In this document: one piece after another, positions 1 through 64,000 of the stretch | How positions within the stretch are numbered: the first letter of the stretch is position 1 | Layout of the letters: every line of letters begins with the position of its first letter | NCBI GenBank assembly: GCA_965267575.1 | Contig: OZ254086.1 | Span: 256,001 to 320,000 of the forward strand | Source of the DNA: Calditrichales bacterium | GTDB taxonomy: Bacteria > Calditrichota > Calditrichia > Calditrichales > J004 | Length of the DNA: 64,000 bases | Direction: 5' to 3' | Program-made: the position numbers and the translations under genes | Notes under the pieces: model-generated | Told to the model about the DNA's origin: nothing | The model's input: the letters and a program-made list of their open reading frames with translations, nothing else | Databases searched by the model: none

Positions 1-33
1 GAAAAGAATTTGTATTAAGTAAGACATGCCCAT
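1..33 (-). CDS. 5' fragment of an ORF running off the window (MGMSYLIQILF...), candidate immunity gene for the Rhs toxin
   Basis: ATG 1 nt after the Rhs stop codon; frame open to the window edge; only 11 codons visible. Confidence 0.3.
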   Translation of the reverse strand, partial: MGMSYLIQILF

Positions 34-34
34 T

Positions 35-1240
35 TTACTCATTCTTTTTTTCCTCGGTTGGCGTGAATATTAATTCATCTAGTTCCTCATTAGACAAATC
101 CTGATAATTATTATCTTCTTCTGTTTCTTCGTAATATTCACTTGTTGCTTGTGATTCGTTTGCCTTAGCTTCTTCTGTACAAACCCCACTCGATGACTTT
201 ATTAAATGCGAATTATCAGGATTATTAACATTATAAAAGTTTGCTTGGTCTTCTGCAGAATTTAAATTTCCTTGCTCTATAGCATGCGTTGCTTCATTTG
301 TAAGCGTACCTACTGCTTGTGAACCTGCAGGATAAAGCTTAGATGAATTATCTAAACTTATAGTGGTAATTGTTGTTACTTTCTTTTCGCTAAATTTGGA
401 ATAATTAGATATTGTATTTGCGCGTGCATTCATCTTGCTTTTCGTTCTAAATAGCCACCGCTGATTTTTATTTTTAAGTACCTTATTGTGAAGAGCACGA
501 TATTTTGCCGACGTTCTATATGCTTTTCTTACTGCCCATAGAACTTTATTATTTTTAGGTTTAATTACATCTTTTCCATTAGGATCGATAAATTTTAGTG
601 GATTATTTGCAACATAACTGTATGTTGATAGCCTAGGATAAGAACCAGCATGGGGATCAACTGAGCCAAACCGACACACCGCCGCATCATAGTACCGTGC
701 CCCAAAATAATAAAGTCCCAGCCCATTCTCATCATCAAGCTCTTTACCGGAGAATTTGTAGATATCATTGCCGGCACCGGATGTGTGGCTGCGGCCGGGC
801 ATCCGTAAGCCAAAGGGATAGTAATCATCCTTACTGACGATTTCGCCCTGTTCGTCCACCGTAACCCGGATATTGCCCAGGTGGTCTTTCACAGAAAAAT
901 GGTATTCCGGCTTACGCTTGATGGCGATCTGGTAGCTGTAATAATCTATCGCGCCTTCGTTGTCTTTTACTTTTAGCTTGATGGTGATGACGCAGTGGGT
1001 TTCCGTTTTGTCAAGCATGTAAGTTTGGGAAAAGCCGGAGCCCGTGCCGACCTGCTGGTCATCTATGTACCAGGTGTATTGGGTAATACTGCCGCCATCG
1101 GGATCGTAGCTGTCCAGCCCGGAGTAGTCGATGCGCTCCCCGGCGTAAACATACTGATCTATCGGGCTGATGATGGAAACGGGAGAGGCAGCAAGACTAA
1201 AGGCAAGAGTTGTTAAGACCAGTAAAATAGCTTTTTTCAT
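35..1240 (-). CDS. Secreted PKD-domain + Rhs-associated-core protein with variable C-terminal (toxin-like) domain
   Basis: N-terminal signal peptide; PKD-like SYDPDGGSITQYTW...VKDNEGA; Rhs core KDHLGNIR...DYYPFG...YYFGARYYD...YSYVANNPLKFIDPNG; AT-rich C-terminal extension. Confidence 0.85.
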   Translation of the reverse strand: MKKAILLVLTTLAFSLAASPVSIISPIDQYVYAGERIDYSGLDSYDPDGGSITQYTWYIDDQQVGTGSGFSQTYMLDKTETHCVITIKLKVKDNEGAIDYYSYQIAIKRKPEYHFSVKDHLGNIRVTVDEQGEIVSKDDYYPFGLRMPGRSHTSGAGNDIYKFSGKELDDENGLGLYYFGARYYDAAVCRFGSVDPHAGSYPRLSTYSYVANNPLKFIDPNGKDVIKPKNNKVLWAVRKAYRTSAKYRALHNKVLKNKNQRWLFRTKSKMNARANTISNYSKFSEKKVTTITTISLDNSSKLYPAGSQAVGTLTNEATHAIEQGNLNSAEDQANFYNVNNPDNSHLIKSSSGVCTEEAKANESQATSEYYEETEEDNNYQDLSNEELDELIFTPTEEKKNE

Positions 1241-1261
1241 TTTTAATCATCCGCAAAGGGA

Positions 1262-2428
1262 TTATTTCTTAGATTTTTCCAAAAGCTTGTTAAATAAGGG
1301 CAGCTGTTTAAAGGCTTCAGTCTTTATTTTTAAAGCCATATTATAGTCTTGAGCATCTTGGCTAAAATGCCTTGATGTTTCATATATTTTTAGGTTTTTG
1401 GATAAGAGCGTATATGCAGATTGATATTCTCTTTTGGCTAGCAATATCCTTGCTTTAACACGTACCGGAAAGATTAAATTCACCTCGCCCCAATCATATT
1501 TTTCTATGAGGTCAGAGCAGATACTTTCGGCGATATCATTATTTCGTAGTCCAGCATTGGCCTGTGCTACCCAGGTTTTAAGGTAAATATATCTCTGGTC
1601 ATAATCAGGATCGTCTTTATTTAATTCATTAAGCGCATACTCGAAGTGTTTGATACCTTCTTTTTCTTTTCGCCAGAGACAATATAATATTCCATAATCT
1701 TCGTGTATTTCATGTAGGGTAATAGCCTCAGGTGCGTATTTAAACAAAGCTTTTATATAAGATTCTGCTGTTTCAAAAGCCTTTTTTTTGGTAAAAACAT
1801 GACGCAGGATTCGTAAATTAGAAACTATGTTTATTTTATCCTTTAAGTATTTATTGGCTTTCAGCCCGTATTTTATAGCTTTATCATATTCTTCAAGCTC
1901 AAAAGCATATAAACTGGCGAGATAATAATTAGCTAATCCTGTGCCGGTCGAAAGGCCGTCTGCCTTTTTGTAGTATTCTTTGGCTTTCTCGTAGCCCCCC
2001 GTTTCTTCATAATTAGAACCGATATTTATATAACATCGTTCCTGATATTCAACACCTTCAGGGTCGGAAATACTCTCATAAATATTTAAACACTTGAAAT
2101 AGAAATCGTTTGATTTACTAAAATCTTTTAAGTCACTATACAAGCCGCCGAGACAATAATATATCTCTCCTAGTATTTCATCATCATTACCAGATATATT
2201 TTCTAATGCCGCCAAAAAATATTTTTCGCTTTTGCTGTCCTCATCTAATTGATGGTGCAAAATTTTGCCGACTTCAAAATCAAAAAGATACCCAAAGGGC
2301 GCATAGTCACCCTTAATTCGTAATAGACCTTCGCAGGCTTTTAACAACGCGTTTTGCTGTTCAGGAACATCTTTAATATAGTTTTCAATAACCTCTTTTG
2401 TCTTCTTTTTTGTTATTTTTTTATTCAT
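1262..2428 (-). CDS. Tetratricopeptide-repeat protein
   Basis: Repeated helical TPR-like motifs (YYCLGGLY, YINIGSNY, YYLASLY); AT-rich. Confidence 0.75.
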   Translation of the reverse strand: MNKKITKKKTKEVIENYIKDVPEQQNALLKACEGLLRIKGDYAPFGYLFDFEVGKILHHQLDEDSKSEKYFLAALENISGNDDEILGEIYYCLGGLYSDLKDFSKSNDFYFKCLNIYESISDPEGVEYQERCYINIGSNYEETGGYEKAKEYYKKADGLSTGTGLANYYLASLYAFELEEYDKAIKYGLKANKYLKDKINIVSNLRILRHVFTKKKAFETAESYIKALFKYAPEAITLHEIHEDYGILYCLWRKEKEGIKHFEYALNELNKDDPDYDQRYIYLKTWVAQANAGLRNNDIAESICSDLIEKYDWGEVNLIFPVRVKARILLAKREYQSAYTLLSKNLKIYETSRHFSQDAQDYNMALKIKTEAFKQLPLFNKLLEKSKK

Positions 2429-2476
2429 CTTCTTTGATCTCAGTCTCGTCTTTTTCTTCCTTCCTTTTTCTCTTTT

Positions 2477-2866
2477 TCAATATACCCTCAACCCCAAATA
2501 CTCTTCCATGGGATTAAAATCCTTGTCGGAGTGCAAAAGAGAAAAACCCTTTTCGATACAAAAAGTCCCGATAATAACATCAATCGTCTTTCTGATGGTG
2601 ACACCCTTTTTGCGCAAATAGCGGAAGTTTGTCGCGCTTTTTATGGCAAGCTCTTTTCCAAGCATATCGTAGCACTCCAGATGTTCAAATAAGGATTTGG
2701 CTTTTTCGAAATCCTTGTCCTTGTTAAAGCCCTGCAACACTTCCGTCAAAATAATATCGCCGGTTACGATATACTCCTGCCCGAGAATTGCCTCAAGCCG
2801 TGCCACCTGCGTTGTCTCCACGCCGTTGAAAAAATCAATCCAAACCGATGAATCCACCAGGATCAT
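2477..2866 (-). CDS. vapC: PIN-domain toxin VapC
   Basis: MILVDSSVWIDFF start, EVLQG, TIDVIIG, LLHSDKDF acidic PIN residues. Confidence 0.92.
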   Translation of the reverse strand: MILVDSSVWIDFFNGVETTQVARLEAILGQEYIVTGDIILTEVLQGFNKDKDFEKAKSLFEHLECYDMLGKELAIKSATNFRYLRKKGVTIRKTIDVIIGTFCIEKGFSLLHSDKDFNPMEEYLGLRVY

Positions 2867-3057
2867 GAATCTGTCCTGAGCTCATCCAGATCGCCGGTCC
2901 ATTTCAGTTTGCCTTTGTATTTGCGCAAGGATTCCTGTTTTTTCAGACGCACCAGAAGTTTCAGCGCTTCTTCAACGGCCTCCTTTTTAGTCTTATAGCC
3001 GCCAAGCTTTAAAGCCTGTTCGATAAGCTGGTCGTTTAATACAATATTTGTTCGCAT
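2863..3057 (-). CDS. vapB: VapB-family antitoxin
   Basis: MRTNIVLND..KTKKEAVEEAL..W.GDLDELR; 4-bp overlap with vapC. Confidence 0.88.
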   Translation of the reverse strand: MRTNIVLNDQLIEQALKLGGYKTKKEAVEEALKLLVRLKKQESLRKYKGKLKWTGDLDELRTDS

Positions 3058-3068
3058 CACAAACCCCT

Positions 3069-3097
3069 ATGTGTATGAATTTTGAATATATACACAT
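3069..3097. promoter_or_regulatory. Inverted repeat upstream of vapB, probable autoregulatory operator
   Basis: ATGTGTAT-N13-ATACACAT, a perfect 8-bp inverted repeat just upstream of the antitoxin start. Confidence 0.6.
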
Positions 3098-3185
3098 GCA
3101 CGGGTAAACGCCAATTTTAGTGCGTGAGCACTATGGGTTAAAGATTATGGTAAGCATAAATAATGAGGATATTTAAAAGCGGTAA

Positions 3186-3231
3186 TTATTTAGGAAAGTT
3201 TCGCAAAACTCTTATCAATTCTGATATTCAT
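3186..3231 (-). pseudogene. Internally deleted RelE/ParE-type toxin remnant
   Basis: ATGA overlap with the antitoxin stop; reads MNIRIDKSFAK, then in another frame RNFPK-stop, resembling both ends of RelE-like toxins. Confidence 0.5.
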
Positions 3232-3428
3232 TTGCGCAGTTTGTTGAGAAATGAATCCGTGTCCACTCTTTGACCGGTGCGGCCTTTTTTTATGGCATTT
3301 GCCAAACCGATATCCTCCATTTCTTTGTCCGAAATAAGCCTAGCTTTAATGCCCATTTGAGCTATTTCTATCAAAAGCTTCAAATCTTCATCTGAATCGC
3401 TTTTCAGTATTGCTGTTTGCATATTCAT
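3228..3428 (-). CDS. Small putative type II antitoxin (orphaned)
   Basis: 66 aa; EDIGLANAIKKGRTG..V...FL C-terminus typical of antitoxins preceding RelE/ParE toxins. Confidence 0.6.
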   Translation of the reverse strand: MNMQTAILKSDSDEDLKLLIEIAQMGIKARLISDKEMEDIGLANAIKKGRTGQRVDTDSFLNKLRK

Positions 3429-3516
3429 ACTCTCGTGATTTTGATGTTTAAAATTTATTCTAAAAACGGGTGATGTCAAATAATGGTTTCAATCTTACAA
3501 CACAGTCTGTAAACTA

Positions 3517-4047
3517 TCACATTTCTCCAAAGGCCTTTTCAAAAACACCGTAATCTTTCTTTGAATAAAGCACAAAATGGATTTCCAGCCCGGCGTTGCT
3601 TTCATTTAAAAAATCAGCCGCGGTAGAAAGCATCAGCGGGGCGGCGCGCTCTATGGGGTAGCCAAAAATGCCCGTGCTGATGGCCGGAAAGGCGATGCTG
3701 TGCAAATCGTTTTCGACCAATACCTCCAGGCTACGGCGCGTGGCCGACGCCAGCTTGTTGTCCTCATCGCCCTCACCCATACGCGGTCCCACAGCGTGGA
3801 TCACGTGGCGCGCCTTCAGCTTGCCGCCACCGGTAATCACCGCGTCACCGGTTTTAACGGGCTTCAGCTTATTGCTCTCTTCCTGGATGCTTTGGCCGCC
3901 CTTGGAGACGATCGCTCCGGCCACACCGCCACCGTGAGCCAGCTGGTTATTGGCCGCGTTGACGATGGCGTCGCAATCCATTTCCGTCAAATCACCCTGC
4001 TCGATAATGATTTTTCCTTTATTGACAGCGCCTTCTTTCATTATCAC
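3517..4047 (-). CDS. Macro-domain (ADP-ribose binding/hydrolase, YmdB-like) protein
   Basis: GDLT..DAIVNAAN..L.HGGGVAGAI, VIHAVGP, SIAFPAISTGIFGYP. Confidence 0.93.
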   Translation of the reverse strand: MIMKEGAVNKGKIIIEQGDLTEMDCDAIVNAANNQLAHGGGVAGAIVSKGGQSIQEESNKLKPVKTGDAVITGGGKLKARHVIHAVGPRMGEGDEDNKLASATRRSLEVLVENDLHSIAFPAISTGIFGYPIERAAPLMLSTAADFLNESNAGLEIHFVLYSKKDYGVFEKAFGEM

Positions 4048-5276
4048 ACCTCCGGACGTTGATAGACGATAGCGCCTTTTTTGATGGTCATATGCACATT
4101 GTTCATGCCGTAGTGGTAGGGCAGGTAGTCCAGATTAGGGATATCCCAGATGACCACGTCGGCCTGTCGGCCCGTTTCTATGCAGCCAATCTTGTCCTCT
4201 TCGGCGATGGCTTTGGCGGCGCCATAGGTCGTGGCCCATAACAGCTCCGCCGGCGTCATGCCCATCTTCAGCGCGGCGATGGTCCAGACAAGCGCCATGT
4301 TGTGCGTATGCGAGCTGCCGGGATTGTAGTCCGTTGCCACAGCCACCATGCATCCTTTGTCGATCATCTTACGGGCAGGGGCAAACTTATCCTTGCCCAG
4401 GAAAAACGTGGTGCCGGGCAGCAACACCGCGATGACACCGGCAGCGGCCATTTCTTCGATACCCTTGTCGGAAATTTCCACCAGGTGGTCGGCGGAGATT
4501 GCCTTCACTTCCGCGCTCAACTCGGCGCCGCCCAGGGCGTACAATTCGTCGGCGTGCAGCTTGGGCGTCATGCCGTATTTTTGCGCCGTCTTCAAAATCT
4601 TGCGGCTTTGCTCCACGCTAAACACGCCTTTTTCACAAAATACATCGCAAAAACGGGCCAGCTGCTTATCGGCCACTTCGGGAATCATTTCGTTGCAGAC
4701 CAGGTCCACGTAGCCGTTGCGGTCATCCTGATATTCATCCGGTATTTCGTGCGCGCCCAAAAAGGTGGGCACCATTTCCAGCGGCTGTTCGCGGTTCAGC
4801 CGGGCAATGATCTCCAGCGAACGCAGCTCGTCTTTGCGGCTTAACCCGTAGCCCGATTTAGCTTCGATCGTCGTCGTGCCATGGGTCAAAAAAGGCTTCA
4901 GGCGTTTACGGGTCAGGACTGTAATTTCATCATCGCTCATCTCGCGGAAACGACGAACGCTGTTGCGGATACCGCCTCCCGCTTCGGCGATCTCTTCATA
5001 GCTTTTGCCCTGCACGCGCATGATAAATTCGCTCTCGCGCGTCGGTCCAAAAACGGGATGCGTGTGGCAATCCACAAAACCGGGCAGCACCGTTTTGCCG
5101 CGGCAGTCGATTGTTTTATCGGCCGGCGGCAGGTCTTCATTTGCGCCGATCATACGGCTGATACGACCATTTTCAAGCAGCAGATGTATGCCGCCCAATT
5201 CACGGATTTCGCCAAAAGCGCTGCCGCTGAACGGCGTGTACAATCGCCCGATGTCTTTTAGCAGTAATGTTTCCAT
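4044..5276 (-). CDS. hutI: Imidazolonepropionase
   Basis: PGFVDCHTHPVF, GTTTIEAKSGYGL, FLGAH, DVFCEKG, KLHADEL, ATDYNPGS. Confidence 0.95.
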   Translation of the reverse strand: METLLLKDIGRLYTPFSGSAFGEIRELGGIHLLLENGRISRMIGANEDLPPADKTIDCRGKTVLPGFVDCHTHPVFGPTRESEFIMRVQGKSYEEIAEAGGGIRNSVRRFREMSDDEITVLTRKRLKPFLTHGTTTIEAKSGYGLSRKDELRSLEIIARLNREQPLEMVPTFLGAHEIPDEYQDDRNGYVDLVCNEMIPEVADKQLARFCDVFCEKGVFSVEQSRKILKTAQKYGMTPKLHADELYALGGAELSAEVKAISADHLVEISDKGIEEMAAAGVIAVLLPGTTFFLGKDKFAPARKMIDKGCMVAVATDYNPGSSHTHNMALVWTIAALKMGMTPAELLWATTYGAAKAIAEEDKIGCIETGRQADVVIWDIPNLDYLPYHYGMNNVHMTIKKGAIVYQRPEV

Positions 5277-5671
5277 CAGCTTTTCTCCTTCCAGGTCGGA
5301 ACCGTTTTTTCGTCCACAAAGGCGATGGGGTTACCAAAGGGATCGGCGGCGTGAAACAGCCTTTCACCGTTGGGCGCTTCGCTTATCCCGGTATCGATGT
5401 TGGTAGCGCCGGCATTCTTTACGCGCACATAAGCGCCTTCCAGGTTAGGCACCGAAAAATAGAAATACTGCTTTTTCAGGTGCATCCAGCCCTGCCCCAG
5501 TTTGTCACCTTCGGCAAGCGGATCGTAGCACACCAGCGCGGTGCCTCCGCAGTTGAAATAATGGCGCCCCTTGGAGATGCGCTCCCCCTTCAGGTTCAGC
5601 GCCTTGCCATAAAATGCCGCAGCCTCATCGATGTCCGAAACAGGCAGCACAACGCGGTACAGGCGTACCAT
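5276..5671 (-). CDS. VOC/glyoxalase family protein
   Basis: V.LPVSDIDEAAAFY...DPFGNPI motif. Confidence 0.85.
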   Translation of the reverse strand: MVRLYRVVLPVSDIDEAAAFYGKALNLKGERISKGRHYFNCGGTALVCYDPLAEGDKLGQGWMHLKKQYFYFSVPNLEGAYVRVKNAGATNIDTGISEAPNGERLFHAADPFGNPIAFVDEKTVPTWKEKS

Positions 5672-5673
5672 CG

Positions 5674-6162
5674 CTACACCTCCTTCAGCGCCGTGGAGAG
5701 CTTTTCATAGCTTTGCTCCAGGGCTTCGGAAATCACTTTGGTACCGCTGATCACCGGCATAAAATTGGTATCGCCGTTCCAGCGGGGCAGCAGATGATAA
5801 TGCAAATGCTCCTCAATGCCGGCGCCGGCGGGACGTCCCATATTCATGCCCATGTTCATCGCATCAGGATTGTAAACCTTGCGAAATGCTTTTACCGTTT
5901 TTTGAATAACATTCTGGCAATCCAGCAGCTCTTTTTCGGTAAGCGCGGTAAAATCGTGCGTGTGCCGGTTGGGGACAATCATAACATGTCCGTTGTTGTA
6001 TGGGTAACGGTTCAAAATAACGTAGCAATACTCAGAACGATGCACGATCAGGCTTTTGGAATCATCTTTCCATTTCGGCAATTCACAAAAAATGCAGCCT
6101 TTGATTTCTTCTTCGTCACCCATGATATAGCTCATGCGCCAGGGTGCCCACATTACATCCAT
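5674..6162 (-). CDS. HIT-family nucleotide hydrolase (Ap4A phosphorylase-like)
   Basis: WAPWRMSYI, CIFC, LNRYPYNNGHVM, HLHYHLLPRW; start taken at MDVMW. Confidence 0.92.
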   Translation of the reverse strand: MDVMWAPWRMSYIMGDEEEIKGCIFCELPKWKDDSKSLIVHRSEYCYVILNRYPYNNGHVMIVPNRHTHDFTALTEKELLDCQNVIQKTVKAFRKVYNPDAMNMGMNMGRPAGAGIEEHLHYHLLPRWNGDTNFMPVISGTKVISEALEQSYEKLSTALKEV

Positions 6163-6247
6163 AATATTATTTCCTCCGGATTTCATCCAAAATTCCAATC
6201 AACAATTATTTGCTTTCCGGGATGTAGAAATTTGCAATAATTTCCAT

Positions 6248-6282
6248 AAAAAAGCCCGGCATACTAAAACATACCGGGCCAA
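6248..6282 (-). terminator. Rho-independent terminator after the EF-G gene
   Basis: GCCCGG...CCGGGC stem with an A6 tract (U-tract on the - strand). Confidence 0.6.
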
Positions 6283-6322
6283 ATATAGCAATAAATAACG
6301 ATTTATGCGGAATAGCGGATTT

Positions 6323-8386
6323 CTACTCCTCCTCGTCCTTCGAAGCGGCGATGATCTTTTGGGCTACGTCGGACGGGACCTCCTCATAGTGCGAGAAAGC
6401 GCGTTTGTGAATCCCCCTGCCCTGCGTCATCGAGCGCAGCGTGGTGGAATACTTGTATAATTCCGCCAGCGGCACACTTGCCTTGATCACCTGGAACTTG
6501 CCGTCAGCGTCCATACCAAGAATCTTGCCGCGGCGTCCGCTGATATCGCCCATCACGTCACCCATGTATTCATCGGGCACACGCACTTCGATTTCATAGA
6601 TCGGCTCCAGCAGCATTGGTTTGGCCTGCTCAAAACATTTCTTAAAAGCCATCGACGCGGCCACCTTAAAGGCCATCTCGGAAGAATCCACGTTGTGATA
6701 GCTGCCGTCAAAGACTGTTGCCTTTAAATCCACGACAGGATATTTAGCAAGCACTCCCTTGTTCATCGTTTCAATAACGCCCTTTTCAACGGCGGGGATA
6801 AATTTATTTGGTATCACACCGCCCACAATACCATCAACAAACTCAAAACCTTCCCCGCGTCCCTTCGGTTCAATGCGCAGGTGACAGTCGCCGTACTGCC
6901 CGCGGCCGCCGGTCTGCTTCTTGTACTTGCCCTGCGCTTCGGCCTTGCCTTTGATTGTTTCACGGTAGGGGATGCGCGGTTCTTCTTCAATCACCTCTAC
7001 GCCAAAGCGCTGTTTCAGGCGGTTGAGAATAGTCACCAGGTGCAGCTCGCCCTGCCCGGAGATGATCGTCTGGTGCAGTTCAGCATCATTGGTATAAACA
7101 AAAGTGGGATCTTCCTGGTGCAGCGTGTGCAGACCCTGCGCGATCTTATCTTCATCACCCTTGGCCTTGGGCCGGATAGCTTCACGAATTTTTGGCTCCG
7201 GAAAATCGATCGGCGGGAATTCGATCTGGTTGCTTTTGGTGCAGAGGGAGTCACCTGTGTGCGTGGCTTTCATTTTTACCAGCGCGCCTATATCGCCGGC
7301 CATCAGCGTGTCCACAGGTGTTTTATTTTTGCCGTTAAGAACAAAAATACCGGCGATGCGCTCGGGGTGGTCGTCTGTGGCGTTATATGTTTCATCACCG
7401 TTCTTGATCTTCCCTGAGAAAACCTTTACAAAGGAGAGTTCGCCCACATGCTGCTCGCCCAACGTCTTAAAAATTAGCGCGGACATAGGGTCGTTGGCAT
7501 CTATTTCAATTTCCTTGCCATCCTTGGTTTTGTTCTTACCGTGTTCGTTTGGCGCGGGGCAGAAATTCAGGATCACGTCCAGCAGGCGCATCACGCCCAC
7601 GTTTGTTTGCGCCGATGTACAGAAAACGGGATAGACCAGGTCGTGGGCCATGGCTTCCTTCAAACCCTTGCGGAAATCGTCTTCATTCAGCCCGCTGTCG
7701 AAATATTTTTCCATTAAACTGTCGTCCGATTCCGCCACGGCCTCCACCAGCTTCAGGTGCAAATCGTCGGCTTGATCCTTCAGATCGGCAGGGATCTCTT
7801 CTTCGCTGAATTCGCCGCTGCCGTCGGTTTTAAACTTAAGCAGCTTCATGCGGATAAGGTCAACGACGCTGTCAAAACCTGGCCCGGGGTTCACCGGGAA
7901 CTGCGCCAGCACCACGCGGCGATCCAGGTCTTCCTGCAGATCGTTATAAATTTTGTCAAAATCCAGGTTTTCCTTGTCCAGCTTATTGATGATCAGCAGA
8001 CGCGGCACATCATTTTTCTCGGCTTCCTGCCAGACCATCTCCGTACCTACTTCCACCCCGGATGATGCGGAAACAACCAGAAACACCGTATCAACAGCGC
8101 GGATGGCGCCAACAACTTCACCGTAAAAATCGGAATAGCCCGGTGTGTCGATGAGATTTATCTTGTTCTCTTTGTAAACGCCATGCAGAAGTGAGGCATT
8201 GATGGAGATCTGGCGTTCGATCTCGTCCGCGTTGTAGTCGGACGTGGTGGAACCCTGCTCTATGCTGCCGATGCGCGTAATCTGTTTGAGGTTATACAGC
8301 ATAGCCTCGGCCAGGATGGTCTTACCCACACCTCCATGGCCACATACTCCTATATTTCTTATATGGTCCGTTTCAAAAACTTTCAC
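6323..8386 (-). CDS. fusA: Elongation factor G paralogue (EF-G2-like)
   Basis: GHGGVGKT, DTPG, NKLD, GQGELHL, KKQTGGRGQYG, DSSEMAF; G1 motif differs from canonical EF-G1 and the gene is outside the str operon. Confidence 0.9.
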   Translation of the reverse strand: MKVFETDHIRNIGVCGHGGVGKTILAEAMLYNLKQITRIGSIEQGSTTSDYNADEIERQISINASLLHGVYKENKINLIDTPGYSDFYGEVVGAIRAVDTVFLVVSASSGVEVGTEMVWQEAEKNDVPRLLIINKLDKENLDFDKIYNDLQEDLDRRVVLAQFPVNPGPGFDSVVDLIRMKLLKFKTDGSGEFSEEEIPADLKDQADDLHLKLVEAVAESDDSLMEKYFDSGLNEDDFRKGLKEAMAHDLVYPVFCTSAQTNVGVMRLLDVILNFCPAPNEHGKNKTKDGKEIEIDANDPMSALIFKTLGEQHVGELSFVKVFSGKIKNGDETYNATDDHPERIAGIFVLNGKNKTPVDTLMAGDIGALVKMKATHTGDSLCTKSNQIEFPPIDFPEPKIREAIRPKAKGDEDKIAQGLHTLHQEDPTFVYTNDAELHQTIISGQGELHLVTILNRLKQRFGVEVIEEEPRIPYRETIKGKAEAQGKYKKQTGGRGQYGDCHLRIEPKGRGEGFEFVDGIVGGVIPNKFIPAVEKGVIETMNKGVLAKYPVVDLKATVFDGSYHNVDSSEMAFKVAASMAFKKCFEQAKPMLLEPIYEIEVRVPDEYMGDVMGDISGRRGKILGMDADGKFQVIKASVPLAELYKYSTTLRSMTQGRGIHKRAFSHYEEVPSDVAQKIIAASKDEEE

Positions 8387-8517
8387 GGCACCCTCCTTAA
8401 AAGGTCACTATGGTTTTGGGATATAGTTGTTTGTCGGCTCGTCCATGTGTTAAATGGGGACTTGCAGTCTTTAAGATACTACTAAAATTAGTATTCTTTT
8501 TCAAGCAAAGCGGCATG

Positions 8518-9225
8518 CTAAAATCCACGTTTTGACAACTTGCCGAGATGTCTTTTTATCCAGCTGTTGGCCTGCTCCAGTTGCGGGAATCCGGCTTCGT
8601 CTTTGCGGAATTCCCGGCTGTGAATAACCCGCCTTTTACCGGGCCTTCGCGTAACCGGATGCACCATGTGCAGCATCTCGTGGTAAACGATGTATTCCAG
8701 CACATAGCGCGGTGTTTTGGGATTATCCAGGAGACGCGTAACAACAAGCAGGTCGCGCATGGCGTCATAAAAGCCCAGGCGGCGGTAGCTGTTCTGCAGG
8801 CTCCAGCCCAGTTGAGGCCTTTGCAGCCCGCCCTTAAAAAAGCGCTGGTTCATCGAATCAAACAATTCTGTCAGATGGTAATGCTTTCCTTCGGGCGTAT
8901 AGGCTTCCACGGAACGTTCCGCGGGAGGCGCCGCCTCAAGCTGTTCGGTGTCTACGTAACTGTGATACGTTTTCTGCAGGTGCGATTGCGCCCGGCGGTA
9001 AAAAAGCTTTTGCAGCAGGATATGTCCAAGGCATTCCAGAATGTGCGGAGGTGCCTGGGCCAGCAGATGGGAAAAGCGGATAAAAATAGTTTGCCCACGC
9101 AAACGGATGGTATGTTTTAATCCCTTGTACGGATAGAAAGAAGCCCGCAGACGCAAAGAGCGCGCGGGCTCATAATGCAGCATCAGCGGCTGAAGATGGC
9201 TGGTCAGCTGGCGTTCGTTCATCAT
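8518..9225 (-). CDS. SprT/M48-like zinc metallopeptidase-domain protein
   Basis: YIVYHEMLHM (HExxH) followed by H.REF. Confidence 0.75.
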   Translation of the reverse strand: MMNERQLTSHLQPLMLHYEPARSLRLRASFYPYKGLKHTIRLRGQTIFIRFSHLLAQAPPHILECLGHILLQKLFYRRAQSHLQKTYHSYVDTEQLEAAPPAERSVEAYTPEGKHYHLTELFDSMNQRFFKGGLQRPQLGWSLQNSYRRLGFYDAMRDLLVVTRLLDNPKTPRYVLEYIVYHEMLHMVHPVTRRPGKRRVIHSREFRKDEAGFPQLEQANSWIKRHLGKLSKRGF

Positions 9226-9902
9226 CAGATGCTGATATCTTCTCCCGGATCGACAACTTTTACTTCATAGCCCTGCAGATTTGCTTTTTGGGCAAATTCA
9301 GTAGGATCGGCTTTGATCAGGTCCCATGTGTTGTAGTGCATGGGGATGGCCAGTTTGGGCCTTACAAGATCAACGGCTTCCACGGCATCATCGATGCCCA
9401 TGGTAAAATTATCACCAATACACACCAGCATAACATCCACGCGGGCATGCTTGCCAATAAGCCCCATGTCGCTGAACAATGCGGTGTCACCGGTATGGTA
9501 GATTGTCTTGCCGCCTATTGTCAGCAAAATGCCGCCGGGCATGCCGCCATATTTGCCATCCGGAAAAGACGATCCGTGAAAGGCAGGCGTAAGCTTAACC
9601 GAGCCGAATGGAAAATCGTGTTTACCCCCAAGGTGCATCGGATGCACTTTACAATCTTTGGCGCCATAATGATTGGCTATTTCGAAGTTTGCGATAATGG
9701 TTGCGGAATTGGCTTTTGCAATGGGTTCGGCATCCGCGGTGTGGTCGCCGTGCGCGTGCGACAGTATAACAAAATCGGCCTTTATGTCTTTGGCCTTATG
9801 TCTGGCAACCGGATTGTCCGTCAGAAAAGGATCGATAACAATGCTGTGGCCTCCACCTTCAACCAACCAGCCGGATTGACCCAAAAAAGTAAGTTTAGAC
9901 AT
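9225..9902 (-). CDS. Metal-dependent hydrolase, metallo-beta-lactamase fold (UPF0173)
   Basis: IDPFL, SHAHGDH, YHTGDT, IGDNFTMG, PMHYNTW. Confidence 0.9.
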   Translation of the reverse strand: MSKLTFLGQSGWLVEGGGHSIVIDPFLTDNPVARHKAKDIKADFVILSHAHGDHTADAEPIAKANSATIIANFEIANHYGAKDCKVHPMHLGGKHDFPFGSVKLTPAFHGSSFPDGKYGGMPGGILLTIGGKTIYHTGDTALFSDMGLIGKHARVDVMLVCIGDNFTMGIDDAVEAVDLVRPKLAIPMHYNTWDLIKADPTEFAQKANLQGYEVKVVDPGEDISI

Positions 9903-10161
9903 ATCATACCTCCTTTGCTTGGCGTTGAATAACTTAGTAATTATTCACGTACATGCAAAGCAAAACGGGGCCTTTTTACAAAGGATGATACACGTCCTGT
10001 TCCGGTAAAAAAAGCGGTGGATTTTTTATCACATCAAAGCAACCGGGGTACTGCGGAACGTTCTGGTAAAAAAGAAACAGGGGGACAAAAAAGGCGGTCG
10101 TGCGAAAGACGATAATCCGAGAACAAGACATCACGACCCCAAGACTTCAAGACGGGACCTA

Positions 10162-13100
10162 TTAACTAAACTGCAGCAAGTCTTTTTTGTTAAGCTCTTT
10201 GGCAATGGCTTTGAACAACTCTTCTTTCTGGATGGGCTTGGACACGTATCCTTCCATTCCGGCGCTTAGACAACGCTCCTTGTCGCCTTTCATAGCGTGG
10301 GCGGTCATAGCGATGATGGGAATATGTCCACCGTTTTCCTTCTCGTGTGCACGGATCGCGCGGGTAGCTTCCAGGCCGTCCATTTCCGGCATCTGAATAT
10401 CCATCAGGATCAGATCATAAAGCCCGGTTTTGGCATGCTGCAGCGCTTTGCGGCCATCCGGCACATGCGTAACATCGGCGTTGATTTTTTCAAGCAGGCG
10501 CAGGGCAAGCTTACGGTTAATCGGGTTGTCTTCTGCCAGTAGTATCCTGGCCCTTTCGCTGATCTCACCGGGTTCAACTTTCTCGGCTTCTTTTTCGGGG
10601 CGCTCCGTCTGTTCAGGTATGTCGAGGGCCAGACTGAAATAGAAACGGCTTCCCTTTTTATCCTCGCTGTCCAGCTCGATTTTTCCACCCATTAAAGAGA
10701 CAAGCTGCGATGAAATGGTTAAACCAAGACCCGTGCCGCCGTAGCGCCGTGTCGTGGAATCATCCGCCTGGCGGAATGCTTCAAATATCACTTTGCGCTT
10801 TTCGGGCGGTATACCCGGGCCCGTGTCCGAAACGCTGAATGATACAACGGCCTGATCGCCGCGCTGCTTTTCGACGCCTATTTCAAGCCGCACCTCGCCG
10901 GTAGGCGGCGTAAACTTGATGGCGTTGTTGGTCAGGTTTATAAGCACCTGGCGCAGGCGCGTGGGATCGCCTGTAAGAAAACGCGGCAACCCGGGATCAC
11001 TGTTAATGCGGAAGTGGACGTTTCTATCGCTGGCCATTGTGGTCATTATTTTGCCTAATTGGCTAACCAGGACATGGGCGTCAAAATCAATCGACTCGAT
11101 CTGGATATTACCGGCTTCAATCTTGGAGAAGTCCAGAATTTCGTTAATTACTTTAAGCAGGGCTTCCCCGGAAGCTTTAACCGTGGCAATATAATCGCGC
11201 TGTGCATCATCCAGGTCGGTTTCCAGTGCCAGCTCAGTCATGCCTATTACGGCATTCATCGGCGTGCGGATCTCATGGCTCATATTGGCCAGGAACTGCG
11301 ATTTGGATTTGCTGGCCTGTTCCGCCTCTTCCTTCGCTACCTTCAGCTGCTCCTGCGTAAGAATATTTTCGGTAATATCAAGTGCTACGGCTATTACGCT
11401 TTTAAATTTTTTAAATCCGTCAAACTGCGGATAAAACCATACTTTAAAAAAACTTCTGTCCAGCGGGCATACGCAACTGAACGATTCCTGCAGCAGGGAC
11501 CGGTTCACATAATGCTGCAGCTCGGGCCAGTGCCTGGTAACGTCAAAAATGTTTTTTCCTGCCAGCTTATCGGTATCAATATCGGAAACGTTTTTTACGG
11601 CGCTGCCTTCGGAAAGCGTTATCCAGCCTGTTCTGGTATAGGAGATAACATAAACCGGGGCAGCCTCCAGGACGGTATTAAGGTTTGTCTCCGTGGATTT
11701 CAAAGCAGTCTTCGCTTCACTGTGACCGCGGCTTTCCTGCACCAGCCTGTAAATGGTAAAGCCAATCGTTGAAGCCACAAAGACATAGACAAAAAAGGCC
11801 CACCAGGTTCGGTAAAACGGCACCAATATCGTAAACGATACATGCGCCGGTGTGCTCCAGTGCTTGCCGGGCTCCTTGGCCCGCACCTGCCAGGTGTATT
11901 CGCCCGGTGACAAGCCGGAAAGTATATAGTGGCTTTCCCTCTTCAGATCGGTCCACTGCTCATCGTGGCCATTAAGGCGCGACTGGTAGGTAATCTTATC
12001 AGCGGGAAAACTGAGGGCTCCATATTTCAGCAAAATGACAGCATCATAGGGCAACACCATTTTATCACTGCGCCATGCGGCCGAAACGCTTTCCACCTCC
12101 ATTTCGAGAATCGTAGGAGAAACCGTGCGTCCGGCATCGAAAATATCTTCAACCTGGGCATAGATTCCGTCGAAGGCGCCAATAATCAGCCTGTCGTCCA
12201 GCATCTCGGCGGAGCGAAAAGGAAAGGTAAGATTTCCCAGCCCGTTCTGACTCTCATAACGGACCAGCTCGCCATTCTGATATTGAAAAAGGCCATAATC
12301 CGTCCCGATCCAGACACCGCTTTTTTCGCTCAGGGTAATGGATTTGCCGACGTTCTTGCCACCCAGCGATATTACGCTAAGCTTTTCATTGTCATGGCGC
12401 AGCAAGCCTTTGTCGGAGGCAATCCAGACGACGCCCTTGCCATCCACGGCAAGGTCATAGGTTTTCAAGGTGCCAAATTCAGCAATCGGATAGCTGATAT
12501 TTACAAAGCGCTCCTTTTCCGGGTCATAACGAAGAAGATAATTCGAGTCGTTTCCGCTGGCATAAAGCGCGCCATCCGGTGCCTGCTTTATCGCGTTTAG
12601 CTCGCTGCGTACCCCCCTGCTGGAATCATACCGGACTGTCTGCCCGTCCGGCATAATTTTAAAGGCGCATTGCAGGTCGTTTACAAGCACCCACATATTT
12701 TTATCGCGGTCGCTAAACAGATCAAAAATGGAATGATAGTTGGTCAGGTTTTGCGTCGAGACGCGTCCGCGATGGACACGGGTGAGCGAGCCTTCTATGT
12801 GCCCCAGGTAAAGCGTTTCGTCAACGGCGGAAAGCGCCGCGATTGTTGATGGGCAATTTTCGTAGACCGTTTCATATCGAAAGCCGTTTTTACTTTGGAT
12901 TATTTTATAGACATTCGATCCGTCGGTGGCGTAGATGCTGCCATCGCTGCCGCGGGTCAGGTTCTTTATGGCAAAATTGCTGAATCTGATCACCGGCTCA
13001 AAAAGCGGGTTATACAATACGGCAATGCCCTGGTCGCTGCACAGCCAATTGCGTCCATCCACCGGCGCGCTTATGTCGTTTATTACTTTTAACTCCACGT

Positions 13101-13962
13101 TTTCCACATGCTGCAAATCCAGGCTCTGCGGATAGGCCATTTCAAAAAGTCCGTCACCTCCCGTTCCGATAAGCAGCTGCCCCTCCGCGCCTTTTTGCAA
13201 TACCTGCACACGCGCCATAGAGGCGATCCTACTGTAAACCGCTTCCCCCTTTTTAATCTTCAGCCTGTAAATACCATCCGCGCCGCCCACCAGCCATTCA
13301 TCATCGCCGGTATTTAAAACGGTTTCTATGGTCGGAGAACTTTTCGTTCCGCCCGGACGCACTTCGACGAAGCGGTCCTGGCGGCTGTCATATTTTAAAA
13401 TCTGGCCGGGCTGAGCAAGCAAAAACAAACCGCCCGCGCTGCTTTCAATCAGATGAAACGAACTGAGATAACCGCGTGTGGAGTACGATGCATCAAACAG
13501 GTAACGCTTGAGCGTTGTGCCGTCATAGCAAGAAACGGAGCGCGGCTCACTTATCCAAAGACGACCGGCCCGGTCTGTAAAAACATCTTTCGGGTAATGC
13601 ACTTTGTCCTGAGTCATCTCCTGCGCGGCCACAAGAAACGGTTTTATCTGCGGATTGTTTACGTGGGGTTTTATCCTGGAAAGACCAAGGTCGGTAACAA
13701 CGATCAGACTGCCGTCATCGGCAGGAACGATCTTTTTAACATAATTGCTGTGCAGGCTGTCGCTGAAATCGCGAAAAGTTTGTCCGTCATAACGCACCAG
13801 CCCGGCATCGGTCGCAATCCAGATAAAGCCGAGGGAGTCCTGATAAGCCGCTTTGACGAGATTGGTGGGGAGACCGTCTTCAAAAAGATACGTGCGGCTT
13901 TTATACTGATGACCCGACGAATATGCGATCAATATCAATAATAGAATGAGGATGTGTCGCAT
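10162..13962 (-). CDS. Hybrid sensor histidine kinase/response regulator with periplasmic beta-propeller and Y_Y_Y domains
   Basis: Signal peptide, Reg_prop-like repeats ([15 protein letters not shown]), TM helix, [24 protein letters not shown], receiver [14 protein letters not shown]. Confidence 0.93.
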
Positions 13963-14054
13963 AGATTTTTGCTTGTTACGTTTCAATAAACTTAAAATCG
14001 GTGGGGAAGCTTATAACTGTATAATAAAGTAGCCTTCGGCAAGATTTTGGGCAT

Positions 14055-14084
14055 AAAAAAACGGGCGCCGGAAACGACGCCCGC
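14055..14084 (-). terminator. Rho-independent terminator after the lipoprotein gene
   Basis: CGGGCG...CGCCCG stem preceded by A7. Confidence 0.65.
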
Positions 14085-14126
14085 TGAACCCCGGAGGTTG
14101 GTGCGTGCTCTGGGGTGGGGGGTAGG

Positions 14127-15806
14127 TTATTTCAAGGCCCAAATAGCCTCGTAATCGGCATCCCGTTCCATCTCGGCCATCTTATCAAAGCCTGTTTGCA
14201 GCGCCATCATCAGGTCATCTTTGCGAATGATTTCCGGCAATACATCCATCACATGGTCGGCGTTCATCTTAGCCTCTTCCAGTTCCACGCCGTTGCCAAA
14301 AATTACGCCCTGCGTATAAATCGTCGGGCCCTGGATATAGCCGTTGGGCGGCCCGGAAATGCGGATGCTCATACGGGGCGACAAAGTGAACTCTTCCCAG
14401 GGCATCTCCAGATCGATCGTCACGGCGATAATACCGTCCACACCCAGCTCGCGTATCAGCCGGCTGTCGATACGGTCGGAGGCGTAGGTGGAGGAAATGT
14501 TGTTCATGATTGCACTCATCGTCGTAGGGATAAGATTGCGCGTGCCTTTGTAGCTCTTTTCAACTTCCACGACTGTAATGTTGTCATCGATCGGCTCCAG
14601 GTCGCTGTAGGATTGTGCCTGCAATACCTGCTCCACCGGGATCAAATCGATGTTGTAATTGTCCAGCAGCGTTTTCTCAAAATCGGCATAGAGAGAATTC
14701 ACCAGCTCTTCCCAGTATGAATCGGGCAGCTTGGGAAATTGACGCGTTTGGGTCGTGGTGGTTGTGGTGGTTACCCGCGTGTTGCCATAAGTTGCTTCGG
14801 ATGTGCTGGTGGACGAGCGCGATTGCTTCAGTTTTGTGGCACGCACGGTAAAAGAAACCATCGCAAACTTTTTGCCGCTGGAGAAAGGGCGCCCCAAGAA
14901 GGCGTTGGGCTTATTCATGTCGATTGTCAGTTTGCCCCGTTCGTTTTCGATCTCTTCATTCACGCGGATACCGCTGTTTGCGATCGTCCCAACCCAGGAT
15001 TCTTCCGCTTCACCGGAAATATTGACCGGTACGCAATCCATTGACTGGGCGATAACCTGCGCCGCGCCGACGCCTTCCACATTATAGGGCGCCAGTTCAA
15101 AGCGCTCCACTAGCAGATAGTTTTCACCGTCGTTGGGCGATACCGCCGTACCCGGATTACGGAATACAGCGGCAGGAATTGTAATATCATCCGCCGAACG
15201 GAATACGCCGACTTCCTGGAAACTGCGCGTACCCATGATGTCGCTCAGAAAGGCAACGCGGAACTCCGTATTTTCGCTGCCCTGCGGATTATTGATTTTT
15301 AATTGCAGGTCCTGTTCAAGATTCACTTCCCCGCCACGCTCCGTTCCGTTGACTTCGGCAATCTCAATGGGATGGGTCGGTGCCACTGTAAATTCCGCCC
15401 GCTGTCCGCTGGTTGTTTCCACAACAATCTTTTTGGGAGACAGGTCTTCGGCTTCGATGATTTTGCCGTAGAAGCCATTGGCGGTATGCGGGACCTCTTC
15501 GCCATCGATGAACACCTTGCCATCAATGCTGTACATGCCGATGCCTTCACGCTTCTGGAAGTTTATAACCACCATATTACCGCCTTCCGGCCACATATCC
15601 TTCAGGTACTTCACTTCGGTGGTTTGCGTCGCGGCCGGATAAAGATTGCGAATAAAGCGCACCTGAACGGCGGCCGTCGACAGATCGTTTGTCTTTTGCG
15701 TCATCATTTTAGCCACCATAGAGCCAACGGCCACGCAGCCGCTGATAAACAGCAGGGCCAGCAAGGCGGTAAGAACCCGGCTTATGGCTAAAGATTTACG
15801 AAACAT
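14127..15806 (-). CDS. Hypothetical lipoprotein (559 aa)
   Basis: AGGAGG RBS, start MFRKS, lipobox FISG-C; no family recognised. Confidence 0.75.
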   Translation of the reverse strand: MFRKSLAISRVLTALLALLFISGCVAVGSMVAKMMTQKTNDLSTAAVQVRFIRNLYPAATQTTEVKYLKDMWPEGGNMVVINFQKREGIGMYSIDGKVFIDGEEVPHTANGFYGKIIEAEDLSPKKIVVETTSGQRAEFTVAPTHPIEIAEVNGTERGGEVNLEQDLQLKINNPQGSENTEFRVAFLSDIMGTRSFQEVGVFRSADDITIPAAVFRNPGTAVSPNDGENYLLVERFELAPYNVEGVGAAQVIAQSMDCVPVNISGEAEESWVGTIANSGIRVNEEIENERGKLTIDMNKPNAFLGRPFSSGKKFAMVSFTVRATKLKQSRSSTSTSEATYGNTRVTTTTTTTQTRQFPKLPDSYWEELVNSLYADFEKTLLDNYNIDLIPVEQVLQAQSYSDLEPIDDNITVVEVEKSYKGTRNLIPTTMSAIMNNISSTYASDRIDSRLIRELGVDGIIAVTIDLEMPWEEFTLSPRMSIRISGPPNGYIQGPTIYTQGVIFGNGVELEEAKMNADHVMDVLPEIIRKDDLMMALQTGFDKMAEMERDADYEAIWALK

Positions 15807-15814
15807 AATACCTC

Positions 15815-16009
15815 CTATTTGGATGAAGACTTTAATGAAAGAAAATCCGTGCTGGACAGAATAAATGAGACCGTAACTTTTTTGCATATCCGCAGGGCTG
15901 TTTCACGATCCATGGCCGTCATGATATTGTAACCTTCGCGTGACAGGATTTCGCGCAGCCGTCTGAGCTCTTCGGTATCATTGTCCACAATCAGAATGTG
16001 TTTTTGCAT
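15815..16009 (-). CDS. Short receiver-like (CheY-fold fragment) protein
   Basis: HILIVDND..L.EILSREGY.I.TA; only 64 aa, and the usual phospho-Asp position reads FILSS. Confidence 0.65.
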   Translation of the reverse strand: MQKHILIVDNDTEELRRLREILSREGYNIMTAMDRETALRICKKVTVSFILSSTDFLSLKSSSK

Positions 16010-16040
16010 GTCCGTCAGCCTCTGTTTTAGCTCTATTTAC

Positions 16041-16055
16041 ACAAAGGCCGTGCCA
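16041..16055 (-). promoter_or_regulatory. Probable sigma54 -24/-12 promoter
   Basis: TGGCACGGCCTTTGT on the - strand (consensus TGGCACG-N4-TTGC), directly downstream of a sigma54 activator gene. Confidence 0.65.
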
Positions 16056-16120
16056 CACATATCCCGGGAGGTCTAATCACATATAAAACAAAGACTTAGA
16101 AAAAAGAATAGAAACAGGTT

Positions 16121-16173
16121 TGTTGGTAAAAGGCAACATTTAGGGTAAAGCGGTTGTCGCGTGGCTGCGACAA
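16121..16173. promoter_or_regulatory. Two TGT-N12-ACA palindromes, candidate enhancer (UAS) sites
   Basis: TGTTGGTAAAAGGCAACA (16121-16138) and TTGTCGCGTGGCTGCGACAA (16154-16173), 65-120 bp upstream of the sigma54 motif. Confidence 0.55.
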
Positions 16174-16181
16174 TCTTTGCA

Positions 16182-17930
16182 TCACGCGTCAATGTTAAGT
16201 TGCGAAAGAATACGGTAAAAATGCGTTCGGTTTATGCCCAGCTTTTTAGCCGCTTCGGCTTTGGAACCGGTTTCACGCATGGTACGCAGAATGTACATCC
16301 GGCGGAATTCGGCCTCGGCCTCGGAGAGCGTGCTGCCCACATCCACCATGGGCTTTTCTTCGGTATGGCGGTGCAACTCCTCGGGCAGGTCATCGGCTTC
16401 GATCGTCTTGCCGTTTGCCAAAACAATGCCGCGCAGAATAACATTTTCCAGCTCGCGGATGTTGCCCGGCCAGTCGTACTCCTCGAGGATCATCATCGCC
16501 GCCGGAGAAATATCCATCTGCTGGTCTTCCGTTGCGTGCCTGGAAAGGAAGTAGCGTGTAAGCTCTTCGATATCCTCTTTGCGGTCACGCAGAGCGGGCA
16601 TCGTCAACTGCACAACCTTGAGCCTGTAATACAGGTCTTCGCGGAACTGGCCGTCTTTGATAAGTTGCTTGAGATTGCGGTTTGTGGCGCAGATAACACG
16701 CACGTCAATCTTTTGCGGTTTTACTCCCCCCAGCCTCTCGATCTCGCGGGTCTGCAGCACACGCAGGAGCTTGGCCTGCAGGTTTATGCTCATATCACCA
16801 ATTTCATCAAGAAAAATGGTTCCGCCGTCGGCCAGTTCAAATTTGCCGGGTTTTGATTTGGTGGCGCCGGTAAAAGCGCCGCTTTCATAGCCAAATAGTT
16901 CGCTTTCCAGCAAATCTTTCGGAATAGCCGAGCAGTTGATCGCCACAAAAGGACCTTCGGCGCGGCGGCTGTTCTCATGGATGGCGTGTGCCAGCAGCTC
17001 TTTGCCCGTGCCGTTTTCGCCAAGCAATACCACCGACGCCGGCGTGGGGGCAATCTTGGCGGCAACTTTTAATACTTCAAACAATTTGCGGCTGTTACCG
17101 ACAATATTATCACAATCAAATTTTTTGCGCAGATCGTCAATGCTTTCAACGGCTTCGTCAAGCAGGCGCTGTTCCAGTGTATCTATTTCGCGACTGATGC
17201 GAATACCGTTTACAATCTGCCGGGCAAAGGATAGAAGGAAGGTCAGGTCGGCTTCGCAGAACGATTTTTCGCTGCGCGCGCGGCGGTCAATATAAACGGC
17301 GCCCAACACGGTTTTGTCCAGGATAAGCGGTACGCACAATACCGAGTTTATGCCCAGGCGAATGATACTCTGCGCCTTCAGCAAGTCGATCGAAGAGTCG
17401 GACTTGCCGCTGCTTTTATGCAGCTGAATAGTTTTGTTCTTAGAGACGGCATCGCGGATCACGGAGGTGCTCATCTCGCGGGCGCTTTCATCTTCGCCGG
17501 GGTCAATATTGCGGCTGATTGTATGGGTCGGCTTGCCGGCGGCATCACAGAGCACGATAAAACCCGCATCAGCATCCAGCTCACGCACGATAATCGAAAT
17601 AGCCTTCTCCATCAGGCTGTGCATTTCCGTCTGCGACGCAAAAACTATTCCCGATGTATAGAGAACTTCCAGTCGTCTTTTTTCCTCGCGCAGGTTGCGG
17701 CAGGCCTTTTCGCTATCCTCTATTGTTTTGATCACGTTGCGCGTTTCGGCGCTTATCTCGCGGCTGATTTTTAACCACTGCTTAAACAGTGCGGAGAGCT
17801 GCTTGCCGGCTTCCGCCGATATTTTTTCTGATGAAAGCTGTGCCTGGAGCTCGCTGAACATGCCGGAGAAGTCGCTCATACCGCGCGACAGCAAATCGTT
17901 CAGCCGTTGTTTTATTTCTTCGGTAGTCAA
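16182..17930 (-). CDS. Sigma54-dependent enhancer-binding protein (GAF-AAA+-Fis HTH)
   Basis: GAF domain, GENGTGKE, ESELFGYESGAFTGA, FLDEIGDM, WPGNIRELEN, C-terminal HTH. Confidence 0.93.
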   Translation of the reverse strand: MTTEEIKQRLNDLLSRGMSDFSGMFSELQAQLSSEKISAEAGKQLSALFKQWLKISREISAETRNVIKTIEDSEKACRNLREEKRRLEVLYTSGIVFASQTEMHSLMEKAISIIVRELDADAGFIVLCDAAGKPTHTISRNIDPGEDESAREMSTSVIRDAVSKNKTIQLHKSSGKSDSSIDLLKAQSIIRLGINSVLCVPLILDKTVLGAVYIDRRARSEKSFCEADLTFLLSFARQIVNGIRISREIDTLEQRLLDEAVESIDDLRKKFDCDNIVGNSRKLFEVLKVAAKIAPTPASVVLLGENGTGKELLAHAIHENSRRAEGPFVAINCSAIPKDLLESELFGYESGAFTGATKSKPGKFELADGGTIFLDEIGDMSINLQAKLLRVLQTREIERLGGVKPQKIDVRVICATNRNLKQLIKDGQFREDLYYRLKVVQLTMPALRDRKEDIEELTRYFLSRHATEDQQMDISPAAMMILEEYDWPGNIRELENVILRGIVLANGKTIEADDLPEELHRHTEEKPMVDVGSTLSEAEAEFRRMYILRTMRETGSKAEAAKKLGINRTHFYRILSQLNIDA

Positions 17931-18192
17931 TTTTCCCCTCTGAAGATGTCTTCACTTACCCCTGTGCCGACATATATACAATTGTTAATAATAGCCAATT
18001 GACAACTTTCGCACAATTTTTAGTATCTTTTTGCGTAACCTTCGCGCCCATGAGCGATTAACCGGTCTAAATGGGCAGCAGGTGAAATTGCCCGTAACAG
18101 CAATCTTGCATAACTTTATATTTATGAGTGCAAACAAAAAATCCGTATCCTTACCCGAGACAGACATGAGCTCCAAAAAAGAGGACAATACC

Positions 18193-19257
18193 ATGGCCCG
18201 ATTTCTTAAAAACATGCAGGCCAACGAAGGCCAGGCGCCCGGATCGGTTGTCTTTATAGGCAAAAAAAAGGTTGAAAATATTCGCATAAGGCTGATCGAT
18301 TTTGACCAGAGCACGCTGAATGAGGATGAACTGCGCGACATTGCCGAAGGCGTAAAATATACGGAAACGGATACCGTTACCTGGATAAATGTAGATGGTC
18401 TTCATGACGTCGACGTCATGAAAAAAATAGGTAACGCCTTTGATTTACATCCTTTGTTAATGGAGGATGTGGCCAACACGGCACAGCGGCCAAAAATGGA
18501 AGAGTTTGATAACTGTCTCTTTATCGTATTGAAGATGCTGCGTTATGACCGGGAGAAACACGAAGTATCCGCCGAGCAGCTTTCTATCGTTTTGGGACGC
18601 CATTTTCTGATCACCTTCCAGGAGCAGGCCGGTGATGTCTTTGAACCGGTACGTGAGCGTATCCGCAAAGGCAAAGGCCGCATCCGTGCCTCAGGTATCG
18701 ATTACCTGGCTTACGCTCTGCTCGATACGGTAGTGGACAATTACATCTACCTTGTTTCACGGTTGGGTGAGGATATTGAAGAACTGGAGCTGGAAATTCT
18801 TAAAGACACATCGGCAAAAACGCTGGAAAATATCAACGATTATAAACAGGAGATTGCCTTTCTGCGCAAGGCGGTCCGGCCGGCAAAGGAGTTCATCGCG
18901 CGCCTGCCGCGGCTGGAGTCTGAATTTTTAAACGAAGAGACCAAGCCCTTTTTAAACGACCTCAATGACCTTGCAACACAAGCCATTGAAACAATTGACA
19001 CCTACCGCGAAATGCTGTCTGACCAGCTCAATATCTATAACAGCAATGTCAGCAATAAGATGAACGATATCATGCGCATCCTGACCATTTTCGCAGCCAT
19101 CTTTATTCCCCTAACCTTTATCGCCGGTATTTACGGCACCAACTTCGAATACCTGCCGGAGCTGCATTTCAGGTACAGCTATTTTATTTTTTGGGGTGTT
19201 ATGATTGTAGTCGCGCTGAGTTTGCTTTATTATTTTAAAAGAAAAGGCTGGCTGTAA
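18193..19257 (+). CDS. corA: Magnesium/cobalt transporter CorA
   Basis: WINVDGLHD, LHPLLMED, QRPKMEEF, PLTFIAGIYGTNF (GTN variant of the GMN motif), PEL. Confidence 0.92.
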   Translation: MARFLKNMQANEGQAPGSVVFIGKKKVENIRIRLIDFDQSTLNEDELRDIAEGVKYTETDTVTWINVDGLHDVDVMKKIGNAFDLHPLLMEDVANTAQRPKMEEFDNCLFIVLKMLRYDREKHEVSAEQLSIVLGRHFLITFQEQAGDVFEPVRERIRKGKGRIRASGIDYLAYALLDTVVDNYIYLVSRLGEDIEELELEILKDTSAKTLENINDYKQEIAFLRKAVRPAKEFIARLPRLESEFLNEETKPFLNDLNDLATQAIETIDTYREMLSDQLNIYNSNVSNKMNDIMRILTIFAAIFIPLTFIAGIYGTNFEYLPELHFRYSYFIFWGVMIVVALSLLYYFKRKGWL

Positions 19258-19278
19258 GCGGCGATAAATTCTACCTGT

Positions 19279-19310
19279 AAAAAAGCCGTGCTTCAGTGAA
19301 ACACGGCTTT
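19279..19310. terminator. Bidirectional terminator between convergent corA and mdh
   Basis: AAAAAAGCCGTG...CACGGCTTT hairpin. Confidence 0.7.
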
Positions 19311-19329
19311 GAGTAAGGTCGGGTTACAT

Positions 19330-20286
19330 TTACGATGTCATTTTCACAACTTCGTCGCTGGTGGCTCGAACCGAAGCGACGGACTTCTTGAACAGCTCTT
19401 TTTCATCGGCGGTCAGATCCATTTCAATGATCTGCTCAATGCCTTTTTTGCCAAGAATTGCCGGCACGCCGATAAATAATCCCTCCACGCCGTATTCACC
19501 GTTCAATAATGTACAAACCGGGATAATCTTGCGCGTATCATAAATGATGGCTTCGGCCATTTGCAGCGCGCTCCACGCCGGAGACACAAATGCCGATCCG
19601 GAACCGAGCAGGCTTACCACTTCACCGCCGGCCTTACGCGTACGCGCTTCGATCGCTTCCAGTTTATCCGCCGAGACAAATTTCTCAACCGGCATGCCGG
19701 CTATGCGGCAGGCCGAACGGATCGGCAGCATGTCGTCACCGTGGCCGCCAAGCACCATCGCTTCCACATTATCCACACTTACGCCGGCTTCCTGGGCAAT
19801 AAACAGGCGGTAACGGGCGCTGTCCAGCACACCGGCCATACCCATAATTTTGGTGCGGTCTTTTTTCAGGTTCATCTGCAGGCGGTAAACGATCGCGTCC
19901 AGCGGGTTGGCGATGGAGATAACAATGGCATTTTTGGCATAACGATCAATACCATCGCTTACGGCATCGGTAATTTTGAGGTTCGTGGACAACAACTCTT
20001 CACGCGTCGGCAGAGAACCGTCGGGTCTGCGTGTACGCGGCACACCGGCCGTATTGATAACCATATCCGCGCCTTCGATCACATCATAGGTTTTGGCGCC
20101 AACGGCCTTCACATCGGAACCGATTACGGGAGAGCCTTCGGCGATATCGAGGCATTTACCCTTGGCAAAATCCGGCTCCTTGATATCCACCAAAGCCACT
20201 TCGCGGGCCAGCTTGCGCGTGACGATTTCCTGCACAAGCACGCCGCCGATATTTCCGCCGCCAATCACGGCAATCTTGTTTAGCAT
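19330..20286 (-). CDS. mdh: LDH-like malate dehydrogenase
   Basis: GGGNIG, GKCLDIAE, NPLDA, GMAGVLDSARYR, VLGGHGDDM, RTRKAGGEVV..GSAF. Confidence 0.88.
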   Translation of the reverse strand: MLNKIAVIGGGNIGGVLVQEIVTRKLAREVALVDIKEPDFAKGKCLDIAEGSPVIGSDVKAVGAKTYDVIEGADMVINTAGVPRTRRPDGSLPTREELLSTNLKITDAVSDGIDRYAKNAIVISIANPLDAIVYRLQMNLKKDRTKIMGMAGVLDSARYRLFIAQEAGVSVDNVEAMVLGGHGDDMLPIRSACRIAGMPVEKFVSADKLEAIEARTRKAGGEVVSLLGSGSAFVSPAWSALQMAEAIIYDTRKIIPVCTLLNGEYGVEGLFIGVPAILGKKGIEQIIEMDLTADEKELFKKSVASVRATSDEVVKMTS

Positions 20287-20455
20287 TGTATTTCTCCTCT
20301 CCTTTTAAAAGCGTAGAATAACGCTTAAAAATTACACACAGCGAACAAGTAAAGCAAACCTGTCGTATGCTTCTTTTTGCGGATTATGTTTTGCATTTAT
20401 CCGGTTAAATGATCAAGTTTTGCGGCTTATTTACTACTATCTAAAAAGGACTTGT

Positions 20456-22807
20456 ATGCGTTTTTACGGATTATCTTTTTTGTTTTTTCTATTTACGATT
20501 GTTGCAACGGCAGCGGGCCAAAATCCGGCCGTGCGTGAAGATATGTCCGCGATTCAGGGCGTGGTTGCCAGCGAGACCGGCGAGCCCGTAAGCGATGCCC
20601 ATATTTACCTGGCCGACGGCAATAAAAATGATGTAAGCGATATTAACGGCTTTTTTGAGATTGCCCCCTTGGCGGCGGGAAAATATACCCTGCTCGTCGA
20701 ACATGTATCCTATGAAAAGCAAAAAGTGGTGGCCGTTACGGTTCCGCCCGGCGCCATCGCCGTGGTGGATACCATTTACCTGAAGCCCACCGTGCGCGAA
20801 ACCGAAAGTGTGGTGGTCACCGCGCGGCGCGAGGGACGCGGTGAAATGGAGATTGCCAGCGCGTTGAATATGGTAAGCCGCATCGACCTGGAGCGGCGCC
20901 AGGTAAAAACCTCCGCCGAGGCATTGCGCGAAGAGAGCGGTGTATTTGTGCAGAAAACCAACCATGGCGGCGGATCGGCCATTATTAGAGGGCTGAGCAG
21001 TAACCAGATCCTGCTGCTGGTAGACGGCATCAGACTGAACAACTCCACCTACCGCCTGGGCAACCACCAGTATCTCACCACGGTGGATTACAACAGCCTT
21101 AGCCGCATCGAAGTACTGCGCGGGCCGGGCGCGGTGTTACACGGCAGCGATGCTCTTGGCGGCACCATCAACCTGATAACGCAAAAGCCGGATTTTGAAA
21201 CACAACGGTGGCAATGGAACGGATCGATCACTTCGCGTTATGCCAGCGCTGATGAGGAAAAAGCCGGCAACATCCGCTTAAGCGGCGGTAACCGCGAATG
21301 GGCTTTCAGCACCACCTACAGTTACAAAGATTTCGGTGACCTGCGCCAGGGCAGCAATGCCGACTATCAGCGTCTTTTGCGCGGACGCAACGGCGATGTG
21401 CAGCAACCGACCGCCTTTAAGGCCTTGGACGCTTCGGCCAAGCTGCTGTGGGAAGCAGACGGCAGCGGCAGGCAATGGGTGCTCGCCTGGCAACACAGCG
21501 ATCAGCAGGATGTGCCGCGTTACGATAAATACGCCTACGACAACAACGATCTCTGGACCTACGATCCGCAAAAACGCGACCTGCTCTATCTGAAGCTGCG
21601 CCAAAAAACGAGTCTGGCGCTTGCCCACACGCTGGAAGCCACAGTGTCGCGCCAGGTGCAGGAAGAGGGTCGCAACACACGCAACGCCCCTGGCGATCCG
21701 CTGCAGGAAGAGCGCGATGAAACAGAGACACTGGGCTTCTCCATGCAGGCAGGCGGCGCCTGGGGGAAACATCTGCTCAGTTATGGAATCGACCTGTACC
21801 GTGACGATGTCTCCAGCCTGGCGCGCAGCATAACCGCTGAAGGTATCCAGCCGGAAGTGCGTGGCCGCTACCCGGACGGGGCGCGTTATACAAGCCTCGG
21901 TATCTTCCTGGAAGACGAATACCACCCGGCTGCGCGCTGGATCATCACCGGCGGCCTGCGATATTCACGCTTTAACACCACTTTTGATATTGTGGAAGAT
22001 CCCGCTATCGGGCAGGTGGAACAGACATTTCAGTCGCTTACCGCAAGTGGGTCGCTGATTTACAAGCTCAGTGACGGCTGGAACTTGATTGCCGCCGTCA
22101 GCCAGGGTTTCCGCGCGCCCAACCTGAGCGATCTGACCAAGCTGGGTGAGTCCAAAGGCAATGTGTACGAAGTGCCCAACTTTGACCTCGAGCCGGAAAA
22201 GGCGCTCAATTTTGAGGCCGGCGTTAAGGCCGAAACGGATGATTACCGCGTTGAACTGAGCGCCTGGTATATGACGATCAGCGACCTGATTGGCAGCGCC
22301 GATGACAGCTACCGCGGCAGCGGTCAAATAGACATTAACGGTGAGACCTTTCGGATAAAGAGCAAGCAAAATATCGGTGAAGCGTTTATCAGCGGGATTG
22401 AAGCGGCTTTGCGCAAAAAGCTGACGAACTACTGGCAGGTTAGCGGCAACGTCGCTTACGCCTATGGCCGGAACAGCACACTCGATGAACCGATCGGCGG
22501 TATTCCCCCGCTTTTCGGACGGTTGGGGATCAACTGGCAGAAAAGGGATTGGGACGCTGAAGTATATAGCCGTTTTGCCAGCAGCCAGACGCGCCTTTCC
22601 GCCGATGATAAAGACGATCCTCGCATTCCGGTAGAAGGCACACCGGGCTGGTACACGATCAACCTGCGCGCCGCAAAGGATTTTGGAAAAAGAGTTACAG
22701 TGCGCGCGGCCGTGGAAAACATTCTCGATACTTTATACCGTGAACACGGTTCAGGCATCAACGGCCCGGGACGCAATTTTATTGTTGGTTTAAAGCTCTC
22801 TTTTTAA
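20456..22807 (+). CDS. TonB-dependent receptor with N-terminal carboxypeptidase-regulatory-like domain
   Basis: Signal peptide, plug motifs IRGLSSNQILLLVDGIRLN and RIEVLRGP..LHGSDALGGTIN, FRAPNL, C-terminal F. Confidence 0.92.
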   Translation: MRFYGLSFLFFLFTIVATAAGQNPAVREDMSAIQGVVASETGEPVSDAHIYLADGNKNDVSDINGFFEIAPLAAGKYTLLVEHVSYEKQKVVAVTVPPGAIAVVDTIYLKPTVRETESVVVTARREGRGEMEIASALNMVSRIDLERRQVKTSAEALREESGVFVQKTNHGGGSAIIRGLSSNQILLLVDGIRLNNSTYRLGNHQYLTTVDYNSLSRIEVLRGPGAVLHGSDALGGTINLITQKPDFETQRWQWNGSITSRYASADEEKAGNIRLSGGNREWAFSTTYSYKDFGDLRQGSNADYQRLLRGRNGDVQQPTAFKALDASAKLLWEADGSGRQWVLAWQHSDQQDVPRYDKYAYDNNDLWTYDPQKRDLLYLKLRQKTSLALAHTLEATVSRQVQEEGRNTRNAPGDPLQEERDETETLGFSMQAGGAWGKHLLSYGIDLYRDDVSSLARSITAEGIQPEVRGRYPDGARYTSLGIFLEDEYHPAARWIITGGLRYSRFNTTFDIVEDPAIGQVEQTFQSLTASGSLIYKLSDGWNLIAAVSQGFRAPNLSDLTKLGESKGNVYEVPNFDLEPEKALNFEAGVKAETDDYRVELSAWYMTISDLIGSADDSYRGSGQIDINGETFRIKSKQNIGEAFISGIEAALRKKLTNYWQVSGNVAYAYGRNSTLDEPIGGIPPLFGRLGINWQKRDWDAEVYSRFASSQTRLSADDKDDPRIPVEGTPGWYTINLRAAKDFGKRVTVRAAVENILDTLYREHGSGINGPGRNFIVGLKLSF

Positions 22808-22842
22808 ATTTGGCTTTTCCCCAACAAACGAACAGGAAACTT

Positions 22843-23193
22843 ATGCGTTACATCCCGATCATTTTATCATCGTTGATTTTTGCCGCTCATTTTTTGCGTG
22901 ACGGCGATTTGGCTATCACCGTTATTATTGCGCTTATGCCGCTGTTGTTGCTGCTCCGTAAAGCCTGGGTGCCCGTCGTGCTGCAGGTGCTGGCCTACGC
23001 GGCCACAATTACCTGGCTGTACACGGCCTACGACATTATGCAGACACGCATCGCGATGGGTATGCCTTATGTGCGCATGCTGGCCATTCTTATTGCCGTG
23101 GCGTTATTCAGCGCCTGGTCAGGCTGGTTGCTCAACACCCGGCGGGTAAAGGAGCGCTTTGGGGCAGGCGGAGATAGTGAATTGTTGAATTAA
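22843..23193 (+). CDS. Small four-TM membrane protein
   Basis: Hydrophobic ORF with an AAHFLR motif, co-oriented with the receptor gene. Confidence 0.7.
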   Translation: MRYIPIILSSLIFAAHFLRDGDLAITVIIALMPLLLLLRKAWVPVVLQVLAYAATITWLYTAYDIMQTRIAMGMPYVRMLAILIAVALFSAWSGWLLNTRRVKERFGAGGDSELLN

Positions 23194-23266
23194 CGGATTA
23201 TTGAATTAATGAGAGGGCATGCGTTATTCGGGTAGTGAGTAGCCATCCGGAAGCCATGTGTCGCCG

Positions 23267-23298
23267 AACCCATCCCTAACCCTTCCCAGGAAGGGAAC
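23267..23298. repeat. Intergenic repeat family A (second copy 29343-29374; inverted relative 29277-29308)
   Basis: AACCCATCCCTAACCCTTCCCA(G/A)GAAGGGAAC, 31/32 identical between copies. Confidence 0.85.
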
Positions 23299-23327
23299 TG
23301 TAAAGTCAAATATCTAAAGCCTTGATA

Positions 23328-23360
23328 AAAAAAATGGGCAGGCACTTGGCACTGCCCTTT
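23328..23360 (-). terminator. Probable terminator after the DEAD-box helicase gene
   Basis: A8-TGGGCAG...CTGCCC-TTT hairpin. Confidence 0.55.
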
Positions 23361-23420
23361 GCTTTTATTGGAATACCGCAAGCGTTAACACATTAACACG
23401 ATAACACCCTAGCACAATCT

Positions 23421-25151
23421 TCATGATCTTTTCTTGCGTGTTTTTCTGGCTGGCGGGCCAAAGGAGCGGCGGCGGGCCTGATTACGTGGGCGGCTGGAAA
23501 TGCCGTCTTCATTTTCTTCGGCGGGCCACACACTGATCTCACGGCGATTGTATTCTACCCCGCTGAAACCGTTCATGATATCCTTGCCGTGGCGTGAATC
23601 CACCTCAAACCAGGAAACATTTTTCATCAGGTTGATGCGGCCGATCTCCACATGACGCCCGCGGGTACAGCGGTTTATCAGGCCGATAAGGTCGCGCGGG
23701 TTGACGCTGTCGCGGTGGCCCAGGTTGATCATAAAGCGGATAAAGCCGGCCTCCACGCCCCGCTCGCGGGTACGCTCGCGCTTGCCCGGTTTTTCATCGC
23801 GGTCACGGCCCTTTTTGCCTTCCACAGGCGCGTTGAGATCTTCAGCATCCTTGTAATAATCCAGGAAGCGGTTAAACTCCAGCGCCACAAAATGCTTGAT
23901 CAGCTCTTCGCGGCTCAGCCATTCCAGCTTTTCATATATCTCGGGCAGAAAGCTGTCGATTTCCTTATGGTCGATCTCGATTTTTTCCAGGCGGTCGGCC
24001 ATGTGCAGCAACTGGCGCTGGCAGATCTCGCGGCCACCGGGCACGGGCTGGCGTTCAAAATCGTGACCCAGCTGCTTTTCTATCTCACGGATACGCGATT
24101 TCTCACGCAGGTTAACGATTGCAATAGAAATGCCTTTACGGCCGGCGCGACCGGTGCGGCCGCTGCGGTGCTTGTACACGGCGCTGTCGTCGGGCAGATT
24201 ATAGTTGATGATATGCGTGATGTCCTGAACATCGATGCCGCGGGCGGCAACATCCGTGGCTACCAGCATCTGGATGTGTTTGATGCGGAATTTGTGCATG
24301 ATCTGTTCGCGCTGGCCCTGGTTCAGGTCGCCGTGCAGCGCCTCGGCATTGTAGCCGTCCTGGATCAGCTTTTGTGCTACTTCCTTGGTTTCCTGGCGTG
24401 TGCGGCAAAAAATGATGCCGTAAATATCGGGGTTGTAATCAACGACACGCTTTAAAGCGCTGTAGCGGTCTTTGGAACGCACCACATAGCAAATATGATG
24501 TATCAGCTCCGTGCCGCTTTCCCAACTGCCTGTCTTTACCTGCTCGGGGTTGTGCATGTAGGTTTTGGCGATCTTCGATACCTCGGGGGGCATGGTGGCC
24601 GAGAACAGCCAGGTATTGCGGTCCGTCGGCGTGCTATCCAGAATGGCATCAAGCTCATCTTTAAAACCCATATTCAGCATCTCGTCCGCCTCATCCAGCA
24701 CCACGGTATGGATTGAGCGGAAATCCACCAGGCGGCGGTCCAGCAAATCTTTCATGCGGCCGGGCGTGGCAACGATGACAGGCGCACCGCCCTGCAACGC
24801 CTTTACCTGACGCGACATATCAGCGCCACCGTAAACAGGCACCACATCGATACCCGGCAGGTATTTGGCAAAGTTCTTCAGATCGCCGGCGATTTGCAGA
24901 CACAGCTCGCGGGTCGGCGCAAGGATCAGTCCCTGCGGCAATCGCACATCACGGTTGATGTACTGCAGCAAAGGCAGGCCAAAAGCGGCGGTTTTGCCGG
25001 TACCGGTCTGGGCCAGGCCCATCAAATCGCGGTTACCCTGCAGCAGCAATGGAATCACCTGCTCCTGGACAGGCATCGGCGATTCAAATCCAAGATCTTT
25101 TACAGCGTTCAATAATTCCGGGGAAAGCCCCAGCTCTTCAAAAGTCGACAT
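23421..25151 (-). CDS. deaD: DEAD-box RNA helicase with DbpA-type RNA-binding C-terminus (CsdA/DeaD-like)
   Basis: AQTGTGKT, PTRELC, DEAD, SAT, ARGID, HRSGRTGR. Confidence 0.9.
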   Translation of the reverse strand: MSTFEELGLSPELLNAVKDLGFESPMPVQEQVIPLLLQGNRDLMGLAQTGTGKTAAFGLPLLQYINRDVRLPQGLILAPTRELCLQIAGDLKNFAKYLPGIDVVPVYGGADMSRQVKALQGGAPVIVATPGRMKDLLDRRLVDFRSIHTVVLDEADEMLNMGFKDELDAILDSTPTDRNTWLFSATMPPEVSKIAKTYMHNPEQVKTGSWESGTELIHHICYVVRSKDRYSALKRVVDYNPDIYGIIFCRTRQETKEVAQKLIQDGYNAEALHGDLNQGQREQIMHKFRIKHIQMLVATDVAARGIDVQDITHIINYNLPDDSAVYKHRSGRTGRAGRKGISIAIVNLREKSRIREIEKQLGHDFERQPVPGGREICQRQLLHMADRLEKIEIDHKEIDSFLPEIYEKLEWLSREELIKHFVALEFNRFLDYYKDAEDLNAPVEGKKGRDRDEKPGKRERTRERGVEAGFIRFMINLGHRDSVNPRDLIGLINRCTRGRHVEIGRINLMKNVSWFEVDSRHGKDIMNGFSGVEYNRREISVWPAEENEDGISSRPRNQARRRSFGPPARKTRKKRS

Positions 25152-25437
25152 TAGTCTATTTCCCTCTTTAAATGACACCGCGCGGATGGGTGCAGGGCCT
25201 CATACAATCGGGCAATAGGCGTAAAAACGAAATACCGGATAGCTGACGGCGGGAAGAAAAGATGTACTCAAAAATCCATCAATCCACTGCGCTTTCTCTC
25301 GCGCAGCACACATCCACACAAATTATGATTTATACTGTTTTCCAACAGCCGCGTAAGATACGACATTTTGCGGGCGTTACCTAATAATTATTTGGAGAAG
25401 TTTTTCATGAATTTATTAGGCGACTCTCCACCAATCC

Positions 25438-25463
25438 GTCATCCTGAATTCATTTCAGGATCT
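25438..25463. repeat. REP-like palindrome family B (paired copy 29167-29231)
   Basis: GTCAT(C/T)CTGAATTCATTTCAGGATCT; at 29167-29231 it pairs with AGATTCTGAAACAAGTTCAGAGTGAC. Confidence 0.8.
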
Positions 25464-25588
25464 TTTTACAGGAGTTAAAGCCCGCAGGCTCGAAGGCTCT
25501 GACGGAAAAAAGGGCCGCTTTTTTCCTGTTTTGAAGACAATATTGTTGGTATATTGATTCAAAGTTTTTGCCGGACGGAGGATATATT

Positions 25589-26431
25589 ATGTTGCGCCTA
25601 TTAAGCTGGATTATTACTTACCTTTTTGCACTCTCTTTGGTTAGCTCCTGCCAGTTTGCGACCACTATAGAGGAGGACGATGCATATTATCGAATCAATA
25701 TCCCCATTAACCAAAAAGCGGTTTACGCAATTTTACATTATGAAGAATTTGCGGACAATGATTCTTTGGTTTTGAGCGGTATCTCAATAGGCTCGCTGAT
25801 ATTCAATAATCAAAGGCAATCCGGCGATACGCTGTTTTTAATGGGCACATGCGAGATCCTGGAAATTTATAACGACGTAATCGTTGCAACTGAGAGCGAA
25901 CCTATCAGGATAGCATTAACCAGTGATTGGGTGTTTCTTGATGACTCAAATGGCCCCTATGGCTATAATTTTCTCTTGAAAAATTCCGCGGACACTACCG
26001 CCATTCCCACCATAAATCATGAACAGTTTCCAATACTTCCAAGGGTGCTGACTGCAAATGCTCACCAAATAATTTACAGACCGGCGAGTTCGGACTACAC
26101 TTTTCTTGGTGTACGCAGGGAGTTCTATGCAATGTCTCCGCAAACCTGGAAAGATGAAATTGGCACAGAGCAAGGTATCTTTCTAAAAATAAAGCATGTG
26201 CTTGATGGAATTGGTGATGAGCTTAATTTTGAAATACTCGCCGACGACCACGGCATTATTCGCTCATTCTGGTCATTTCCGACGATATATATTGACCCCC
26301 AAACAGGCGACGATGAGAGCTTAACCGTCCACCGCATTAACCGCCGTATTGTCGATTACACGGACCCACGGCAGATACAATCGCTGGAGCATTATTATAA
26401 CCTGGTAAACGAGAGCGGCCTGCGCCGTTGA
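25589..26431 (+). CDS. Hypothetical lipoprotein
   Basis: GGAGG RBS, lipobox LVSS-C. Confidence 0.65.
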   Translation: MLRLLSWIITYLFALSLVSSCQFATTIEEDDAYYRINIPINQKAVYAILHYEEFADNDSLVLSGISIGSLIFNNQRQSGDTLFLMGTCEILEIYNDVIVATESEPIRIALTSDWVFLDDSNGPYGYNFLLKNSADTTAIPTINHEQFPILPRVLTANAHQIIYRPASSDYTFLGVRREFYAMSPQTWKDEIGTEQGIFLKIKHVLDGIGDELNFEILADDHGIIRSFWSFPTIYIDPQTGDDESLTVHRINRRIVDYTDPRQIQSLEHYYNLVNESGLRR

Positions 26432-26444
26432 TACTTCTGCCGGT

Positions 26445-26479
26445 GATCCCGGTGTGGAAAAAACACCAACCGGGATGAC
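26445..26479. repeat. REP-like palindrome family C (identical copy 58255-58289)
   Basis: GATCCCGGTGTGGAAAAAACACCAACCGGGATGAC, 35/35 identical. Confidence 0.9.
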
Positions 26480-26499
26480 GGGGACCCGTGCTTCTCTTT

Positions 26500-27687
26500 C
26501 TACTCTCCCCCAAACAGTTCCTTTGCGACGCGGCGATAGGCTTCGCGGAAAGAAATACCCTTTTGCACCAGTTCGTACACTTTGTCCGTGGCAAACAGCT
26601 CGTCGGTCATCTGCTTCTTTGCGGCCGACGCATCCACCTTCAGTTCACCCACCAGACCGGTCATGATCTGCAGTGCGTCGCGGGTAGTTTCCAGGCTCTT
26701 TAGGACGGGCTCTTTGGTCAGCTGCAAATCGCGGTGGTAGCCGCTAATCAGGTTGGCGGTGGTGGTTTTTAACTGTGTCTCAAAACCAAGCACACGGTGG
26801 TAGCTGGCGCGCACCAGTTCCAGCACATCGGGGTTGACTTTTTGCGGCATGATCGAGCTGCCGGTTGCATATTTATCGGGCATCTTAAAAAAGCCCCACT
26901 CCGGCATGCTGAACAGGATCAGGTCGGCGGCGCAACGATTGAGGTCCAGCAGGATCTGCGAAAGTGCGCTCAGCAGCATGGTTTCAAACTTGCCGCGGCT
27001 GAGCTGTGTGTAAACAGGATTCTTCTGCACGCGGTCGAAGCCCAGCTCCCTGGCCGTAAATTCTCGGTCCAGCAGCAGCGGCACGCCATAACCGGCAGCA
27101 GTGCCCAATGGCGACTGGTTGACGATTTTGCGCACGCCCTTCAACAGCTCACGGTCGTCGGCCAGGGCGTCAATGAAAGCGCCGGCCCACATCTTTACGG
27201 AAGAGGGCATTGCCTTGCGTGTATGCGTCAACCCGGGGATGGCTGTTTTGCCGTGCCTTTTTTGCAGCCCTTTGAAAGCCGCGGCCAGTTCCCGCGCCAG
27301 TTCGTCGATGGCATCAATGGCGTCGCGGTAAAGCAGGCGCAGGGCCGTCAATACCTGGTCATTGCGCGAGCGACCGGTGTGGATTTTCTTTCCGGTTTCG
27401 CCGTATTTCTTCGTCAGCCAATTTTCGATCGCCGTGTGGCAGTCTTCATCGCTGACCTTTATTTCAAATGTGCCCTGCTCGTCCAGCCGGATAATCTCAT
27501 CAAGCCCATGCAGCAGGTTGTCGCGCTCTTTTTCACTCAGCAGACCGATTTTGTGCAGCATACGCGCGTGCGCTTTGGAAGCGATGCAATCGTAATACAC
27601 AAGCTGCCGGTCCAGCCACCAGTCGTCGCCCACTGTGAAGCGTTCTACGGCACTGTCCGCCTCTTTACCTTTGTGCCACAGCTTCAT
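26500..27687 (-). CDS. argH: Argininosuccinate lyase
   Basis: [42 protein letters not shown]. Confidence 0.95.
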
Positions 27688-28958
27688 GATTTATCTCCCG
27701 CCGGGCCGCGTTTGCCACGCCAGGCATAAGGGCTTTCCTTGCGCAGCACAATGTTATGCGCCTTGAGCCGCAGCGCGTTGATATTGATAAAGCCACGGGC
27801 ATCTTCCTGATTATAGCCGCCTTCAATGTCCATGCTGGCCAGCTCCTGGTCGTACAGCGATGTGGGCGAGGTGCGCCCGATGACGTAGCAGTTGCCCTTG
27901 TACAGCGAAAGGGTCACCGTGCCGTCCACCGCCTCCTGGCTTTTCTCAAACGAAGCCAGCAGAAAATCCATCTCCGGTGAAAACCAGAAGCCGTTGTAGA
28001 TCAGCTCGGAGAATTTGGGCACCAGCATGTTGCGCAGCCGCATCACCTCTTTGTCCATGGCGATCGCTTCGATGTCCTCGTGCGCCTTCCACAGGATTGT
28101 GCCGCCGGGCGTTTCGTAAATGCCGCGCGACTTGATACCGACAAAGCGGTTCTCCACGATATCGATGCGCCCGATGCCGTTTTCCCGGCCCAGGTCGTTG
28201 AGGTACAAAAACATCTCCAGCGGATCGCTTTTAACGGTGCCGTTACTTTTGTTGACCACCCGCACGGGGAAGCCGTCTTTAAATTCTATTTCAACGATTG
28301 TCTCCTCGTCCGGCGCGTCTTTGGGGGCTTTAGACATGCTGTAGATATCTTCGCCGGCCACAAAATTGGGGTCTTCCAGGATACCCGCCTCATGGCTGAT
28401 GTGGAACAGGTTCTCGTCCTCGCTGTAGGGCTTTTTCAGCGTGGCTTTTACGGGGATGTTCTCAGCCTCGGCATATTCGATCATGTCGCTGCGTCCCTGG
28501 AAACGGTCCAGGAATTCGCGCTCCTTCCAGGGGGCGATTATTTTCACGGTGGGGTGCAGCGCGTAGTAGGCCAGTTCAAATCGTACCTGATCGTTGCCTT
28601 TCCCGGTCGCACCGTGGGCCACATAGTCCGTACCCTCCTCCAGCGCGATCTCAATCTGCTTTTTAGCGATCAACGGACGCGCCAGGGCCGTGCCCAGCAG
28701 ATAGCGCCCCTCATAAACGGCATGACCGCGCATGGCCGGAAAAACGTAATCGGTTATAAACTCGCGTTTAAGATCGGCAACAACGGTTTTTATGGCGCCG
28801 GTCTTTTGGGCTTTGTCGCGCACTTGTTCAAAATCCTCACGCTGTCCCACATCGGCCACATAGCAGACCACGTCAAAGCCCTTGTGTATCAGCCATTTCA
28901 AAATCACCGACGTATCCAGCCCGCCGCTGTAGGCCAGGATCACCTTCTCTTTTGCCAT
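27684..28958 (-). CDS. argG: Argininosuccinate synthase
   Basis: [40 protein letters not shown]. Confidence 0.97.
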
Positions 28959-29399
28959 ATCTTACCCCCATTAATCTTGATCATGATCCTGATCTTGTTC
29001 TTGATCAGAGATTCTTCAGGTCTTTTGTTTAACCAATCCACCCGGCAGGCAATATATTTGGAGTTGCCCAAAATGTAAAAAATAATTCAGCCGCGCTTTC
29101 AGCAGTTTCTTTTGGCTTCACTTTAACGGAAGGTTTTGTTAGAATAGAAATAATCTTTTTTTTACCGTCATTCTGAATTCATTTCAGGATCTCACCGCGG
29201 GGAGAAGATTCTGAAACAAGTTCAGAGTGACGTAATCAGCATCGCAACCGTGAAAGGCTTGCAAGCGACAAAACAGTTCCCCTCCGGGGAGGGGTTAGGG
29301 GTGGGTTTTTTCTTGCCCGGGAAAATTGATACCTGATCAGGAAACCCATCCCTAACCCTTCCCAAGAAGGGAACCGGCAGGTTGCCAAATCAAGATTGA

Positions 29400-29463
29400 C
29401 CTGAACACCTGAACACATGAAAACCTGAACACTAACACACTAACACCATAACACTTTAACACA
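29400..29463 (+). repeat. Degenerate 8-bp tandem array (AACAC core)
   Basis: CCTGAACA/CTAACACA-type units; inverted counterpart at 30460-30503. Confidence 0.8.
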
Positions 29464-29476
29464 TCACCGAGGAACT

Positions 29477-30457
29477 ATGAAACCAATCCGCTGGGGTATA
29501 CTGGCCACAGGCATCATCGCCCATGCCATGGCCGAAGCCCTCCATAACCGTGACGACGCCGACCTGATTGCCGTAGGCTCGCGCACGCTGGAAGCGGCGG
29601 ACGCTTTCGCCGACCGCTGGAACATTCCGCACCGCCACCCGAGCTACGCTTCGCTGGTGCAGGACCCGGATGTGGACGTGATCTACATCGCCACGCCGCA
29701 CAGCCACCATTACGATAACATGAAACTGTGCCTCAACGCCGGCAAGCATGTGCTCTGCGAAAAGGCCTTTACGCTGAATGCCGCCCAGGCCCGCGAATGC
29801 ACCGAACTGGCCAAAAGCAAAAACCTGTTCCTGATGGAGGCCATGTGGACGCGCTTTAACCCGGCTATCCTGCACACACGCAAACTGATCGACGAAGGCG
29901 CCATCGGCGAAGTGCGGCTGGTGCAGGCTGATTTCTGCATCAACCGCAAATTCGATCCGCAGCACCGCCTGTTCAATCCTGAATTGGGTGGCGGCGCCCT
30001 GCTGGACCTGGGCATCTACCCGCTCACGTTTGCCGACCTATGGCTTGGTCCACCCGACGAGATCCAGAGTCACGCCCATTTGGGTAAAACCGGTGTGGAT
30101 GAACTGGCAGCCATCACCCTGCGCTACAAAAGCGGCGCGTCGGCCCAGCTCAGCACATCGTCGCGCGTGGGCAAACCGATCGAAGGCTGGATTGTCGGCA
30201 CAAAGGGATCGATCCATGTGCAGCACATGATGCACCGCCCCGATACACTGACGCTGACACAGGAAGGCAGCGACCCGCAAGAAATCAAAATCCCCTACGA
30301 CGGCAACGGCTACATCCACGAGGCTTTGGAAGTCCACGCCTGCCTGCGCGCGGGCAAAACCGAAAGCAGCGTAATGCCCTGGAGCAAGACCATTGAAATG
30401 ATGGAGCTGATGGACAGCCTGCGCCGCGATTGGGGTGTACGCTACCCGGGGGAGTGA
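29477..30457 (+). CDS. Gfo/Idh/MocA-family oxidoreductase
   Basis: IRWGILATG.IA, IYIATPH, KHVLCEKAF, MEAMWTRF, GGGALLDLGIY. Confidence 0.92.
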   Translation: MKPIRWGILATGIIAHAMAEALHNRDDADLIAVGSRTLEAADAFADRWNIPHRHPSYASLVQDPDVDVIYIATPHSHHYDNMKLCLNAGKHVLCEKAFTLNAAQARECTELAKSKNLFLMEAMWTRFNPAILHTRKLIDEGAIGEVRLVQADFCINRKFDPQHRLFNPELGGGALLDLGIYPLTFADLWLGPPDEIQSHAHLGKTGVDELAAITLRYKSGASAQLSTSSRVGKPIEGWIVGTKGSIHVQHMMHRPDTLTLTQEGSDPQEIKIPYDGNGYIHEALEVHACLRAGKTESSVMPWSKTIEMMELMDSLRRDWGVRYPGE

Positions 30458-30459
30458 GA

Positions 30460-30503
30460 GTGTGCTAAGGTGTTAAGGTGTTAAGGTGTTATAGTGTTAA
30501 TGT
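30460..30503 (-). repeat. Degenerate 8-bp tandem array (GTGTTAAG)n
   Basis: GTGCTAAG GTGTTAAG GTGTTAAG GTGTTATA GTGTTAAT. Confidence 0.85.
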
Positions 30504-30546
30504 GCGTCCCACCCTGTCATCTCGAGCGGCCGATCCGGGGCCACGC

Positions 30547-31389
30547 TCATATATCCAATGAATCGGCCGGGCTTTTTATTTTATCGATGGCGCGGGATGA
30601 AACGTGGGTATAAACCTGTGTGGTCTCCAGGCGAACATGCCCCAGCAGTTCCTGGATAAAGCGAATATCGGTGCCATCATCCAGCAGATGTGTAGCAAAG
30701 CTGTGGCGCAGGGTATGCACGGTCGCTTTCTTTTTTATGCCTGCTTTTTGCAGTGCCTGTTTCATAATACTTTGCACGCTTTTATCCGAATAGCGGCCGC
30801 CTTTGGCACCTTCCACCAGGTAATCCTGCGGCTTATATTCTTTAAAGTAGGCACGCAACACGGCAAGGGTTTTCTCCGATAAAACCACATACCTGTCTTT
30901 TTTGCCCTTACCCTGCACCACGTGGATCTTCATGCGTCTGGAATCGATATCAGCAACTTTAAGGTTAAGCAGTTCGCTTAGTCTTAGTCCGGCGGAGTAG
31001 ATAAGCAGCAGGATGGTTTTATGTTTGAGGTTATTGGTTACGGTAAGCAGACGTTTTACCTCTTCTTTGGAGAGCACCACCGGCAATTTTTGCGGTTTTT
31101 TCATTTTAATGTTCAGGGCAGCCGGCACAGGTTTATTAAGAACTTTTTGATACAGGAAGCGGATAGAAGCGATGACTTGTTTCATCGATGAAAACGAATA
31201 TTTTCTTTTCGATTTACAGTGTAACAAATATTCTTCAATCAACATATCTGTCACTTCATCCACTTTTTTAGATGCTACAAATTCCAGAAACAAGGCTAAT
31301 GCTGAAAGATAATTTTTAATGGTTTGCTCAGAATAATTTGCTATGGTAAGTTTGCTCTCAAACGCGCTAAGTATGATTTGTCTTTTCAT
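30547..31389 (-). CDS. Tyrosine recombinase/integrase (SAM-like N-domain), putative cassette integrase lacking the IntI-specific insertion
   Basis: YSEQTIKNY; catalytic R (GLRLSE), K (GKGKKDR), HTLRH, LLGH, Y (TTQVYTH); about 280 aa; divergent from the cassette array. Confidence 0.92.
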   Translation of the reverse strand: MKRQIILSAFESKLTIANYSEQTIKNYLSALALFLEFVASKKVDEVTDMLIEEYLLHCKSKRKYSFSSMKQVIASIRFLYQKVLNKPVPAALNIKMKKPQKLPVVLSKEEVKRLLTVTNNLKHKTILLLIYSAGLRLSELLNLKVADIDSRRMKIHVVQGKGKKDRYVVLSEKTLAVLRAYFKEYKPQDYLVEGAKGGRYSDKSVQSIMKQALQKAGIKKKATVHTLRHSFATHLLDDGTDIRFIQELLGHVRLETTQVYTHVSSRAIDKIKSPADSLDI

Positions 31390-31470
31390 TTTTAACAAGA
31401 TATATTTCGTACTATAAGAAACTAAAACTAGTACATATTCGCGCTATACGCAATCGTATAGCAAGATGTT
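31390..31470 (+). mobile_element. attI-like primary recombination site (copy 1)
   Basis: Conserved with 38133-38213; contains hairpin GCTATACG-caat-CGTATAGC then AAGAT-GTT; similarity between the copies ends at GTTG. Confidence 0.75.
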
Positions 31471-31483
31471 GCCACACATATAA

Positions 31484-32326
31484 ATGAAGAACTTAACGAC
31501 ACCATTAGGACTATTTGGACTTGCTTACCTGATTTACGGGTTAGTAATGAATATTCGAATGTTTACAGAACAAATGTGGCCGACTTATCTGTTCTTCATT
31601 TCAATGGGTATTGGAGTTTTCTTCTTAGCCATAAATAAGTTGACCAAAAGACTTCCTAAGTTTCAATTTTGGCAAATAATAATCGGACTTCTTCCTGTGA
31701 CAGCTTTCTATCTACATATGAAAGTTTGGAATCAAACTCACCCGACTGAGATAGCTGAAAATAGTTTAACAGAAACAAATCACAACTATCATAATGGCGA
31801 CATAATTTTTCAAACGTCAAAGTCTAGCCAAAGTAAAGCCATACAATTAGCGACAAACTCCAAATACAGTCATATGGGAATCATTTACGAAAATGATGGG
31901 CAGTTTTTCGTTTATGAAGCAGTTAAACCCGTGAAATTGTCACCACTCTCAGAATGGATAAATCGTGGAGAAAATGGACATTACGTAATTAAACGACTTG
32001 AAAACGCTGACCAGCTCTTGACCAATTCGACCTTGACCAAAATGAAGCAAATTGGAGAGCAATTTAAAGGGAAACCATATGACATTTACTTTGAGTGGTC
32101 AGACGACAAAATCTATTGCTCTGAACTCGTTTGGAAAATTTACAAGCAAGCAACAGACATTGAAATCGGAGAACTTGAGCAACTATCAGACTTTGACTTA
32201 ACAAATGATATTGTGAAAGCTAAAATGAAAGAAAGATATGGAGACAGTATCCCAATGGACGAAAAAGTGATTTCTCCGGCTGCTATGTTCAATTCAGACA
32301 AACTCGTAACAGTCAAAACCAACTGA
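31484..32326 (+). CDS. YiiX/YebB-family permuted papain-like enzyme with N-terminal membrane domain
   Basis: GDIIFQTS.S.QS.AIQLAT.S.YSHMG, YCSELVWKIY; three N-terminal TM segments. Confidence 0.88.
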   Translation: MKNLTTPLGLFGLAYLIYGLVMNIRMFTEQMWPTYLFFISMGIGVFFLAINKLTKRLPKFQFWQIIIGLLPVTAFYLHMKVWNQTHPTEIAENSLTETNHNYHNGDIIFQTSKSSQSKAIQLATNSKYSHMGIIYENDGQFFVYEAVKPVKLSPLSEWINRGENGHYVIKRLENADQLLTNSTLTKMKQIGEQFKGKPYDIYFEWSDDKIYCSELVWKIYKQATDIEIGELEQLSDFDLTNDIVKAKMKERYGDSIPMDEKVISPAAMFNSDKLVTVKTN

Positions 32327-32328
32327 CA

Positions 32329-32679
32329 ATGAAAAAATGGGTTTTCAGAATATCGATTTTGCTCAACATAGCCTTACTAATTGGCTGGGGTTTAAGCAGT
32401 CTAAATAGACCTTCATACAAATTAGGCCGTTTAGAAAAGGATATTACAGTTGGCAACTTTATGGGAGACTCTCTCTTATTTACGTTACCAAAAGGACTGA
32501 CAGTAAGAAATGCTTCAGAGCGCGGACTAAATGCAATTGGACAGTTTGAAAATAAAAGATTTCAAATCGTAATTTCTTCAGATGATGAACTTGTAAATTA
32601 TGATTTACCACTTGACAGTTTAGGTCCGAATGGCAATTACTATTCGGCTGACTTTGACAAGTATAACAATGAAAAATAA
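32329..32679 (+). CDS. Hypothetical membrane-anchored protein
   Basis: ORF 2 nt after the upstream stop, N-terminal TM, ends just before the attC-like site. Confidence 0.7.
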   Translation: MKKWVFRISILLNIALLIGWGLSSLNRPSYKLGRLEKDITVGNFMGDSLLFTLPKGLTVRNASERGLNAIGQFENKRFQIVISSDDELVNYDLPLDSLGPNGNYYSADFDKYNNEK

Positions 32680-32682
32680 AAA

Positions 32683-32757
32683 ATACGTGTGGCAACAACG
32701 GCTATAGCACATGCCCTTCGGGACACGTGCCATAGCCAAACCGTTGTGCGTCACCCT
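32683..32757 (+). mobile_element. attC-like site 1
   Basis: AAC-aac-GGCTATAGCACATGCCC-ttc-GGGACACGTGCCATAGCC-aaacc-GTT. Confidence 0.8.
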
Positions 32758-32871
32758 GAAAACCCACCGCACATTTAACACATTTGGTTTTTTGCCGACA
32801 CAAAAGCCATCCCTAAAAAACCAAAAGAGCTAAATCACCCACCGCTGACAAAGACGAACTGTTAAAAACTA

Positions 32872-32913
32872 TATTTAAGAATTTGCTTAAATAAGAAACA
32901 ATTTGTATCTTTG
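32872..32913 (+). promoter_or_regulatory. Bacteroidota-type promoter (TTTG-N20-TATCTTTG) overlapped by an ArsR-type operator palindrome
   Basis: TTTG 32882-32885, TATCTTTG 32906-32913; TATTTAAG-N6-CTTAAATA 32872-32893; similar palindrome at 33990-34011. Confidence 0.7.
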
Positions 32914-32992
32914 CTGCGTTATTAAATCCTAAACAGGAAACCGCAAGGTTCAATCTGACTGATTAAAACAATTAAAAAAACAGATTAATATT

Positions 32993-33370
32993 ATGGAAAA
33001 CAATCAATCGTGTATCAGAGTGTTTGCCGACAAGGTTCAAATAGACAATTGTAGAGAAATACTTCAAACCAATGACAAGGCATTCAGCCAACTGAGTGGA
33101 CTTTTAGCATTGGCAGGAAACGAAGTAAGGTTGAAAATCTTATTTCTCTTAGAAGAAGAAAACGAGCTTTGTCCTTGCGACCTTTCAGACATTCTCGGAA
33201 TGAGCATCCCTGCCGTTTCGCAACACCTCAGAAAACTAAAAGACGGAAACGTCATTGAAGGAAGAAGAGAAGGACAGACCATTTTCTACTCTTTGAAACA
33301 AGAGCAACTGACTTTACTTCGACCATTTTTTAAACACATCATAAACAATTCAAAAAAGGAAACAGTATGA
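32993..33370 (+). CDS. ArsR/SmtB-family metalloregulator
   Basis: RLKILFLL..ELCPCDLSDIL.MS.PAVSQHLRKLK; first gene of the mer operon. Confidence 0.92.
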   Translation: MENNQSCIRVFADKVQIDNCREILQTNDKAFSQLSGLLALAGNEVRLKILFLLEEENELCPCDLSDILGMSIPAVSQHLRKLKDGNVIEGRREGQTIFYSLKQEQLTLLRPFFKHIINNSKKETV

Positions 33371-33972
33371 ACAAGAAAAACAACAGACTTGTCGGAGCGG
33401 GAGTACTTTCGGCAGTAGCAGCATCACTTTGCTGCATTACACCTGTATTGGCTCTTATTTCAGGAGCATCAGGCGTGGCATCTACATTTTCGTGGATGGA
33501 ACCAGCAAGACCTTATCTTATCGGTATCACCGTTTTGGTGTTAGGCTTTGCTTGGTATCAGAAACTCAAACCACGAACAGCCGAAGAAATCCAATGTGAT
33601 TGCGAAGATGACGAAAAGAAACCCTTTATGCAGACCAAAACATTTTTGGGAATTGTAACCGTGTTTGCAGCCTTGATGCTCGCTTTTCCAAACTATGCAC
33701 ATATTTTCTATCCTTCAAACGACAATAAGGAAGTTGTAATCGTCAATGCCTCTGACATCCAAACAGTAACTTTTGATGTAAAAGGAATGACTTGCACTGG
33801 TTGTGCTTCACACGTAGAAAATGACGTTAACAAATTACCAAGCATTGTTAAGGTAGATGCGATTTATGAAGAAGCGACTGCCAAAGTAGAATTTGACCAA
33901 ACTAAAGTGAGTGTTGCTCAAATTGAAGAAGCCATCAACGGTACAGGTTACAAAGTGGTTGGCAAGAAATAG
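33367..33972 (+). CDS. merTP: Mercuric transport protein, MerT-MerP fusion
   Basis: AASLCCITP TM Cys pair, cytoplasmic CDC, C-terminal HMA GMTCTGC. Confidence 0.9.
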   Translation: MNKKNNRLVGAGVLSAVAASLCCITPVLALISGASGVASTFSWMEPARPYLIGITVLVLGFAWYQKLKPRTAEEIQCDCEDDEKKPFMQTKTFLGIVTVFAALMLAFPNYAHIFYPSNDNKEVVIVNASDIQTVTFDVKGMTCTGCASHVENDVNKLPSIVKVDAIYEEATAKVEFDQTKVSVAQIEEAINGTGYKVVGKK

Positions 33973-34019
33973 TATTTTTTTGCCTCTCGTATTTAAGAAC
34001 TTAATTAAATAATTACGCA

Positions 34020-34382
34020 ATGAAAAAGAATAATTTGATTCTATTATGTGCTTTGTTCCTTATTCGAATTAGTCAGGTCAATGCTCAATGTTGCAAACCG
34101 ACTGACAATAAAGCACAAACAACAAGTTCGATCCAGCAAGAAGGAAAAACCCTGATAGTGAAAATCACGGGAATGACTTGTGCAGGTTGTTCCAACCATA
34201 TCTCAAATGCCCTCAAAGAAGTGGAGGGAATTATGTAACACAAAGTGGAATATCCGGGCGATTTGGCAATTATTCAATACGACCCGAAGAAAACAAATCC
34301 TGATGCTATCATCAAGGTTATTGAACAGACAGGCTATAAAGCCGAAATCATAAAAGAAACTCAAAAAAAGAAATCATTATGA
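34020..34382 (+). pseudogene. Secreted HMA (MerP-like) metal-binding protein interrupted by an in-frame TAA
   Basis: Signal peptide, GMTCAGC; TAA at 34236-34238; the same frame continues HKVEYPGDLAIIQYDP..IEQTGYKA to a TGA overlapping the merA ATG. Confidence 0.8.
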
Positions 34383-36031
34383 ACAAAGAAACCATAAAAC
34401 TTGACATCACAGGTATGACCTGCGACCACTGTGCCACAAGCATTGAAAAACTACTTTCTAAAAATGAAGGTGTAAAAGAAGCTAATGTGAGCTATCCAAA
34501 AGCCACTTGTGAATGTTCTTTTGACCCTGCCAAAACCAGCAAAGAAGAAATCATCAACACCATCAACGGCACGAAAAACTATCGTGTAAAAAGTGAAATC
34601 CCAGAAAATGGAAGCAGTGGCAAAAACCAATTTGACCTTATAATAATAGGTGGCGGTTCGGCTGCATTTTCGGCAGCTATCAAAGCGGAAAGTTTAGGTC
34701 TATCGACTTTAATGGTAAACGGTGGATTGGACTTTGGCGGGACTTGCGTCAATGTGGGTTGTGTACCTTCTAAAAACCTAATCCGTGCAGGTGAAACTGC
34801 TCATCACGCTACGCATTCCAACTTTGAAGGCATCAAACCAATAGGAGTTGACATTGATTTTGCTCAAATCATCAAAGACAAGAAAAAATTAGTAGCCACA
34901 CTTCAAGAGAAAAAATATATGGATGTGGTGAGCGATTTTGAAAACCTGACTATGTTAAAAGGTTGGGCAAAATTCAAAGACCCAAAAACCATTGTAGTGG
35001 ACGGCAAGGAATATAAAGCCATCAAATTTTTAATAGCCACGGGAGCTACTACCAACATCCCGACTATTGAAAGATTGGACAAAATTGACTATTTGACAAA
35101 TGTTTCTCTTTTCGATTTGGAAGAAAAACCCGAAAGCCTGACCATTATGGGAGCAGGTTACATCGGCTTGGAAATCGCAATGGCTTACAATCGTTTAGGC
35201 GTAAAAGTCCGCATCATTGAATTTACCGACCGAGTATTACGGACACAAACCCCCGACATCAGCGAAGCATTGGAAACCCAAATGCGAAAAGAAGGTATTG
35301 AAATCTTACCAAATTTCAGAGCCGTAAAATTCGAGAAACAAGGAAATGAAACCATCATTCACTGTAAATGTCCTGACGGTTCATTTACGCAAATAGTAGA
35401 AAATGGGAAGGTCGTAATTGCCACAGGAACAAAAGCCAATACAAACCAATTAGGAATAGAAAACATTGGTTTGGAACTCACCAAAAGCGGACATATCGCT
35501 GTAAATGAAAAGATGGAAACTAATCTATCCCACATTTACGCAGCAGGTGACGTAACCAACACCCCTGCATTTGTTTACACAGCCGCCTTTGAAGGAAAAA
35601 TAGCCATTGAAAATGCTTTTTCAGGAACAGAAAACAAAGCCGATTATTCCTCTTTACCTTGGGTAGTTTTTACTGACCCACAAGTTGCAGGTGCAGGTTT
35701 AGACGAAGCACAGGCAGAAGTCAAAGGCATTCCGTTTGAAGTTTCAAAATTGGAACTGAAAGACGTGCCAAGAGCAATTGCAGCAAATGACACAAGGGGA
35801 TTTATCAAACTCATTCGCAACACCGAAACGGACAAATTGATAGGAGCGAGAGTGGTCGCACCCGAAGGCGGAGAACTTATCCAACAATTAAGTATGGCAA
35901 TCAAATACGGAATAACGGTGAAAGACTTAGCAGACAGTTTCTACCCTTATTTGACTTTGGGAGAAGGCATAAAATTAGCAGCCATAACTTTCGGAAAAGA
36001 CGTATCGAAATTAAGTTGCTGTGCCAGTTAA
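34379..36031 (+). CDS. merA: Mercuric reductase
   Basis: N-terminal GMTCDHC, redox GGTCVNVGCVPSK, FYPYLT, C-terminal LSCCAS. Confidence 0.95.
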   Translation: MNKETIKLDITGMTCDHCATSIEKLLSKNEGVKEANVSYPKATCECSFDPAKTSKEEIINTINGTKNYRVKSEIPENGSSGKNQFDLIIIGGGSAAFSAAIKAESLGLSTLMVNGGLDFGGTCVNVGCVPSKNLIRAGETAHHATHSNFEGIKPIGVDIDFAQIIKDKKKLVATLQEKKYMDVVSDFENLTMLKGWAKFKDPKTIVVDGKEYKAIKFLIATGATTNIPTIERLDKIDYLTNVSLFDLEEKPESLTIMGAGYIGLEIAMAYNRLGVKVRIIEFTDRVLRTQTPDISEALETQMRKEGIEILPNFRAVKFEKQGNETIIHCKCPDGSFTQIVENGKVVIATGTKANTNQLGIENIGLELTKSGHIAVNEKMETNLSHIYAAGDVTNTPAFVYTAAFEGKIAIENAFSGTENKADYSSLPWVVFTDPQVAGAGLDEAQAEVKGIPFEVSKLELKDVPRAIAANDTRGFIKLIRNTETDKLIGARVVAPEGGELIQQLSMAIKYGITVKDLADSFYPYLTLGEGIKLAAITFGKDVSKLSCCAS

Positions 36032-36040
36032 TCCGACCCA

Positions 36041-36106
36041 AAGGCACACACTCTTGCAACTCGCACCAGCCAACGCTTGACCAAAAATTGCAAGAGAGAG
36101 TGCCTT
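36041..36106. other. Long imperfect hairpin after merA
   Basis: AAGGCACACACTCTTGCAA ... TTGCAAGAGAGAGTGCCTT. Confidence 0.6.
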
Positions 36107-36159
36107 CCCTACCCCAAAAAATCCTACCTTTGAAAATTGACTAAACCGACTTAAAATAA

Positions 36160-36299
36160 AGGGCGAACGCACAACATTGTGTATAAGCAATAGCGGGTGA
36201 AGTGGTAAATCGAAGGTCTGTGTCTTTTATAAACATTGTGCTAAACTGAAAGTTTTGTACTTTTAAATCCGCTACTGCTCATACACTTGACCGTTAAAC
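36160..36299 (+). mobile_element. attC-like site 2
   Basis: AAC-att-GTGTATAAGCAATAGCGG ... CCGCTACTGCTCATACAC-ttgacc-GTTAAAC. Confidence 0.8.
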
Positions 36300-36636
36300 T
36301 AAAATAAACAACCCAATCATATCCCCCTTCCCCCACACAACTTTCAATAAAATCCGTTATGCCGTCACGAACCGCCAGGGACATATGAATAATGCCGCGT
36401 TTAACCTTCCGGTCAGAACGGCAAAACCACACTGCTGACAGAATGATGCTAAAAGAAGCTGTCACTGGTTCCTCACGGGTGGCAAATCCTGAACCCACGG
36501 GCAACTCTTCCATTCGTAATTTTCACATTCCTAATTCGTAATTGAATACACTTGTATGTTTCCTGTGGCGCAGATATTTTCGGTTTAATTAAATAGCCCA
36601 TAACTACAGGCCGGCTACACGGAAAGCATTCTCATC

Positions 36637-37629
36637 ATGTCCGAAGAAAATAATCTTATGAAAGCCTTTAGATTTAAGAAATACGGGTTGCCCACTGTGC
36701 TTGAGATTGAAGAAGTTGCAAAACCGGTACCGGGCGACGAGGAGGTGCTGGTGAAAATCCACGCCGCTGCCATCAATGACTCGGATTGGGGACTGGTAAG
36801 GGGCAAGCCATTTGTGATTCGTCTGTTCTACGGTCTTAAAAAACCAAAAATAAATATTCCGGGCGTGGATATTTCAGGCAAAGTAGAAGCGCTGGGCAGT
36901 AACGTGAATTCCTTCAAAGTCGGTGATGAGATTTACTGCGACTTGTCGGAATGCGGCTTTGGCGGGTTTGCCGAATATGTGTGTGTTCCGGAAAAAGTAT
37001 TATCCAAAAAGCCTTCCAACATTAGTTTTAATGATGCCGCTGCTCTGCCCCACGCCAGTCTGCTGGCACTTCAGGGACTGGTGGAAAAGGGAAAGGTCAA
37101 ATCCGGACAGAGTGTCCTCATCAACGGTGCCGGGGGAGGTGTGGGCACCCTGGGACTGCAAATCTTAAAATCATACGAGCTCAAAACTACAGGCGTCGAC
37201 AGCGACGAAAAACTTGATATGATGAAAGCGTTGGGATTTGACAACGTGATCGATTATAAAAAGGTGGACTTCACCGAAACCGGAGAAAAGTATGACCTGA
37301 TCCTTGATGCAAAATCAAACAGGTCCGTATTTAAATACGCTCGCTCGCTCAAAAAGAACGGCACTTACGTCACAGTCGGTGGATCGATGTACCGGTTGTT
37401 CGAAATACTATTGCTGGGGTCACTCATTTCGCTTTTCAGCAGCAAGAAGCTGAGCGTACTGGGCCTTAAACCCAATAAGGGACTGGACCGGATTTCCGAT
37501 CTTGTGGAAAAGGGACAAATAAAACCTGTTGTTGACGGCCCCTATAAGTTTGATGAAATCCCGCGGCTGCTTCAATACTTTGGTGAAGGCAGGCACAAGG
37601 GAAAGATTGTGGTTGAAATAAAAAAATAA
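36637..37629 (+). CDS. NAD(P)-dependent alcohol dehydrogenase/quinone reductase (MDR family)
   Basis: EVLVKIHAAAIND.D, GGFAEYV, VLINGAGGGVG, GKIVV. Confidence 0.88.
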   Translation: MSEENNLMKAFRFKKYGLPTVLEIEEVAKPVPGDEEVLVKIHAAAINDSDWGLVRGKPFVIRLFYGLKKPKINIPGVDISGKVEALGSNVNSFKVGDEIYCDLSECGFGGFAEYVCVPEKVLSKKPSNISFNDAAALPHASLLALQGLVEKGKVKSGQSVLINGAGGGVGTLGLQILKSYELKTTGVDSDEKLDMMKALGFDNVIDYKKVDFTETGEKYDLILDAKSNRSVFKYARSLKKNGTYVTVGGSMYRLFEILLLGSLISLFSSKKLSVLGLKPNKGLDRISDLVEKGQIKPVVDGPYKFDEIPRLLQYFGEGRHKGKIVVEIKK

Positions 37630-37653
37630 TGTCACAAAAAACGATATACTCCG

Positions 37654-38085
37654 ATGAATTATCCAGGCTTAAATACCTTCCCTGTTAAAACCTTCGATAA
37701 AATCCGCTATGCCGATACGGACTGCCAGGGGCATGTGAACAATGCCGCTTTTTTGACCTTCCTGGAAACGGGCCGCGTGGAGATTTTATACAACCCCGAA
37801 AACGCCCTTCTCGCGCAAGGGGCCAGCTTTGTCATTGCCTCTCTGAAGCTGGATTTTCTGAAAGAGATCAACTGGCCCGGCCGGGTGGATATCGGCACGG
37901 GGATTTCCAAAATCGGCAACAGCTCGATCACCTTTTACCAGCAGCTGTTTCAAAACGGAGCCTGTGTCGCAAGTGCTGAAACGGTTATTGTGCAGGTAGA
38001 TGACAATAATGGCAAAAGCAAGCCTTTAACGGAGGGCGCAAAGAAAAGGCTGGCCGCTTGGCTGTTGGCCGAGAGCAAAGCCTGA
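37654..38085 (+). CDS. Acyl-CoA thioesterase (4HBT/YbgC hot-dog fold)
   Basis: IRYADTDCQGHVNNA.F..FLETGR. Confidence 0.9.
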   Translation: MNYPGLNTFPVKTFDKIRYADTDCQGHVNNAAFLTFLETGRVEILYNPENALLAQGASFVIASLKLDFLKEINWPGRVDIGTGISKIGNSSITFYQQLFQNGACVASAETVIVQVDDNNGKSKPLTEGAKKRLAAWLLAESKA

Positions 38086-38101
38086 ATGGGTAGAGTAATC
38101 T

Positions 38102-38142
38102 TCAAACGCATCAGGTATGATTTGTTTTTTATTTTTAACAAG
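38102..38142 (-). pseudogene. Frameshifted 5' remnant of a second cassette integrase
   Basis: Aligns to the integrase start (LLKMKRQIILSAFE) with ATG>ATA and a 1-bp deletion. Confidence 0.7.
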
Positions 38143-38213
38143 ATATATTCCGTGTCACACGAAACTAAAACCAATACATATTCGCGTTATACGCATTCGT
38201 ATAGCAAGACGTT
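38133..38213 (+). mobile_element. attI-like primary site (copy 2)
   Basis: TTTTAACAAGATATATT..GAAACTAAAAC.A.TACATATTCGCG.TATACGCA.TCGTATAGCAAGA.GTT shared with 31390-31470. Confidence 0.75.
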
Positions 38214-38279
38214 GGGGGCAATGTAGAAACGAACGACACAGAACAAGGTAAGCCGACAAATTAGAAGTAAATTAGCAGC

Positions 38280-39578
38280 ATGGAAAATGAAGTACAAGAA
38301 CCTCAATTAGAACTCTTCAAAAGAGAGACAAATAATAACGGAAAGGCAGATTTGACTTCAACCTTTGCAGACAACATGAAACTGCCTATTCATAGGTGGT
38401 ACAGGTATACAGCAGGCTTCTCAGGACCTTGGGTAAGAGAATTGATTGAAAGTGAAAATGGACAAAACGTACTCGACCCTTTCGGTGGCTCGGGTACAGT
38501 GATGCTTGAAGGTGAATACGCAGGAATTAATTCAATTGGAATTGAAGCTCATCCTTACGTTTATAGAATCGCAAAGGCAAAACTATCTTGGCAAATAGAC
38601 CCTAAAGATTTCAAAGAATCTGCAAAACAGCTACTCGAAAAAGCTAAGTCAAAGAGAATCGATAAAAAGGAGTATCCTAAACTTATTGAGAAGTGCTATC
38701 CCATTGAAATACTCGAAAAACTTGAAGCATTAAAAGTAGCTTGGATCGAATCAACAGATGACACAATTCTCAAAGAACTCAATTGGTTTGTTATCACAGC
38801 CATTCTCAGAACAACTTCGCCAGTTGGAACTGCACAATGGCAATATATTCAACCTTCAAAGACCAAAGGAAAAGTCATTGATGTGTTTCATGCTTTTGAA
38901 GCTAAGGTGTACGAAATGGCTCAGGACATGCAAAATATGCAAAGACGTTTTCCCAACGCAACAAAGAGCGAAATTTTCATGGAAGATGCCAGACATATGC
39001 CTTCCGTTGCAGACAATTGGGCCGATCTTGTAATAACGTCTCCACCTTACGCTAACAATTATGACTATGCAGATGCGACAAGACTTGAAATGACTTTTTG
39101 GGGAGACATTGATGGATGGGGAGATCTGCAAGAGAAGGTTAGAAAATTTCTTGTAACTGCTTGCACACAACATGTTACTAGCTTAAAGGATAAAGCGTCC
39201 GAGATATTAGAATCGCCATTGTTGACACCAATTAGACAAGAGATTACTGATGTGTTTAATGAATTGGCTGAAACAAGGTTAACTCGGGGTGGCAAAAAGA
39301 ATTATCACTTAATGATAATTGCATATTTCAAAGACCTTGCGGAAGTATTTCACGAGTTAAGAAGAGTAACAAAGAAGGGATGTAAGGTATGTTTTGTCGT
39401 TGGCGACAGTGCTCCATACGGAGTTTATGTGCCAGTCGATAAATGGTTAGGTGAACTTGCAGTTTATGCAGGTTTTGAATCATACGAATTTGAAAAACTT
39501 CGTGATCGTAATACAAAATGGAAAAACAGAAAACATAGAGTCCCTTTGCATGAAGGAAGACTTTGGATAAAAGGATAA
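38280..39578 (+). CDS. Amino-DNA methyltransferase (probably N4-cytosine)
   Basis: HRWYRYTAGFS, motif I VLDPFGGSGT, motif IV DLVITSPPY. Confidence 0.88.
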   Translation: MENEVQEPQLELFKRETNNNGKADLTSTFADNMKLPIHRWYRYTAGFSGPWVRELIESENGQNVLDPFGGSGTVMLEGEYAGINSIGIEAHPYVYRIAKAKLSWQIDPKDFKESAKQLLEKAKSKRIDKKEYPKLIEKCYPIEILEKLEALKVAWIESTDDTILKELNWFVITAILRTTSPVGTAQWQYIQPSKTKGKVIDVFHAFEAKVYEMAQDMQNMQRRFPNATKSEIFMEDARHMPSVADNWADLVITSPPYANNYDYADATRLEMTFWGDIDGWGDLQEKVRKFLVTACTQHVTSLKDKASEILESPLLTPIRQEITDVFNELAETRLTRGGKKNYHLMIIAYFKDLAEVFHELRRVTKKGCKVCFVVGDSAPYGVYVPVDKWLGELAVYAGFESYEFEKLRDRNTKWKNRKHRVPLHEGRLWIKG

Positions 39579-40456
39579 TGGCAAAATCACCAGCACATAA
39601 ATGGGGGCAAATAATAGGAGACTTTCTTGAAGAAGTCTTTGCTACTGAACTTTCAAAGTTTGCCCGAAAACATAAGTTATACTTAGACACTCAAGGCGAC
39701 CGTCCGGCTCGATCAGGGAAAAAGGTGAGTTGGATTGACACATTTGAAAATTCTCATGACTTGGATTTTGTTCTTGAAAGAAATGGAACGAAAAACAAAA
39801 TTGGAGACCCAGTTGCATTCATTGAAAGTGCTTGGAGAAGGTACACCAAGCATTCAAGAAATAAAGCTCAAGAAATCCAAGGTGCTATTTTACCATTAGT
39901 AGCTACACATAAGAATTTTGCTCCTTTTATGGGAGTTATGTTAGCAGGAGAATTTACAGGCGGAGCATTGAATCAATTAAGATCATTAGGCTTCCATGTT
40001 CTTTACTTCCCTTATGATTTGATTCTTCAGGCATATAAAAAGTATGGCATAGATGCAAGCACTGAAGAAAACACGACTGAGAAAGATTTTCAAAATAAAA
40101 TTGACAAGTGGGAGAAATTTGATGATAAAAAGAAGTTGGCCAATTACCTTCTGAGACTGAATAAGGTTGAAGTAGAAACTTTTTTTGAAAGTCTTGAAAA
40201 GGCCGTATCAAGGTATATCGAATCAATTAGTGTTTTGCCTTTGCATGGAGCTTCAAATACTTTGACAACGGTTAAAGAAGCGATAGACTTTATTGAAAGC
40301 TACCAAAACGAAAATGGAAGCCTTCCTGTTTTGAAATACGAAATTGTAGTTCGATACAATAACAAGGACAAGGTTGAAGGTATTTTCAATTCAAAAGAAT
40401 CTGCAATTGAGTTTCTTGAGTCGTATGCTGCTCCTAAACCTAAGGACAAAAAATAA
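39578..40456 (+). CDS. Putative type II restriction endonuclease (PD-(D/E)xK-like)
   Basis: TAATG coupling to the MTase; E..HDLDFVLE..AFIESAWRRYTKHSRNK acidic motif. Confidence 0.7.
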   Translation: MAKSPAHKWGQIIGDFLEEVFATELSKFARKHKLYLDTQGDRPARSGKKVSWIDTFENSHDLDFVLERNGTKNKIGDPVAFIESAWRRYTKHSRNKAQEIQGAILPLVATHKNFAPFMGVMLAGEFTGGALNQLRSLGFHVLYFPYDLILQAYKKYGIDASTEENTTEKDFQNKIDKWEKFDDKKKLANYLLRLNKVEVETFFESLEKAVSRYIESISVLPLHGASNTLTTVKEAIDFIESYQNENGSLPVLKYEIVVRYNNKDKVEGIFNSKESAIEFLESYAAPKPKDKK

Positions 40457-40460
40457 AAAA

Positions 40461-40605
40461 ACACTGCCCCCAACAATGGGTATAAAACATAGGGCGGATA
40501 GTGGTTTCCGCAAATTTCGGGTTCTTAGCAAGCTTAGTCTCGGTGGACAAGTTCGCAGCTCCGAAATGCCCTACGTTTCATACCCGAGACCGTTGTGGCT
40601 AATTT
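40461..40605 (+). mobile_element. attC-like site 3
   Basis: AAC-aat-GGGTATAAAACATAGGGC ... GCCCTACGTTTCATACCC-gagacc-GTT. Confidence 0.8.
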
Positions 40606-41670
40606 AAAACCTGTCGTTCCAGAATTTTATGACAAAGAAAAAAAAGACCTTAATAATCAGAATCCTATTGTTCAGTGGAACGGCAATCTCAATGTTTTTT
40701 GTACCGTGGATATTGGTAAAGGCTTGGATTTTACCCCTACCTGATACAATTCAAGAACAAGTAGATGAAGCAATTGGGCATGGGTTTGATGGAATGGTTG
40801 TCTACATAGACCAAGCGGGAAAACAACCCCAATTTTATACAGGCGGGTGGAAAGATAGAATAAAGAAAATTCCAGCCGACCCAAATTCGCTATTCAAAAT
40901 TGCCAGCATAAGCAAACTTTATACAGCAGTGGCGGCCACCAAGTTGGTCAAAGAAAACCGCTTGTCATTTGACAAAAAACTAACAGATTATCTACCGGAA
41001 CTAAAAGGCAGAATAGAAAATGCTGAAGAAATCACTTTGAAAATGATGATTCAACATCGGTCCGGGATTCCTAATTATACAGATAATCCAGAGTATTGGT
41101 TAGATGAACAAGAGAATGGTAAAAATGCCTTAGATTTTGCCTTAGATTTACCTGCCAGCTTTAAACCAGACAAGGACTATGAATATTCTAACACCAATTA
41201 TTTGTTGCTGCGCAAGATTATGGATAAGGTTTTAGGATACAATCATAACGAATATATCAAAGAAAAAATTTTGAGACCCCTTAACCTTAAAAACACCTTT
41301 TTTTCAATTAACGAAGTGGATTTAGAAGATGTGATGAGTGGTTACTATGTGGGGTATAACGAAGATTTTAAAGCTCGTGAATATGGAATGCTGGCTACAG
41401 CAGAAGATGCTGGTATTTTCTTGCGAGCCTTAAACGAGGGTTCGGTGTTTGACGAGGGAGAAAAGGAAATCTATCCTTATGAATATAATCATGGAGGTTT
41501 GGTAGTCGGCTATCAAAGCCTTGCAGAATATCACCAAGATATTGATGCTGTAATTGTTCAATTTATCAACACTACGGATTTTGAAGGTTATGAATGGAAT
41601 TTATCGGAAATTACAATTAACCGAATTGTGAAAATTTTAAGAAAGAAAAACTAGCCACAACACGGTGTGT
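40592..41670 (+). mobile_element. Gene cassette 4 (serine hydrolase) with truncated attC-like site
   Basis: Starts GTTGTGGCTAATTT; ends AAACTAGCCACAAC (13/14 reverse complement, contains the gene's TAG); only ACGGTGT of the hairpin remains. Confidence 0.7.
40629..41654 (+). CDS. Serine hydrolase, beta-lactamase/D-Ala-D-Ala peptidase fold
   Basis: IASISK (SxxK), YSNTNY (YxN), NHGG. Confidence 0.88.
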   Translation: MTKKKKTLIIRILLFSGTAISMFFVPWILVKAWILPLPDTIQEQVDEAIGHGFDGMVVYIDQAGKQPQFYTGGWKDRIKKIPADPNSLFKIASISKLYTAVAATKLVKENRLSFDKKLTDYLPELKGRIENAEEITLKMMIQHRSGIPNYTDNPEYWLDEQENGKNALDFALDLPASFKPDKDYEYSNTNYLLLRKIMDKVLGYNHNEYIKEKILRPLNLKNTFFSINEVDLEDVMSGYYVGYNEDFKAREYGMLATAEDAGIFLRALNEGSVFDEGEKEIYPYEYNHGGLVVGYQSLAEYHQDIDAVIVQFINTTDFEGYEWNLSEITINRIVKILRKKN

Positions 41671-41795
41671 GTAATTTTGTCTACCTTATGAAAAAGCAAA
41701 AATTAATTATTGTACTACTTTTTGGACTTTCAAATTTATCTATCATTGAAAATTCAATGTCAGTTCGTAGAAGCCCCGATAAAACATAGTAGAAA

Positions 41796-43598
41796 ATGAG
41801 CACCCACATACCCATATCATCCAATAAATCCATTGCGGTTCTCCCCTTTGTTAATATGAGTGCCGACCCAGATAATGAATACTTCAGCGATGGGATTACC
41901 GAAGAAATAATCAACGCCCTAACCACCGTGAAGGGCTTGAAAGTCATTGCCCGCACATCCTCTTTTGCGTTTAAGAATAAAAATATAGATGTGCGAACCA
42001 TTGGTGATCTGTTAGGAGTAAGTACGGTTTTGGAGGGGAGCATCCGGAAAGTCAAAAACAGGGTACGCATTACAGCGCAGTTAATCAGTACGAATGACGG
42101 CACTCACTTCTGGTCGAAAAATTTTGATCGGGATTTGGAGGACATATTTGCACTACAAGATGAAATAAGTTTAAACATTGCAGACCAGATCCGGGAAAAT
42201 TTTGGTCATCTCCATATTCGGGAACATCTGATTGAAGCGCCTACACAAAATATGGAGGCCTACAACCTTTATCTTAAAGGTCGCTACCATCATTTAATGT
42301 GGGACGGACAAGGAATCGCAAATGCAATAGAACTCTATGAACAGTGTGTAGCGATAGACCCCTCATTTGCTTTGCCTTACTTTGGTTTGGCTTATTGTTA
42401 TGCAATGGCCGGATCCTGGGGAAATAATAAAGGCTTATTACAGATGTCAGAAGAGGATCTCAGCAAAGGTTTTAATTTAGACAAACAATCCTACGTAGGG
42501 TATTTCAGTAAAGCGACATTGTCCTTTTGGGGGCAATGGGATTTCATCAAGGGGCATAAATTTTTTCAAAAATCAATAGAGCTGAATCCATCCTATACGG
42601 AAGCAGAAGAAGGTTTATGCGAATTGTATACAGCAGTAGGTTATTTTGAAAAAGCGCACCGGCATACTGATAATATTTTAAAAATAAATCCTTTATCTCC
42701 GAACCATTATTTTACCAAAGCAAATATTTATTATCTAAACGAAGACTACACGAAAGCTTTAGAATGTATAGAGACCTCTTTGAGCATCAATCCGGATTTC
42801 ACACATTCCATCGCATTAAAACAACTTTGTTTAATTCTTTCGAAAGATTACGAAAAGCTAAATGACTTCTTAGGTCAAACCCCTTTGGCCGAGAGACCAG
42901 AAGAATGCAGAGTATTGTACAAGTTGGTCAATCCGGAAGAAAAGATCGATGTTGATATCAGCAGGGTTAGCTTAATGATAAAAGAAGATTCCGGGGGAAC
43001 GCTTTTTCCCTGGCAACTTTTTTTGTTGGTCTATTTGGACAAACACGAAATGGCATTGGACTTTTTGGAAGAAAACATCAGGATGCGTACCGGTCAAATC
43101 ATAAACTTTATGAATATTCCGTTCCTTAAACCCTTGCGCCGGCATAAGCGATTTCAAGATTTAGTACAAGCTGCTTTCGGGGTAGAACTCTTGCCACCTA
43201 ATCCCGAAAAACAAATACGAATTGACCCTCCCAAGACATTGATGTCAGTTACTGAAATCGACAAGCTTTTAGAAATATTAGGAAAGGGAATGAAGGAAGA
43301 AAAGTGGTTTCAAAAGCCATCTTTAACTTTACGCGAGCTGGCCGAAAACCTGACTATTAGCAGTAACCAGCTTTCCTGGTTGCTAAATGAACAAATTGGC
43401 CAAAATTTCAATGAATACATCAATAGTTTTCGTTTGGAGAACTTCAAAGAGAAGGCCCTAAATCCTGCCAATAGCCACCTTACCCTTTTAGCGCTAGCTT
43501 ATGAAAGCGGCTTCACTTCTAAATCGGTATTCAATACCTACTTTAAAAAAACCGAAGGGATGACACCGAAAGCCTGGCTGCGGTCTAATCAAATTTAA
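41796..43598 (+). CDS. AraC-family regulator with N-terminal TolB-like domain and TPRs
   Basis: SIAVLPFVNMS..NEYFSDGITEEIIN, TPR region, C-terminal LAYESGF.SKS.FN.YFKK..GMTP. Confidence 0.88.
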   Translation: MSTHIPISSNKSIAVLPFVNMSADPDNEYFSDGITEEIINALTTVKGLKVIARTSSFAFKNKNIDVRTIGDLLGVSTVLEGSIRKVKNRVRITAQLISTNDGTHFWSKNFDRDLEDIFALQDEISLNIADQIRENFGHLHIREHLIEAPTQNMEAYNLYLKGRYHHLMWDGQGIANAIELYEQCVAIDPSFALPYFGLAYCYAMAGSWGNNKGLLQMSEEDLSKGFNLDKQSYVGYFSKATLSFWGQWDFIKGHKFFQKSIELNPSYTEAEEGLCELYTAVGYFEKAHRHTDNILKINPLSPNHYFTKANIYYLNEDYTKALECIETSLSINPDFTHSIALKQLCLILSKDYEKLNDFLGQTPLAERPEECRVLYKLVNPEEKIDVDISRVSLMIKEDSGGTLFPWQLFLLVYLDKHEMALDFLEENIRMRTGQIINFMNIPFLKPLRRHKRFQDLVQAAFGVELLPPNPEKQIRIDPPKTLMSVTEIDKLLEILGKGMKEEKWFQKPSLTLRELAENLTISSNQLSWLLNEQIGQNFNEYINSFRLENFKEKALNPANSHLTLLALAYESGFTSKSVFNTYFKKTEGMTPKAWLRSNQI

Positions 43599-43813
43599 GC
43601 TGGTTTAAAAGGTGTCAAATCTCACTATAAAGTCCGAAATTACATTTCAGGACGATTCATCTTTCTTTTAACTCCACTTTTGCATCCATCAATTCAGTAA
43701 AGCAGAGTAAATAATCATCGGATGATGATTTCTTTCCTCTTTATCAGATGAACTATCGATAACGGGAGGGGCTTTGTAGAAATCGGAATTTCAAAAAAAG
43801 GAGTCGTATTATC

Positions 43814-44464
43814 ATGAAAAGTCTATTTACAATTTTTTTGTTTTTTTGCACACTTAGTGCTTTTGCTCAGGTTAAATCACCGGAGAGTAATGCAACTGAA
43901 GTTGCCCATGAGTACAGGGTAAGTTTACCTTATTTTGTTCCGGAAGGGCTTATCGTGGATTCCTGGGACGATCGAACAAGTACACGACACTTAGAGCTTC
44001 ATATAAAACGTAACCTGGATAATAAAAATATCATAGGTTTGAAGTTTACCTCCTGGCGATTGTTTCAACCAATGGGAATCACATGGTGGGATGGTCTTTT
44101 AGATAAGCTCGAGACAGAAAGTGAATTCTATCCAGGACATGTGCGAGAAATAGGAATAGGTATAACATACCAGCGTATGCTATGGAAAGGACTATTTGCA
44201 ACTGTTGAAGTTCTACCGCAATTTCAAACCTACTTGGATCTAGACGGTAAAAAAATTGGAAATGATTTTAAACTTTATACGTCGTATCATCTTGGCTACC
44301 ATATCGCATTTGGTGAGGAAAAACGATTTTTTATAGAACCACAAATTAATTGTATGTACTGGATGTTTGACAACAATGCTCCTGATGGATTTAAGCAGCT
44401 GGATGATAAATGGAGAAACTACTTTCTTTTTGAGCCGCAGATTTACTTAGGGATAACATTTTAA
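43814..44464 (+). CDS. Hypothetical exported/outer-membrane protein
   Basis: GGAG RBS, signal peptide, aromatic-rich, C-terminal F. Confidence 0.7.
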   Translation: MKSLFTIFLFFCTLSAFAQVKSPESNATEVAHEYRVSLPYFVPEGLIVDSWDDRTSTRHLELHIKRNLDNKNIIGLKFTSWRLFQPMGITWWDGLLDKLETESEFYPGHVREIGIGITYQRMLWKGLFATVEVLPQFQTYLDLDGKKIGNDFKLYTSYHLGYHIAFGEEKRFFIEPQINCMYWMFDNNAPDGFKQLDDKWRNYFLFEPQIYLGITF

Positions 44465-44493
44465 ACTTAGTCTAACCAACCAGGATTCATAAT

Positions 44494-45108
44494 ATGAAAA
44501 CAATTTTAACAGTATTATCTATCTGCATTTTCCTAAGCAGTAATGTAGCTGCTCAAGTAGAAGAAGAATTTTCTTCATCCAAATCACATTCCCCACTCGG
44601 TGCATTCAAGCATTCTGTTAATATATGTCCTATCGCCCCGGTTTTCGGATTTTATTCGATTAACTATGAATACCTGATTAGTCCGCAGGATGGAATTGTT
44701 GCTCGCTTCGACTATGAAGATGTTCCTGAGACTTACACGGACGCTTCGATAGAGTCAAGTGGTATAGGTTTTACAGTGAATTACCGGAGGTATTTGTATG
44801 GGGAAATAAATTCTATATTTCTTGGAGCTTACACCAGATATAGAATCTACGAAGGAAGTGGTAAGCTAAATTCAAAAAAGTTCGATCTTACCCTAAAATC
44901 TTTTTCTATTGGACTGAACGCAGGAAAACGTTGGGTCTGGAATAGTGGTTTTAATATAGTCTTTTCATTGGGCTATGGAATTGATATAAATAACAGGGAG
45001 GCAAATCCGACTGACAACTCTATTGAATCGATACTTGACCAATTTGAAAAGGAATATGAATTCATGTCCCCGTTTTATGGAGAATTCTCAATCGGTTATA
45101 CATTCTAA
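44494..45108 (+). CDS. Outer-membrane beta-barrel protein (DUF3575-like)
   Basis: Signal peptide; YSINYEY, GKRWVW.SGF, SIGYTF C-terminus. Confidence 0.65.
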   Translation: MKTILTVLSICIFLSSNVAAQVEEEFSSSKSHSPLGAFKHSVNICPIAPVFGFYSINYEYLISPQDGIVARFDYEDVPETYTDASIESSGIGFTVNYRRYLYGEINSIFLGAYTRYRIYEGSGKLNSKKFDLTLKSFSIGLNAGKRWVWNSGFNIVFSLGYGIDINNREANPTDNSIESILDQFEKEYEFMSPFYGEFSIGYTF

Positions 45109-45282
45109 CTCATAAAATCCAATCTTATGGACAAAAAACTACAGAAAGCCGCCTTTTTAAAAATTTGTACATTACCTTTTGCGCGGATATTTTCACTTAA
45201 ACAAAATCCTTAATCCGCGAGGGGATGCACGCCATACGCGCCATACACGCATAGTCCCCATAAAATGGCAGGAAGCATCAGA

Positions 45283-46224
45283 ATGAATCAACAAAAGAGC
45301 ACCATGCGAGCGGTCGTCTGTCCGAAATACGGACCGCCGGAGATTTTGGAAATAAGGAACATACAAAGGCCGATCCCAAAAAAAAATGAGGTTTTGGTAA
45401 AGATAATTGCCGCATCTGTAAATACGGGAGATGTCAGAATCAGGGGGCTAAAGGTAAAAGGGTTCTTAAAAATCATTATGCGTGTTGTACTGGGATTTTC
45501 AAAGCCCAGAAAACCCGTTTTGGGGGTCGTTTTTTCTGGCATCGTTGAACAAGCGGGAGAGGAAGCGACACAGTTCAAGGCAGGTGACGAGGTTTATGGT
45601 ACAACCGGCTTTAAACAAGGCTGCCATGCCGAGTATGTTTGTATTCCGGAAAATAAAACAATTACAACCAAGCCTGAAAACGCTTCATTCGAAGAGGCCG
45701 CAGCCCTTCCTTTTGGCGGTCAGACCGCCATATATTTTTTAAGAAAAGGCAAAATAGAAGAGTTAAACAGTCCACAGGTGCTGGTATATGGTGCAACCGG
45801 GTCCGTGGGTGCTGCTGCCGTACAAATTGCCAGGCATTATGGAGCAACGGTAACGGCTGTGTGCAGTTCAAGAGGAAAAGAACTTGCACAAAAACTGCAA
45901 GCAGATCATATCATCCTGTATGACCAGGAAGATTTCACAAAAGCGTCAAGCAAATTCGACATCATCCTGGATGCGGTTGGGAAAACCAATAAAAAGCAAT
46001 GCGGTTCGCTTTTAAAACCCCATGGTAAGTTTTTTACGGTGGAAGGAAATGACATTGCGGCTGAACGGAAAGAGTACCTTGAATTTTTGTCCGGGCTTTT
46101 TAAAAACAGGCATTACGCCGCGATCATTGATAAAGTGTATCCTATGGAACAGGTTCAAGAAGCCCACAGGTATGTGGACACAGGGAGAAAAAAAGGTAAT
46201 GTGGTTCTAAAAATTTCATCCTGA
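45283..46224 (+). CDS. NAD(P)-dependent alcohol dehydrogenase/quinone reductase (MDR family)
   Basis: YGPPEIL, EVLVKI.AASVN.GD, VLVYGATGSVG, GRKKGNVV. Confidence 0.88.
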   Translation: MNQQKSTMRAVVCPKYGPPEILEIRNIQRPIPKKNEVLVKIIAASVNTGDVRIRGLKVKGFLKIIMRVVLGFSKPRKPVLGVVFSGIVEQAGEEATQFKAGDEVYGTTGFKQGCHAEYVCIPENKTITTKPENASFEEAAALPFGGQTAIYFLRKGKIEELNSPQVLVYGATGSVGAAAVQIARHYGATVTAVCSSRGKELAQKLQADHIILYDQEDFTKASSKFDIILDAVGKTNKKQCGSLLKPHGKFFTVEGNDIAAERKEYLEFLSGLFKNRHYAAIIDKVYPMEQVQEAHRYVDTGRKKGNVVLKISS

Positions 46225-46288
46225 AAGCTAAATGCTGTGCCCAAATCCGAATAGAAACTTTATAAAACTTTACTAATCAAAATGATTT

Positions 46289-47785
46289 ATGTATAAAAAA
46301 ATATTTCTAATTATAAGTGTTGTGCTACTTCAATGTATTGGTGGGACTACACAAAACCGGTTTAACAGCGAAACCCTCAAAACTCGAATTGATAGTTTCT
46401 TAAGCATTAGCGTGGAAAATGGGTACTCCGGTAGTATTCTTGTGGCGAAGGATGGTAAAATCCTCCTGGCAAAAGGATATGGTTGGGCTGACAGGGATAA
46501 AAAAATACCCAACGGGTCAGCGACCGTATTCAATATCGGTTCAGTCACCAAGCAGTTTACCGCTGCTGCCATTCTGAAGCTTAAGGAAATGAACAAGCTG
46601 GATGTTTCTGATAAGCTTTCAAAATACTTCCCCCGGATGCCCCCTGACAAACAAGACATTACAATACATCATTTGCTAACTCATACGTCCGGTATATCAC
46701 CCTGGACAGGTGGTTTTAGGTATACGGAAGCAAGTAAAGGACAATTTTTGAACGAATTTTTTCAATCTGAACTAATGCACGCGCCGGGTACAAAACATAT
46801 TTATGCAAATGCCAATTATATTTTATTGGCTGCCATAATTGAAAAAGTCGCGCAACAAGAATACGAGACCTTTTTGCGGGAAAATATTTGGATTCCCCTA
46901 AACATGATTCACACCGGTTATAAACGTATTGATTTCAACAGCGAACAACTCGCTCATGGCTACTTTTATCATTATACGAATGGCGAGTGGAGAGATTGGG
47001 GCATAACCCAGGAATATCTGCCTTTTACTTCAAAACATTGGTACAGCATCGGTAAGGGAGATATTTATTCTACGGTTGAAGATTTATACAAATGGCATCT
47101 TGCACTGGAACAAAACAAAATATTAACGGAAGAAACAAAGCGTTTAATGGAAATGCCGCACGTTCCGGAGAATGACTCAAAAACTTCATTTTATGGATAT
47201 GGCTGGGCAATATTTAATTCGTCAAACGATAGAAAAATTGTAACACATAATGGCAGCAACGGAATATACTTTGCTGATTTTATTCGATATGTGGATGATG
47301 ACATTGTAGTAATAGCACTGTCCAACGTTATCTTAAACCGTCAATCAGAGAAAGTGGCATGGGAAATTGCCGCAATGATTTCTGATGTGAATTATGCCCC
47401 TAAAGCAATTCCAAAAAATAGCTATGAGCTGGTTTTTGATTTTGTCAGAAGCCATACACCCAATAACGCGCACCAATTACAGGAATATATTAAAGATAAA
47501 ACAGGAACATCCATTAACGAAAAGGCAATCTTAAATAGAATTGGATATAAGCAGATAACTGAAAATAAAGATACAGAGTGGGGAATTGCCTTACTAAAAA
47601 TAAATGTCGCGCTTTTCCCCGACGACGGAAATCTATGGGATTCATTGGGCGAGGGCTATTACCTGCTCAATGATAAGGATAATGCGATTGAGAGTTTTAA
47701 AAAAGCAATTGAATTAGGTTCCGGCAATGACTGCCACTGGTGCGCACATTCAAAAAAGCGTTTAATGGAATTATTGGGTGAGTAA
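46289..47785 (+). CDS. Serine hydrolase (beta-lactamase fold) with C-terminal TPR
   Basis: IGSVTKQF, LLTHTSG, YANANY, HNG, NLWDSLGEGY. Confidence 0.88.
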   Translation: MYKKIFLIISVVLLQCIGGTTQNRFNSETLKTRIDSFLSISVENGYSGSILVAKDGKILLAKGYGWADRDKKIPNGSATVFNIGSVTKQFTAAAILKLKEMNKLDVSDKLSKYFPRMPPDKQDITIHHLLTHTSGISPWTGGFRYTEASKGQFLNEFFQSELMHAPGTKHIYANANYILLAAIIEKVAQQEYETFLRENIWIPLNMIHTGYKRIDFNSEQLAHGYFYHYTNGEWRDWGITQEYLPFTSKHWYSIGKGDIYSTVEDLYKWHLALEQNKILTEETKRLMEMPHVPENDSKTSFYGYGWAIFNSSNDRKIVTHNGSNGIYFADFIRYVDDDIVVIALSNVILNRQSEKVAWEIAAMISDVNYAPKAIPKNSYELVFDFVRSHTPNNAHQLQEYIKDKTGTSINEKAILNRIGYKQITENKDTEWGIALLKINVALFPDDGNLWDSLGEGYYLLNDKDNAIESFKKAIELGSGNDCHWCAHSKKRLMELLGE

Positions 47786-47852
47786 CCGATTGCACATATT
47801 TTAGACACGTCTAAAAAAATCACTAACAATTAAACAATCAAAGGTACATTGT

Positions 47853-48203
47853 ATGGACAACTCAAGAGTATTTAAAATGTCATTTGCCGGCATATACCCG
47901 CATTATATTACCAAGGCGGAGAAAAAGGGACGCACCAAAGAAGACGTGGATACGGTGATCTGCTGGCTTACCGGGTACAACCAAAAAACGCTTCAGCAGC
48001 AAATTGATAAAAAGGTCGATTTAGAAACCTTCTTTACCGAAGCGCCGCAAATCCATCCCAATGTTTCCAAGATCACCGGCGTTATCTGCGGCCACCGCGT
48101 CGAGGACATCGAAGATCCGCTGATGCAGAAAATCCGCTACATGGATAAGCTTGTGGACGAAGTGGGACGCGGTAAAGCCATGGAAAAGATTTTGAGGAAG
48201 TAA
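47853..48203 (+). CDS. DUF2200-family protein
   Basis: [50 protein letters not shown]. Confidence 0.85.
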
Positions 48204-48250
48204 GCGAATATAAAAGGCTGATTATTTTTACCTTATTTTAAAAAAGCTTT

Positions 48251-48760
48251 ATGAAAAAAATAAACTTCACTGTATTAATTTTATTAATAATTTTTATTTT
48301 CAATTGGTCTCAAACTAGTCATTTTGACAATAGAGAAGTGTTCTTAAATGATTCTGATACATCTGGAACCATTATTTGTGAGACGCCAAATGGAAAGATT
48401 TTATACACAATAAAAAATAATCCTAATGACGAGCTTTTTATTATGTTTAACGTCTTGGAAGTAAATCAAGAATGGTTCAGAATTGAAACGCTTAATTATC
48501 CTGAAACAATTTCGGGCTGGATATATGGCTCAGTAACTGCTGCAAGGATAGGAAATCTCGACAACTCAATGAATATTTATCAGAAACCCGATAGCAATTC
48601 AACAATAGCTGCTTCTTGGACAGGAATGAAAATCATACAGTTGGTAACTTTTAAAGGGGATTGGGCGAAGGTGAAGCTTACTTTAGATAATGATGAGCTT
48701 GTAATTGGTTGGATAAGATCCAATCTACTTTGTGGCAATCCCTATACTTATTGTAATTAG
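48251..48760 (+). CDS. Hypothetical secreted protein with SH3-like repeats
   Basis: Signal peptide; W.RI..GWI and WAKV..GWI repeats; ends CGNPYTYCN. Confidence 0.6.
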   Translation: MKKINFTVLILLIIFIFNWSQTSHFDNREVFLNDSDTSGTIICETPNGKILYTIKNNPNDELFIMFNVLEVNQEWFRIETLNYPETISGWIYGSVTAARIGNLDNSMNIYQKPDSNSTIAASWTGMKIIQLVTFKGDWAKVKLTLDNDELVIGWIRSNLLCGNPYTYCN

Positions 48761-48804
48761 CATAAACACACAATGGCAAAGGACAGACAATCTCATAAAA
48801 TCCA

Positions 48805-49233
48805 ATGCGAAAGCTACGCGTAAAAACACACCCCGAAATTAAATCTGTATTCAACAACTACCCCGATGCCGCGCGCGAAAAAATTGAAAACCTGCGCCGG
48901 CTGATACTGGAAGCCGCACAGGCGATCGCCGGACTGTCCGTGCTGGAAGAGACGCTGAAATGGGGCGAACCCAGTTATTTGGCCAAGCACGGCAGCACCG
49001 TCCGCATCGACTGGAAGAAAAAGACGCCCGGACAATACGCCATCTATTTCAAGTGCACCAGCAAACTGGTACCCACCTTCAAAGAGGTCTATGGCGACCT
49101 GTTTACGTTTGAAGGCGACCGCGCCATTATCTTCCAGATGGAGGACGCCGTTCCCGAAACTGAGCTAAAAAAGTGCATCACCGCGGCTTTGAGTTATCAT
49201 AAGGTTAAAACGCTGCCGCTGCTGGGGATGTGA
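48805..49233 (+). CDS. DUF1801-family protein
   Basis: LRRLILEAA..LEETLKWGEPSY..GSTVRIDWK. Confidence 0.85.
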   Translation: MRKLRVKTHPEIKSVFNNYPDAAREKIENLRRLILEAAQAIAGLSVLEETLKWGEPSYLAKHGSTVRIDWKKKTPGQYAIYFKCTSKLVPTFKEVYGDLFTFEGDRAIIFQMEDAVPETELKKCITAALSYHKVKTLPLLGM

Positions 49234-49249
49234 TCACCCATAATAAAAA

Positions 49250-49275
49250 AGAGACGCAAGATGTTGCGTCTCTAC
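49250..49275 (-). repeat. GTAG-type REP palindrome
   Basis: GTAGAGACGCAACATCTTGCGTCTCT on the - strand. Confidence 0.65.
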
Positions 49276-49283
49276 GTTTAATG

Positions 49284-49388
49284 CTGTCATCTCGAACCTC
49301 CGAAGGAGTGAGAGATCCAGGATGTAACCGGTGCCAACTAAAGCCACGGCGCACTCCCAGATCTCTCACATCCGGTCGAGATGACAGC
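49284..49388. repeat. REP-doublet-like element family D (fragments at 53541-53570 and 30514-30523)
   Basis: CTGTCATCTCGA..GAGTGAGAGATC ... GATCTCTCAC..TCGAGATGACAG terminal inverted repeats. Confidence 0.75.
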
Positions 49389-49462
49389 TATATTTCGTTT
49401 CTACTTTTCTTCCCTTCAAGCTCTTCATGTTCTTCATGGTGAAATCTTTTTGATGTGTCTCT

Positions 49463-49804
49463 TCAGCCAATGGCAACTTCGCCGGTTTCCCCAGTGCGGA
49501 TACGGATACACTCCTGCAACTCGGAGATGAAAATCTTACCGTCACCTACCGATTCGGTGCGCGCCCCTTCAATGATGCCTTCAACAGCCTTTTCCACAAA
49601 AGCCTCGTTTACGGCGATCTCCAGACGCACTTTTTTCAGCAGGTCCACCTCCATACCGGCGCCGCGGTAATCTTCGTGGTAGCCGTGTTCCTGCCCGCAG
49701 CCCAGCGCGTTGGTCACGGACATTTTGAAGACATTGCGCTCAAACAACGACTTTTTCACCAGGTTAAGGCGCTCCGGCTTTATGTAAGCTACAATCAATT
49801 TCAT
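49463..49804 (-). CDS. glnK: P-II nitrogen regulatory protein
   Basis: MKLIVAYIKP, G.GQE.G..E.YRG, ARTESVGDGKIF, IRIRTGE; directly downstream of amt. Confidence 0.9.
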   Translation of the reverse strand: MKLIVAYIKPERLNLVKKSLFERNVFKMSVTNALGCGQEHGYHEDYRGAGMEVDLLKKVRLEIAVNEAFVEKAVEGIIEGARTESVGDGKIFISELQECIRIRTGETGEVAIG

Positions 49805-49821
49805 TTTAGATTTCTCCTCTG

Positions 49822-51117
49822 CTATTCAGTGGTAAATACCTGGAATCCGGCGTAAGCTTCCATCCCGTGCTCGCCGATGTCCAGACCCTGCATCTCTTCC
49901 ATTTCGCTTACACGCAGGCCCATTGTCTTTTTAATACTCCAAAACAATACAAAGGCCGCCAGGAATGCCACGACGCCAACGGAAGCAATCCCGGTGAGCT
50001 GCGTCAAAATGGTGTGTTCGGCACTGCTGCTGAAAATGCCTACCGCCAGCGTTCCCCAGACACCGCAAACCAGGTGCACGGAGATAGCGCCCACGGGATC
50101 ATCCAAATGAAGCTTATCGATGGCGATAACCGAGAGCACCACCAGTACCCCGGCCACCAGCCCGATAAACATGGCCGCGTTCACGCTCACCACATCGGCC
50201 CCGGCGGTGATGCCAACCAAACCTGCCAGGCAGCCGTTAAGCACCATGGAAAGATCGGGCTTTTTTTGCACCGACCAGGTAGTGATCATCGCGCCGATAA
50301 TGCCCGAAGCACCGGCCAGCGTTGTCGTTACAAACACCAATGAAACCAGCCCGGGATCGGCGGAAAGCACCGAACCGCCGTTAAAGCCAAACCACCCGAG
50401 CCACAGCAAAAACACGCCAATCGTGGCCAGCGGCATGCTGTGACCCATGATCGGGCGGATCTTGCCATTCATGTATTTGCCCAGCCGCGGCCCCAGAACG
50501 ATCACACCGGCCAGCGCGGCCCAGCCGCCAACGGAATGCACCAGCGTCGACCCGGCGAAATCATAAAAATTGAGTCCGTCCAGCCAGCCGCCGCCCCACT
50601 TCCAGGAACCAAGAAAGGGATAGACCAGCGCCACGTAAATCAACGTAAAAAGCAGAAAACTCTCCAGCTTGATGCGCTCGGCGACAGCCCCGGAAACAAT
50701 CGTGGCCGCCGTGGCGGCGAACATGCCCTGGAAAAGAAAATCCGTCCAATAGGTGTAGCCGGGATTGTAGGCGGCGGTTATGCCCAATGCGTCCGTGGCG
50801 ATGCCAAAACCGGCAAAGCCAAACCATTGCCCCAAAATGAAATCACCCGGGTACATCAGGTTAAAACCCATCACCGCGTAGGTCAGCAGGCCAATGGCCA
50901 CAATGGCCGTATTTTTAAACAGGATGTTGACCGTATTTTTTTGTCGCGTCAGTCCGATCTCCAGCGTGGCAAAGCCCAGGTGCATGATAAACACCAGGAA
51001 AGTGGCCACCAGCATCCATGTGTTATTGACGGCGAACATCTCCGCCGATACTTCCGCGTCCTGCGCCCAACCGGCCACGGGCATAAGCATAATTAAGAGA
51101 AAGAACCAACGAAGCAT
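49822..51117 (-). CDS. amt: Ammonium transporter
   Basis: FQGMFAATAATIVSGAVAER, DFAGSTLVH, WFGFNGGS, DDPVGAISVH. Confidence 0.96.
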   Translation of the reverse strand: MLRWFFLLIMLMPVAGWAQDAEVSAEMFAVNNTWMLVATFLVFIMHLGFATLEIGLTRQKNTVNILFKNTAIVAIGLLTYAVMGFNLMYPGDFILGQWFGFAGFGIATDALGITAAYNPGYTYWTDFLFQGMFAATAATIVSGAVAERIKLESFLLFTLIYVALVYPFLGSWKWGGGWLDGLNFYDFAGSTLVHSVGGWAALAGVIVLGPRLGKYMNGKIRPIMGHSMPLATIGVFLLWLGWFGFNGGSVLSADPGLVSLVFVTTTLAGASGIIGAMITTWSVQKKPDLSMVLNGCLAGLVGITAGADVVSVNAAMFIGLVAGVLVVLSVIAIDKLHLDDPVGAISVHLVCGVWGTLAVGIFSSSAEHTILTQLTGIASVGVVAFLAAFVLFWSIKKTMGLRVSEMEEMQGLDIGEHGMEAYAGFQVFTTE

Positions 51118-51404
51118 ATAACCTCCATTTTTAAAGCATACAATCCGGAATACTTAAAGAATTGCGGATAAAGCCATGAAATGTATTATTTAATTACGTA
51201 AGTGAGCGCTGATTATAAATATTATTTAGAGGTTTGTCAAATATTATTTACCTATTTAGGTCTCCCGGCTGTTTTAGCATAATTTTTTACTCTGCAAAGA
51301 TTCGTTTATAAGCTTAAAACATAGCGAAAGTTTTTGCAGTATGATCGGGCCGTGCTAAATTACCTTTGAGAAACCGTTAACCCTTCACTGAAAAGCAGGT
51401 AGCC

Positions 51405-51893
51405 ATGCATCGCGACAAAATTGACAAGATCGATATTACGATTATGGAAGTGTTACAGGAACGCGGCCGAGCCAAGCGCAACGAGCTGGCTGAAATGGTC
51501 GGTGCTTCCCTGCCCACCATCAGCGAGCGGCTGATCAAGCTGGAAGAACTCGGTTACATCAAGGGCATCCATGCCGCGCTGGATAACCGCCGACTGGGTT
51601 TGGAGATCACCGCATTTGTCACCGTCACAACGGACCTGCAAACCAAACAGGAAGAAATCGGGAAACTGACAGGGAAAAATCCGTTCATCCAGGAGTGCCA
51701 TTACATAACAGGGGAGGGCACCTACCTGCTTAAAGTACGTGCCGGCAGCATGGAGCAGTTGGAAAAGACCATCCGCGAAGTGCACGAATGGAAAGGCGCT
51801 ATCAACACCACTACCAGCATCGCCCTTTCCACGCTAAAAGAGACCACCTATCTGCCGTTAACGCATTTGGCAAAAAACGCCGAGGACGAATAG
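51405..51893 (+). CDS. Lrp/AsnC-family transcriptional regulator
   Basis: IDKIDITI..LQ..GR..ELAE.VG.S..ERL.KLEELGYIKG, ECHYITGE. Confidence 0.9.
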   Translation: MHRDKIDKIDITIMEVLQERGRAKRNELAEMVGASLPTISERLIKLEELGYIKGIHAALDNRRLGLEITAFVTVTTDLQTKQEEIGKLTGKNPFIQECHYITGEGTYLLKVRAGSMEQLEKTIREVHEWKGAINTTTSIALSTLKETTYLPLTHLAKNAEDE

Positions 51894-51937
51894 GCCGCCC
51901 ACCATGCGAAATTGTGCTGCCTGCCTTATATTTAAGC

Positions 51938-52597
51938 ATGCAAAAATTTACGATCGTCTTTAAACGCTGTACGCTTTTTTTCGCTGTTAGCGCGCTGCTG
52001 CTGAGCTGCTCCTACCGTCCGCACGCCGTAACCGGAGATGCCTCCCGCGACGATTCGCTGCAAGCCACGCAAAAAGCCTGGGTCGCCGACAACGGCTGGC
52101 ATACCAGTATCATCGTAAGGGCCGCCGGGCTGGACAGCCTGATTCCCGGTCTGAAAAAGCATTTGGGTGAATTTGATTATTATGAGCTGGGTTGGGGCGA
52201 TGAGGAGTTTTACCGCGCCCGGCAGACCACCTTCTGGATGAAAGCAAAAGCCGTGCTCTGGCCCACCTCCGCCGTGATGCACGTTGTAGGAATTGAGAAA
52301 AACCCGATGACATTCTTCCCGGCCAACGCCATCGTGGAGCTTGAACTGACCACAAATGAACACCAACGGCTGCTACGTTTCCTGGCCGACAGTTTCCAGA
52401 TTGCAGATTCGGGCATCGCCGATCTGGGCAAAGGGTTGTACGGCCGCAGCCGCTTTTTCAGAGCCACCGGCGATTATTACGCCTGCAACACCTGCAACAC
52501 GTGGACGGCTAAAGGCCTCGCCAGCGCAGGATACGACATCTGGCCCCTGTTTAATCCCACTGCCGGCGGCGTAATGGATAATTTGAAGAATGAGTAA
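51938..52597 (+). CDS. DUF2459-family lipoprotein
   Basis: Lipobox LLS-C; NGWHTSI, GWGDEEFY, NTCNTWTA. Confidence 0.8.
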   Translation: MQKFTIVFKRCTLFFAVSALLLSCSYRPHAVTGDASRDDSLQATQKAWVADNGWHTSIIVRAAGLDSLIPGLKKHLGEFDYYELGWGDEEFYRARQTTFWMKAKAVLWPTSAVMHVVGIEKNPMTFFPANAIVELELTTNEHQRLLRFLADSFQIADSGIADLGKGLYGRSRFFRATGDYYACNTCNTWTAKGLASAGYDIWPLFNPTAGGVMDNLKNE

Positions 52598-52795
52598 GTC
52601 ATATTAGCAACGCAAAATTCATGTGATGCGCCGGCCGCCAACCCGCAGAATAAGATCACGATCAGGAGCACGATCATGACCCAAGCTCATGAACACATTA
52701 ACACTCTAACACACAAACACTTTAACACACTCTTCTATTGCCCCTTTGGAAAAACTTTATATAATTGATCCATCCCATAAATCAACGAGCCGCCC

Positions 52796-53443
52796 ATGAC
52801 GCCTGAACGCTACAAAAAATTGAAACGCATGCTCAGCTATCGCCAGCCGGATTTGACCGTGTTGATGGAAAACGTGCACAAAGCCCACAACCTGGCGGCC
52901 ATTGCCCGCACCTGCGACGCGGTGGGTATCCCGGGTATTCACGCCATTACGACGCTGGAAAAACTTACGTTGCGTTCCGGTGCGGCCAGCGGCAGCGGGC
53001 GCTGGGTGCCGGTAAAAATCCATGAAAATATCGAGGAGGCTTACGGATATCTGCGCCGCGAAGGATTCCGCCTGCTGACCGCGCATTTTTCAAAGGCAGC
53101 CCTCGACTTCCGCGCCATTGATTACACACAGCCCACAGCGATTGTCGTTGGCCAGGAGCTGGATGGCATCAGCGCCGAAGCAGTCAGCCGGGCTGATGAC
53201 AGCATCATTATCCCCATGTACGGCATGGTGCAATCGTTAAACGTTTCCGTCGCCACGGCGATCGTTTTGTACGAAGCACAACGCCAACGCTTTGAAGCGG
53301 GCCTCTACACCAAGCCGCGCTTTGACGGTGAAACAATCGACCGAATGATTTTTGAAATGGGCTACCCGCGTCTCGCCGCCGAATACCGCAGGAAAGGCCT
53401 GCCCTATCCGCGCCTGGATGAAAACGGACGGATAAAAGGATAA
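52796..53443 (+). CDS. trmH: tRNA (guanosine-18-2'-O)-methyltransferase
   Basis: RQPDLTVLMENVHK.HNLAAI.RTCDAVG, IPMYGMVQSLNVSVA, EAQRQR. Confidence 0.93.
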   Translation: MTPERYKKLKRMLSYRQPDLTVLMENVHKAHNLAAIARTCDAVGIPGIHAITTLEKLTLRSGAASGSGRWVPVKIHENIEEAYGYLRREGFRLLTAHFSKAALDFRAIDYTQPTAIVVGQELDGISAEAVSRADDSIIIPMYGMVQSLNVSVATAIVLYEAQRQRFEAGLYTKPRFDGETIDRMIFEMGYPRLAAEYRRKGLPYPRLDENGRIKG

Positions 53444-53642
53444 ATGTGTAAGATGTGTTATTGTGTTATTGTGTTCAGGTGTTCAAGTAATCGAAATCGC
53501 TTTCGCTATCGTGATCGAAAATCATACTTTTGCTCTTAACCTCTCACTCCTTCGGAGATTCGAGATAACATACGGTTTCTTCTCTTTCATCTTTTAATCT
53601 TTCAATTTACATGTTGTTTTCTGCAAAAACGCTTTTTATATT

Positions 53643-53656
53643 ACCGACCAGTCGGT
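53643..53656. promoter_or_regulatory. Probable TetR operator
   Basis: Perfect palindrome ACCGAC-CA-GTCGGT 14 bp upstream of the tetR start. Confidence 0.7.
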
Positions 53657-53670
53657 CAAAATAAAACATT

Positions 53671-54279
53671 ATGCCAAAACTTGTAGACAAAGAGCAGCGC
53701 CGCCGCGAAATACTTGAAACCGCGATCACCGTGTTCGGGAAAAAAGGCTACCGTAACACCAAAGCCAGCGATCTGGCGGAAGCCGCGGGTATCGGCAAAG
53801 GCACCCTGTACGAATATTTCCGCAGCAAGGAAGAGATATTTGCCGGCGCTTTCCACCTCTACTTTGAACACTACGAGCGGGAACTGCAAAACGTTCTGAC
53901 CCGCGAAAGCGATCCTGAAAGACAAATGCATTTGCTGATCAAAGCATCTTTTGAAATGTTTTTGCAAGGCTCTTCAGAATTTGCAACCGTCATAATGGAC
54001 TTTTGGGCGGAGGGCGCCCGCAAGGACAGCAACTTTGTCGAACAACTCGACCTGAAATCGGTCTACGGCACCTTCCGCGATGAGATCGCCGCAATTATTA
54101 CAACGGGTATTGAACAGGGCAGGTTCAGGCAGGTAAATACGCAGGCGGTGGCCGGTATCCTTATCGCCGCCATGGACGGGCTGGCTTTGCAATGGTTAAT
54201 GGACCCCTCCCTTTTTGATATTGAGCAAACGGCCCAAACACTTTTTGAAACCATCATAAATGGAATCCGCAAGGAGTGA
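53671..54279 (+). CDS. TetR/AcrR-family regulator
   Basis: ILETAITVF..KGY..DLAEAAGIGKGTLYEYF.SKEE. Confidence 0.93.
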   Translation: MPKLVDKEQRRREILETAITVFGKKGYRNTKASDLAEAAGIGKGTLYEYFRSKEEIFAGAFHLYFEHYERELQNVLTRESDPERQMHLLIKASFEMFLQGSSEFATVIMDFWAEGARKDSNFVEQLDLKSVYGTFRDEIAAIITTGIEQGRFRQVNTQAVAGILIAAMDGLALQWLMDPSLFDIEQTAQTLFETIINGIRKE

Positions 54280-54280
54280 T

Positions 54281-55021
54281 ATGAAACGAATTATCCTTTC
54301 AATTTTTTTAAGTGCGATTGCCTTACAGGCACAGGAAAGCGCAAAGGAGATTGTCGAAAAATCGGACCAGCTGATGCGTGCCAACAGCAGCTACTCCGAG
54401 CTGACCATGAAAGTCATCAAACCGGACTGGTCGCGTGAGATGCAGATGAAGGTGTGGGCGCTGGAACCGGATTACGCCCTGGTACTGATCACTGCGCCGG
54501 CACGCGATAAAGGCACGGTGACCCTTAAACGTAAGCAGGAAGTTTGGAACTACCTGCCGCAGGTGGACCGTGTCATCAAAATACCCCCATCGATGATGCT
54601 TCAGTCGTGGATGGGTTCGGATTTTACCAACGATGACCTGGTCCGGCAATCGTCCATAGTGCAGGACTATGAGCACACATTGCAGGGCAAAGAAGAATTT
54701 AACGGCTATGAATGCTACGTGATCCATATGAAACCCAAACCGGAGGCCGGCGTCGTCTGGGGGAAAGTACTCATGTGGATCAGCGTGGACGGCTACATCC
54801 AGCTTAAGGCAGAGTACTATGACGAGTATGGTGACAAGGTTAAAATGATGGTCGGCAAGGAGGTGCAGACGCTCGGCGGCCGGCGTATTGCCACGCACTG
54901 GGAGATGATACCGCTGGATGAACCGGACCAGAAAACGGTGATGATTTACAACGAAATTGAGTTCAACATAGAGATTGAACCGTCGTTTTTCTCGCAGCAA
55001 AACATGAAGCGGGTGAGGTGA
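54281..55021 (+). CDS. Outer-membrane lipoprotein-sorting (LolA-like) protein
   Basis: Signal peptide; PARDKG..LK..VWNYLP..IKIPPSMMLQSWMGSDFTNDDL. Confidence 0.85.
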   Translation: MKRIILSIFLSAIALQAQESAKEIVEKSDQLMRANSSYSELTMKVIKPDWSREMQMKVWALEPDYALVLITAPARDKGTVTLKRKQEVWNYLPQVDRVIKIPPSMMLQSWMGSDFTNDDLVRQSSIVQDYEHTLQGKEEFNGYECYVIHMKPKPEAGVVWGKVLMWISVDGYIQLKAEYYDEYGDKVKMMVGKEVQTLGGRRIATHWEMIPLDEPDQKTVMIYNEIEFNIEIEPSFFSQQNMKRVR

Positions 55022-55043
55022 GAGTTCTATGAATATTGTCTTA

Positions 55044-55360
55044 TGTCATATCGAATCCGCGCAGCGGTGAGATATCCGGGAGCGTCATGTGCCCGGGTCT
55101 CTCCTGCATTCGCCGTTCGAGATGGCAGTTTTAAAACAGAAAGAGACCTTGGTGCCATGGGTAAGAGTGTCATCCCGGCCTGTCCCGATGCTTTTGTATC
55201 GGGGTTGGCGCTTTTAACAGCGGGATCTCTGCCGCTGATCAAGAACAAGAGCATGATCATGATCATGATTACCCCGAATACTTTTCTCGATCACGATAGC
55301 GAAAGCGATTTCGATTACCTGAACACCTGAACACCTGAACACAATAACACTTTAGCACAA
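55044..55360 (+). repeat. Composite ~300-bp intergenic repeat, copy 1 (inverted copy at 57812-58141)
   Basis: Shared blocks TGTCATATCGAAT, CCCGGCCTGTCCCGATGCTTTT, GGGATCTCTGCCGCTGATCAAGAACA, GATCACGATAGCGAAAGCGATTTCGAT, octamer tail. Confidence 0.88.
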
Positions 55361-55370
55361 AAGCACGCAC

Positions 55371-56585
55371 ATGTACTTATCATTCGCATGGCGCAATATA
55401 TGGCGCAACAAAAAACGCACGGTCATCGTGGCGGCATCGATCTTCTTTGGCGTCATCCTGGCCTGCCTGATGCGGTCGTCGCAACTCGGTTCCTATAGCT
55501 ATATGATCCATTCGGCGGCGAAAATGCAAACCGGTTACCTGCAGATACAGGATGAAGAATATTGGGAAAACCGCTCGCTGAACAACAGCATTGTCATCGC
55601 GGACACCCTCTGGCAGGCCTGGCAGGAGGTCGGCGCCATTTCGTCGCTCACACCGCGTCTGGAAAGCTACGCGCTTATCTCCACGGACTCTATCACCAAA
55701 GTATCGCCGGTCGTTGGCACGCGGCCAAATTTGGAAGCGCAAATGACGGAAGTGGATAAAAAGCTGGTCGCCGGTGAATGGATCGCCGACGGTGACAGCA
55801 GCGCCATTCTTGCGGAAGGACTGGCCGACCGTCTGAACGTTGCAATCGGCGATACGGTAGTCCTTTATGGCAGCGGCTACCAGGGAATGACCGCGGCCGC
55901 CAAAGTACCGGTAAAGGGGCTGGTAAAACTACCCTTCCCGCAGCTTAACAACGCTATGGTTTTTCTGCCGCTGGATTACGCCCAGTGGGTTTTTGTAGCG
56001 CCGGGACGCGTGACAAGCGTGGCCGTCATGCTGGACAACATTCGTGACCTGGAAGCCGCGCGAGCCGCTTTGCAGCAGCACATGGCCCAAAACATGGTTT
56101 TGAAAAGCTGGGACGAACTGATGCCCGAAATGGAGCAAAGCATCGAGATCGATAACGCCAGTGGCATCATCATGATCGGCATTCTCTACCTGGTGATCGC
56201 GTTTGGCGTATTCGGCACCATTATGATGATGACCGCCGAGCGTGAAAAAGAATGGGGCATTCTAAACGCCGTGGGCATGCGCAAATCCCGCATGGTGGCC
56301 ATCTCCATCCTGGAATCGATCGCTATTTCTTTTCTGGGCACCCTGCTGGGTATAGCGGGCAGCATCCCGATCACCGTCTATTTTAAAAACAATCCTATCC
56401 GGCTCTCCGGCGATATGGCCTTCCAGTGGGAAGTGCTGGGCCTGGAACCGATTCTGCCGTTCAGCGCCGATCCCGGTATTTTTCTTTACCAGTCGCTGGT
56501 GGTGCTGGGAATTGCCCTGCTCTGCTCCATCTATCCGCTGCTGTTCATAAACCGTTTGCAGCCTGTAAAAGCGCTGCGCAAATAG
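55371..56585 (+). CDS. ABC transporter permease (LolC/E, FtsX-like)
   Basis: AWRNIWRNKKRT, ERE.EWGIL.AVGM; four-TM MacB/LolE layout. Confidence 0.9.
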   Translation: MYLSFAWRNIWRNKKRTVIVAASIFFGVILACLMRSSQLGSYSYMIHSAAKMQTGYLQIQDEEYWENRSLNNSIVIADTLWQAWQEVGAISSLTPRLESYALISTDSITKVSPVVGTRPNLEAQMTEVDKKLVAGEWIADGDSSAILAEGLADRLNVAIGDTVVLYGSGYQGMTAAAKVPVKGLVKLPFPQLNNAMVFLPLDYAQWVFVAPGRVTSVAVMLDNIRDLEAARAALQQHMAQNMVLKSWDELMPEMEQSIEIDNASGIIMIGILYLVIAFGVFGTIMMMTAEREKEWGILNAVGMRKSRMVAISILESIAISFLGTLLGIAGSIPITVYFKNNPIRLSGDMAFQWEVLGLEPILPFSADPGIFLYQSLVVLGIALLCSIYPLLFINRLQPVKALRK

Positions 56586-56594
56586 GAGATTGCA

Positions 56595-57812
56595 ATGTTG
56601 CTTAGTCTGGCCTGGAAAAATATCTGGCGCAATAAAAAGCGCAGTGTCGTTGTGCTGATGGCAATCGCCAGCGGGATGTGGGGCGGCCTCTTTTCCGGCG
56701 CCTTCATGATGGGCATGGGTGAATCGATGGTCAATTCGGCGATCGACCGCAACATGGGCCATTTTCAGATTCATGACCCGCAGTACATGGACGATCCGCT
56801 TTTAAAACATTCTTTAAACAAACCATTTGCCATTCTCGATTCTCTCGCCGGCGACGACCGCATCAAGGCGGCTACGGCTCGCACGGTGCTTGAAGGGATG
56901 GCTTCATCACCTGCCAATGCTTATGGTGTACAAATCTTTGGAGTAGACGCAGAGGCGGAATCGCTTGCCACGCAGCTTACTGCTTATATCCGCGAGGGGG
57001 GATTTTTTAAGGAGCAGAAGCGCAACGCCCTGGTGATGGGCGCCAAACTGGCCGGGCGGCTCAATCTGCGTCTGCGCTCCAAAGTTGTGCTCAGTTTCCA
57101 GGGCACCGATGGTGAAATTGTTTACCTGGCCGGGCGTATCGTCGGGTTGTTTCATACGGAGTCCACCATGTTTGATGAGACCAGCGTTTTTATAAAGCGC
57201 GATGATCTGACGCGCGTGTTGGGACTTTCGGAGCCGGCTATACACGAGATTGCCGTAAGGTTGCACAGCGCCCGCGATGTAGAAGAAATGGTCCCCGCCT
57301 GGCAGGCACGGCTGGAACACTTGTCCGTAAAAAGCTGGAAGGAACTGGAACCGGGGCTGGCGTTTATGGCCACATCGGTCAAGGCGTTTACCTACCTGTT
57401 TGTGGCGATCATTCTGTTTGCCCTGCTCTTCGGCATCACCAACAATATGCTGATGTCGGTTATGGAGCGCATCCGCGAGCTGGGTATTCTCAGCGCCATC
57501 GGTATGAGCAAGCTGCGGCTGTTCGGATTGATCCTCGTTGAAACAATCCTGCTTGCCATCAGCGGCGGCATCATCGGCATGACGCTTGGTTCGCTAACCA
57601 TCGTCTGGTTCAACACCTACGGCCTGCCGTTAACGGCCTTTGCCGCGGGCATGGAAAGCTTTGGCATCGCCAGCACATTGTACCCCTATTTGCCGGCCAA
57701 TATGTATGCCGGTGTAGGCGTAATGATCTTTGTAGCGGCATTGATCTCCTCACTGATGCCGGCCTGGAAAGCCACGCACCTGCGCCCCGCCGAAGCGATA
57801 AGGATGTATTGA
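56595..57812 (+). CDS. ABC transporter permease (LolC/E, FtsX-like)
   Basis: AWKNIWRNKKRS, MSVMERIRELGILSAIGM, PAWKA..L.PAEAIR. Confidence 0.9.
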   Translation: MLLSLAWKNIWRNKKRSVVVLMAIASGMWGGLFSGAFMMGMGESMVNSAIDRNMGHFQIHDPQYMDDPLLKHSLNKPFAILDSLAGDDRIKAATARTVLEGMASSPANAYGVQIFGVDAEAESLATQLTAYIREGGFFKEQKRNALVMGAKLAGRLNLRLRSKVVLSFQGTDGEIVYLAGRIVGLFHTESTMFDETSVFIKRDDLTRVLGLSEPAIHEIAVRLHSARDVEEMVPAWQARLEHLSVKSWKELEPGLAFMATSVKAFTYLFVAIILFALLFGITNNMLMSVMERIRELGILSAIGMSKLRLFGLILVETILLAISGGIIGMTLGSLTIVWFNTYGLPLTAFAAGMESFGIASTLYPYLPANMYAGVGVMIFVAALISSLMPAWKATHLRPAEAIRMY

Positions 57813-58141
57813 TGTGTTGGAGTTTTGGAGTGTTAAAGTGTTAAAGTGTTAAAGTGTTAAAGTGTTAAAGTGTTAAGGTATTCAAGTTTTCAGATGTTCA
57901 GGTTCAAGTGATCGAAATCGCTTTCGCTATCGTGATCGGAAAAGGTGTTCGGGGCAATCATGCTCATGTTCTTGATCAGCGGCAGAGATCCCTCTGTTAA
58001 AAATGCCAACCCCGATAAAAAAGCATCGGGACAGGCCGGGAAGACAAGTAGCATACCTGTCATCTCGACCGGTGTATGCCGGAGAGATCCCAGCACATGA
58101 CGCTCCAGGATATCTCATCCCTGCGGGAATTCGATATGACA
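57812..58141 (-). repeat. Composite ~300-bp intergenic repeat, copy 2, including a (GTGTTAAA)n tract
   Basis: Reverse complement of 55044-55360; five perfect GTGTTAAA units at 57830-57869. Confidence 0.88.
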
Positions 58142-58371
58142 GGCTGGGATTTGGCTATAACAATAAACTAATCCCAAAGGAATAAAATGATTATAGCAAA
58201 CAGCAGCACATAAAAAAGTACAACCCCGAAGGGGTGTCACATGTTGCCGCTTAAGATCCCGGTGTGGAAAAAACACCAACCGGGATGACAACGCTCCTTG
58301 TCACCCCGGTCTCGCGCCGGGGTCTAGAGCGATGATAATAAAGATGAAAAATTTAAAACGGAGTCAACACA

Positions 58372-59058
58372 ATGGCCCTGATTGATATAAACAGCATTAC
58401 AAAAACCTACAACACCACGGCGGTACCGGTGCACGCCCTGCGCGGCATCGACCTGCATGTGGAAAAGGGGGAGTTCACCTCCATCGTCGGTCCTTCGGGT
58501 TCGGGAAAAACAACACTGCTCAACATCATCGGTGGTCTGGACGGCTCGACGGAAGGCAACGTCGCCATAGCCGGGAAAAACATCAGCTCCATGTCGTCCT
58601 CAAAGCTGGTTGATTTCCGGCTGCAGAACATCGGTTTTGTTTTCCAGGCCTTTAACCTGATCCCGGTTCTGACGGCGCTGGAAAACGTGGAATTCATCAT
58701 GCTGCTGCAGGGGGTTTCCAAGGAAGAGCGCCGTAAACGCGCCACCCAACTGCTGGAGGATGTGGGTCTGGGAGAACGGCTACACAACCGGCCCTCACAG
58801 CTTTCCGGCGGGCAGCAACAGCGGGTGGCCGTTGCCCGGGCGCTGGCATCCAAACCTGCTTTTGTGCTGGCCGATGAACCCACCGCCAACCTCGATACGG
58901 AATCGGCGGAAGCGCTGCTGGACATTATGGAAGAGCTGAACCAAAAACACGACATCACCTTCATTTTCAGTACGCACGATCCGCGTGTCATCAAACGGGC
59001 CCGGCGCGTGGTAACGCTGGAAGACGGCAAAATTAAGCAGGATAAAACCCAAAACTGA
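58372..59058 (+). CDS. ABC transporter ATP-binding protein (LolD-like)
   Basis: GPSGSGKTT, LSGGQQQRVAVARAL, LADEPTANLD, STHD. Confidence 0.93.
   Translation: MALIDINSITKTYNTTAVPVHALRGIDLHVEKGEFTSIVGPSGSGKTTLLNIIGGLDGSTEGNVAIAGKNISSMSSSKLVDFRLQNIGFVFQAFNLIPVLTALENVEFIMLLQGVSKEERRKRATQLLEDVGLGERLHNRPSQLSGGQQQRVAVARALASKPAFVLADEPTANLDTESAEALLDIMEELNQKHDITFIFSTHDPRVIKRARRVVTLEDGKIKQDKTQN

Positions 59059-64000: not shown

Follow-up and report, generated by a model that had tools for sequence, protein, structure and literature searches.

The DNA analysed here, from now on the window, is a 64-kb stretch of a Calditrichales bacterium genome (GCA_965267575.1 OZ254086.1:256001-320000), and the locus occupies positions 30547..41670. 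A tyrosine recombinase gene is read in one direction, and a series of plus-strand gene cassettes lies on its other side (Table 1). The locus is an integron-type platform. It comprises a conserved attI and a second attI accompanied by an integrase-gene remnant, as well as four attC sites, of which three are complete hairpins and one is truncated. Cassette GC content is 35-41% compared with ~52% for the host. The interruption behind the second cassette is intermediate between cassettes and host (45-48%), and its positions 36292-36402 and 37642-37752 share 71% identity. The serine hydrolase of cassette 4 was considered as a resistance gene and rejected, because it scores 77.6 bits with the class C beta-lactamase model (cut-off 415).

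Table 1 Features of the locus, with positions counted from the first base of the window.
Feature	Position	Strand	Remarks
Tyrosine recombinase, 280 aa	30547..31389	-	PF00589 + PF13495; without IntI additional domain
attI copy 1, ~88 nt	31383..31470	+	8-bp hairpin GCTATACG/CGTATAGC, then AAGAT, then crossover GTT 31468-31470
Cassette 1	31468..32745	+	Two genes and attC1
YiiX-family permuted papain-like enzyme (cassette 1)	31484-32326	+	
116-aa small protein (cassette 1)	32329-32679	+	
attC1	R'' 32683-32696, hairpin, GTT 32743-32745	+	
Cassette 2, mercury resistance	32743..36295	+	Four genes and attC2
ArsR/SmtB regulator (cassette 2)	32993-33370	+	
MerTP (cassette 2)	33367-33972	+	NF033556, 290.9 bits
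MerP-like gene (cassette 2)	34020-34353	+	In-frame TAA
MerA (cassette 2)	34379-36031	+	TIGR02053, 512 bits
attC2, complete, 123 nt	AAC 36173-36175 to GTT 36293-36295	+	Covariance-model match 127.9 bits (training site)
Interruption behind attC2	36296..38101	+	1.8 kb; no closing attC
Decayed thioesterase fragment (interruption)	~36330-36430		
Zinc-dependent dehydrogenase-like gene (interruption)	36637-37629	+	
Acyl-CoA thioesterase gene (interruption)	37654-38085	+	
Remnant of second integrase gene start	38102-38136	-	First ~35 nt
attI copy 2	38126-38213	+	GTT at 38211
Cassette 3, type II restriction-modification pair	38211..40594	+	Two genes and attC3
Methyltransferase (cassette 3)	38280-39578	+	PADLOC MTase_II, 448.9 bits
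Endonuclease (cassette 3)	39563-40456	+	PADLOC REase_II, 238.3 bits
attC3, 123 nt	R'' 40461-40474, GTT 40592-40594	+	
Cassette 4	40592..41675	+	One gene and R'' only
Serine hydrolase, beta-lactamase/PBP fold (cassette 4)	40629-41654	+	
R'' of cassette 4	41648-41661	+	Remainder of its attC missing; cut just past AAC

The recombinase comprises 280 amino acids from an ATG at 31389, its frame being open from a TTG at 31398, and the gene shows a GC3 gradient along its length. The catalytic R-K-HxxR-H-Y set, described as intact in the original prediction, is formed by R136, K161, H225, R228, H251 and Y260, all invariant or nearly so among 30 homologues, and the PF00589 score is 144.1 bits. The additional domain specific to IntI proteins consists of about 35 residues near patch III (I2 helix). 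Its absence, also claimed at the outset, is confirmed by the alignment to IntI4 (2a3v), which falls into two stretches with query residues 183-205 opposite IntI4 residues 179-244 (~43 residues missing), and by the family alignment, where the corresponding columns hold 57 residues in all 43 non-IntI1 rows compared with 99 in IntI1, a deficit of ~42. As had been anticipated, there is no clear match to integron-integrase models: TIGR02249 aligns in two stretches with 221.5 bits (cut-off 265) and NF011946 reaches 148.4 bits (cut-off 435), compared with 450-488 bits for canonical IntI genes from the same phylum. The only model above its cut-off is the XerA-type NF040815 (240.1 vs 220 bits), whose product name at NCBI is 'site-specific tyrosine recombinase/integron integrase'; the XerC and XerD models stay below theirs (203 vs 335.15 and 202.7 vs 329.6 bits). 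Among solved structures, XerA 5hxy is the closest in sequence (E 9.7e-48). Two further Xer-like genes with 35% identity to the recombinase are present in the genome, and a genome-wide TIGR02249 search for a canonical IntI returned the recombinase alone (127.6 bits).

In the phylogenetic tree, canonical IntI proteins form one clade that is closest to the insert-less family, and the recombinase and IntI are separated from the genome's own Xer proteins with a support of 100/100. The insert-less recombinases are the closest relatives of IntI and form a large family of about 280 amino acids, with thousands of intact members whose catalytic residues are conserved. Distribution among relatives is patchy: at E<=1e-40, 15 of 41 related genomes encode the recombinase, as do 13 of the 28 that are of high quality.

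The original prediction was based on four segments, each opening with GTT plus a private sequence and closing with its reverse complement plus AAC. All eight motifs are present, with GTT starts at 31468, 32743, 38211 and 40592 and complementary ends finishing at 32696, 36175, 40474 and 41661. Three pairs match at 13 of 14 positions, and the mismatch always falls at position 11, where the sequence following GTT has A and the reverse-complemented end has G; the fourth matches at 9 of 9 positions and decays beyond. Order-1 Markov resamples of the whole window (n=200; a pair defined as 11 nt with at most one mismatch, 300-4500 nt apart) contain a mean of 0.975 such pairs, compared with three observed within 10 kb and tiled onto gene ends. 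Elsewhere in the window, such pairs are confined to 53465-55348, where an 8-nt tandem repeat element is present in inverted copies. While pairs, starts and ends hold, the segments are not contiguous, as attC2, 1.8 kb of other material and attI copy 2 intervene. The second attI, the complete attC behind segment 2 and the truncation of the last attC had been overlooked in the earlier description. Deviation of the cores from GTTRRRY was correctly recognized, but it extends to all four (GTTGCCA, GTTGTGC, GTTGGGG and GTTGTGG) rather than three.

The second attI (38126-38214) is 87% identical to 31383-31471. Four attI copies, three in this genome and one in a related genome (G003), share their sequence as far as GTT, and similarity is lost immediately beyond GTT(G). 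The attI accompanies the recombinase gene, with divergence beginning exactly at GTT.

The bottom strands of attC1 and attC3 are predicted to fold with -19.2 kcal/mol (z -3.67) and -24.8 kcal/mol (z -3.06), respectively, and the stems of the three attC sites in the window are uninterrupted over at least 16 bp with no bulged bases seen. A covariance model, R1, matches three sites in the window, including attC1 at 50.1 bits although it was outside the training set, and two more elsewhere in the genome. The proposed association of homologous recombinases with such arrays is borne out by 142 matches at E<=1e-5 (107 non-training and 35 training sites) in 51 of 85 sources, 29 of the 51 having contributed no training site. 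All but one match (141/142) occupy one of two fixed arrangements relative to the recombinase gene: 102 are located upstream and have their bottom strand on the coding strand, 39 are located downstream with reversed polarity, and one is otherwise placed. Where both flanks are readable over at least 3 kb, 39 of 44 loci have matches and five do not (L025, L040, L066, L067 and L069). Pairing of the recombinase with attC sites is a family trait, and it recurs across many bacterial lineages.

Hairpin structure is conserved through covariation. Paired cells amount to 92.6% compared with 67.6% in shuffles (reached by 0 of 500), and both partners vary in 17 of 22 stem pairs (31-54% in slid controls), pair counts being inflated because the model alignment (A4) was fitted to structure. 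In classical attC sites, strand choice is directed by extrahelical L-box bases, the central spacer is unpaired and the R stem has 7 bp. In contrast, the R stem here measures 11-14 bp and carries a fixed T.G wobble eight positions beyond the triplet, which is non-Watson-Crick in 49/49 cassettes with T opposite G in 47/49. Two stem positions hold G.T wobbles that are fixed (136/142 and 135/142 sites) and able to pair on just one strand, and the bottom strand is the more stable one in 103 of 142 sites. The spacer, or bulge, has unequal sides of 5-6 nt and about 3 nt, and the L stem is long, with uninterrupted runs of at least 13 bp in 62/142 sites and mismatches, including 1x1, in the others. The AAC and GTT triplets are conserved (136-139 of 142 sites), but unlike in classical attC sites the GTTRRRY and RYYYAAC consensus sequences rarely fit (12/142 and 7/142). 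Arms belonging to the same cassette match at 8 or more of 12 positions in 56 of 91 consecutive site pairs, compared with 2/142 for arms of the same site and 48/2000 for random pairs.

Gain and loss of cassettes at the GTT points, likewise part of the original prediction, is seen in attI copies that diverge past GTT and in the recurrence of cassettes 2, 3 and 4 elsewhere. A homologue of cassette 4 (67% amino acid identity) lies between two attC matches in a Balneola locus (L009), where DNA homology starts at the TT of GTT, with A replacing G ahead of it, and fades just past AAC. In contigs of other runs, alignments of cassette 2 begin at 32743 (X21), 32737 (X5) and 32759 (X9) and end at 36286/36296; parts of cassette 3 are present in X9 contigs, and X6 has a loose end behind 40594. 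Loose or alignment ends of the two cassettes fall at 32743, 36286/36296 and 40594. Both are 90-99% identical to these contigs, which points to recent exchange. The arsR-merTP genes are also carried in Flavobacterium arrays.

With a probability of roughly 80%, we interpret the locus as a chromosomal integron-type gene-capture platform whose integrase belongs to the insert-less family of ~280 amino acids. HMM scores, array association and cassette gain and loss at GTT all support the original idea of a distinct platform served by a non-IntI recombinase. In the proposed mechanism, the recombinase gene would point away from a conserved attI, insertion of circular cassettes would take place between G and TT of the attI triplet, and excision would occur by attC x attC or attI x attC exchange, with the insert-less recombinase as the putative catalyst. 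The outcome would be a cassette that opens with TT plus its private sequence and closes with the complement plus AAC, followed by the rest of the attC hairpin. The attC substrate is probably single-stranded and used as the folded bottom strand, because the fixed wobbles in the stems pair on that strand only. We hypothesize that these wobbles replace extrahelical bases in strand choice.

In this genome, decay has affected part of the platform: the integrase gene beside the second attI is deleted, the last attC is truncated, and elsewhere a third attI remnant is accompanied by two cassettes but by no recombinase. Together with the thioesterase fragment, the in-frame stop in the MerP-like gene and the GC3 gradient in the recombinase gene, this lends some weight to the view that the platform is a fossil here, formerly active and now a decaying remnant inherited vertically. 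We regard this as possible but unlikely, given the intact recombinase frame with all catalytic residues, a cassette composition far from that of the host and the near identity of cassettes 2 and 3 to contigs of other runs.

Alternatively, the arrays could be ordinary integron arrays, that is, clusters of attC sites lacking an integron-integrase (CALIN), generated by a canonical IntI in trans or since lost, with the insert-less recombinase being a bystander or a degenerate IntI. In the phylum, 41 of 86 genomes have a canonical IntI above the cut-off, so action in trans is conceivable for some arrays. G003 carries both recombinase types, and G065 has two R1-type sites although it encodes no orthologue of the recombinase. 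Two-cassette clusters with no recombinase nearby are found in G065 and at 2.696 Mb of the present genome (G000). This explanation is nevertheless improbable, as G000 has no canonical IntI, seven flanks of canonical IntI genes yielded a single R1 match, the sites keep a fixed orientation to the insert-less gene, that gene moves together with attI up to exactly GTT, and its thousands of intact relatives retain their catalytic residues. Least probable is an exchange of short duplex core sites as in double-strand Xer/dif-like modules (Acinetobacter pdif, IMEX) with incidental hairpins, for example terminators: XerA is the best curated model and closest structure and attI could be a duplex site, but stems covary, one-strand wobbles are fixed, the crossover is placed at the distal end of a palindrome of 50-190 nt, as in attC, rather than centrally within a 28-bp site, array sites are in direct orientation, and the genome keeps two other Xer-like genes.

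The integron-type platform shares with canonical integrons (IntI1, VchIntIA/IntI4) a divergent integrase gene, an attI, a one-direction cassette array and a crossover between G and TT. Also common to both are attC sites shaped as imperfect palindromes at the cassette 3' end, pairing between the opening bases of each cassette and the R'' of that cassette, a bottom strand whose fold is more stable than that of the top strand, and cargo that includes metal resistance, restriction-modification and hydrolases. It differs in a recombinase that lacks ~42 additional-domain residues and stays below curated IntI cut-offs. XerA resolves chromosome dimers at dif. Archaeal XerA (NF040815; PDB 5hxy, 4a8e), the best HMM and structure match, has equal length and no insertion, but the recombinase described here is patchy among relatives, adjoins attI and cassette arrays and co-exists with two Xer-like genes. 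In Acinetobacter pdif modules, resistance genes are flanked by XerC/D sites, which are 28-bp duplex sites in inverted pairs (PMC7399989). The present arrays resemble these modules in that genes lie between sites for a recombinase related to Xer, but their sites are covarying hairpins that are arranged in direct order and located next to a dedicated recombinase.

Flavobacterium, Chryseobacterium and related loci read the recombinase towards the array, as do inverted-integrase integrons (Spirochaetes, Chlorobi and others), and all 39 downstream matches have their bottom strand opposite the coding strand. The integrases described for that group carry the additional domain (PMC4889954), whereas both orientations occur within the one insert-less family. 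IntegronFinder defines an integron by PF00589 plus intI_Cterm (PMC4889954, PMC9024848), and the array would be CALIN at best under that definition; unlike CALIN, these arrays come with a specific recombinase family and a conserved attI. A tet(X3)-linked recombinase gene is a family member as well (53.8% identity to residues 43-280) and reads towards tet(X3). An attI-like hairpin followed by GTT is located upstream of the tet(X3) start, and a weak attC-like match (14.7 bits, E 0.039) is found in the 148-nt gap behind the gene. Unlike in the platform described here, the recombinase gene is 5'-truncated, a single gene takes the place of an array, and the segment is moved by ISCR2; the context may represent an integron-type arrangement.

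Our literature search found no description of an insert-less recombinase paired with an attC array. In the classical system, the additional domain has been reported to be necessary for activity (Messier and Roy 2001, as cited in PMC9668308 and PMC4889954). Here, an integron-like capture platform is paired with a recombinase that lacks the extra domain thought to be essential to integron integrases.

The recombinase of the window belongs to a family of about 280-residue tyrosine recombinases without the additional domain of integron integrases (IntI), from here on referred to as insert-less. The protein spans 280 residues from an ATG at 31389 and matches the Pfam Phage_integrase and SAM-like N-domain models. 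The catalytic set described in the original prediction is intact, with R136, K161, H225, R228, H251 and Y260 conserved among 30 homologues. The predicted absence of an integron-integrase call was borne out, as both TIGR02249 (integron integrase; 221.5 bits in two stretches, cut-off 265) and NF011946 (148.4 bits, cut-off 435) remained below threshold. The same holds for the XerC (203 bits, cut-off 335.15) and XerD models (202.7 bits, cut-off 329.6), and of these five curated models the XerA-type NF040815, which is named 'site-specific tyrosine recombinase/integron integrase', was alone in exceeding its cut-off (240.1 bits, cut-off 220). The top solved-structure matches are XerA (5hxy) and IntI4 (2a3v), with the IntI4 alignment falling into two pieces and query residues 183-205 left facing IntI4 179-244. 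In a 44-row alignment, the region carrying the IntI insertion comprises 99 residues in IntI1 versus 57 or 58 in the window protein and all 42 relatives, confirming that the insertion is absent. Judged from its sequence, the protein is thus not an IntI by the usual criteria. Two ordinary Xer-like genes with 35% identity to the recombinase are located elsewhere in the genome, and a TIGR02249 search of this genome returned no canonical IntI. Across the phylum, 41 of 86 genomes have a canonical IntI above the TIGR02249 cut-off (450-488 bits), one example being 53% identical to IntI1. Codons 1-40 of the recombinase gene have a third-position GC of 0.30, which increases to about 0.55 from codon 121 onward (host genes, 0.72-0.76). 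DNA identity to the orthologue in G003, one of the compared genomes, peaks at the 5' end. The gene may be a mosaic whose 5' end was exchanged more recently together with attI, the insertion site beside the recombinase gene.

The array lies in a low-GC island (about 31.0 to 49.3 kb) with 35-41% GC versus about 52% in the host. Its cassettes close in attC sites, hairpins with R'' and R' arms and a GTT crossover triplet. The bottom strand of the first attC folds at -19.2 kcal/mol (z -3.67). At the end of the second segment, the original prediction had seen the left arm and missed the whole 123-nt site; boundaries of 36163-36260, also tried for this site, were wrong (fold z -0.30), and the full site extends to 36295. 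When the lost end of the segment behind it was sought with 12-mers, one match elsewhere in the genome turned up, about the chance level. The attC of cassette 4 breaks off just past AAC, and the stretch after 41661 contained neither a hairpin (z -0.87) nor a match to R1, a covariance model of the attC hairpin. R1 also found no attC at E<=1 in the rest of the island (41.7-49.3 kb), which was left out of the array. A search of the region against Rfam returned no matching family at E<=0.1, and a sigma-70 scan gave a 9/12 site at 31378-31406 facing the array that was no better than in shuffled sequence.

Features of the cassette locus and its surroundings (window positions unless otherwise stated)
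Feature	Position	Description
Tandem 8-nt repeats	30461-30495; 53455-53488; 55320-55352	GTGTTAAG/GTGTTATT type; first between oxidoreductase gene and recombinase stop, others inverted around TetR/LolA-like gene pair
11-nt word TGTCATCTCGA	30514-30525; 49283-49390	both low-GC island ends; right copy part of ~100-nt inverted repeat
Recombinase frame	30547-31398 (minus)	ATG-initiated gene 30547-31389
attI1	31383-31470	ends in 8-bp hairpin, five bases, GTT
Cassette 1		YiiX-type papain-like enzyme and small protein; closes in attC1
attC1	within 32680-32759	52 nt
Cassette 2		mercury resistance: ArsR-type regulator, MerTP, MerP-like gene with in-frame TAA, MerA
MerP-like gene	34020-34353	heavy-metal-binding; TAA at 34236-34238
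attC2	AAC 36173 to GTT 36293	123 nt; closes cassette 2
Interruption after attC2		1.8 kb; decayed thioesterase fragment, dehydrogenase-like gene, thioesterase gene
Second attI	38126-38214	87% identical to first; retains ~35 nt of integrase gene start
Cassette 3		type II restriction-modification pair; 123-nt attC (z -3.06)
Cassette 4		serine hydrolase, beta-lactamase fold; score far under class C cut-offs
Gene run past last R''	41676-49300	low-GC, one direction, 7.6 kb, no attC match; TPR/AraC regulator, outer-membrane-like proteins, dehydrogenase, second beta-lactamase-fold protein, DUF2200, SH3 and DUF1801 proteins
14-nt motif	near 45110; near 48790	ahead of two genes of this run
Cluster led by third attI-like stretch and GTT	G000:C1:2695997-2698300 (L138 9998-12290, minus)	elsewhere in the genome of the window (G000); attI-like stretch diverged

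Several further features of the locus and its genome were recorded. In the MerP-like gene the Pfam HMA match is restricted to the first part, and the remainder of the domain continues in frame past the TAA. One 17-mer of the 8-nt-repeat type has 11 copies in the genome. The 11-nt word at the island ends occurs 23 times in the genome versus about 2 expected by our estimate and is therefore regarded as a member of a repeat family. Behind the third attI-like stretch lie a paralogue of cassette 1 (papain-like enzyme and small protein) and a second cassette encoding a restriction-endonuclease-like protein; this cluster contains two attC matches and no recombinase and adjoins a type III restriction-modification locus.

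All eight motifs on which the original prediction was built are present where it placed them, three of the four pairs matching at 13 of 14 positions and the fourth over 9 nt. Since such pairs arise in random sequence of window composition at a mean of 0.975 per 64 kb (200 order-1 resamples), the pairs taken alone are suggestive and short of decisive. Three of them fall inside 10 kb, each fitting the ends of a gene block, and the remaining pairs in the window (53465-55348) all belong to inverted copies of the 8-nt tandem repeat element. The single mismatch of the three 13/14 pairs is always at position 11, which corresponds to the conserved wobble position of the R stem, the 8th beyond the triplet.

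Relatives of about 280 residues number in the thousands (of 8000 scored candidates, 7587 reach E<=1e-20; at E<=1e-30 there are 3937 cluster representatives). A species-genome scan yielded 256 relatives, the best 80 of which come from Calditrichota, Balneolaceae, Marinimicrobia, Ignavibacteria, Cytophagales, Flavobacterium and others. The gene is patchy, being present in 15 of 41 related genomes at E<=1e-40 (the genome of the window included). Many relatives with 45-50% identity (among proteins P0124-P0270) carry N-terminal extensions of 80-390 residues, resulting in total lengths of 350-670 residues. First-pass hairpins were collected with a simple AAC...GTT stem finder. The ungapped finder alone gave a twofold upstream excess (95 vs 51 candidates), and the covariance model was used instead. 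R1 was trained on 35 sites of the 118-127-nt class, each required to have own-cassette support, with the bottom strands aligned. Within the window, it recovers two training sites and the non-training attC1 (50.1 bits, E 3.8e-11).

Scanned beside homologous recombinases, as the original prediction had proposed, the model revealed further arrays. Over 85 sources (1.32 Mb), R1 gave 142 matches at E<=1e-5, 107 of them non-training, in 51 sources, of which 29 had supplied no training site. Orientation is consistent: 102 of the 142 lie upstream of the recombinase gene with their bottom strand on its coding strand, as in the window, 39, from Flavobacterium, Cytophagales MAGs and others, are downstream with the reverse orientation, and one is otherwise placed. 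An R1 match is present in 39 of the 44 loci that extend 3 kb or more to each side, the five without one being L025, L040, L066, L067 and L069, versus a single match in all of seven canonical IntI flanks from the same phylum. In searches of five whole genomes, G003 contained the orthologue and 5 matches, G065 no orthologue and 2 matches, and G011, G082 and G042 neither. On this comparative evidence, the pairing of recombinase and array is a trait of the family. In three Balneolaceae arrays (L003, L021, L030), an ORF-free element of about 95 nt is repeated within and between arrays (in L021 at 1549-1641, 3976-4068 and 4694-4786, finder coordinates), and many neighboring attC sites have an identical following arm. 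The attC of cassette 1 is nearly identical in L004, L019, L026 and L029 (Balneola, Marinimicrobia and Rhodothermia loci), which suggests that attC types are common to several phyla.

The stems of the attC sites covary. Standard pairs fill 92.6% of cells in the model-fitted alignment versus 67.6% in shuffles, with 0 of 500 shuffles reaching 92.6%; slid controls gave 31-54%, and both partners vary in 17 of 22 pairs, although these pair counts are inflated because the alignment was fitted to the structure and includes related sites. At two positions of the stem, G.U pairs occur in 135 and 136 of the 142 sites. The two R arms of the same site match at 8 or more of 12 positions in 2 of 142 sites; across a cassette this is the case for 56 of 91 consecutive site pairs versus 48 of 2000 random pairs. 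R-arm pairing spans the cassette and is not internal to a site, giving the own-cassette footprint. All 49 cassettes with 9/12 or more matching positions (20 sources) lack a Watson-Crick pair at the 8th position beyond the triplet, and in 47 of these a bottom-strand T stands opposite G, equal to an A.C mismatch on the top strand. In 103 of 142 sites the bottom strand is the more stable one, with a mean difference of 1.7 kcal/mol. Spacers are most often 5 or 6 nt long towards R' and 3 nt long towards R''. The cores depart from the classical consensus, as had been noted for the window, with GTTRRRY found in 12 and RYYYAAC in 7 of the 142 sites.

Cassettes recur in different surroundings. The joints expected at GTT are seen when the attI copies of the window, G003 and a third locus are compared, which agree as far as GTT and are unlike thereafter. 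In Flavobacterium-type loci, a conserved motif that terminates in GAGTT stands about 150-170 nt past the recombinase stop, and the sequences diverge beyond it. A homologue of cassette 4 (67% amino acid identity) is located between two attC matches in a Balneola array (L009), with DNA homology extending from the TT of (G/A)TTGTGG and fading just past AAC. An arsR-merTP pair is found within Flavobacterium arrays, and the mer cassette occurs at 90-99% identity in contigs of other public sequencing runs, with loose ends where unlike sequence stands ahead of 32743 or 32737. On its right side, homology reaches 36286, beyond which come a spacer, GTT and dissimilar sequence; in another run it ends at 36296. 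Parts of cassette 3 and its attC likewise recur, one run (X6) having a loose end with unlike sequence behind 40594. As these are contigs, the evidence from other runs is limited to presence and joints. A run with the same species label as the window (X21) contained the mer cassette, a few flank pieces of less than 60 nt and nothing more. Taken together, the comparative evidence supports the original reading of the locus as a gene-capture platform.

The tree with IntI and Xer that had been called for was built from 69 proteins and 279 columns (insertion columns dropped, LG+G4) and separates insert-less proteins plus IntI from Xer with 100/100 support, on a thin root of two Xer genes from the genome of the window and with sequences sampled by our own choice. 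The 20 IntI rows form a single clade (100/100) on a long stem placed among insert-less lineages, and 0 of 200 bootstrap trees unite the insert-less rows in a single clade. A sister relation of IntI and the insert-less family is not rejected (AU p 0.382), and the tree is compatible with IntI nested in this family as well as with IntI as its sister. At locus L116 (G035:C165, 300-2445), a 284-residue insert-less recombinase-like gene, 36% identical to that of the window, is divergent from a canonical 319-residue IntI gene 332 nt away; its product is placed beside the IntI clade.

The family is also found on Chryseobacterium plasmids and, truncated, beside tet(X3) on Acinetobacter plasmids. A 66-kb plasmid of Chryseobacterium sp. 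(L140) carries a copy of the system at 8770-17479, where a 347-residue recombinase with an N-terminal extension has four attC matches (35.5-88.8 bits) downstream and an IS110 transposase and a group II intron lie within the array. The Acinetobacter indicus plasmid p80-1-2-tetX3 (L139, 5052-7222) encodes a 5'-truncated member upstream of tet(X3), 53.8% identical to residues 43-280 of the window recombinase and read towards tet(X3). The gene beside tet(X3) is named xerD or delta-tpnF in the consulted part of PMC8635130. An attI-like hairpin followed by GTT precedes the tet(X3) start, and the 148-nt gap after the recombinase gene contains a weak attC-like match (14.7 bits, E 0.039). We regard a possible integron-type context of tet(X3) as a lead and not a result.

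Our literature search, with subscription journals and supplements outside its reach, found no paper linking insert-less recombinases to attC-type arrays; PMC11602168, on MITEs, holds nothing on the subject. The excerpts of Cury et al. 2016 (PMC4889954) report 50 PF00589-only recombinases near attC sites, four of them intermediate between IntI and Xer and each with fewer than 3 sites, and conclude that such proteins are not IntI; Supplementary Figure S1 of that study could include members of the insert-less family. An excerpt of Smyshlyaev et al. 2021 (PMC8138268) describes the insertion as 'not fully conserved' in an integron-like subgroup. Bacteroidota and similar groups are regarded as nearly integron-free in the portions consulted of PMC9024848 and a 2024 preprint (10.1101/2024.07.02.601686), the latter listing Bacteroidota among clades earlier found without integrons. 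According to passages of PMC7790495, PMC4889954 and PMC9668308, the integron integrase is currently defined by the additional domain, whose gain is taken to have made single-strand attC recombination possible. With the domain as the defining feature, search tools therefore discard recombinases lacking it.

We propose that circular cassettes would be inserted at attI and excised between attC sites, with exchange at G|TT and the folded bottom strand as substrate. The locus layout, the hairpin covariation, the orientation of the sites, the own-cassette footprint and the recurring cassettes are direct observations; catalysis by the window recombinase, the single-stranded nature of the substrate and a role for the wobbles are inferred. 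The missing additional domain and the different attC architecture, the latter compared with general descriptions of classical attC and one array because sites and their orientation in the IntI flanks L125-L132 were not confidently definable, suggest a different mode of hairpin recognition. The system shares the cassette logic of integrons but falls outside their definition by integrase domain and core consensus; it appears best filed as an integron variant, its integron-like working being proposed from comparison. We give a probability of about 0.5 to the following wider reading. A second, ancient class of integrons would extend across the Fibrobacteres-Chlorobi-Bacteroidetes group and its neighbors (Calditrichota, Balneolales, Marinimicrobia, Ignavibacteria, Cytophagales, Flavobacteriales), on chromosomes and at least one plasmid. 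Its integrase would never have had, or would dispense with, the I2 helix/additional domain, and attC strand choice would rely on fixed G.T wobbles and not on extrahelical bases. The family would be sister to or the stock of canonical IntI, with hairpin cassette capture preceding the domain, and the 'xerD' by tet(X3) would represent a truncated member of this integrase class, with tet(X3) a former first cassette.

A widespread insert-less family with covarying attC-type arrays would extend the known reach of cassette capture and supply a natural comparison for attC hairpin recognition. It would also make the origin of integrons testable in cultured, harmless hosts (Flavobacterium, Bernardetia, Stygiobacter). 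The system may account for the original setting of some resistance genes acquired by pathogens from Flavobacteriaceae. If the wider reading is true, hairpin-based capture is older than the domain now viewed as its key innovation.

Follow-up and report, generated by a model that had tools for sequence, protein, structure and literature searches.

The 64,000-nt stretch of DNA analysed here (the window) comes from a Calditrichales bacterium (GCA_965267575.1, contig OZ254086.1, positions 256,001-320,000 of the forward strand). Between two GTT junctions, at window positions 32743-36295, it holds arsR, merTP, a merP-like HMA gene and merA, a placement proposed in a first-pass annotation of the locus and borne out by the open reading frames (ORFs) and their family scores (Table 1). 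The predicted MerA has an N-terminal HMA domain (PF00403, residues 8-65), and its translation also shows a GGTCVNVGC redox motif and, at the C-terminus, a CC pair. Among the ORFs of at least 50 aa in this interval, Pfam searches found no MerR, transposase, resolvase or recombinase family; the regulator is of the ArsR type.

Table 1. Features of the mer cassette and its surroundings, in window coordinates.
Feature	Position	Strand	Remarks
Tyrosine recombinase, Xer/IntI-like	30547-31398	-	283 aa; PF00589, PF13495; divergent from cassettes
attI-like site 1	31343-31470	+	Inverted repeat GCTATACG-CAAT-CGTATAGC; junction between GATG and TTGCCACAC; overlaps first recombinase codons
Cassette 1	31469-32743	+	C92-family amidase-like gene (31484-32326) and 116-aa ORF; attC-like site 1, 32687-32749
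mer cassette proper	32744-36293	+	3,550 nt, with the crossover taken as between G and TT
A element	32776-32832	+	Hairpin motif TAaCACATTTGG ... CCAAAAGAGCTA in cassette 5' part
Putative ArsR-type operator and overlapping Bacteroidota-type promoter	32872-32913	+	Palindrome TATTTAAG-N6-CTTAAATA at 32872-32893
arsR/smtB-family regulator	32993-33370	+	125 aa; ELCPCDL motif; PF01022; NF033788 82.5 bits (cut-off 55)
merTP fusion transporter	33367-33972	+	201 aa; NF033556 (MerTP_fusion equivalog) 290.9 bits (cut-off 180)
merP-like periplasmic HMA gene	34020-34382	+	In-frame TAA at 34236-34238
merA mercuric reductase	34379-36031	+	550 aa; TIGR02053 512 bits (cut-off 454)
B element	36041-36106	+	19-bp-stem hairpin directly 3' of merA stop codon
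attC-like site of mer cassette	36167-36299	+	133 nt; R'' ACGCACAAC; stem GTGTATAAGCAATAGCGGGT / ATCCGCTACTGCTCATACAC; R' GTTAAAC
Second attI-like site	38102-38213	+	With only the first 55-60 nt or so of a recombinase gene (stub)
Two-gene cassette	38212-40592	+	N6/N4 DNA methylase (38280-39578) and 297-aa ORF of no family; attC-like site 40465-40598

From the family membership of its genes, a function in mercury resistance can be predicted for the operon: an ArsR/SmtB repressor would bind the palindrome over its own promoter until released by Hg(II), MerTP would import Hg(II), and MerA would reduce it to volatile Hg(0), with the periplasmic merP-like binder knocked out in the window copy. The palindrome pattern occurs once in the 64-kb window and in 62 of 80 related loci, about 60 of these occurrences lying in operator context directly 5' of the operon. 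The putative promoter consists of TTTG (32882-32885) and a TAnnTTTG-type box, TATCTTTG (32906-32913), which we take to represent the Bacteroidota promoter consensus; palindrome and box are both kept in about 60 of the 80 loci. Inspection of the merP-like gene reveals that its nonsense codon leaves 72 of about 120 codons in the window copy; all nine other cassette copies examined keep an intact gene of 118-119 aa, and one of them (L057) gives a full-length HMA match. The arsR leader of the window copy also contains a 49-nt insertion (32941-32989) that is absent from the other nine aligned copies. Owing to the nonsense codon and the leader insertion, the mercury response of this copy may be altered. 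The first-pass description of a complete operon with promoter and operator thus stands for its genes and for a conserved putative operator, but the operon of the window copy is incomplete because its merP-like gene is interrupted.

The two ends of the cassette match, as had been claimed. The left GTT (32743-32745) closes the attC-like hairpin of the preceding cassette, and the right GTT (36293-36295) closes the cassette's own hairpin, whose stem is long and imperfect. The window holds three complete sites of this kind (32687-32749, 36167-36299 and 40465-40598) and a truncated one at 41652. As in classical attC sites, they form imperfect inverted repeats with R'' (..AAC) and R' (GTT..) boxes and a variable stem-loop, and alignment of 16 related sites yields 15 predicted pairs, five of them with compensatory changes; an Rfam search gave no matches at E<=1. 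The R'' box, moreover, complements the start of its own cassette, which in classical integrons is the footprint of a circular intermediate. Such complementarity is present in all four window cassettes read (10/10, 9/9, 10/10 and 10/10 bases): the box of the mer cassette is the reverse complement of its start, GTTGTGCGT, over 9/9 bases, that of cassette 1, GTGTGGCAAC (32687-32696), matches the start GTTGCCACAC (31468-31477) over 10/10, and that of the methylase cassette, TGCCCCCAAC, matches GTTGGGGGCA over 10/10. One cassette of the L037 genome has the same property.

Comparison with 80 genome loci encoding a MerA relative shows that the segment between these junctions recurs as a unit. In 13 of the 80 loci the similarity begins at this left junction, in 12 of them it also stops at the right one, and the flanks are unrelated. 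A single continuous blastn match runs from 32725-32743 to 36284-36296 in ten loci; the left end is also common to L038, L045 and L095, and L044 shares the right end only. The junctions take the form of a differing flank, then GTTGTGCGTCACCC ... CATACACnnnACCGTT, then another differing flank, and blastn of flank against flank among 12 loci returned only short attC-level matches and one common right neighbour (L028 and L029, 92.7% over 632 nt). The exact first 45 nt of the cassette occur, in addition, in 15 metagenome contigs; their left flanks are of 14 different kinds, and each gives way to the cassette at GTT. Of the 15, 12 reach the mer operator, the remaining three being cut by contig ends. 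A contig of run X5 ends at 36295. The initial proposal of a discrete, multi-gene, self-regulated mobile cassette is upheld: in these 13 loci and 15 contigs similarity stops precisely at the left GTT instead of extending beyond it, which would have spoken against the proposal. The mer cassette moves between contexts as one piece, as classical cassettes do. The same operon also exists without cassette ends (for example in L024, L026, L032 and L034). At megablast level, the cassette was not found in the plasmid and phage collections searched.

The array in the window is headed by a tyrosine recombinase. This protein scores 240 bits against NF040815 (cut-off 220), and its best solved relative is XerA (5hxy). 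Beside its gene, attI-like site 1 is joined to the first cassette at a GTT (31468-31470), and a second copy of this junction lies at 38211-38213; the first site has 73-85% nucleotide identity to sequence beside recombinase orthologues in relatives. Such a layout, in which cassettes of one orientation follow an attI-like site and the recombinase gene points the other way, is that of an ordinary integron of the class 1 or Vibrio chromosomal kind, its cassettes recombined by a canonical IntI, and the AAC...GTT boxes, UCS-like spacer and self-complementary starts of the attC-like sites, together with a 152.9-bit match to IntI4 (2a3v), would fit this reading. We nonetheless consider it barely credible. 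The TIGR02249 (integron integrase) score of 221.5 bits, split over two stretches, lies below the cut-off of 265, and the alignment to IntI4 covers residues 4-178 and 245-318 only: chain residues 178-245 are skipped against residues 182-206 of the query, so that the protein is about 43 residues shorter exactly at the insertion that forms the IntI-specific additional domain. According to the available text of one account, this domain is the defining feature of IntI (PMC9668308). By score and alignment gap, the adjoining recombinase is not an IntI with the additional domain, and a classical-integron framing does not hold for it. The other recombinase matches in the window's own genome are just 26-35% identical and correspond to Xer-like or other integrases. 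As judged from these alignments, the platform is not a classical integron.

Homologues of the recombinase accompany the mer cassette elsewhere. They occur at E<=1e-43 in all nine other mer-cassette genomes searched; homologues of 43-49% identity lie upstream of the cassette in L057, L037 and L027, and in L041 a homologue 18 kb upstream heads 15 ORFs, all 15 co-oriented. Four of the nine (L029, L030, L033 and L035) have no homologue on the contig that carries the cassette.

The cassettes of L027, L028, L029, L041 and L057, whose hosts are Cytophagia and Flavobacteriia, are 99.9-100% identical to one another over 3,501 bp. The window copy is an older one, diverged and slightly decayed, and the near-identical version has spread recently between classes. 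One might regard the window locus as a fixed relic: its ends would record a past insertion, the array would by now have stopped moving and begun to decay, and the sharp boundaries elsewhere would be the work of a cassette lineage that is inactive in this genome. The window copy is, indeed, only 92.7% identical to the cluster and bears the nonsense codon and leader insertion, and the array downstream is irregular: no regular next cassette lies to the right of the mer cassette, where 1.8 kb of pseudogene (a thioesterase) and enzyme genes end in the attI copy with its recombinase stub, followed farther on by the truncated attC. This second attI-like site is 85% identical to 31358-31471, and a stub-plus-attI form is also present in two relatives. 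Over 31-36 kb the GC content is 0.35-0.41, and all ORFs from 31484 to 49233 lie on the + strand; by Pfam, the array cargo comprises the mer genes, the methylase, dehydrogenases, beta-lactamase-fold proteins and others, with only the three full hairpin sites described above. Against a relic, the recombinase ORF is intact, with catalytic R, H-x-x-R, H and Y positions that align to XerA, and the mer cassette has kept its two junctions and its attC-like hairpin unbroken. We hold this explanation to be unlikely; it bears on present activity only and is compatible with a cassette.

Two further folded elements lie within the cassette. Many different cassettes carry the A element close to their 5' ends; in its hairpin 92% of cells pair and two pairs show compensatory change, in six cells, a number reached by none of 500 shuffles. 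The B element stays with merA in more distant operons (for example L075, L076, L087 and L089, where homology reaches 36112) and is also present elsewhere in relatives. Hairpins near both cassette ends, with the A element to the left and the attC-like site to the right, are also what a non-autonomous single-strand-DNA transposon-like element of the IS200/IS605 or PATE style would display, its transposase being encoded elsewhere and its insertion directed beside a short target motif. Insertion always beside GTT agrees with this idea, as do the four of nine other host genomes in which the contig with the cassette holds no Xer-like recombinase. Other cassettes of these arrays, however, such as cassette 1 and the methylase cassette, obey the same boundary rule without an A element, the 9-10-nt complementarity between R'' and cassette start is the attC signature, and in several genomes a tyrosine recombinase and an attI-like site are followed by cassettes stacked head to tail, all of which makes such an element quite improbable.

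Taken together, window 32744-36293 is very probably a mobile gene cassette of a Bacteroidota integron-like gene-capture system, with a narrow-spectrum Bacteroidota-type mer operon as cargo. We infer that the cassette, which moves as one piece, would do so by site-specific recombination between G and TT of the attC-like hairpin, probably through a circular intermediate. Its target would be either an attI-like site or another cassette's attC-like site, and the Xer-like tyrosine recombinase at the head of these arrays is the likely catalyst. In classical integrons the integrase recombines the folded bottom strand of attC, and integron integrases read folded attC sites by means of the IntI additional domain. 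Because the recombinase lacks this domain, its action on attC-like hairpins is putative. The available runs, as assembled contigs only, contained no believable excision joint, and the circle or tandem junction pattern occurred in none of the metagenome contigs. Other points that weigh against this reading are the four genomes whose cassette contig holds no recombinase homologue, the irregular 1.8 kb to the right of the mer cassette, the nonsense codon and leader insertion of the window copy, and the lack of megablast-level matches in plasmid and phage collections. A broader proposal, that Bacteroidota run an active cassette-exchange network parallel to integrons, in which short Xer-like recombinases move whole regulated operons, mercury resistance included, between classes, with a 5' GTT box and A hairpin, cargo and a 3' attC-like hairpin as a reusable frame, is one we put forward tentatively and regard as somewhat doubtful. 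If it is true, a mer operon that exists both with and without the frame would be a concrete example in which to study how cassettes are made.

Efforts to trace mercury resistance usually follow MerR-controlled Tn21/Tn501 transposons and plasmids. The near-identical cassettes in unrelated neighbourhoods of Cytophagia and Flavobacteriia point to a route of spread without classical transposons, one that transposon-based surveys or surveys with IntI/attC models would probably miss. The mer genes also give the Bacteroidota integron-like system a selectable, easily assayed cargo, so that the recombination mechanism, for instance the handling of hairpins by a recombinase without the IntI domain, becomes directly testable. 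Within the literature searched, no account of a mer operon in the form of a gene cassette was found; the mer cargo and the breadth of its spread are what is new.

Like classical integrons, the system has a recombinase gene beside an attI-like site, co-oriented cassettes that end in imperfect AAC...GTT hairpins, GTT junctions, and R'' boxes that complement the cassette's own start; the host genus, too, has a homogeneous attC family, whereas the travelling cassette brings its own, and of 60 other genomes at least 13 contain an Algoriphagus attC repeat. Unlike them, it has a recombinase without the IntI additional domain, large multi-gene self-regulated cassettes (3.55 kb with four genes; a 2.4-kb methylase cassette), a 5' A element hairpin in many cassettes, and a recombinase gene whose orientation varies, some arrays having it divergent and others co-oriented. 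With mer transposons of the Tn21/Tn501 type, the cassette shares merT/P and merA functions and horizontal spread; it differs in having no MerR, transposase, resolvase or terminal inverted repeats, and its mobility would proceed by site-specific cassette recombination. Among the ORFs of at least 50 aa in 32743-36295 there is no MerR, tnpA or tnpR family, which does not fit that class.

The closest relatives of the operon itself are Bacteroidota-type mer operons, with which it shares gene order and families, the widely kept operator and promoter, ArsR/SmtB and MerTP upstream of merA, and a MerA with CxxxxC, a C-terminal Cys pair and an N-terminal HMA domain. Work by Allen and colleagues from 2013 reportedly describes such an operon in Tenacibaculum discolor 9A5, with an ArsR-family regulator, a MerTP fusion, an extra MerP and MerA. 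ArsR control, which the first-pass annotation had set against the usual MerR control, is no oddity in this group, since Bacteroidetes mer operons encode ArsR-like regulators, according to the available portion of one survey (Boyd and Barkay 2012, PMC3466566). What sets the window operon apart from the type is its frame of cassette ends, its movement as a cassette and its broken extra merP.

Among published systems, compared by description, the closest is the rAID-1 array of Bacteroidales. In the accessible text, a XerD-like tyrosine recombinase, 5' of and co-oriented with the array, heads co-oriented low-GC genes of gut Bacteroidales, short ones for orphan immunity proteins; motifs recur between the genes and are termed 'reminiscent of integrons' by the authors (Ross et al., bioRxiv 10.1101/471110; PMC12247911). 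Arrays are recognized there by a recombinase with 44% or more identity to that of the B. fragilis NCTC 9343 reference, at least two co-oriented downstream genes with GC of at most 41%, and repeated intergenic motifs. Folded sites, boundaries of cassettes and their exchange do not feature in that text. By this description, the two systems would share a tyrosine recombinase heading co-oriented low-GC genes, the phylum Bacteroidota and perhaps repeated motifs, of which the window has three full hairpin sites; the window array, instead of orphan immunity genes, carries a metal-resistance operon, a methylase cassette and enzymes, belongs to an environmental lineage, and has a divergent recombinase.

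Comparison by blastn of window positions 30400-38400 with loci encoding MerA relatives (the best 80 of 512 candidates) shows that ten of these loci share one continuous match with the window, which begins at 32725-32743 and ends at 36284-36296. They comprise Algoriphagus yeomjeoni (L027), Flagellimonas oceanensis (L028), Sinomicrobium oceani (L029), Empedobacter falsenii (L033), Chryseobacterium aquaticum (L035), Flagellimonas meridianipacifica (L037), Kaistella palustris (L057) and the loci L030, L031 and L041. The left end is also common to L038, L045 and L095 as split matches, L044 shares the right end alone, and the remaining 66 of the best 80 share the operon, or pieces of it, alone. Base-by-base reading places the start of identity at GTTGTGCGTCACCC and its end immediately after ACCGTT, with unlike flanks on both sides; blastn of flank against flank in 12 loci returned nothing beyond short, attC-sized matches and one common right neighbour, in L028 and L029 (92.7% over 632 nt). 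The same left boundary is seen in 15 metagenome contigs carrying the cassette's first 45 nt, whose 14 distinct left flanks all break at the same base; 12 of the 15 run on into the mer operator, and three are stopped by contig ends.

The first-pass annotation had proposed that the mer operon moves as a multi-gene, self-regulated cassette, and had named homology past the GTT boundaries as the observation that would speak against this. Homology stops at these ends in genomes and metagenome contigs alike, and the cassette reading therefore survives. The proposal of a multi-gene, self-regulated mobile cassette was judged right, as was the separate route of spread suggested for the operon. Operons without cassette ends (L024, L026, L032, L034, L036 and others) are 85-92% identical from operator to merA stop. 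Some unframed mer loci retain the A element (a conserved hairpin motif in the 5' part of the cassette) in its 3' half, and at least a portion of these loci therefore resembles cassettes that have eroded. Plasmid and phage collections searched at megablast level gave no match to the mer cassette.

Alignment of the window mer cassette with nine others, leaving out L031 (right end cut) and the more divergent L038, L045 and L095, reveals 99.9-100% identity over 3,501 bp among the cassettes of L027, L028, L029, L041 and L057. Where the host is named, this near-identical cluster spans three families in two classes: Algoriphagus (Cytophagia, Cyclobacteriaceae), Kaistella (Flavobacteriia, Weeksellaceae) and Sinomicrobium (Flavobacteriia, Flavobacteriaceae). 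Compared with the cluster, the window copy reaches 92.7% identity and carries an extra 49 nt inserted in the arsR leader. In L028 and L029 the mer cassettes are 99.9% identical, whereas their common right neighbour is just 92.7% identical, which argues for the mer cassette itself, rather than a larger element, as the likely unit of transfer. The attC-like site left of the mer cassette in A. yeomjeoni (L027:4908-5040) is a genus-wide repeat, which at least 13 of the 60 other Algoriphagus genomes share at 88-95% identity; most copies end no more than a few bases from the cassette boundary. The attC-like site of the mer cassette itself is of another family, which is what an imported cassette would be expected to show.

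In the window, the mer cassette is bounded by two GTT junctions, of which the left closes a 63-nt hairpin belonging to the preceding cassette (cassette 1) and the right closes a 133-nt hairpin. The first box of the mer cassette hairpin, ACGCACAAC, is the reverse complement of the cassette's first nine bases, GTTGTGCGT (9/9). First box and own start are likewise complementary at 10/10 positions in cassette 1 (GTTGCCACAC against GTGTGGCAAC), in the methylase cassette (GTTGGGGGCA against TGCCCCCAAC) and in the beta-lactamase-fold cassette (GTTGTGGCTA against TAGCCACAAC), the hairpin of which is truncated past its first arm. This complementarity, found in all four readable window cassettes, is the footprint expected of a former circle recombined between the G and the TT; a circular mer cassette junction would read CATACACnnnACCG joined directly to TTGTGCGTCACCC. 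Among 16 related sites aligned from different cassettes and genomes, five of the 15 predicted stem pairs have compensatory changes. No Rfam family matched at E<=1 between 30400 and 49600. A crude scanner for AAC, stem and GTT was noisy (32 + 26 hits within the window) and was used as weak support only; a score of at least 9 was reached by four of the 14 left flanks and by 3.8% of background GTTs (19 of 496).

The A element, about 75 nt long, is found in many different cassettes from several genomes, 15-50 nt past their initial GTT, and is absent from others. Its hairpin was named by eye and the pairs were counted afterwards, with 92% of cells pairing and two pairs covarying; RNAalifold did not recover it. 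Directly 3' of merA is another hairpin, the B element, which accompanies merA in distant operons and has further copies elsewhere in relatives. The B-element loop and the loops of most aligned A-element copies share GCCAACGCT, where the window A element has GCCATCCCT.

The cassettes lie in a low-GC island (about 0.35-0.44) that spans 30.5-49.3 kb of a window with host-like GC of about 0.52, and all ORFs of at least 100 aa from 31484 to 49233, excluding those shadowed by longer ones, are on the plus strand. Family scans uphold the gene list arsR-merTP-HMA-merA, but the operon is not complete as first described, because an in-frame TAA breaks the merP-like gene. This gene is intact (118-119 aa) in all nine other mer cassette copies examined. 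The translated window MerA shows an HMA domain at its N terminus, the redox motif GGTCVNVGC and a pair of Cys residues at its C terminus. Allen and colleagues reportedly found the same mer gene set in Tenacibaculum discolor 9A5 in 2013.

Features of the mer cassette and its surroundings (window positions unless a locus is named)
Feature	Position	Strand	Detail
Short intergenic repeats	29166-29236, 29389-29462, 30457-30507		
Tyrosine recombinase gene	30547-31398	minus	283 aa; left edge of low-GC island; Phage_integrase and SAM-like domains
Hairpin at left junction	32687-32749		
Left GTT junction	32743-32745		
A element, window copy	32776-32832		
A element, other copies	L019:13328-13404; L018:14630-14705; L027:8590-8668		
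Palindrome	32872-32893		
TATCTTTG	32906-32913		
Insertion in arsR leader	32941-32989		
ArsR/SmtB regulator	32993-33370	plus	NF033788, 82.5 bits (cut-off 55)
MerTP fusion	33367-33972	plus	NF033556, 290.9 bits (cut-off 180)
Small periplasmic HMA/MerP-like gene	starts 34020, frame continues to 34382	plus	in-frame TAA at 34236-34238
MerA	34379-36031	plus	TIGR02053, 512 bits (cut-off 454)
B element	36041-36106		19-bp stem
Hairpin at right junction	36167-36299		
Right GTT junction	36293-36295		
Thioesterase gene fragment	36304-36464		
Dehydrogenase and intact thioesterase genes	36637-38085		intact thioesterase 37654-38085
Second attI-like site	38102-38213		
Methylase cassette	38212-40592		
Beta-lactamase-fold cassette	within 40593-49233		attC-like site 41652-41675

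Inspection of the region upstream of arsR revealed the palindrome TATTTAAG-N6-CTTAAATA, which overlaps a TTTG, with TATCTTTG 20 bases beyond it, an arrangement in keeping with the Bacteroidota promoter consensus. The palindrome pattern occurs once within the 64-kb window and in 62 of the 80 related loci (best 80 of 512), about 60 of them in exactly the same context, and the loci that carry it include operons only 64-75% identical in DNA to that of the window. The pattern constitutes a strong phylogenetic footprint for a putative operator and promoter inside the mer cassette.

With 221.5 bits in TIGR02249, the recombinase falls short of the integron-integrase cut-off of 265, and the match is in two pieces. 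Its alignment to Vibrio IntI4 (2a3v) covers residues 4-178 and 245-318 of the latter, with only 24 recombinase residues against 67 of IntI4 exactly at the IntI-specific domain, and the best solved relative of the recombinase is XerA. That additional domain is given in PMC9668308 as the defining feature of IntI; with the domain missing and the score under the cut-off, the classical integron platform of the earlier reading was abandoned. NF040815 was rejected as definer of the recombinase family, as it scores the genome's ordinary Xer genes too. The interval between the recombinase gene and cassette 1 contains an attI-like site that comprises an inverted repeat and the junction GATG/TT. Gene and site are kept at 73-85% nucleotide identity in five of 12 relatives searched, and of 56 genomes sampled across the phylum setting, 11, the window's own among them, encode a homologue at E<=1e-55. 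Three loci have homologues of 43-49% identity upstream of their mer cassette: in L057 the gene is directly upstream and co-oriented, in L027 it is also co-oriented, and in L037 it is divergent. In the L041 genome a homologue with an internal TGA, 18 kb upstream, heads 15/15 co-oriented ORFs; in four other mer-cassette genomes no homologue is found on the cassette's contig. The apparent link between recombinase and cassette is by association only. At the second attI-like site a recombinase gene is reduced to a stub, about its first 55-60 nt, and this form recurs with nearly the same left end in two relatives (L129, G007:C77; L131, G008:C330). Because the stub contains the attI core arm again, as a direct repeat, the functional attI may extend into the first codons of the recombinase gene.

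The mer cassette is not followed on its right by a regular cassette. A thioesterase gene fragment (51% identity over 41 residues to the intact one) is followed by a zinc-/alcohol-dehydrogenase-family gene, the intact thioesterase gene and the second attI-like site. This stretch has a GC of 0.44-0.48 and is unconserved in 12 relatives, bar one weak 64%-identity match within the dehydrogenase gene (G001). The interval 36296-38213 was rejected as a regular cassette ending in the stub and attI-like site because its start, GTTAAACTAA, is not complementary to the stub's ..TTCAAAC box, and GTTTAAC at about 36399, inside the thioesterase pseudogene fragment, was judged a coincidence. The methylase cassette encodes an N6/N4 DNA methylase and a 297-aa protein that matches neither Pfam nor NCBIfam families; the two may form a restriction-modification pair. 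Past the beta-lactamase-fold cassette, whose attC-like site ends after the first arm, the genes of the next 7.5 kb are low in GC and share one orientation (TPR/AraC, DUF3575, dehydrogenase, a second beta-lactamase-fold protein, DUF2200, DUF1801), with no recognisable hairpin sites among them to 49233. Left of the island, the short repeats around host genes have dozens of copies at 74-97% identity elsewhere in the same genome and look like dispersed REP- or MITE-type elements.

Assembled contigs of four public sequencing runs (X1, X21, X5 and X22) were compared with window 29500-49499. Those of X1 and X5 contain no credible excision joint in this interval; nothing from X21 and X22, which have the same species label, aligned to it, and these runs are hence uninformative on excision. 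One X1 joint, 36196 to 40543, was rejected as a repeat bridge between attC-like sites because only 26 letters support it on one side and its depth is very high. The circle or tandem junction pattern had no matches in metagenome contigs, and 60 Algoriphagus genomes searched with the L027 neighbourhood held no empty site with the L027 flanks adjacent.

A literature search for a mer operon described as a gene cassette found none. Arrays termed rAID-1 were described in Bacteroidales by Ross and co-workers (bioRxiv 10.1101/471110); the main text of a 2025 rAID follow-up lacks the words 'integron', 'excision', 'circular' and 'hairpin' (PMC12247911). The IntegronFinder 2.0 paper reports integrons as sparse in Bacteroidetes (PMC9024848). 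The ArsR control first regarded as unusual proved not to be so, ArsR-like regulators being noted for Bacteroidetes mer operons by Boyd and Barkay (PMC3466566). The sites that delimit the cassettes share the layout of classical attC, namely xxxxAAC, a 3-nt spacer, a stem, a 5-6-nt spacer and GTT.

Follow-up and report, generated by a model that had tools for sequence, protein, structure and literature searches.

A likely orphan attI-type site with a dead recombinase stub heads its own cassette array in a Calditrichota chromosome

Integrons, both class 1 elements with their attI1 site and chromosomal ones such as those of Vibrio, take up cassettes at an attI site located directly upstream of the recombinase gene and divergent from it. 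The conserved site is about 110 bp long, with upstream repeats or palindromes as candidate accessory binding sites; crossover takes place at G↓TT, and the cassettes end in attC sites, imperfect palindromes of the order R''-L''...L'-R' that are bounded by AAC and GTT and fold as single strands. To our knowledge, attI has been identified in just a few integron classes, is not predictable from sequence, and is described as double-stranded, without a hairpin that imitates the cassette sites. Bulged bases in attC are the feature read by the insertion of the integrase IntI. The complex class 1 integron In104 carries a second, truncated intI1 gene. In104 of Salmonella genomic island 1 has two attI1 sites in tandem, each with its own cassette and with other genes between them (PMC2297512). 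Three papers treat the IntI additional domain as the defining feature of integron integrases (PMC4889954, PMC9668308, PMC7790495). Arrays with at least two attC sites and no integron integrase within cluster distance are classed as CALINs, for which integrase loss is a proposed origin, intI pseudogenes being reported near 15 of 279 (Cury et al., PMC4889954).

Here we analyse a 64,000-nucleotide window of a Calditrichales chromosome, in which two attI-type units, copies A and B, lie in tandem (Table 1). The system works like an integron: copy A is located directly upstream of the divergent recombinase gene int_A, cassettes were inserted at G↓TT and end in foldable AAC...GTT palindromes, and the conserved site again spans about 110 bp with an upstream palindrome. 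Its enzyme, however, lacks the domain by which integron integrases are defined. Like In104, the locus has two cassette attachment sites, each with its own cassettes and with other genes between them. In104 is a recent mosaic of near-identical class 1 segments on a clinical mobile element, whereas the copies described here are 85% identical, chromosomal, from Calditrichota and associated with another type of enzyme. Like a CALIN, the array behind copy B has no adjoining working recombinase, a state thought to arise by integrase loss. Unlike a CALIN, it keeps a recognisable primary site together with the first codons of the gene, and an intact paralogous platform lies 6.7 kb away; array B comprises one complete attC-like site and one half-site, with the non-IntI recombinase 6.7 kb upstream. 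A search of the literature outside subscription journals found no description of a recombinase lacking the IntI insertion that runs integron-like arrays, nor any of orphan attI sites with integrase stubs beyond class 1 complex integrons.

Table 1. Positions of the two attI-type units, the recombinase gene and the cassettes in the window
Feature	Position	Strand	Content or basis
int_A, intact short tyrosine recombinase	30547..31389	-	280 aa from conserved ATG at 31389
Copy A, attI-type unit	31358..31470	+	first int codons, P1, P2, spacer and crossover
int codons 1 to ~11 in copy A	31358-31389		part of copy A unit
Palindrome P1, copy A	31405-31421		TTTCGT..AAGAAA
Hairpin P2, copy A	31443-31462		GCTATACG-CAAT-CGTATAGC
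Spacer, copy A	31463-31467		AAGAT
Crossover, copy A	31468-31470		GTT
Cassette A1	31469..32745	+	YiiX-family permuted papain-like enzyme 31484-32326; 116-aa ORF 32329-32679; attC-like site 32687-32745
Cassette A2	32745..36295	+	mercury-resistance operon: ArsR-type regulator 32993-33370, MerT-HMA 33367-33972, HMA 34020-34238, MerA 34379-36031; attC-like site 36167-36295
Segment A3	36295..38085	+	thioesterase pseudogene fragment 36304-36426; zinc-type alcohol dehydrogenase 36637-37629; intact 4HBT thioesterase 37654-38085; no attC-like site at end
int_B stub	38087..38132	-	codons 1 to ~11 clear (38102-38132), up to ~18 weak; start codon ATA, 1 base missing
attI_B, likely orphan attI-type site	38133..38213	+	
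Palindrome P1, copy B	38148-38164		TTCCGT..ACGAAA
Hairpin P2, copy B	38186-38205		GTTATACG-CATT-CGTATAGC
Spacer, copy B	38206-38210		AAGAC
Crossover, copy B	38211-38213		GTT
Cassette B1	38212..40594	+	type II methyltransferase 38280-39578; endonuclease 39563-40456; attC-like site 40465-40594
Cassette B2	40594..41680	+	beta-lactamase-family serine hydrolase 40629-41654; left half of attC-like site from 41652

The protein encoded by int_A matches Pfam Phage_integrase (4.6e-42) together with a SAM-like N domain, and its translation holds the motifs LRLSE, GKGKKDR, HTLRHSFATH and GH...YTH of a tyrosine recombinase catalytic domain, which we take to contribute the active-site residues. The ORF listing gives the gene a TTG start at 31398 and 283 aa. 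Against NCBIfam NF040815, a model named "site-specific tyrosine recombinase/integron integrase", it scored 240.1 (cut-off 220), and against the integron integrase model TIGR02249 it scored 221.5, under the cut-off of 265 and in two separate stretches. Alignment to VchIntIA (2a3v) matched query residues 7-182 to chain residues 4-178 and 206-279 to 245-318, so that query 182-206 spans chain 178-245. Given 24 query residues facing 67 chain residues, with about 43 absent, int_A lacks the IntI-specific additional domain (~35 residues near patch III, with the I2 helix). The best match in sequence and length was archaeal XerA (5hxy; 9.9e-48, residues 9-272 in one stretch). By sequence, int_A is assigned to the Xer/XerA-like enzymes; lacking the IntI insertion, it is not a canonical integron integrase. 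It differs from the Xer recombinases acting at dif, such as archaeal XerA and bacterial XerC/XerD, in that its gene is not a housekeeping gene: it is no conserved single-copy gene whose product acts at a dif site near the terminus, as in a chromosome-dimer Xer system, and is found in five of ten family genomes at different chromosomal places, where it heads variable cassette arrays. Two Xer paralogues, 33-37% identical, are present in every genome checked, and this genome has a single cognate recombinase gene for its three sites. IntegronFinder-type tools rely on the IntI insertion and would therefore probably miss int_A altogether.

The duplication that the earlier note had seen between 31358-31471 and 38100-38224, of about 110 bp, was recovered as described by pairwise alignment. 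MAFFT paired 31358-31471 with 38102-38214, and a repeat search of the window yielded 89 ungapped bases (31383-31471 vs 38126-38214) at 87% identity plus a left part (31358-31392 vs 38102-38136) at 80%. BLAST of 31358-31480 against the whole 4.73-Mb genome returned copy B (38102-38214) at 85% identity and E 6.8e-30, the sole further match being a third, weaker place at 2.698 Mb. The repeat covers the first 10-18 recombinase codons, the spacer, the 8-bp hairpin and AAGAY-GTT; copies A and B agree in 26 of 32 columns of the recombinase stub and in 70 of 81 columns of the remainder up to GTT. Within the stub, whose repeat sequence is GCGCTAAGTATG, similarity is clear from 38102 and may extend weakly to 38087, about codon 18, where the thioesterase stop codon (38083-38085) directly adjoins it. 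The recombinase start region reads GTCTTTTCAT in copy A and GTTTTTTAT in copy B, a difference of one substitution and one missing base. The frameshifted stub claimed before stands. Two placements of its changes are possible: ATG>ATA and a 1-bp deletion, as in the earlier note, with the deletion falling in codon 3, or a lost G in ATG and a C>T. Both abolish the start codon and disrupt the frame, and the coding part is dead. Homology runs from the first recombinase codons to GTT, so the claim of a second recombinase-proximal site held as well; the left part of the unit is homologous to the coding sequence of the recombinase, and its start codon lies at the conserved distance, which argues that the unit derives from a recombinase-linked site. 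Immediately after GTTG the alignment splits, and the two copies lead into different cassettes as had been stated.

Both copies carry the hairpin followed by AAGA(T/C)-GTT (31443-31470 and 38186-38213), in agreement with the earlier note, and TATACG-N4-CGTATA without mismatch occurs at copies A and B only within the 64-kb window. Across 25 copies in a wider alignment, the hairpin P2 is paired in 94% of cells and three of its eight pairs change on both sides; sliding the 3' hairpin partner lowered the overall pairing from 79% to 27-55%. The palindrome P1 (TTTCGT-N5-ACGAAA) is paired in 60% of cells and is retained even in short orphans. GAT precedes GTT in 22 of the 25 copies, from which the copy B spacer AAGAC departs, and GTT is retained and followed by divergence in all 25. 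Among the ten family copies, nine keep GATGTT or GACGTT and diverge right after GTT; the recombinase-linked copy of genome G003 departs from the others after the hairpin and before GTT. On the bottom strand, an attC-like site presents the complement of the cassette start ending in AAC, a 5-nt unpaired spacer and a long L stem. The attI-type site presents GGCAAC-ATCTT-GCTATACG-loop-CGTATAGC, with an AAC arm that has no partner. This shared order indicates that the attI-type site is laid out like the cleaved half of a folded cassette site. The mimicry of an attC-like half proposed earlier is thereby confirmed on the bottom strand, where hairpin, 5-nt spacer and GTT match the R'/spacer/L-stem layout, and the 8-bp hairpin imitating the L stem sets this site apart from the integron attI sites.

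Several other candidates around the site were set aside. The whole 113-nt unit does not make up a single giant attC-like hairpin whose left AAC would lie in the recombinase gene, as its folds had z of only -0.1 and -1.0. Promoter-like matches in the copy A region, TTGTCT-17-TATATT (+, 31378-31406) and one on the minus strand, were two against a shuffle mean of 1.0, not above chance. The word GCAAGATGTTGC, found at 49256, shares 12 bases with copy A; it belongs to a terminator-like hairpin that follows P-II and ammonium-transporter genes, and the match was put down to chance. The alcohol dehydrogenase leaders at 36552-36636 and 45165-45264 look attI-like by eye; a profile of the ten family copies did not recover them. 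Run against the genome, this profile found the three known copies (E 1.5e-32, 1.8e-28 and 1.2e-19), all of which are in its training set, and no further copy, the next match (E 0.023) falling within a coding gene at 590 kb. Nothing in region 30000-50000 matched Rfam at E up to 1.

The crossover point is fixed by the cassettes. In A1, A2, B1 and B2 alike, the opening 9-10 bases complement, without mismatch, the left end of that cassette's hairpin: GTTGCCACAC of A1 complements GTGTGGCAAC at 32687 (10 nt), the A2 start complements a 9-nt word at 36167, GTTGGGGGCA of B1 complements TGCCCCCAAC at 40465 (10 nt), and GTTGTGGCTA of B2 complements TAGCCACAAC at 41652 (10 nt). These words occur in the window solely at the expected places, bar one extra reverse match of the 9-mer. 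Such a complement marks a circular cassette that was opened at G↓TT; thus the arrays at A and B were built by crossovers at G↓TT, and both copies have been spots of cassette insertion by this reaction. The exact complements of A1 and B1 in particular bear out the assignment, made from the duplication alone, of GTT as the crossover and of the primary site. Furthermore, A1, A2 and B1 end in imperfect palindromes bounded by AAC...GTT and predicted to fold into long single-strand hairpins (A1, bottom strand, -17.4 kcal/mol, z -3.6; A2, z -2.4; B1, -24.8 kcal/mol, z -3.5). In the predicted folds of all three, an asymmetric internal loop separates the R from the L stem, and the main stem shows no single-base bulges; in folded attC, extrahelical bases set the choice of strand.

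Copy B heads an array of its own, in which a type II restriction-modification cassette (PADLOC MTase_II 4.3e-135, REase_II 3.2e-71) is followed by a hydrolase cassette. No right half of an attC-like site was seen after B2; genome G007 has a homologue of B2, 75% identical, followed by a similar half-site remnant. For A3, the expected left-end word TTAGTTTAAC is absent on the plus strand, and the start GTTAAAC has a complementary word only as a chance-level 7-mer elsewhere. The pseudogene fragment in the A3 leader corresponds to thioesterase residues 1-41 at 51% identity (tblastn, E 6e-11). A genome-wide finder of attC-like sites (9-mer inverted repeat with AAC/GTT ends) was abandoned as noise, with 1046 raw matches against 1514 in the reversed genome, and a stricter regular expression was overfitted, returning only the three window sites and missing the one at 2.698 Mb.

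Sequencing runs offer a view of the cassettes in other contexts. Runs X19 and X20, which carry the same species label as the source and come from another study, contain 32743-36286, that is cassette A2 from GTT to GTT; the identity is about 92%, and the flanking sequence differs on either side. Judged from sequence, this is independent evidence of cassette movement in nature. In these two runs cover was seen for A2 and not for the attI copies, the recombinase, A1, A3, B1 or B2, where uncovered does not mean absent. Higher-depth contigs of runs X15 and X17 share the A1 and A2 site sequences and continue differently, which points to similar sites in other contexts of that community. One high-depth contig of X15 joins 36286 to 40543; with just 22 letters on the shorter side, this joint was ascribed to a similar site of another organism.

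The family set comprises ten Calditrichota genomes, of which five have a close recombinase homologue and six have the site. Four of the ten family copies stand beside the recombinase gene (copy A and those of G007, G003 and G002, the contig of G002 ending exactly at GTT) and six do not (copy B, the 2.698-Mb place in G000, the genome analysed here, G005 C330, and G008 C61, C77 and C3). In G008 the recombinase gene is cut off by the end of a contig, which leaves residues 57-283, and the site linked to it was not assembled. A strict rule, asking for an inverted repeat of 7-9 bp and a GTT 3-7 nt behind it, was applied to 51 more distant loci that had full flanks. It flagged 18 of them, including Marinimicrobia and Ignavibacteria; Marinimicrobia sites among them read GCTAAACGCAAT...GTTTAGC-AAGATGTT. 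The 16 loci furthest away, from Flavobacterium, Cytophagales and the like and no more than 51% identical, all went unflagged. The site is thus conserved beside homologous recombinases in Calditrichota, Ignavibacteria and Marinimicrobia; the earlier note had staked its reading on such conservation, which is seen in G007, G002 and G003 and in the latter two lineages. In metagenomes, a first pattern close to copies A and B had no matches and a second found 14 loci. Three of these (L108, L110 and L121) were discarded as the surrounding site was missing, leaving 11 sites on 10 contigs (L119 and L120 are one contig), three beside a recombinase and eight not.

Other orphan units, too, head cassettes. 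Those at G008 C61, G008 C3 and the 2.698-Mb place in G000 each head a cassette with a start complement (9, 10 and 10 nt), and the 2.698-Mb cassette is a paralogue of A1 with protein identities of 68% and 81%; the contigs of G005 C330 and G008 C77 end before the cassette does, placing them outside this comparison. Long orphans (copy B, G005, C61 and C77) keep 10-18 recombinase codons, and short ones (C3 and the 2.698-Mb copy) begin at P1. Within 1.5 kb to the left of four relatives' orphans no recombinase remnant was found, tblastn at E up to 10 giving only matches of E 5.6 and 6.3. The G005 orphan lies near homologues of window 8.6-15.7 kb. The G007 platform is flanked by genes whose counterparts adjoin each other at 2.11 Mb in G000, and that of G003 lies beside homologues of G000 4.33 Mb. 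These differing chromosomal places across genera suggest that the platform moves as a unit.

On the whole, copy B is very probably an orphan attI-type site that descends from a platform with a linked recombinase and stands at the head of its own array. The G007 site is closer to copy A (88%) than copy B is (85%), which argues that copy B is old and not a recent duplicate. In the site part, copy A matches copy B in 70 of 81 columns and the recombinase-linked G007 copy in 71 of 82; in the stub it matches them in 26 of 32 and 30 of 32, numbers too small for significance. A decaying coding part beside a kept site in copy B would fit this contrast, small as the numbers are. We propose a model in which copy B goes back to a second platform, with a recombinase and site of its own, that arose as an old duplicate or was imported. 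Its recombinase body and the attC-like site due at the end of A3 would then have been removed, so that the thioesterase stop now abuts about codon 18. The history may have been one of tandem platforms followed by deletion, or of a circular recombinase-bearing element that entered array A and was later trimmed by deletion. The putative modules left in the site would be the accessory palindrome P1, the 8-bp hairpin imitating the L stem, the 5-nt spacer and the cleaved GTT. Because P1, P2, spacer and GTT are all kept, use in trans is probable in this model, the single intact recombinase inserting and excising cassettes at copy B. As a whole, the proposal of an orphan site of a lost platform, probably usable in trans, is on balance favoured. 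Taken by itself, continued use of copy B by the intact recombinase may have slightly less than an even chance, judged from the preserved modules.

The most serious alternative, which we nevertheless consider unlikely, is that copy B is a dead relic of a lost platform with a frozen array, its conservation reflecting limited time or chance. Its hairpin holds a G-T mismatch and has the weaker predicted fold (-4.7 kcal/mol, z -1.4, vs -8.2 kcal/mol, z -2.4, for copy A), and its spacer departs from the common form. The surroundings have decayed too: the attC-like site after the thioesterase is missing, a thioesterase pseudogene fragment is present, and only a half-site follows B2. The restriction-modification pair of B1, with a presumed addiction role, could alone hold the segment in place. 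Moreover, G005 (95% complete) retains an orphan unit while its recombinase relatives are just Xer paralogues, 34-36% identical; an orphan can therefore persist without its cognate enzyme. However, P1, P2, the spacer length and GTT have been kept in copy B though the stub has already lost its start and frame, int_A as the sole cognate enzyme in the genome is encoded intact 6.7 kb away, and the start and left-end complements of B1 and B2 are still perfect 10-mers.

The orphan-site reading leaves its origin step open to a variant that we regard as improbable, namely a cointegrate. A circle with int_B and attI_B and, behind them, the genes for thioesterase and dehydrogenase would have joined the A2 attC-like site through attI and so set a complete second platform into array A, the body of int_B being deleted later. 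In its favour, the GTT of the A2 site is precisely where A3 starts and that of attI_B precisely where B1 starts, and platforms do occupy different chromosomal places in different genera (G007, G003). Two events are needed, though, and the deletion leaves no trace that would tell this course apart from that of simple tandem platforms; neither a circular form nor a free element that matches came to light, and the ends of the G007 island are not clean GTT junctions.

Slightly less credible still is a reading of copy B as a cassette-end module, copied within arrays and serving as the downstream site of the preceding A3, in place of a platform remnant. The thioesterase stop codon adjoins the unit, a co-oriented ORF ends 26-40 nt before the units at G008 C61 and C77, and those on contig L120 each follow cassette material with no recognisable recombinase remnant between. 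Against this reading, the unit's left part corresponds by homology to the start of a recombinase gene, its start codon lying at the conserved distance, the A3 start GTTAAAC has no complement at the unit's left end, the unit does not form one long hairpin (z -0.1 and -1.0) as attC-like sites do, and the orphans at G005 and G008 C3 have left flanks that are not cassettes.

A contig of 14,141 letters, assembled from short reads in X15 and again in X17, covers 28000-40591 with 0 differences and 0 gaps, bridging copies A and B and ending inside the B1 site; the two runs represent one sample, probably the source of the genome, and so support the assembly without being sample-independent. An assembly artefact or recent tandem duplication, in favour of which nothing speaks beyond the repeat itself, can be practically dismissed, as the copies differ by about 15% and have different flanks, the 14,141-letter contig spans both without difference in two runs of one sample, and the genome is one closed 4.73-Mb contig.

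Returning to the orphan site of a lost platform, a broader generalisation is conceivable, though doubtful. The attI-type unit might be a copyable, modular landing pad, one short recombinase, devoid of the insertion regarded as essential to single-strand recombination of the integron type, serving several dispersed platforms in trans, and the stubs might end where they do through site-specific removal or relocation of the recombinase gene instead of random deletion. This genome has three sites, G008 at least three orphans, and the L120 contig two units, about 90% identical over some 175 nt and 908 nt apart. All four long orphans have stubs whose ends fall within codons 10-18, and no orphan examined retains more of the gene than this.

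In summary, a natural duplicate and 23 further copies from relatives and metagenomes fix the site, its modules and the exact crossover of an integron-like system. The insertion lacking from its recombinase is held in the literature to be defining and necessary for integron integrases, and the predicted folds of its cassette sites likewise show no bulged bases. The chief use of the finding is as a key that defines the primary site of such a system. Integrase-less arrays can keep their landing site, which provides a testable account of the origin of orphan arrays and of their possible continued activity. For Calditrichota, it means that a mercury-resistance operon and a restriction-modification pair travel as cassettes.

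The genome holds a third attI-type site, on contig C1 (locus L003/L095), divergent from which lies a gene for a 617-aa DNA methyltransferase. The cassette headed by this site is a paralogue of A1, the YiiX-type cassette of the window, with 68% identity for the YiiX-type member and 81% for the small ORF, and it has its own attC-like site, the imperfect palindrome that ends a cassette. The next cassette carries a restriction-endonuclease-like gene. In the metagenome contig L120, two attI-type units are placed 908 nt apart inside one cassette array and are ~90% identical over ~175 nt. The first unit directly follows a cassette ORF, and its first bases (TCCACATA) are nearly the complement of the start of that ORF. 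The palindrome TTTCGT-N5-ACGAAA is retained in most copies of the site, including orphans that no longer have a recombinase stub, and may act as an operator or as an accessory recombinase site.

Coordinates of the attI-type sites, repeats and gene fragment
Feature	Position	Remark
Third attI-type site	G000 (whole genome) C1 2698188-2698307	outside the window; no recombinase gene adjoining
First attI-type unit of L120	1356-1524	oriented coordinates; metagenome contig
Second attI-type unit of L120	2262-2432	oriented coordinates; metagenome contig
Palindrome TTTCGT-N5-ACGAAA	window 31405-31421 and 38148-38164	between recombinase start and hairpin
REP-like element containing TGTCATCTCGA	window 30515, 49285, 49376, 58058	
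Fragment of a second thioesterase gene	window 36304-36464	residues 1-41 at 51% identity

The word TGTCATCTCGA of the REP-like element occurs 14 times in forward and nine times in reverse orientation across the genome. Two of the window's copies form an inverted pair at 49.3 kb, and another is positioned just beyond the recombinase gene, at its 3' end. On contig C3 of G008, a genome of the host's family, arrays of a related ~110-bp repeat lie ahead of the orphan site there.

Directly 3' of the GTT of the A2 site, and upstream of the alcohol dehydrogenase and intact thioesterase genes of segment A3, lies the fragment of a second thioesterase gene, in which residues 119-134 are possibly also present in a different frame. 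The leaders of two paralogous alcohol dehydrogenase genes (36552-36594 and 45165-45207) have in common a 43-nt stretch of 74% identity (GCGC.GATATTTTC...). This stretch gave no match to the attI profile and may represent a shared promoter or operator.

The stretch that follows B2, the cassette of a beta-lactamase-family hydrolase, has no more than the left half of an attC-like site, together with a signal-peptide-like ORF of 34 codons (41652-41790). In G007, another genome of the family, a B2 homologue of 75% identity lies 3' of the recombinase gene (L093/L094); with it are a comparable half-site remnant and a lipoprotein-like ORF that is full-length, at 195 aa. The entire G007 platform is situated between genes which adjoin each other at 2.11 Mb in the present genome.

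The mercury-resistance cassette A2 (32743-36286) was also found, at ~92% identity, within 76-kb and 160-kb contigs of X19 and X20, two runs of another study with the same species label. Both ends of these versions fall at the two GTTs, their flanks are unlike those of the window, and ~970 additional letters separate the merP-like gene from merA. Moreover, the attC-like site sequences of A1 and A2 (32693-32745 and 36171-36286) recur on contigs of X15 and X17, the runs of the sample that holds the window, at a depth far above that of the host genome and with other sequence continuing on both sides. Near-identical sites are thus present in other, more abundant members of the sample.
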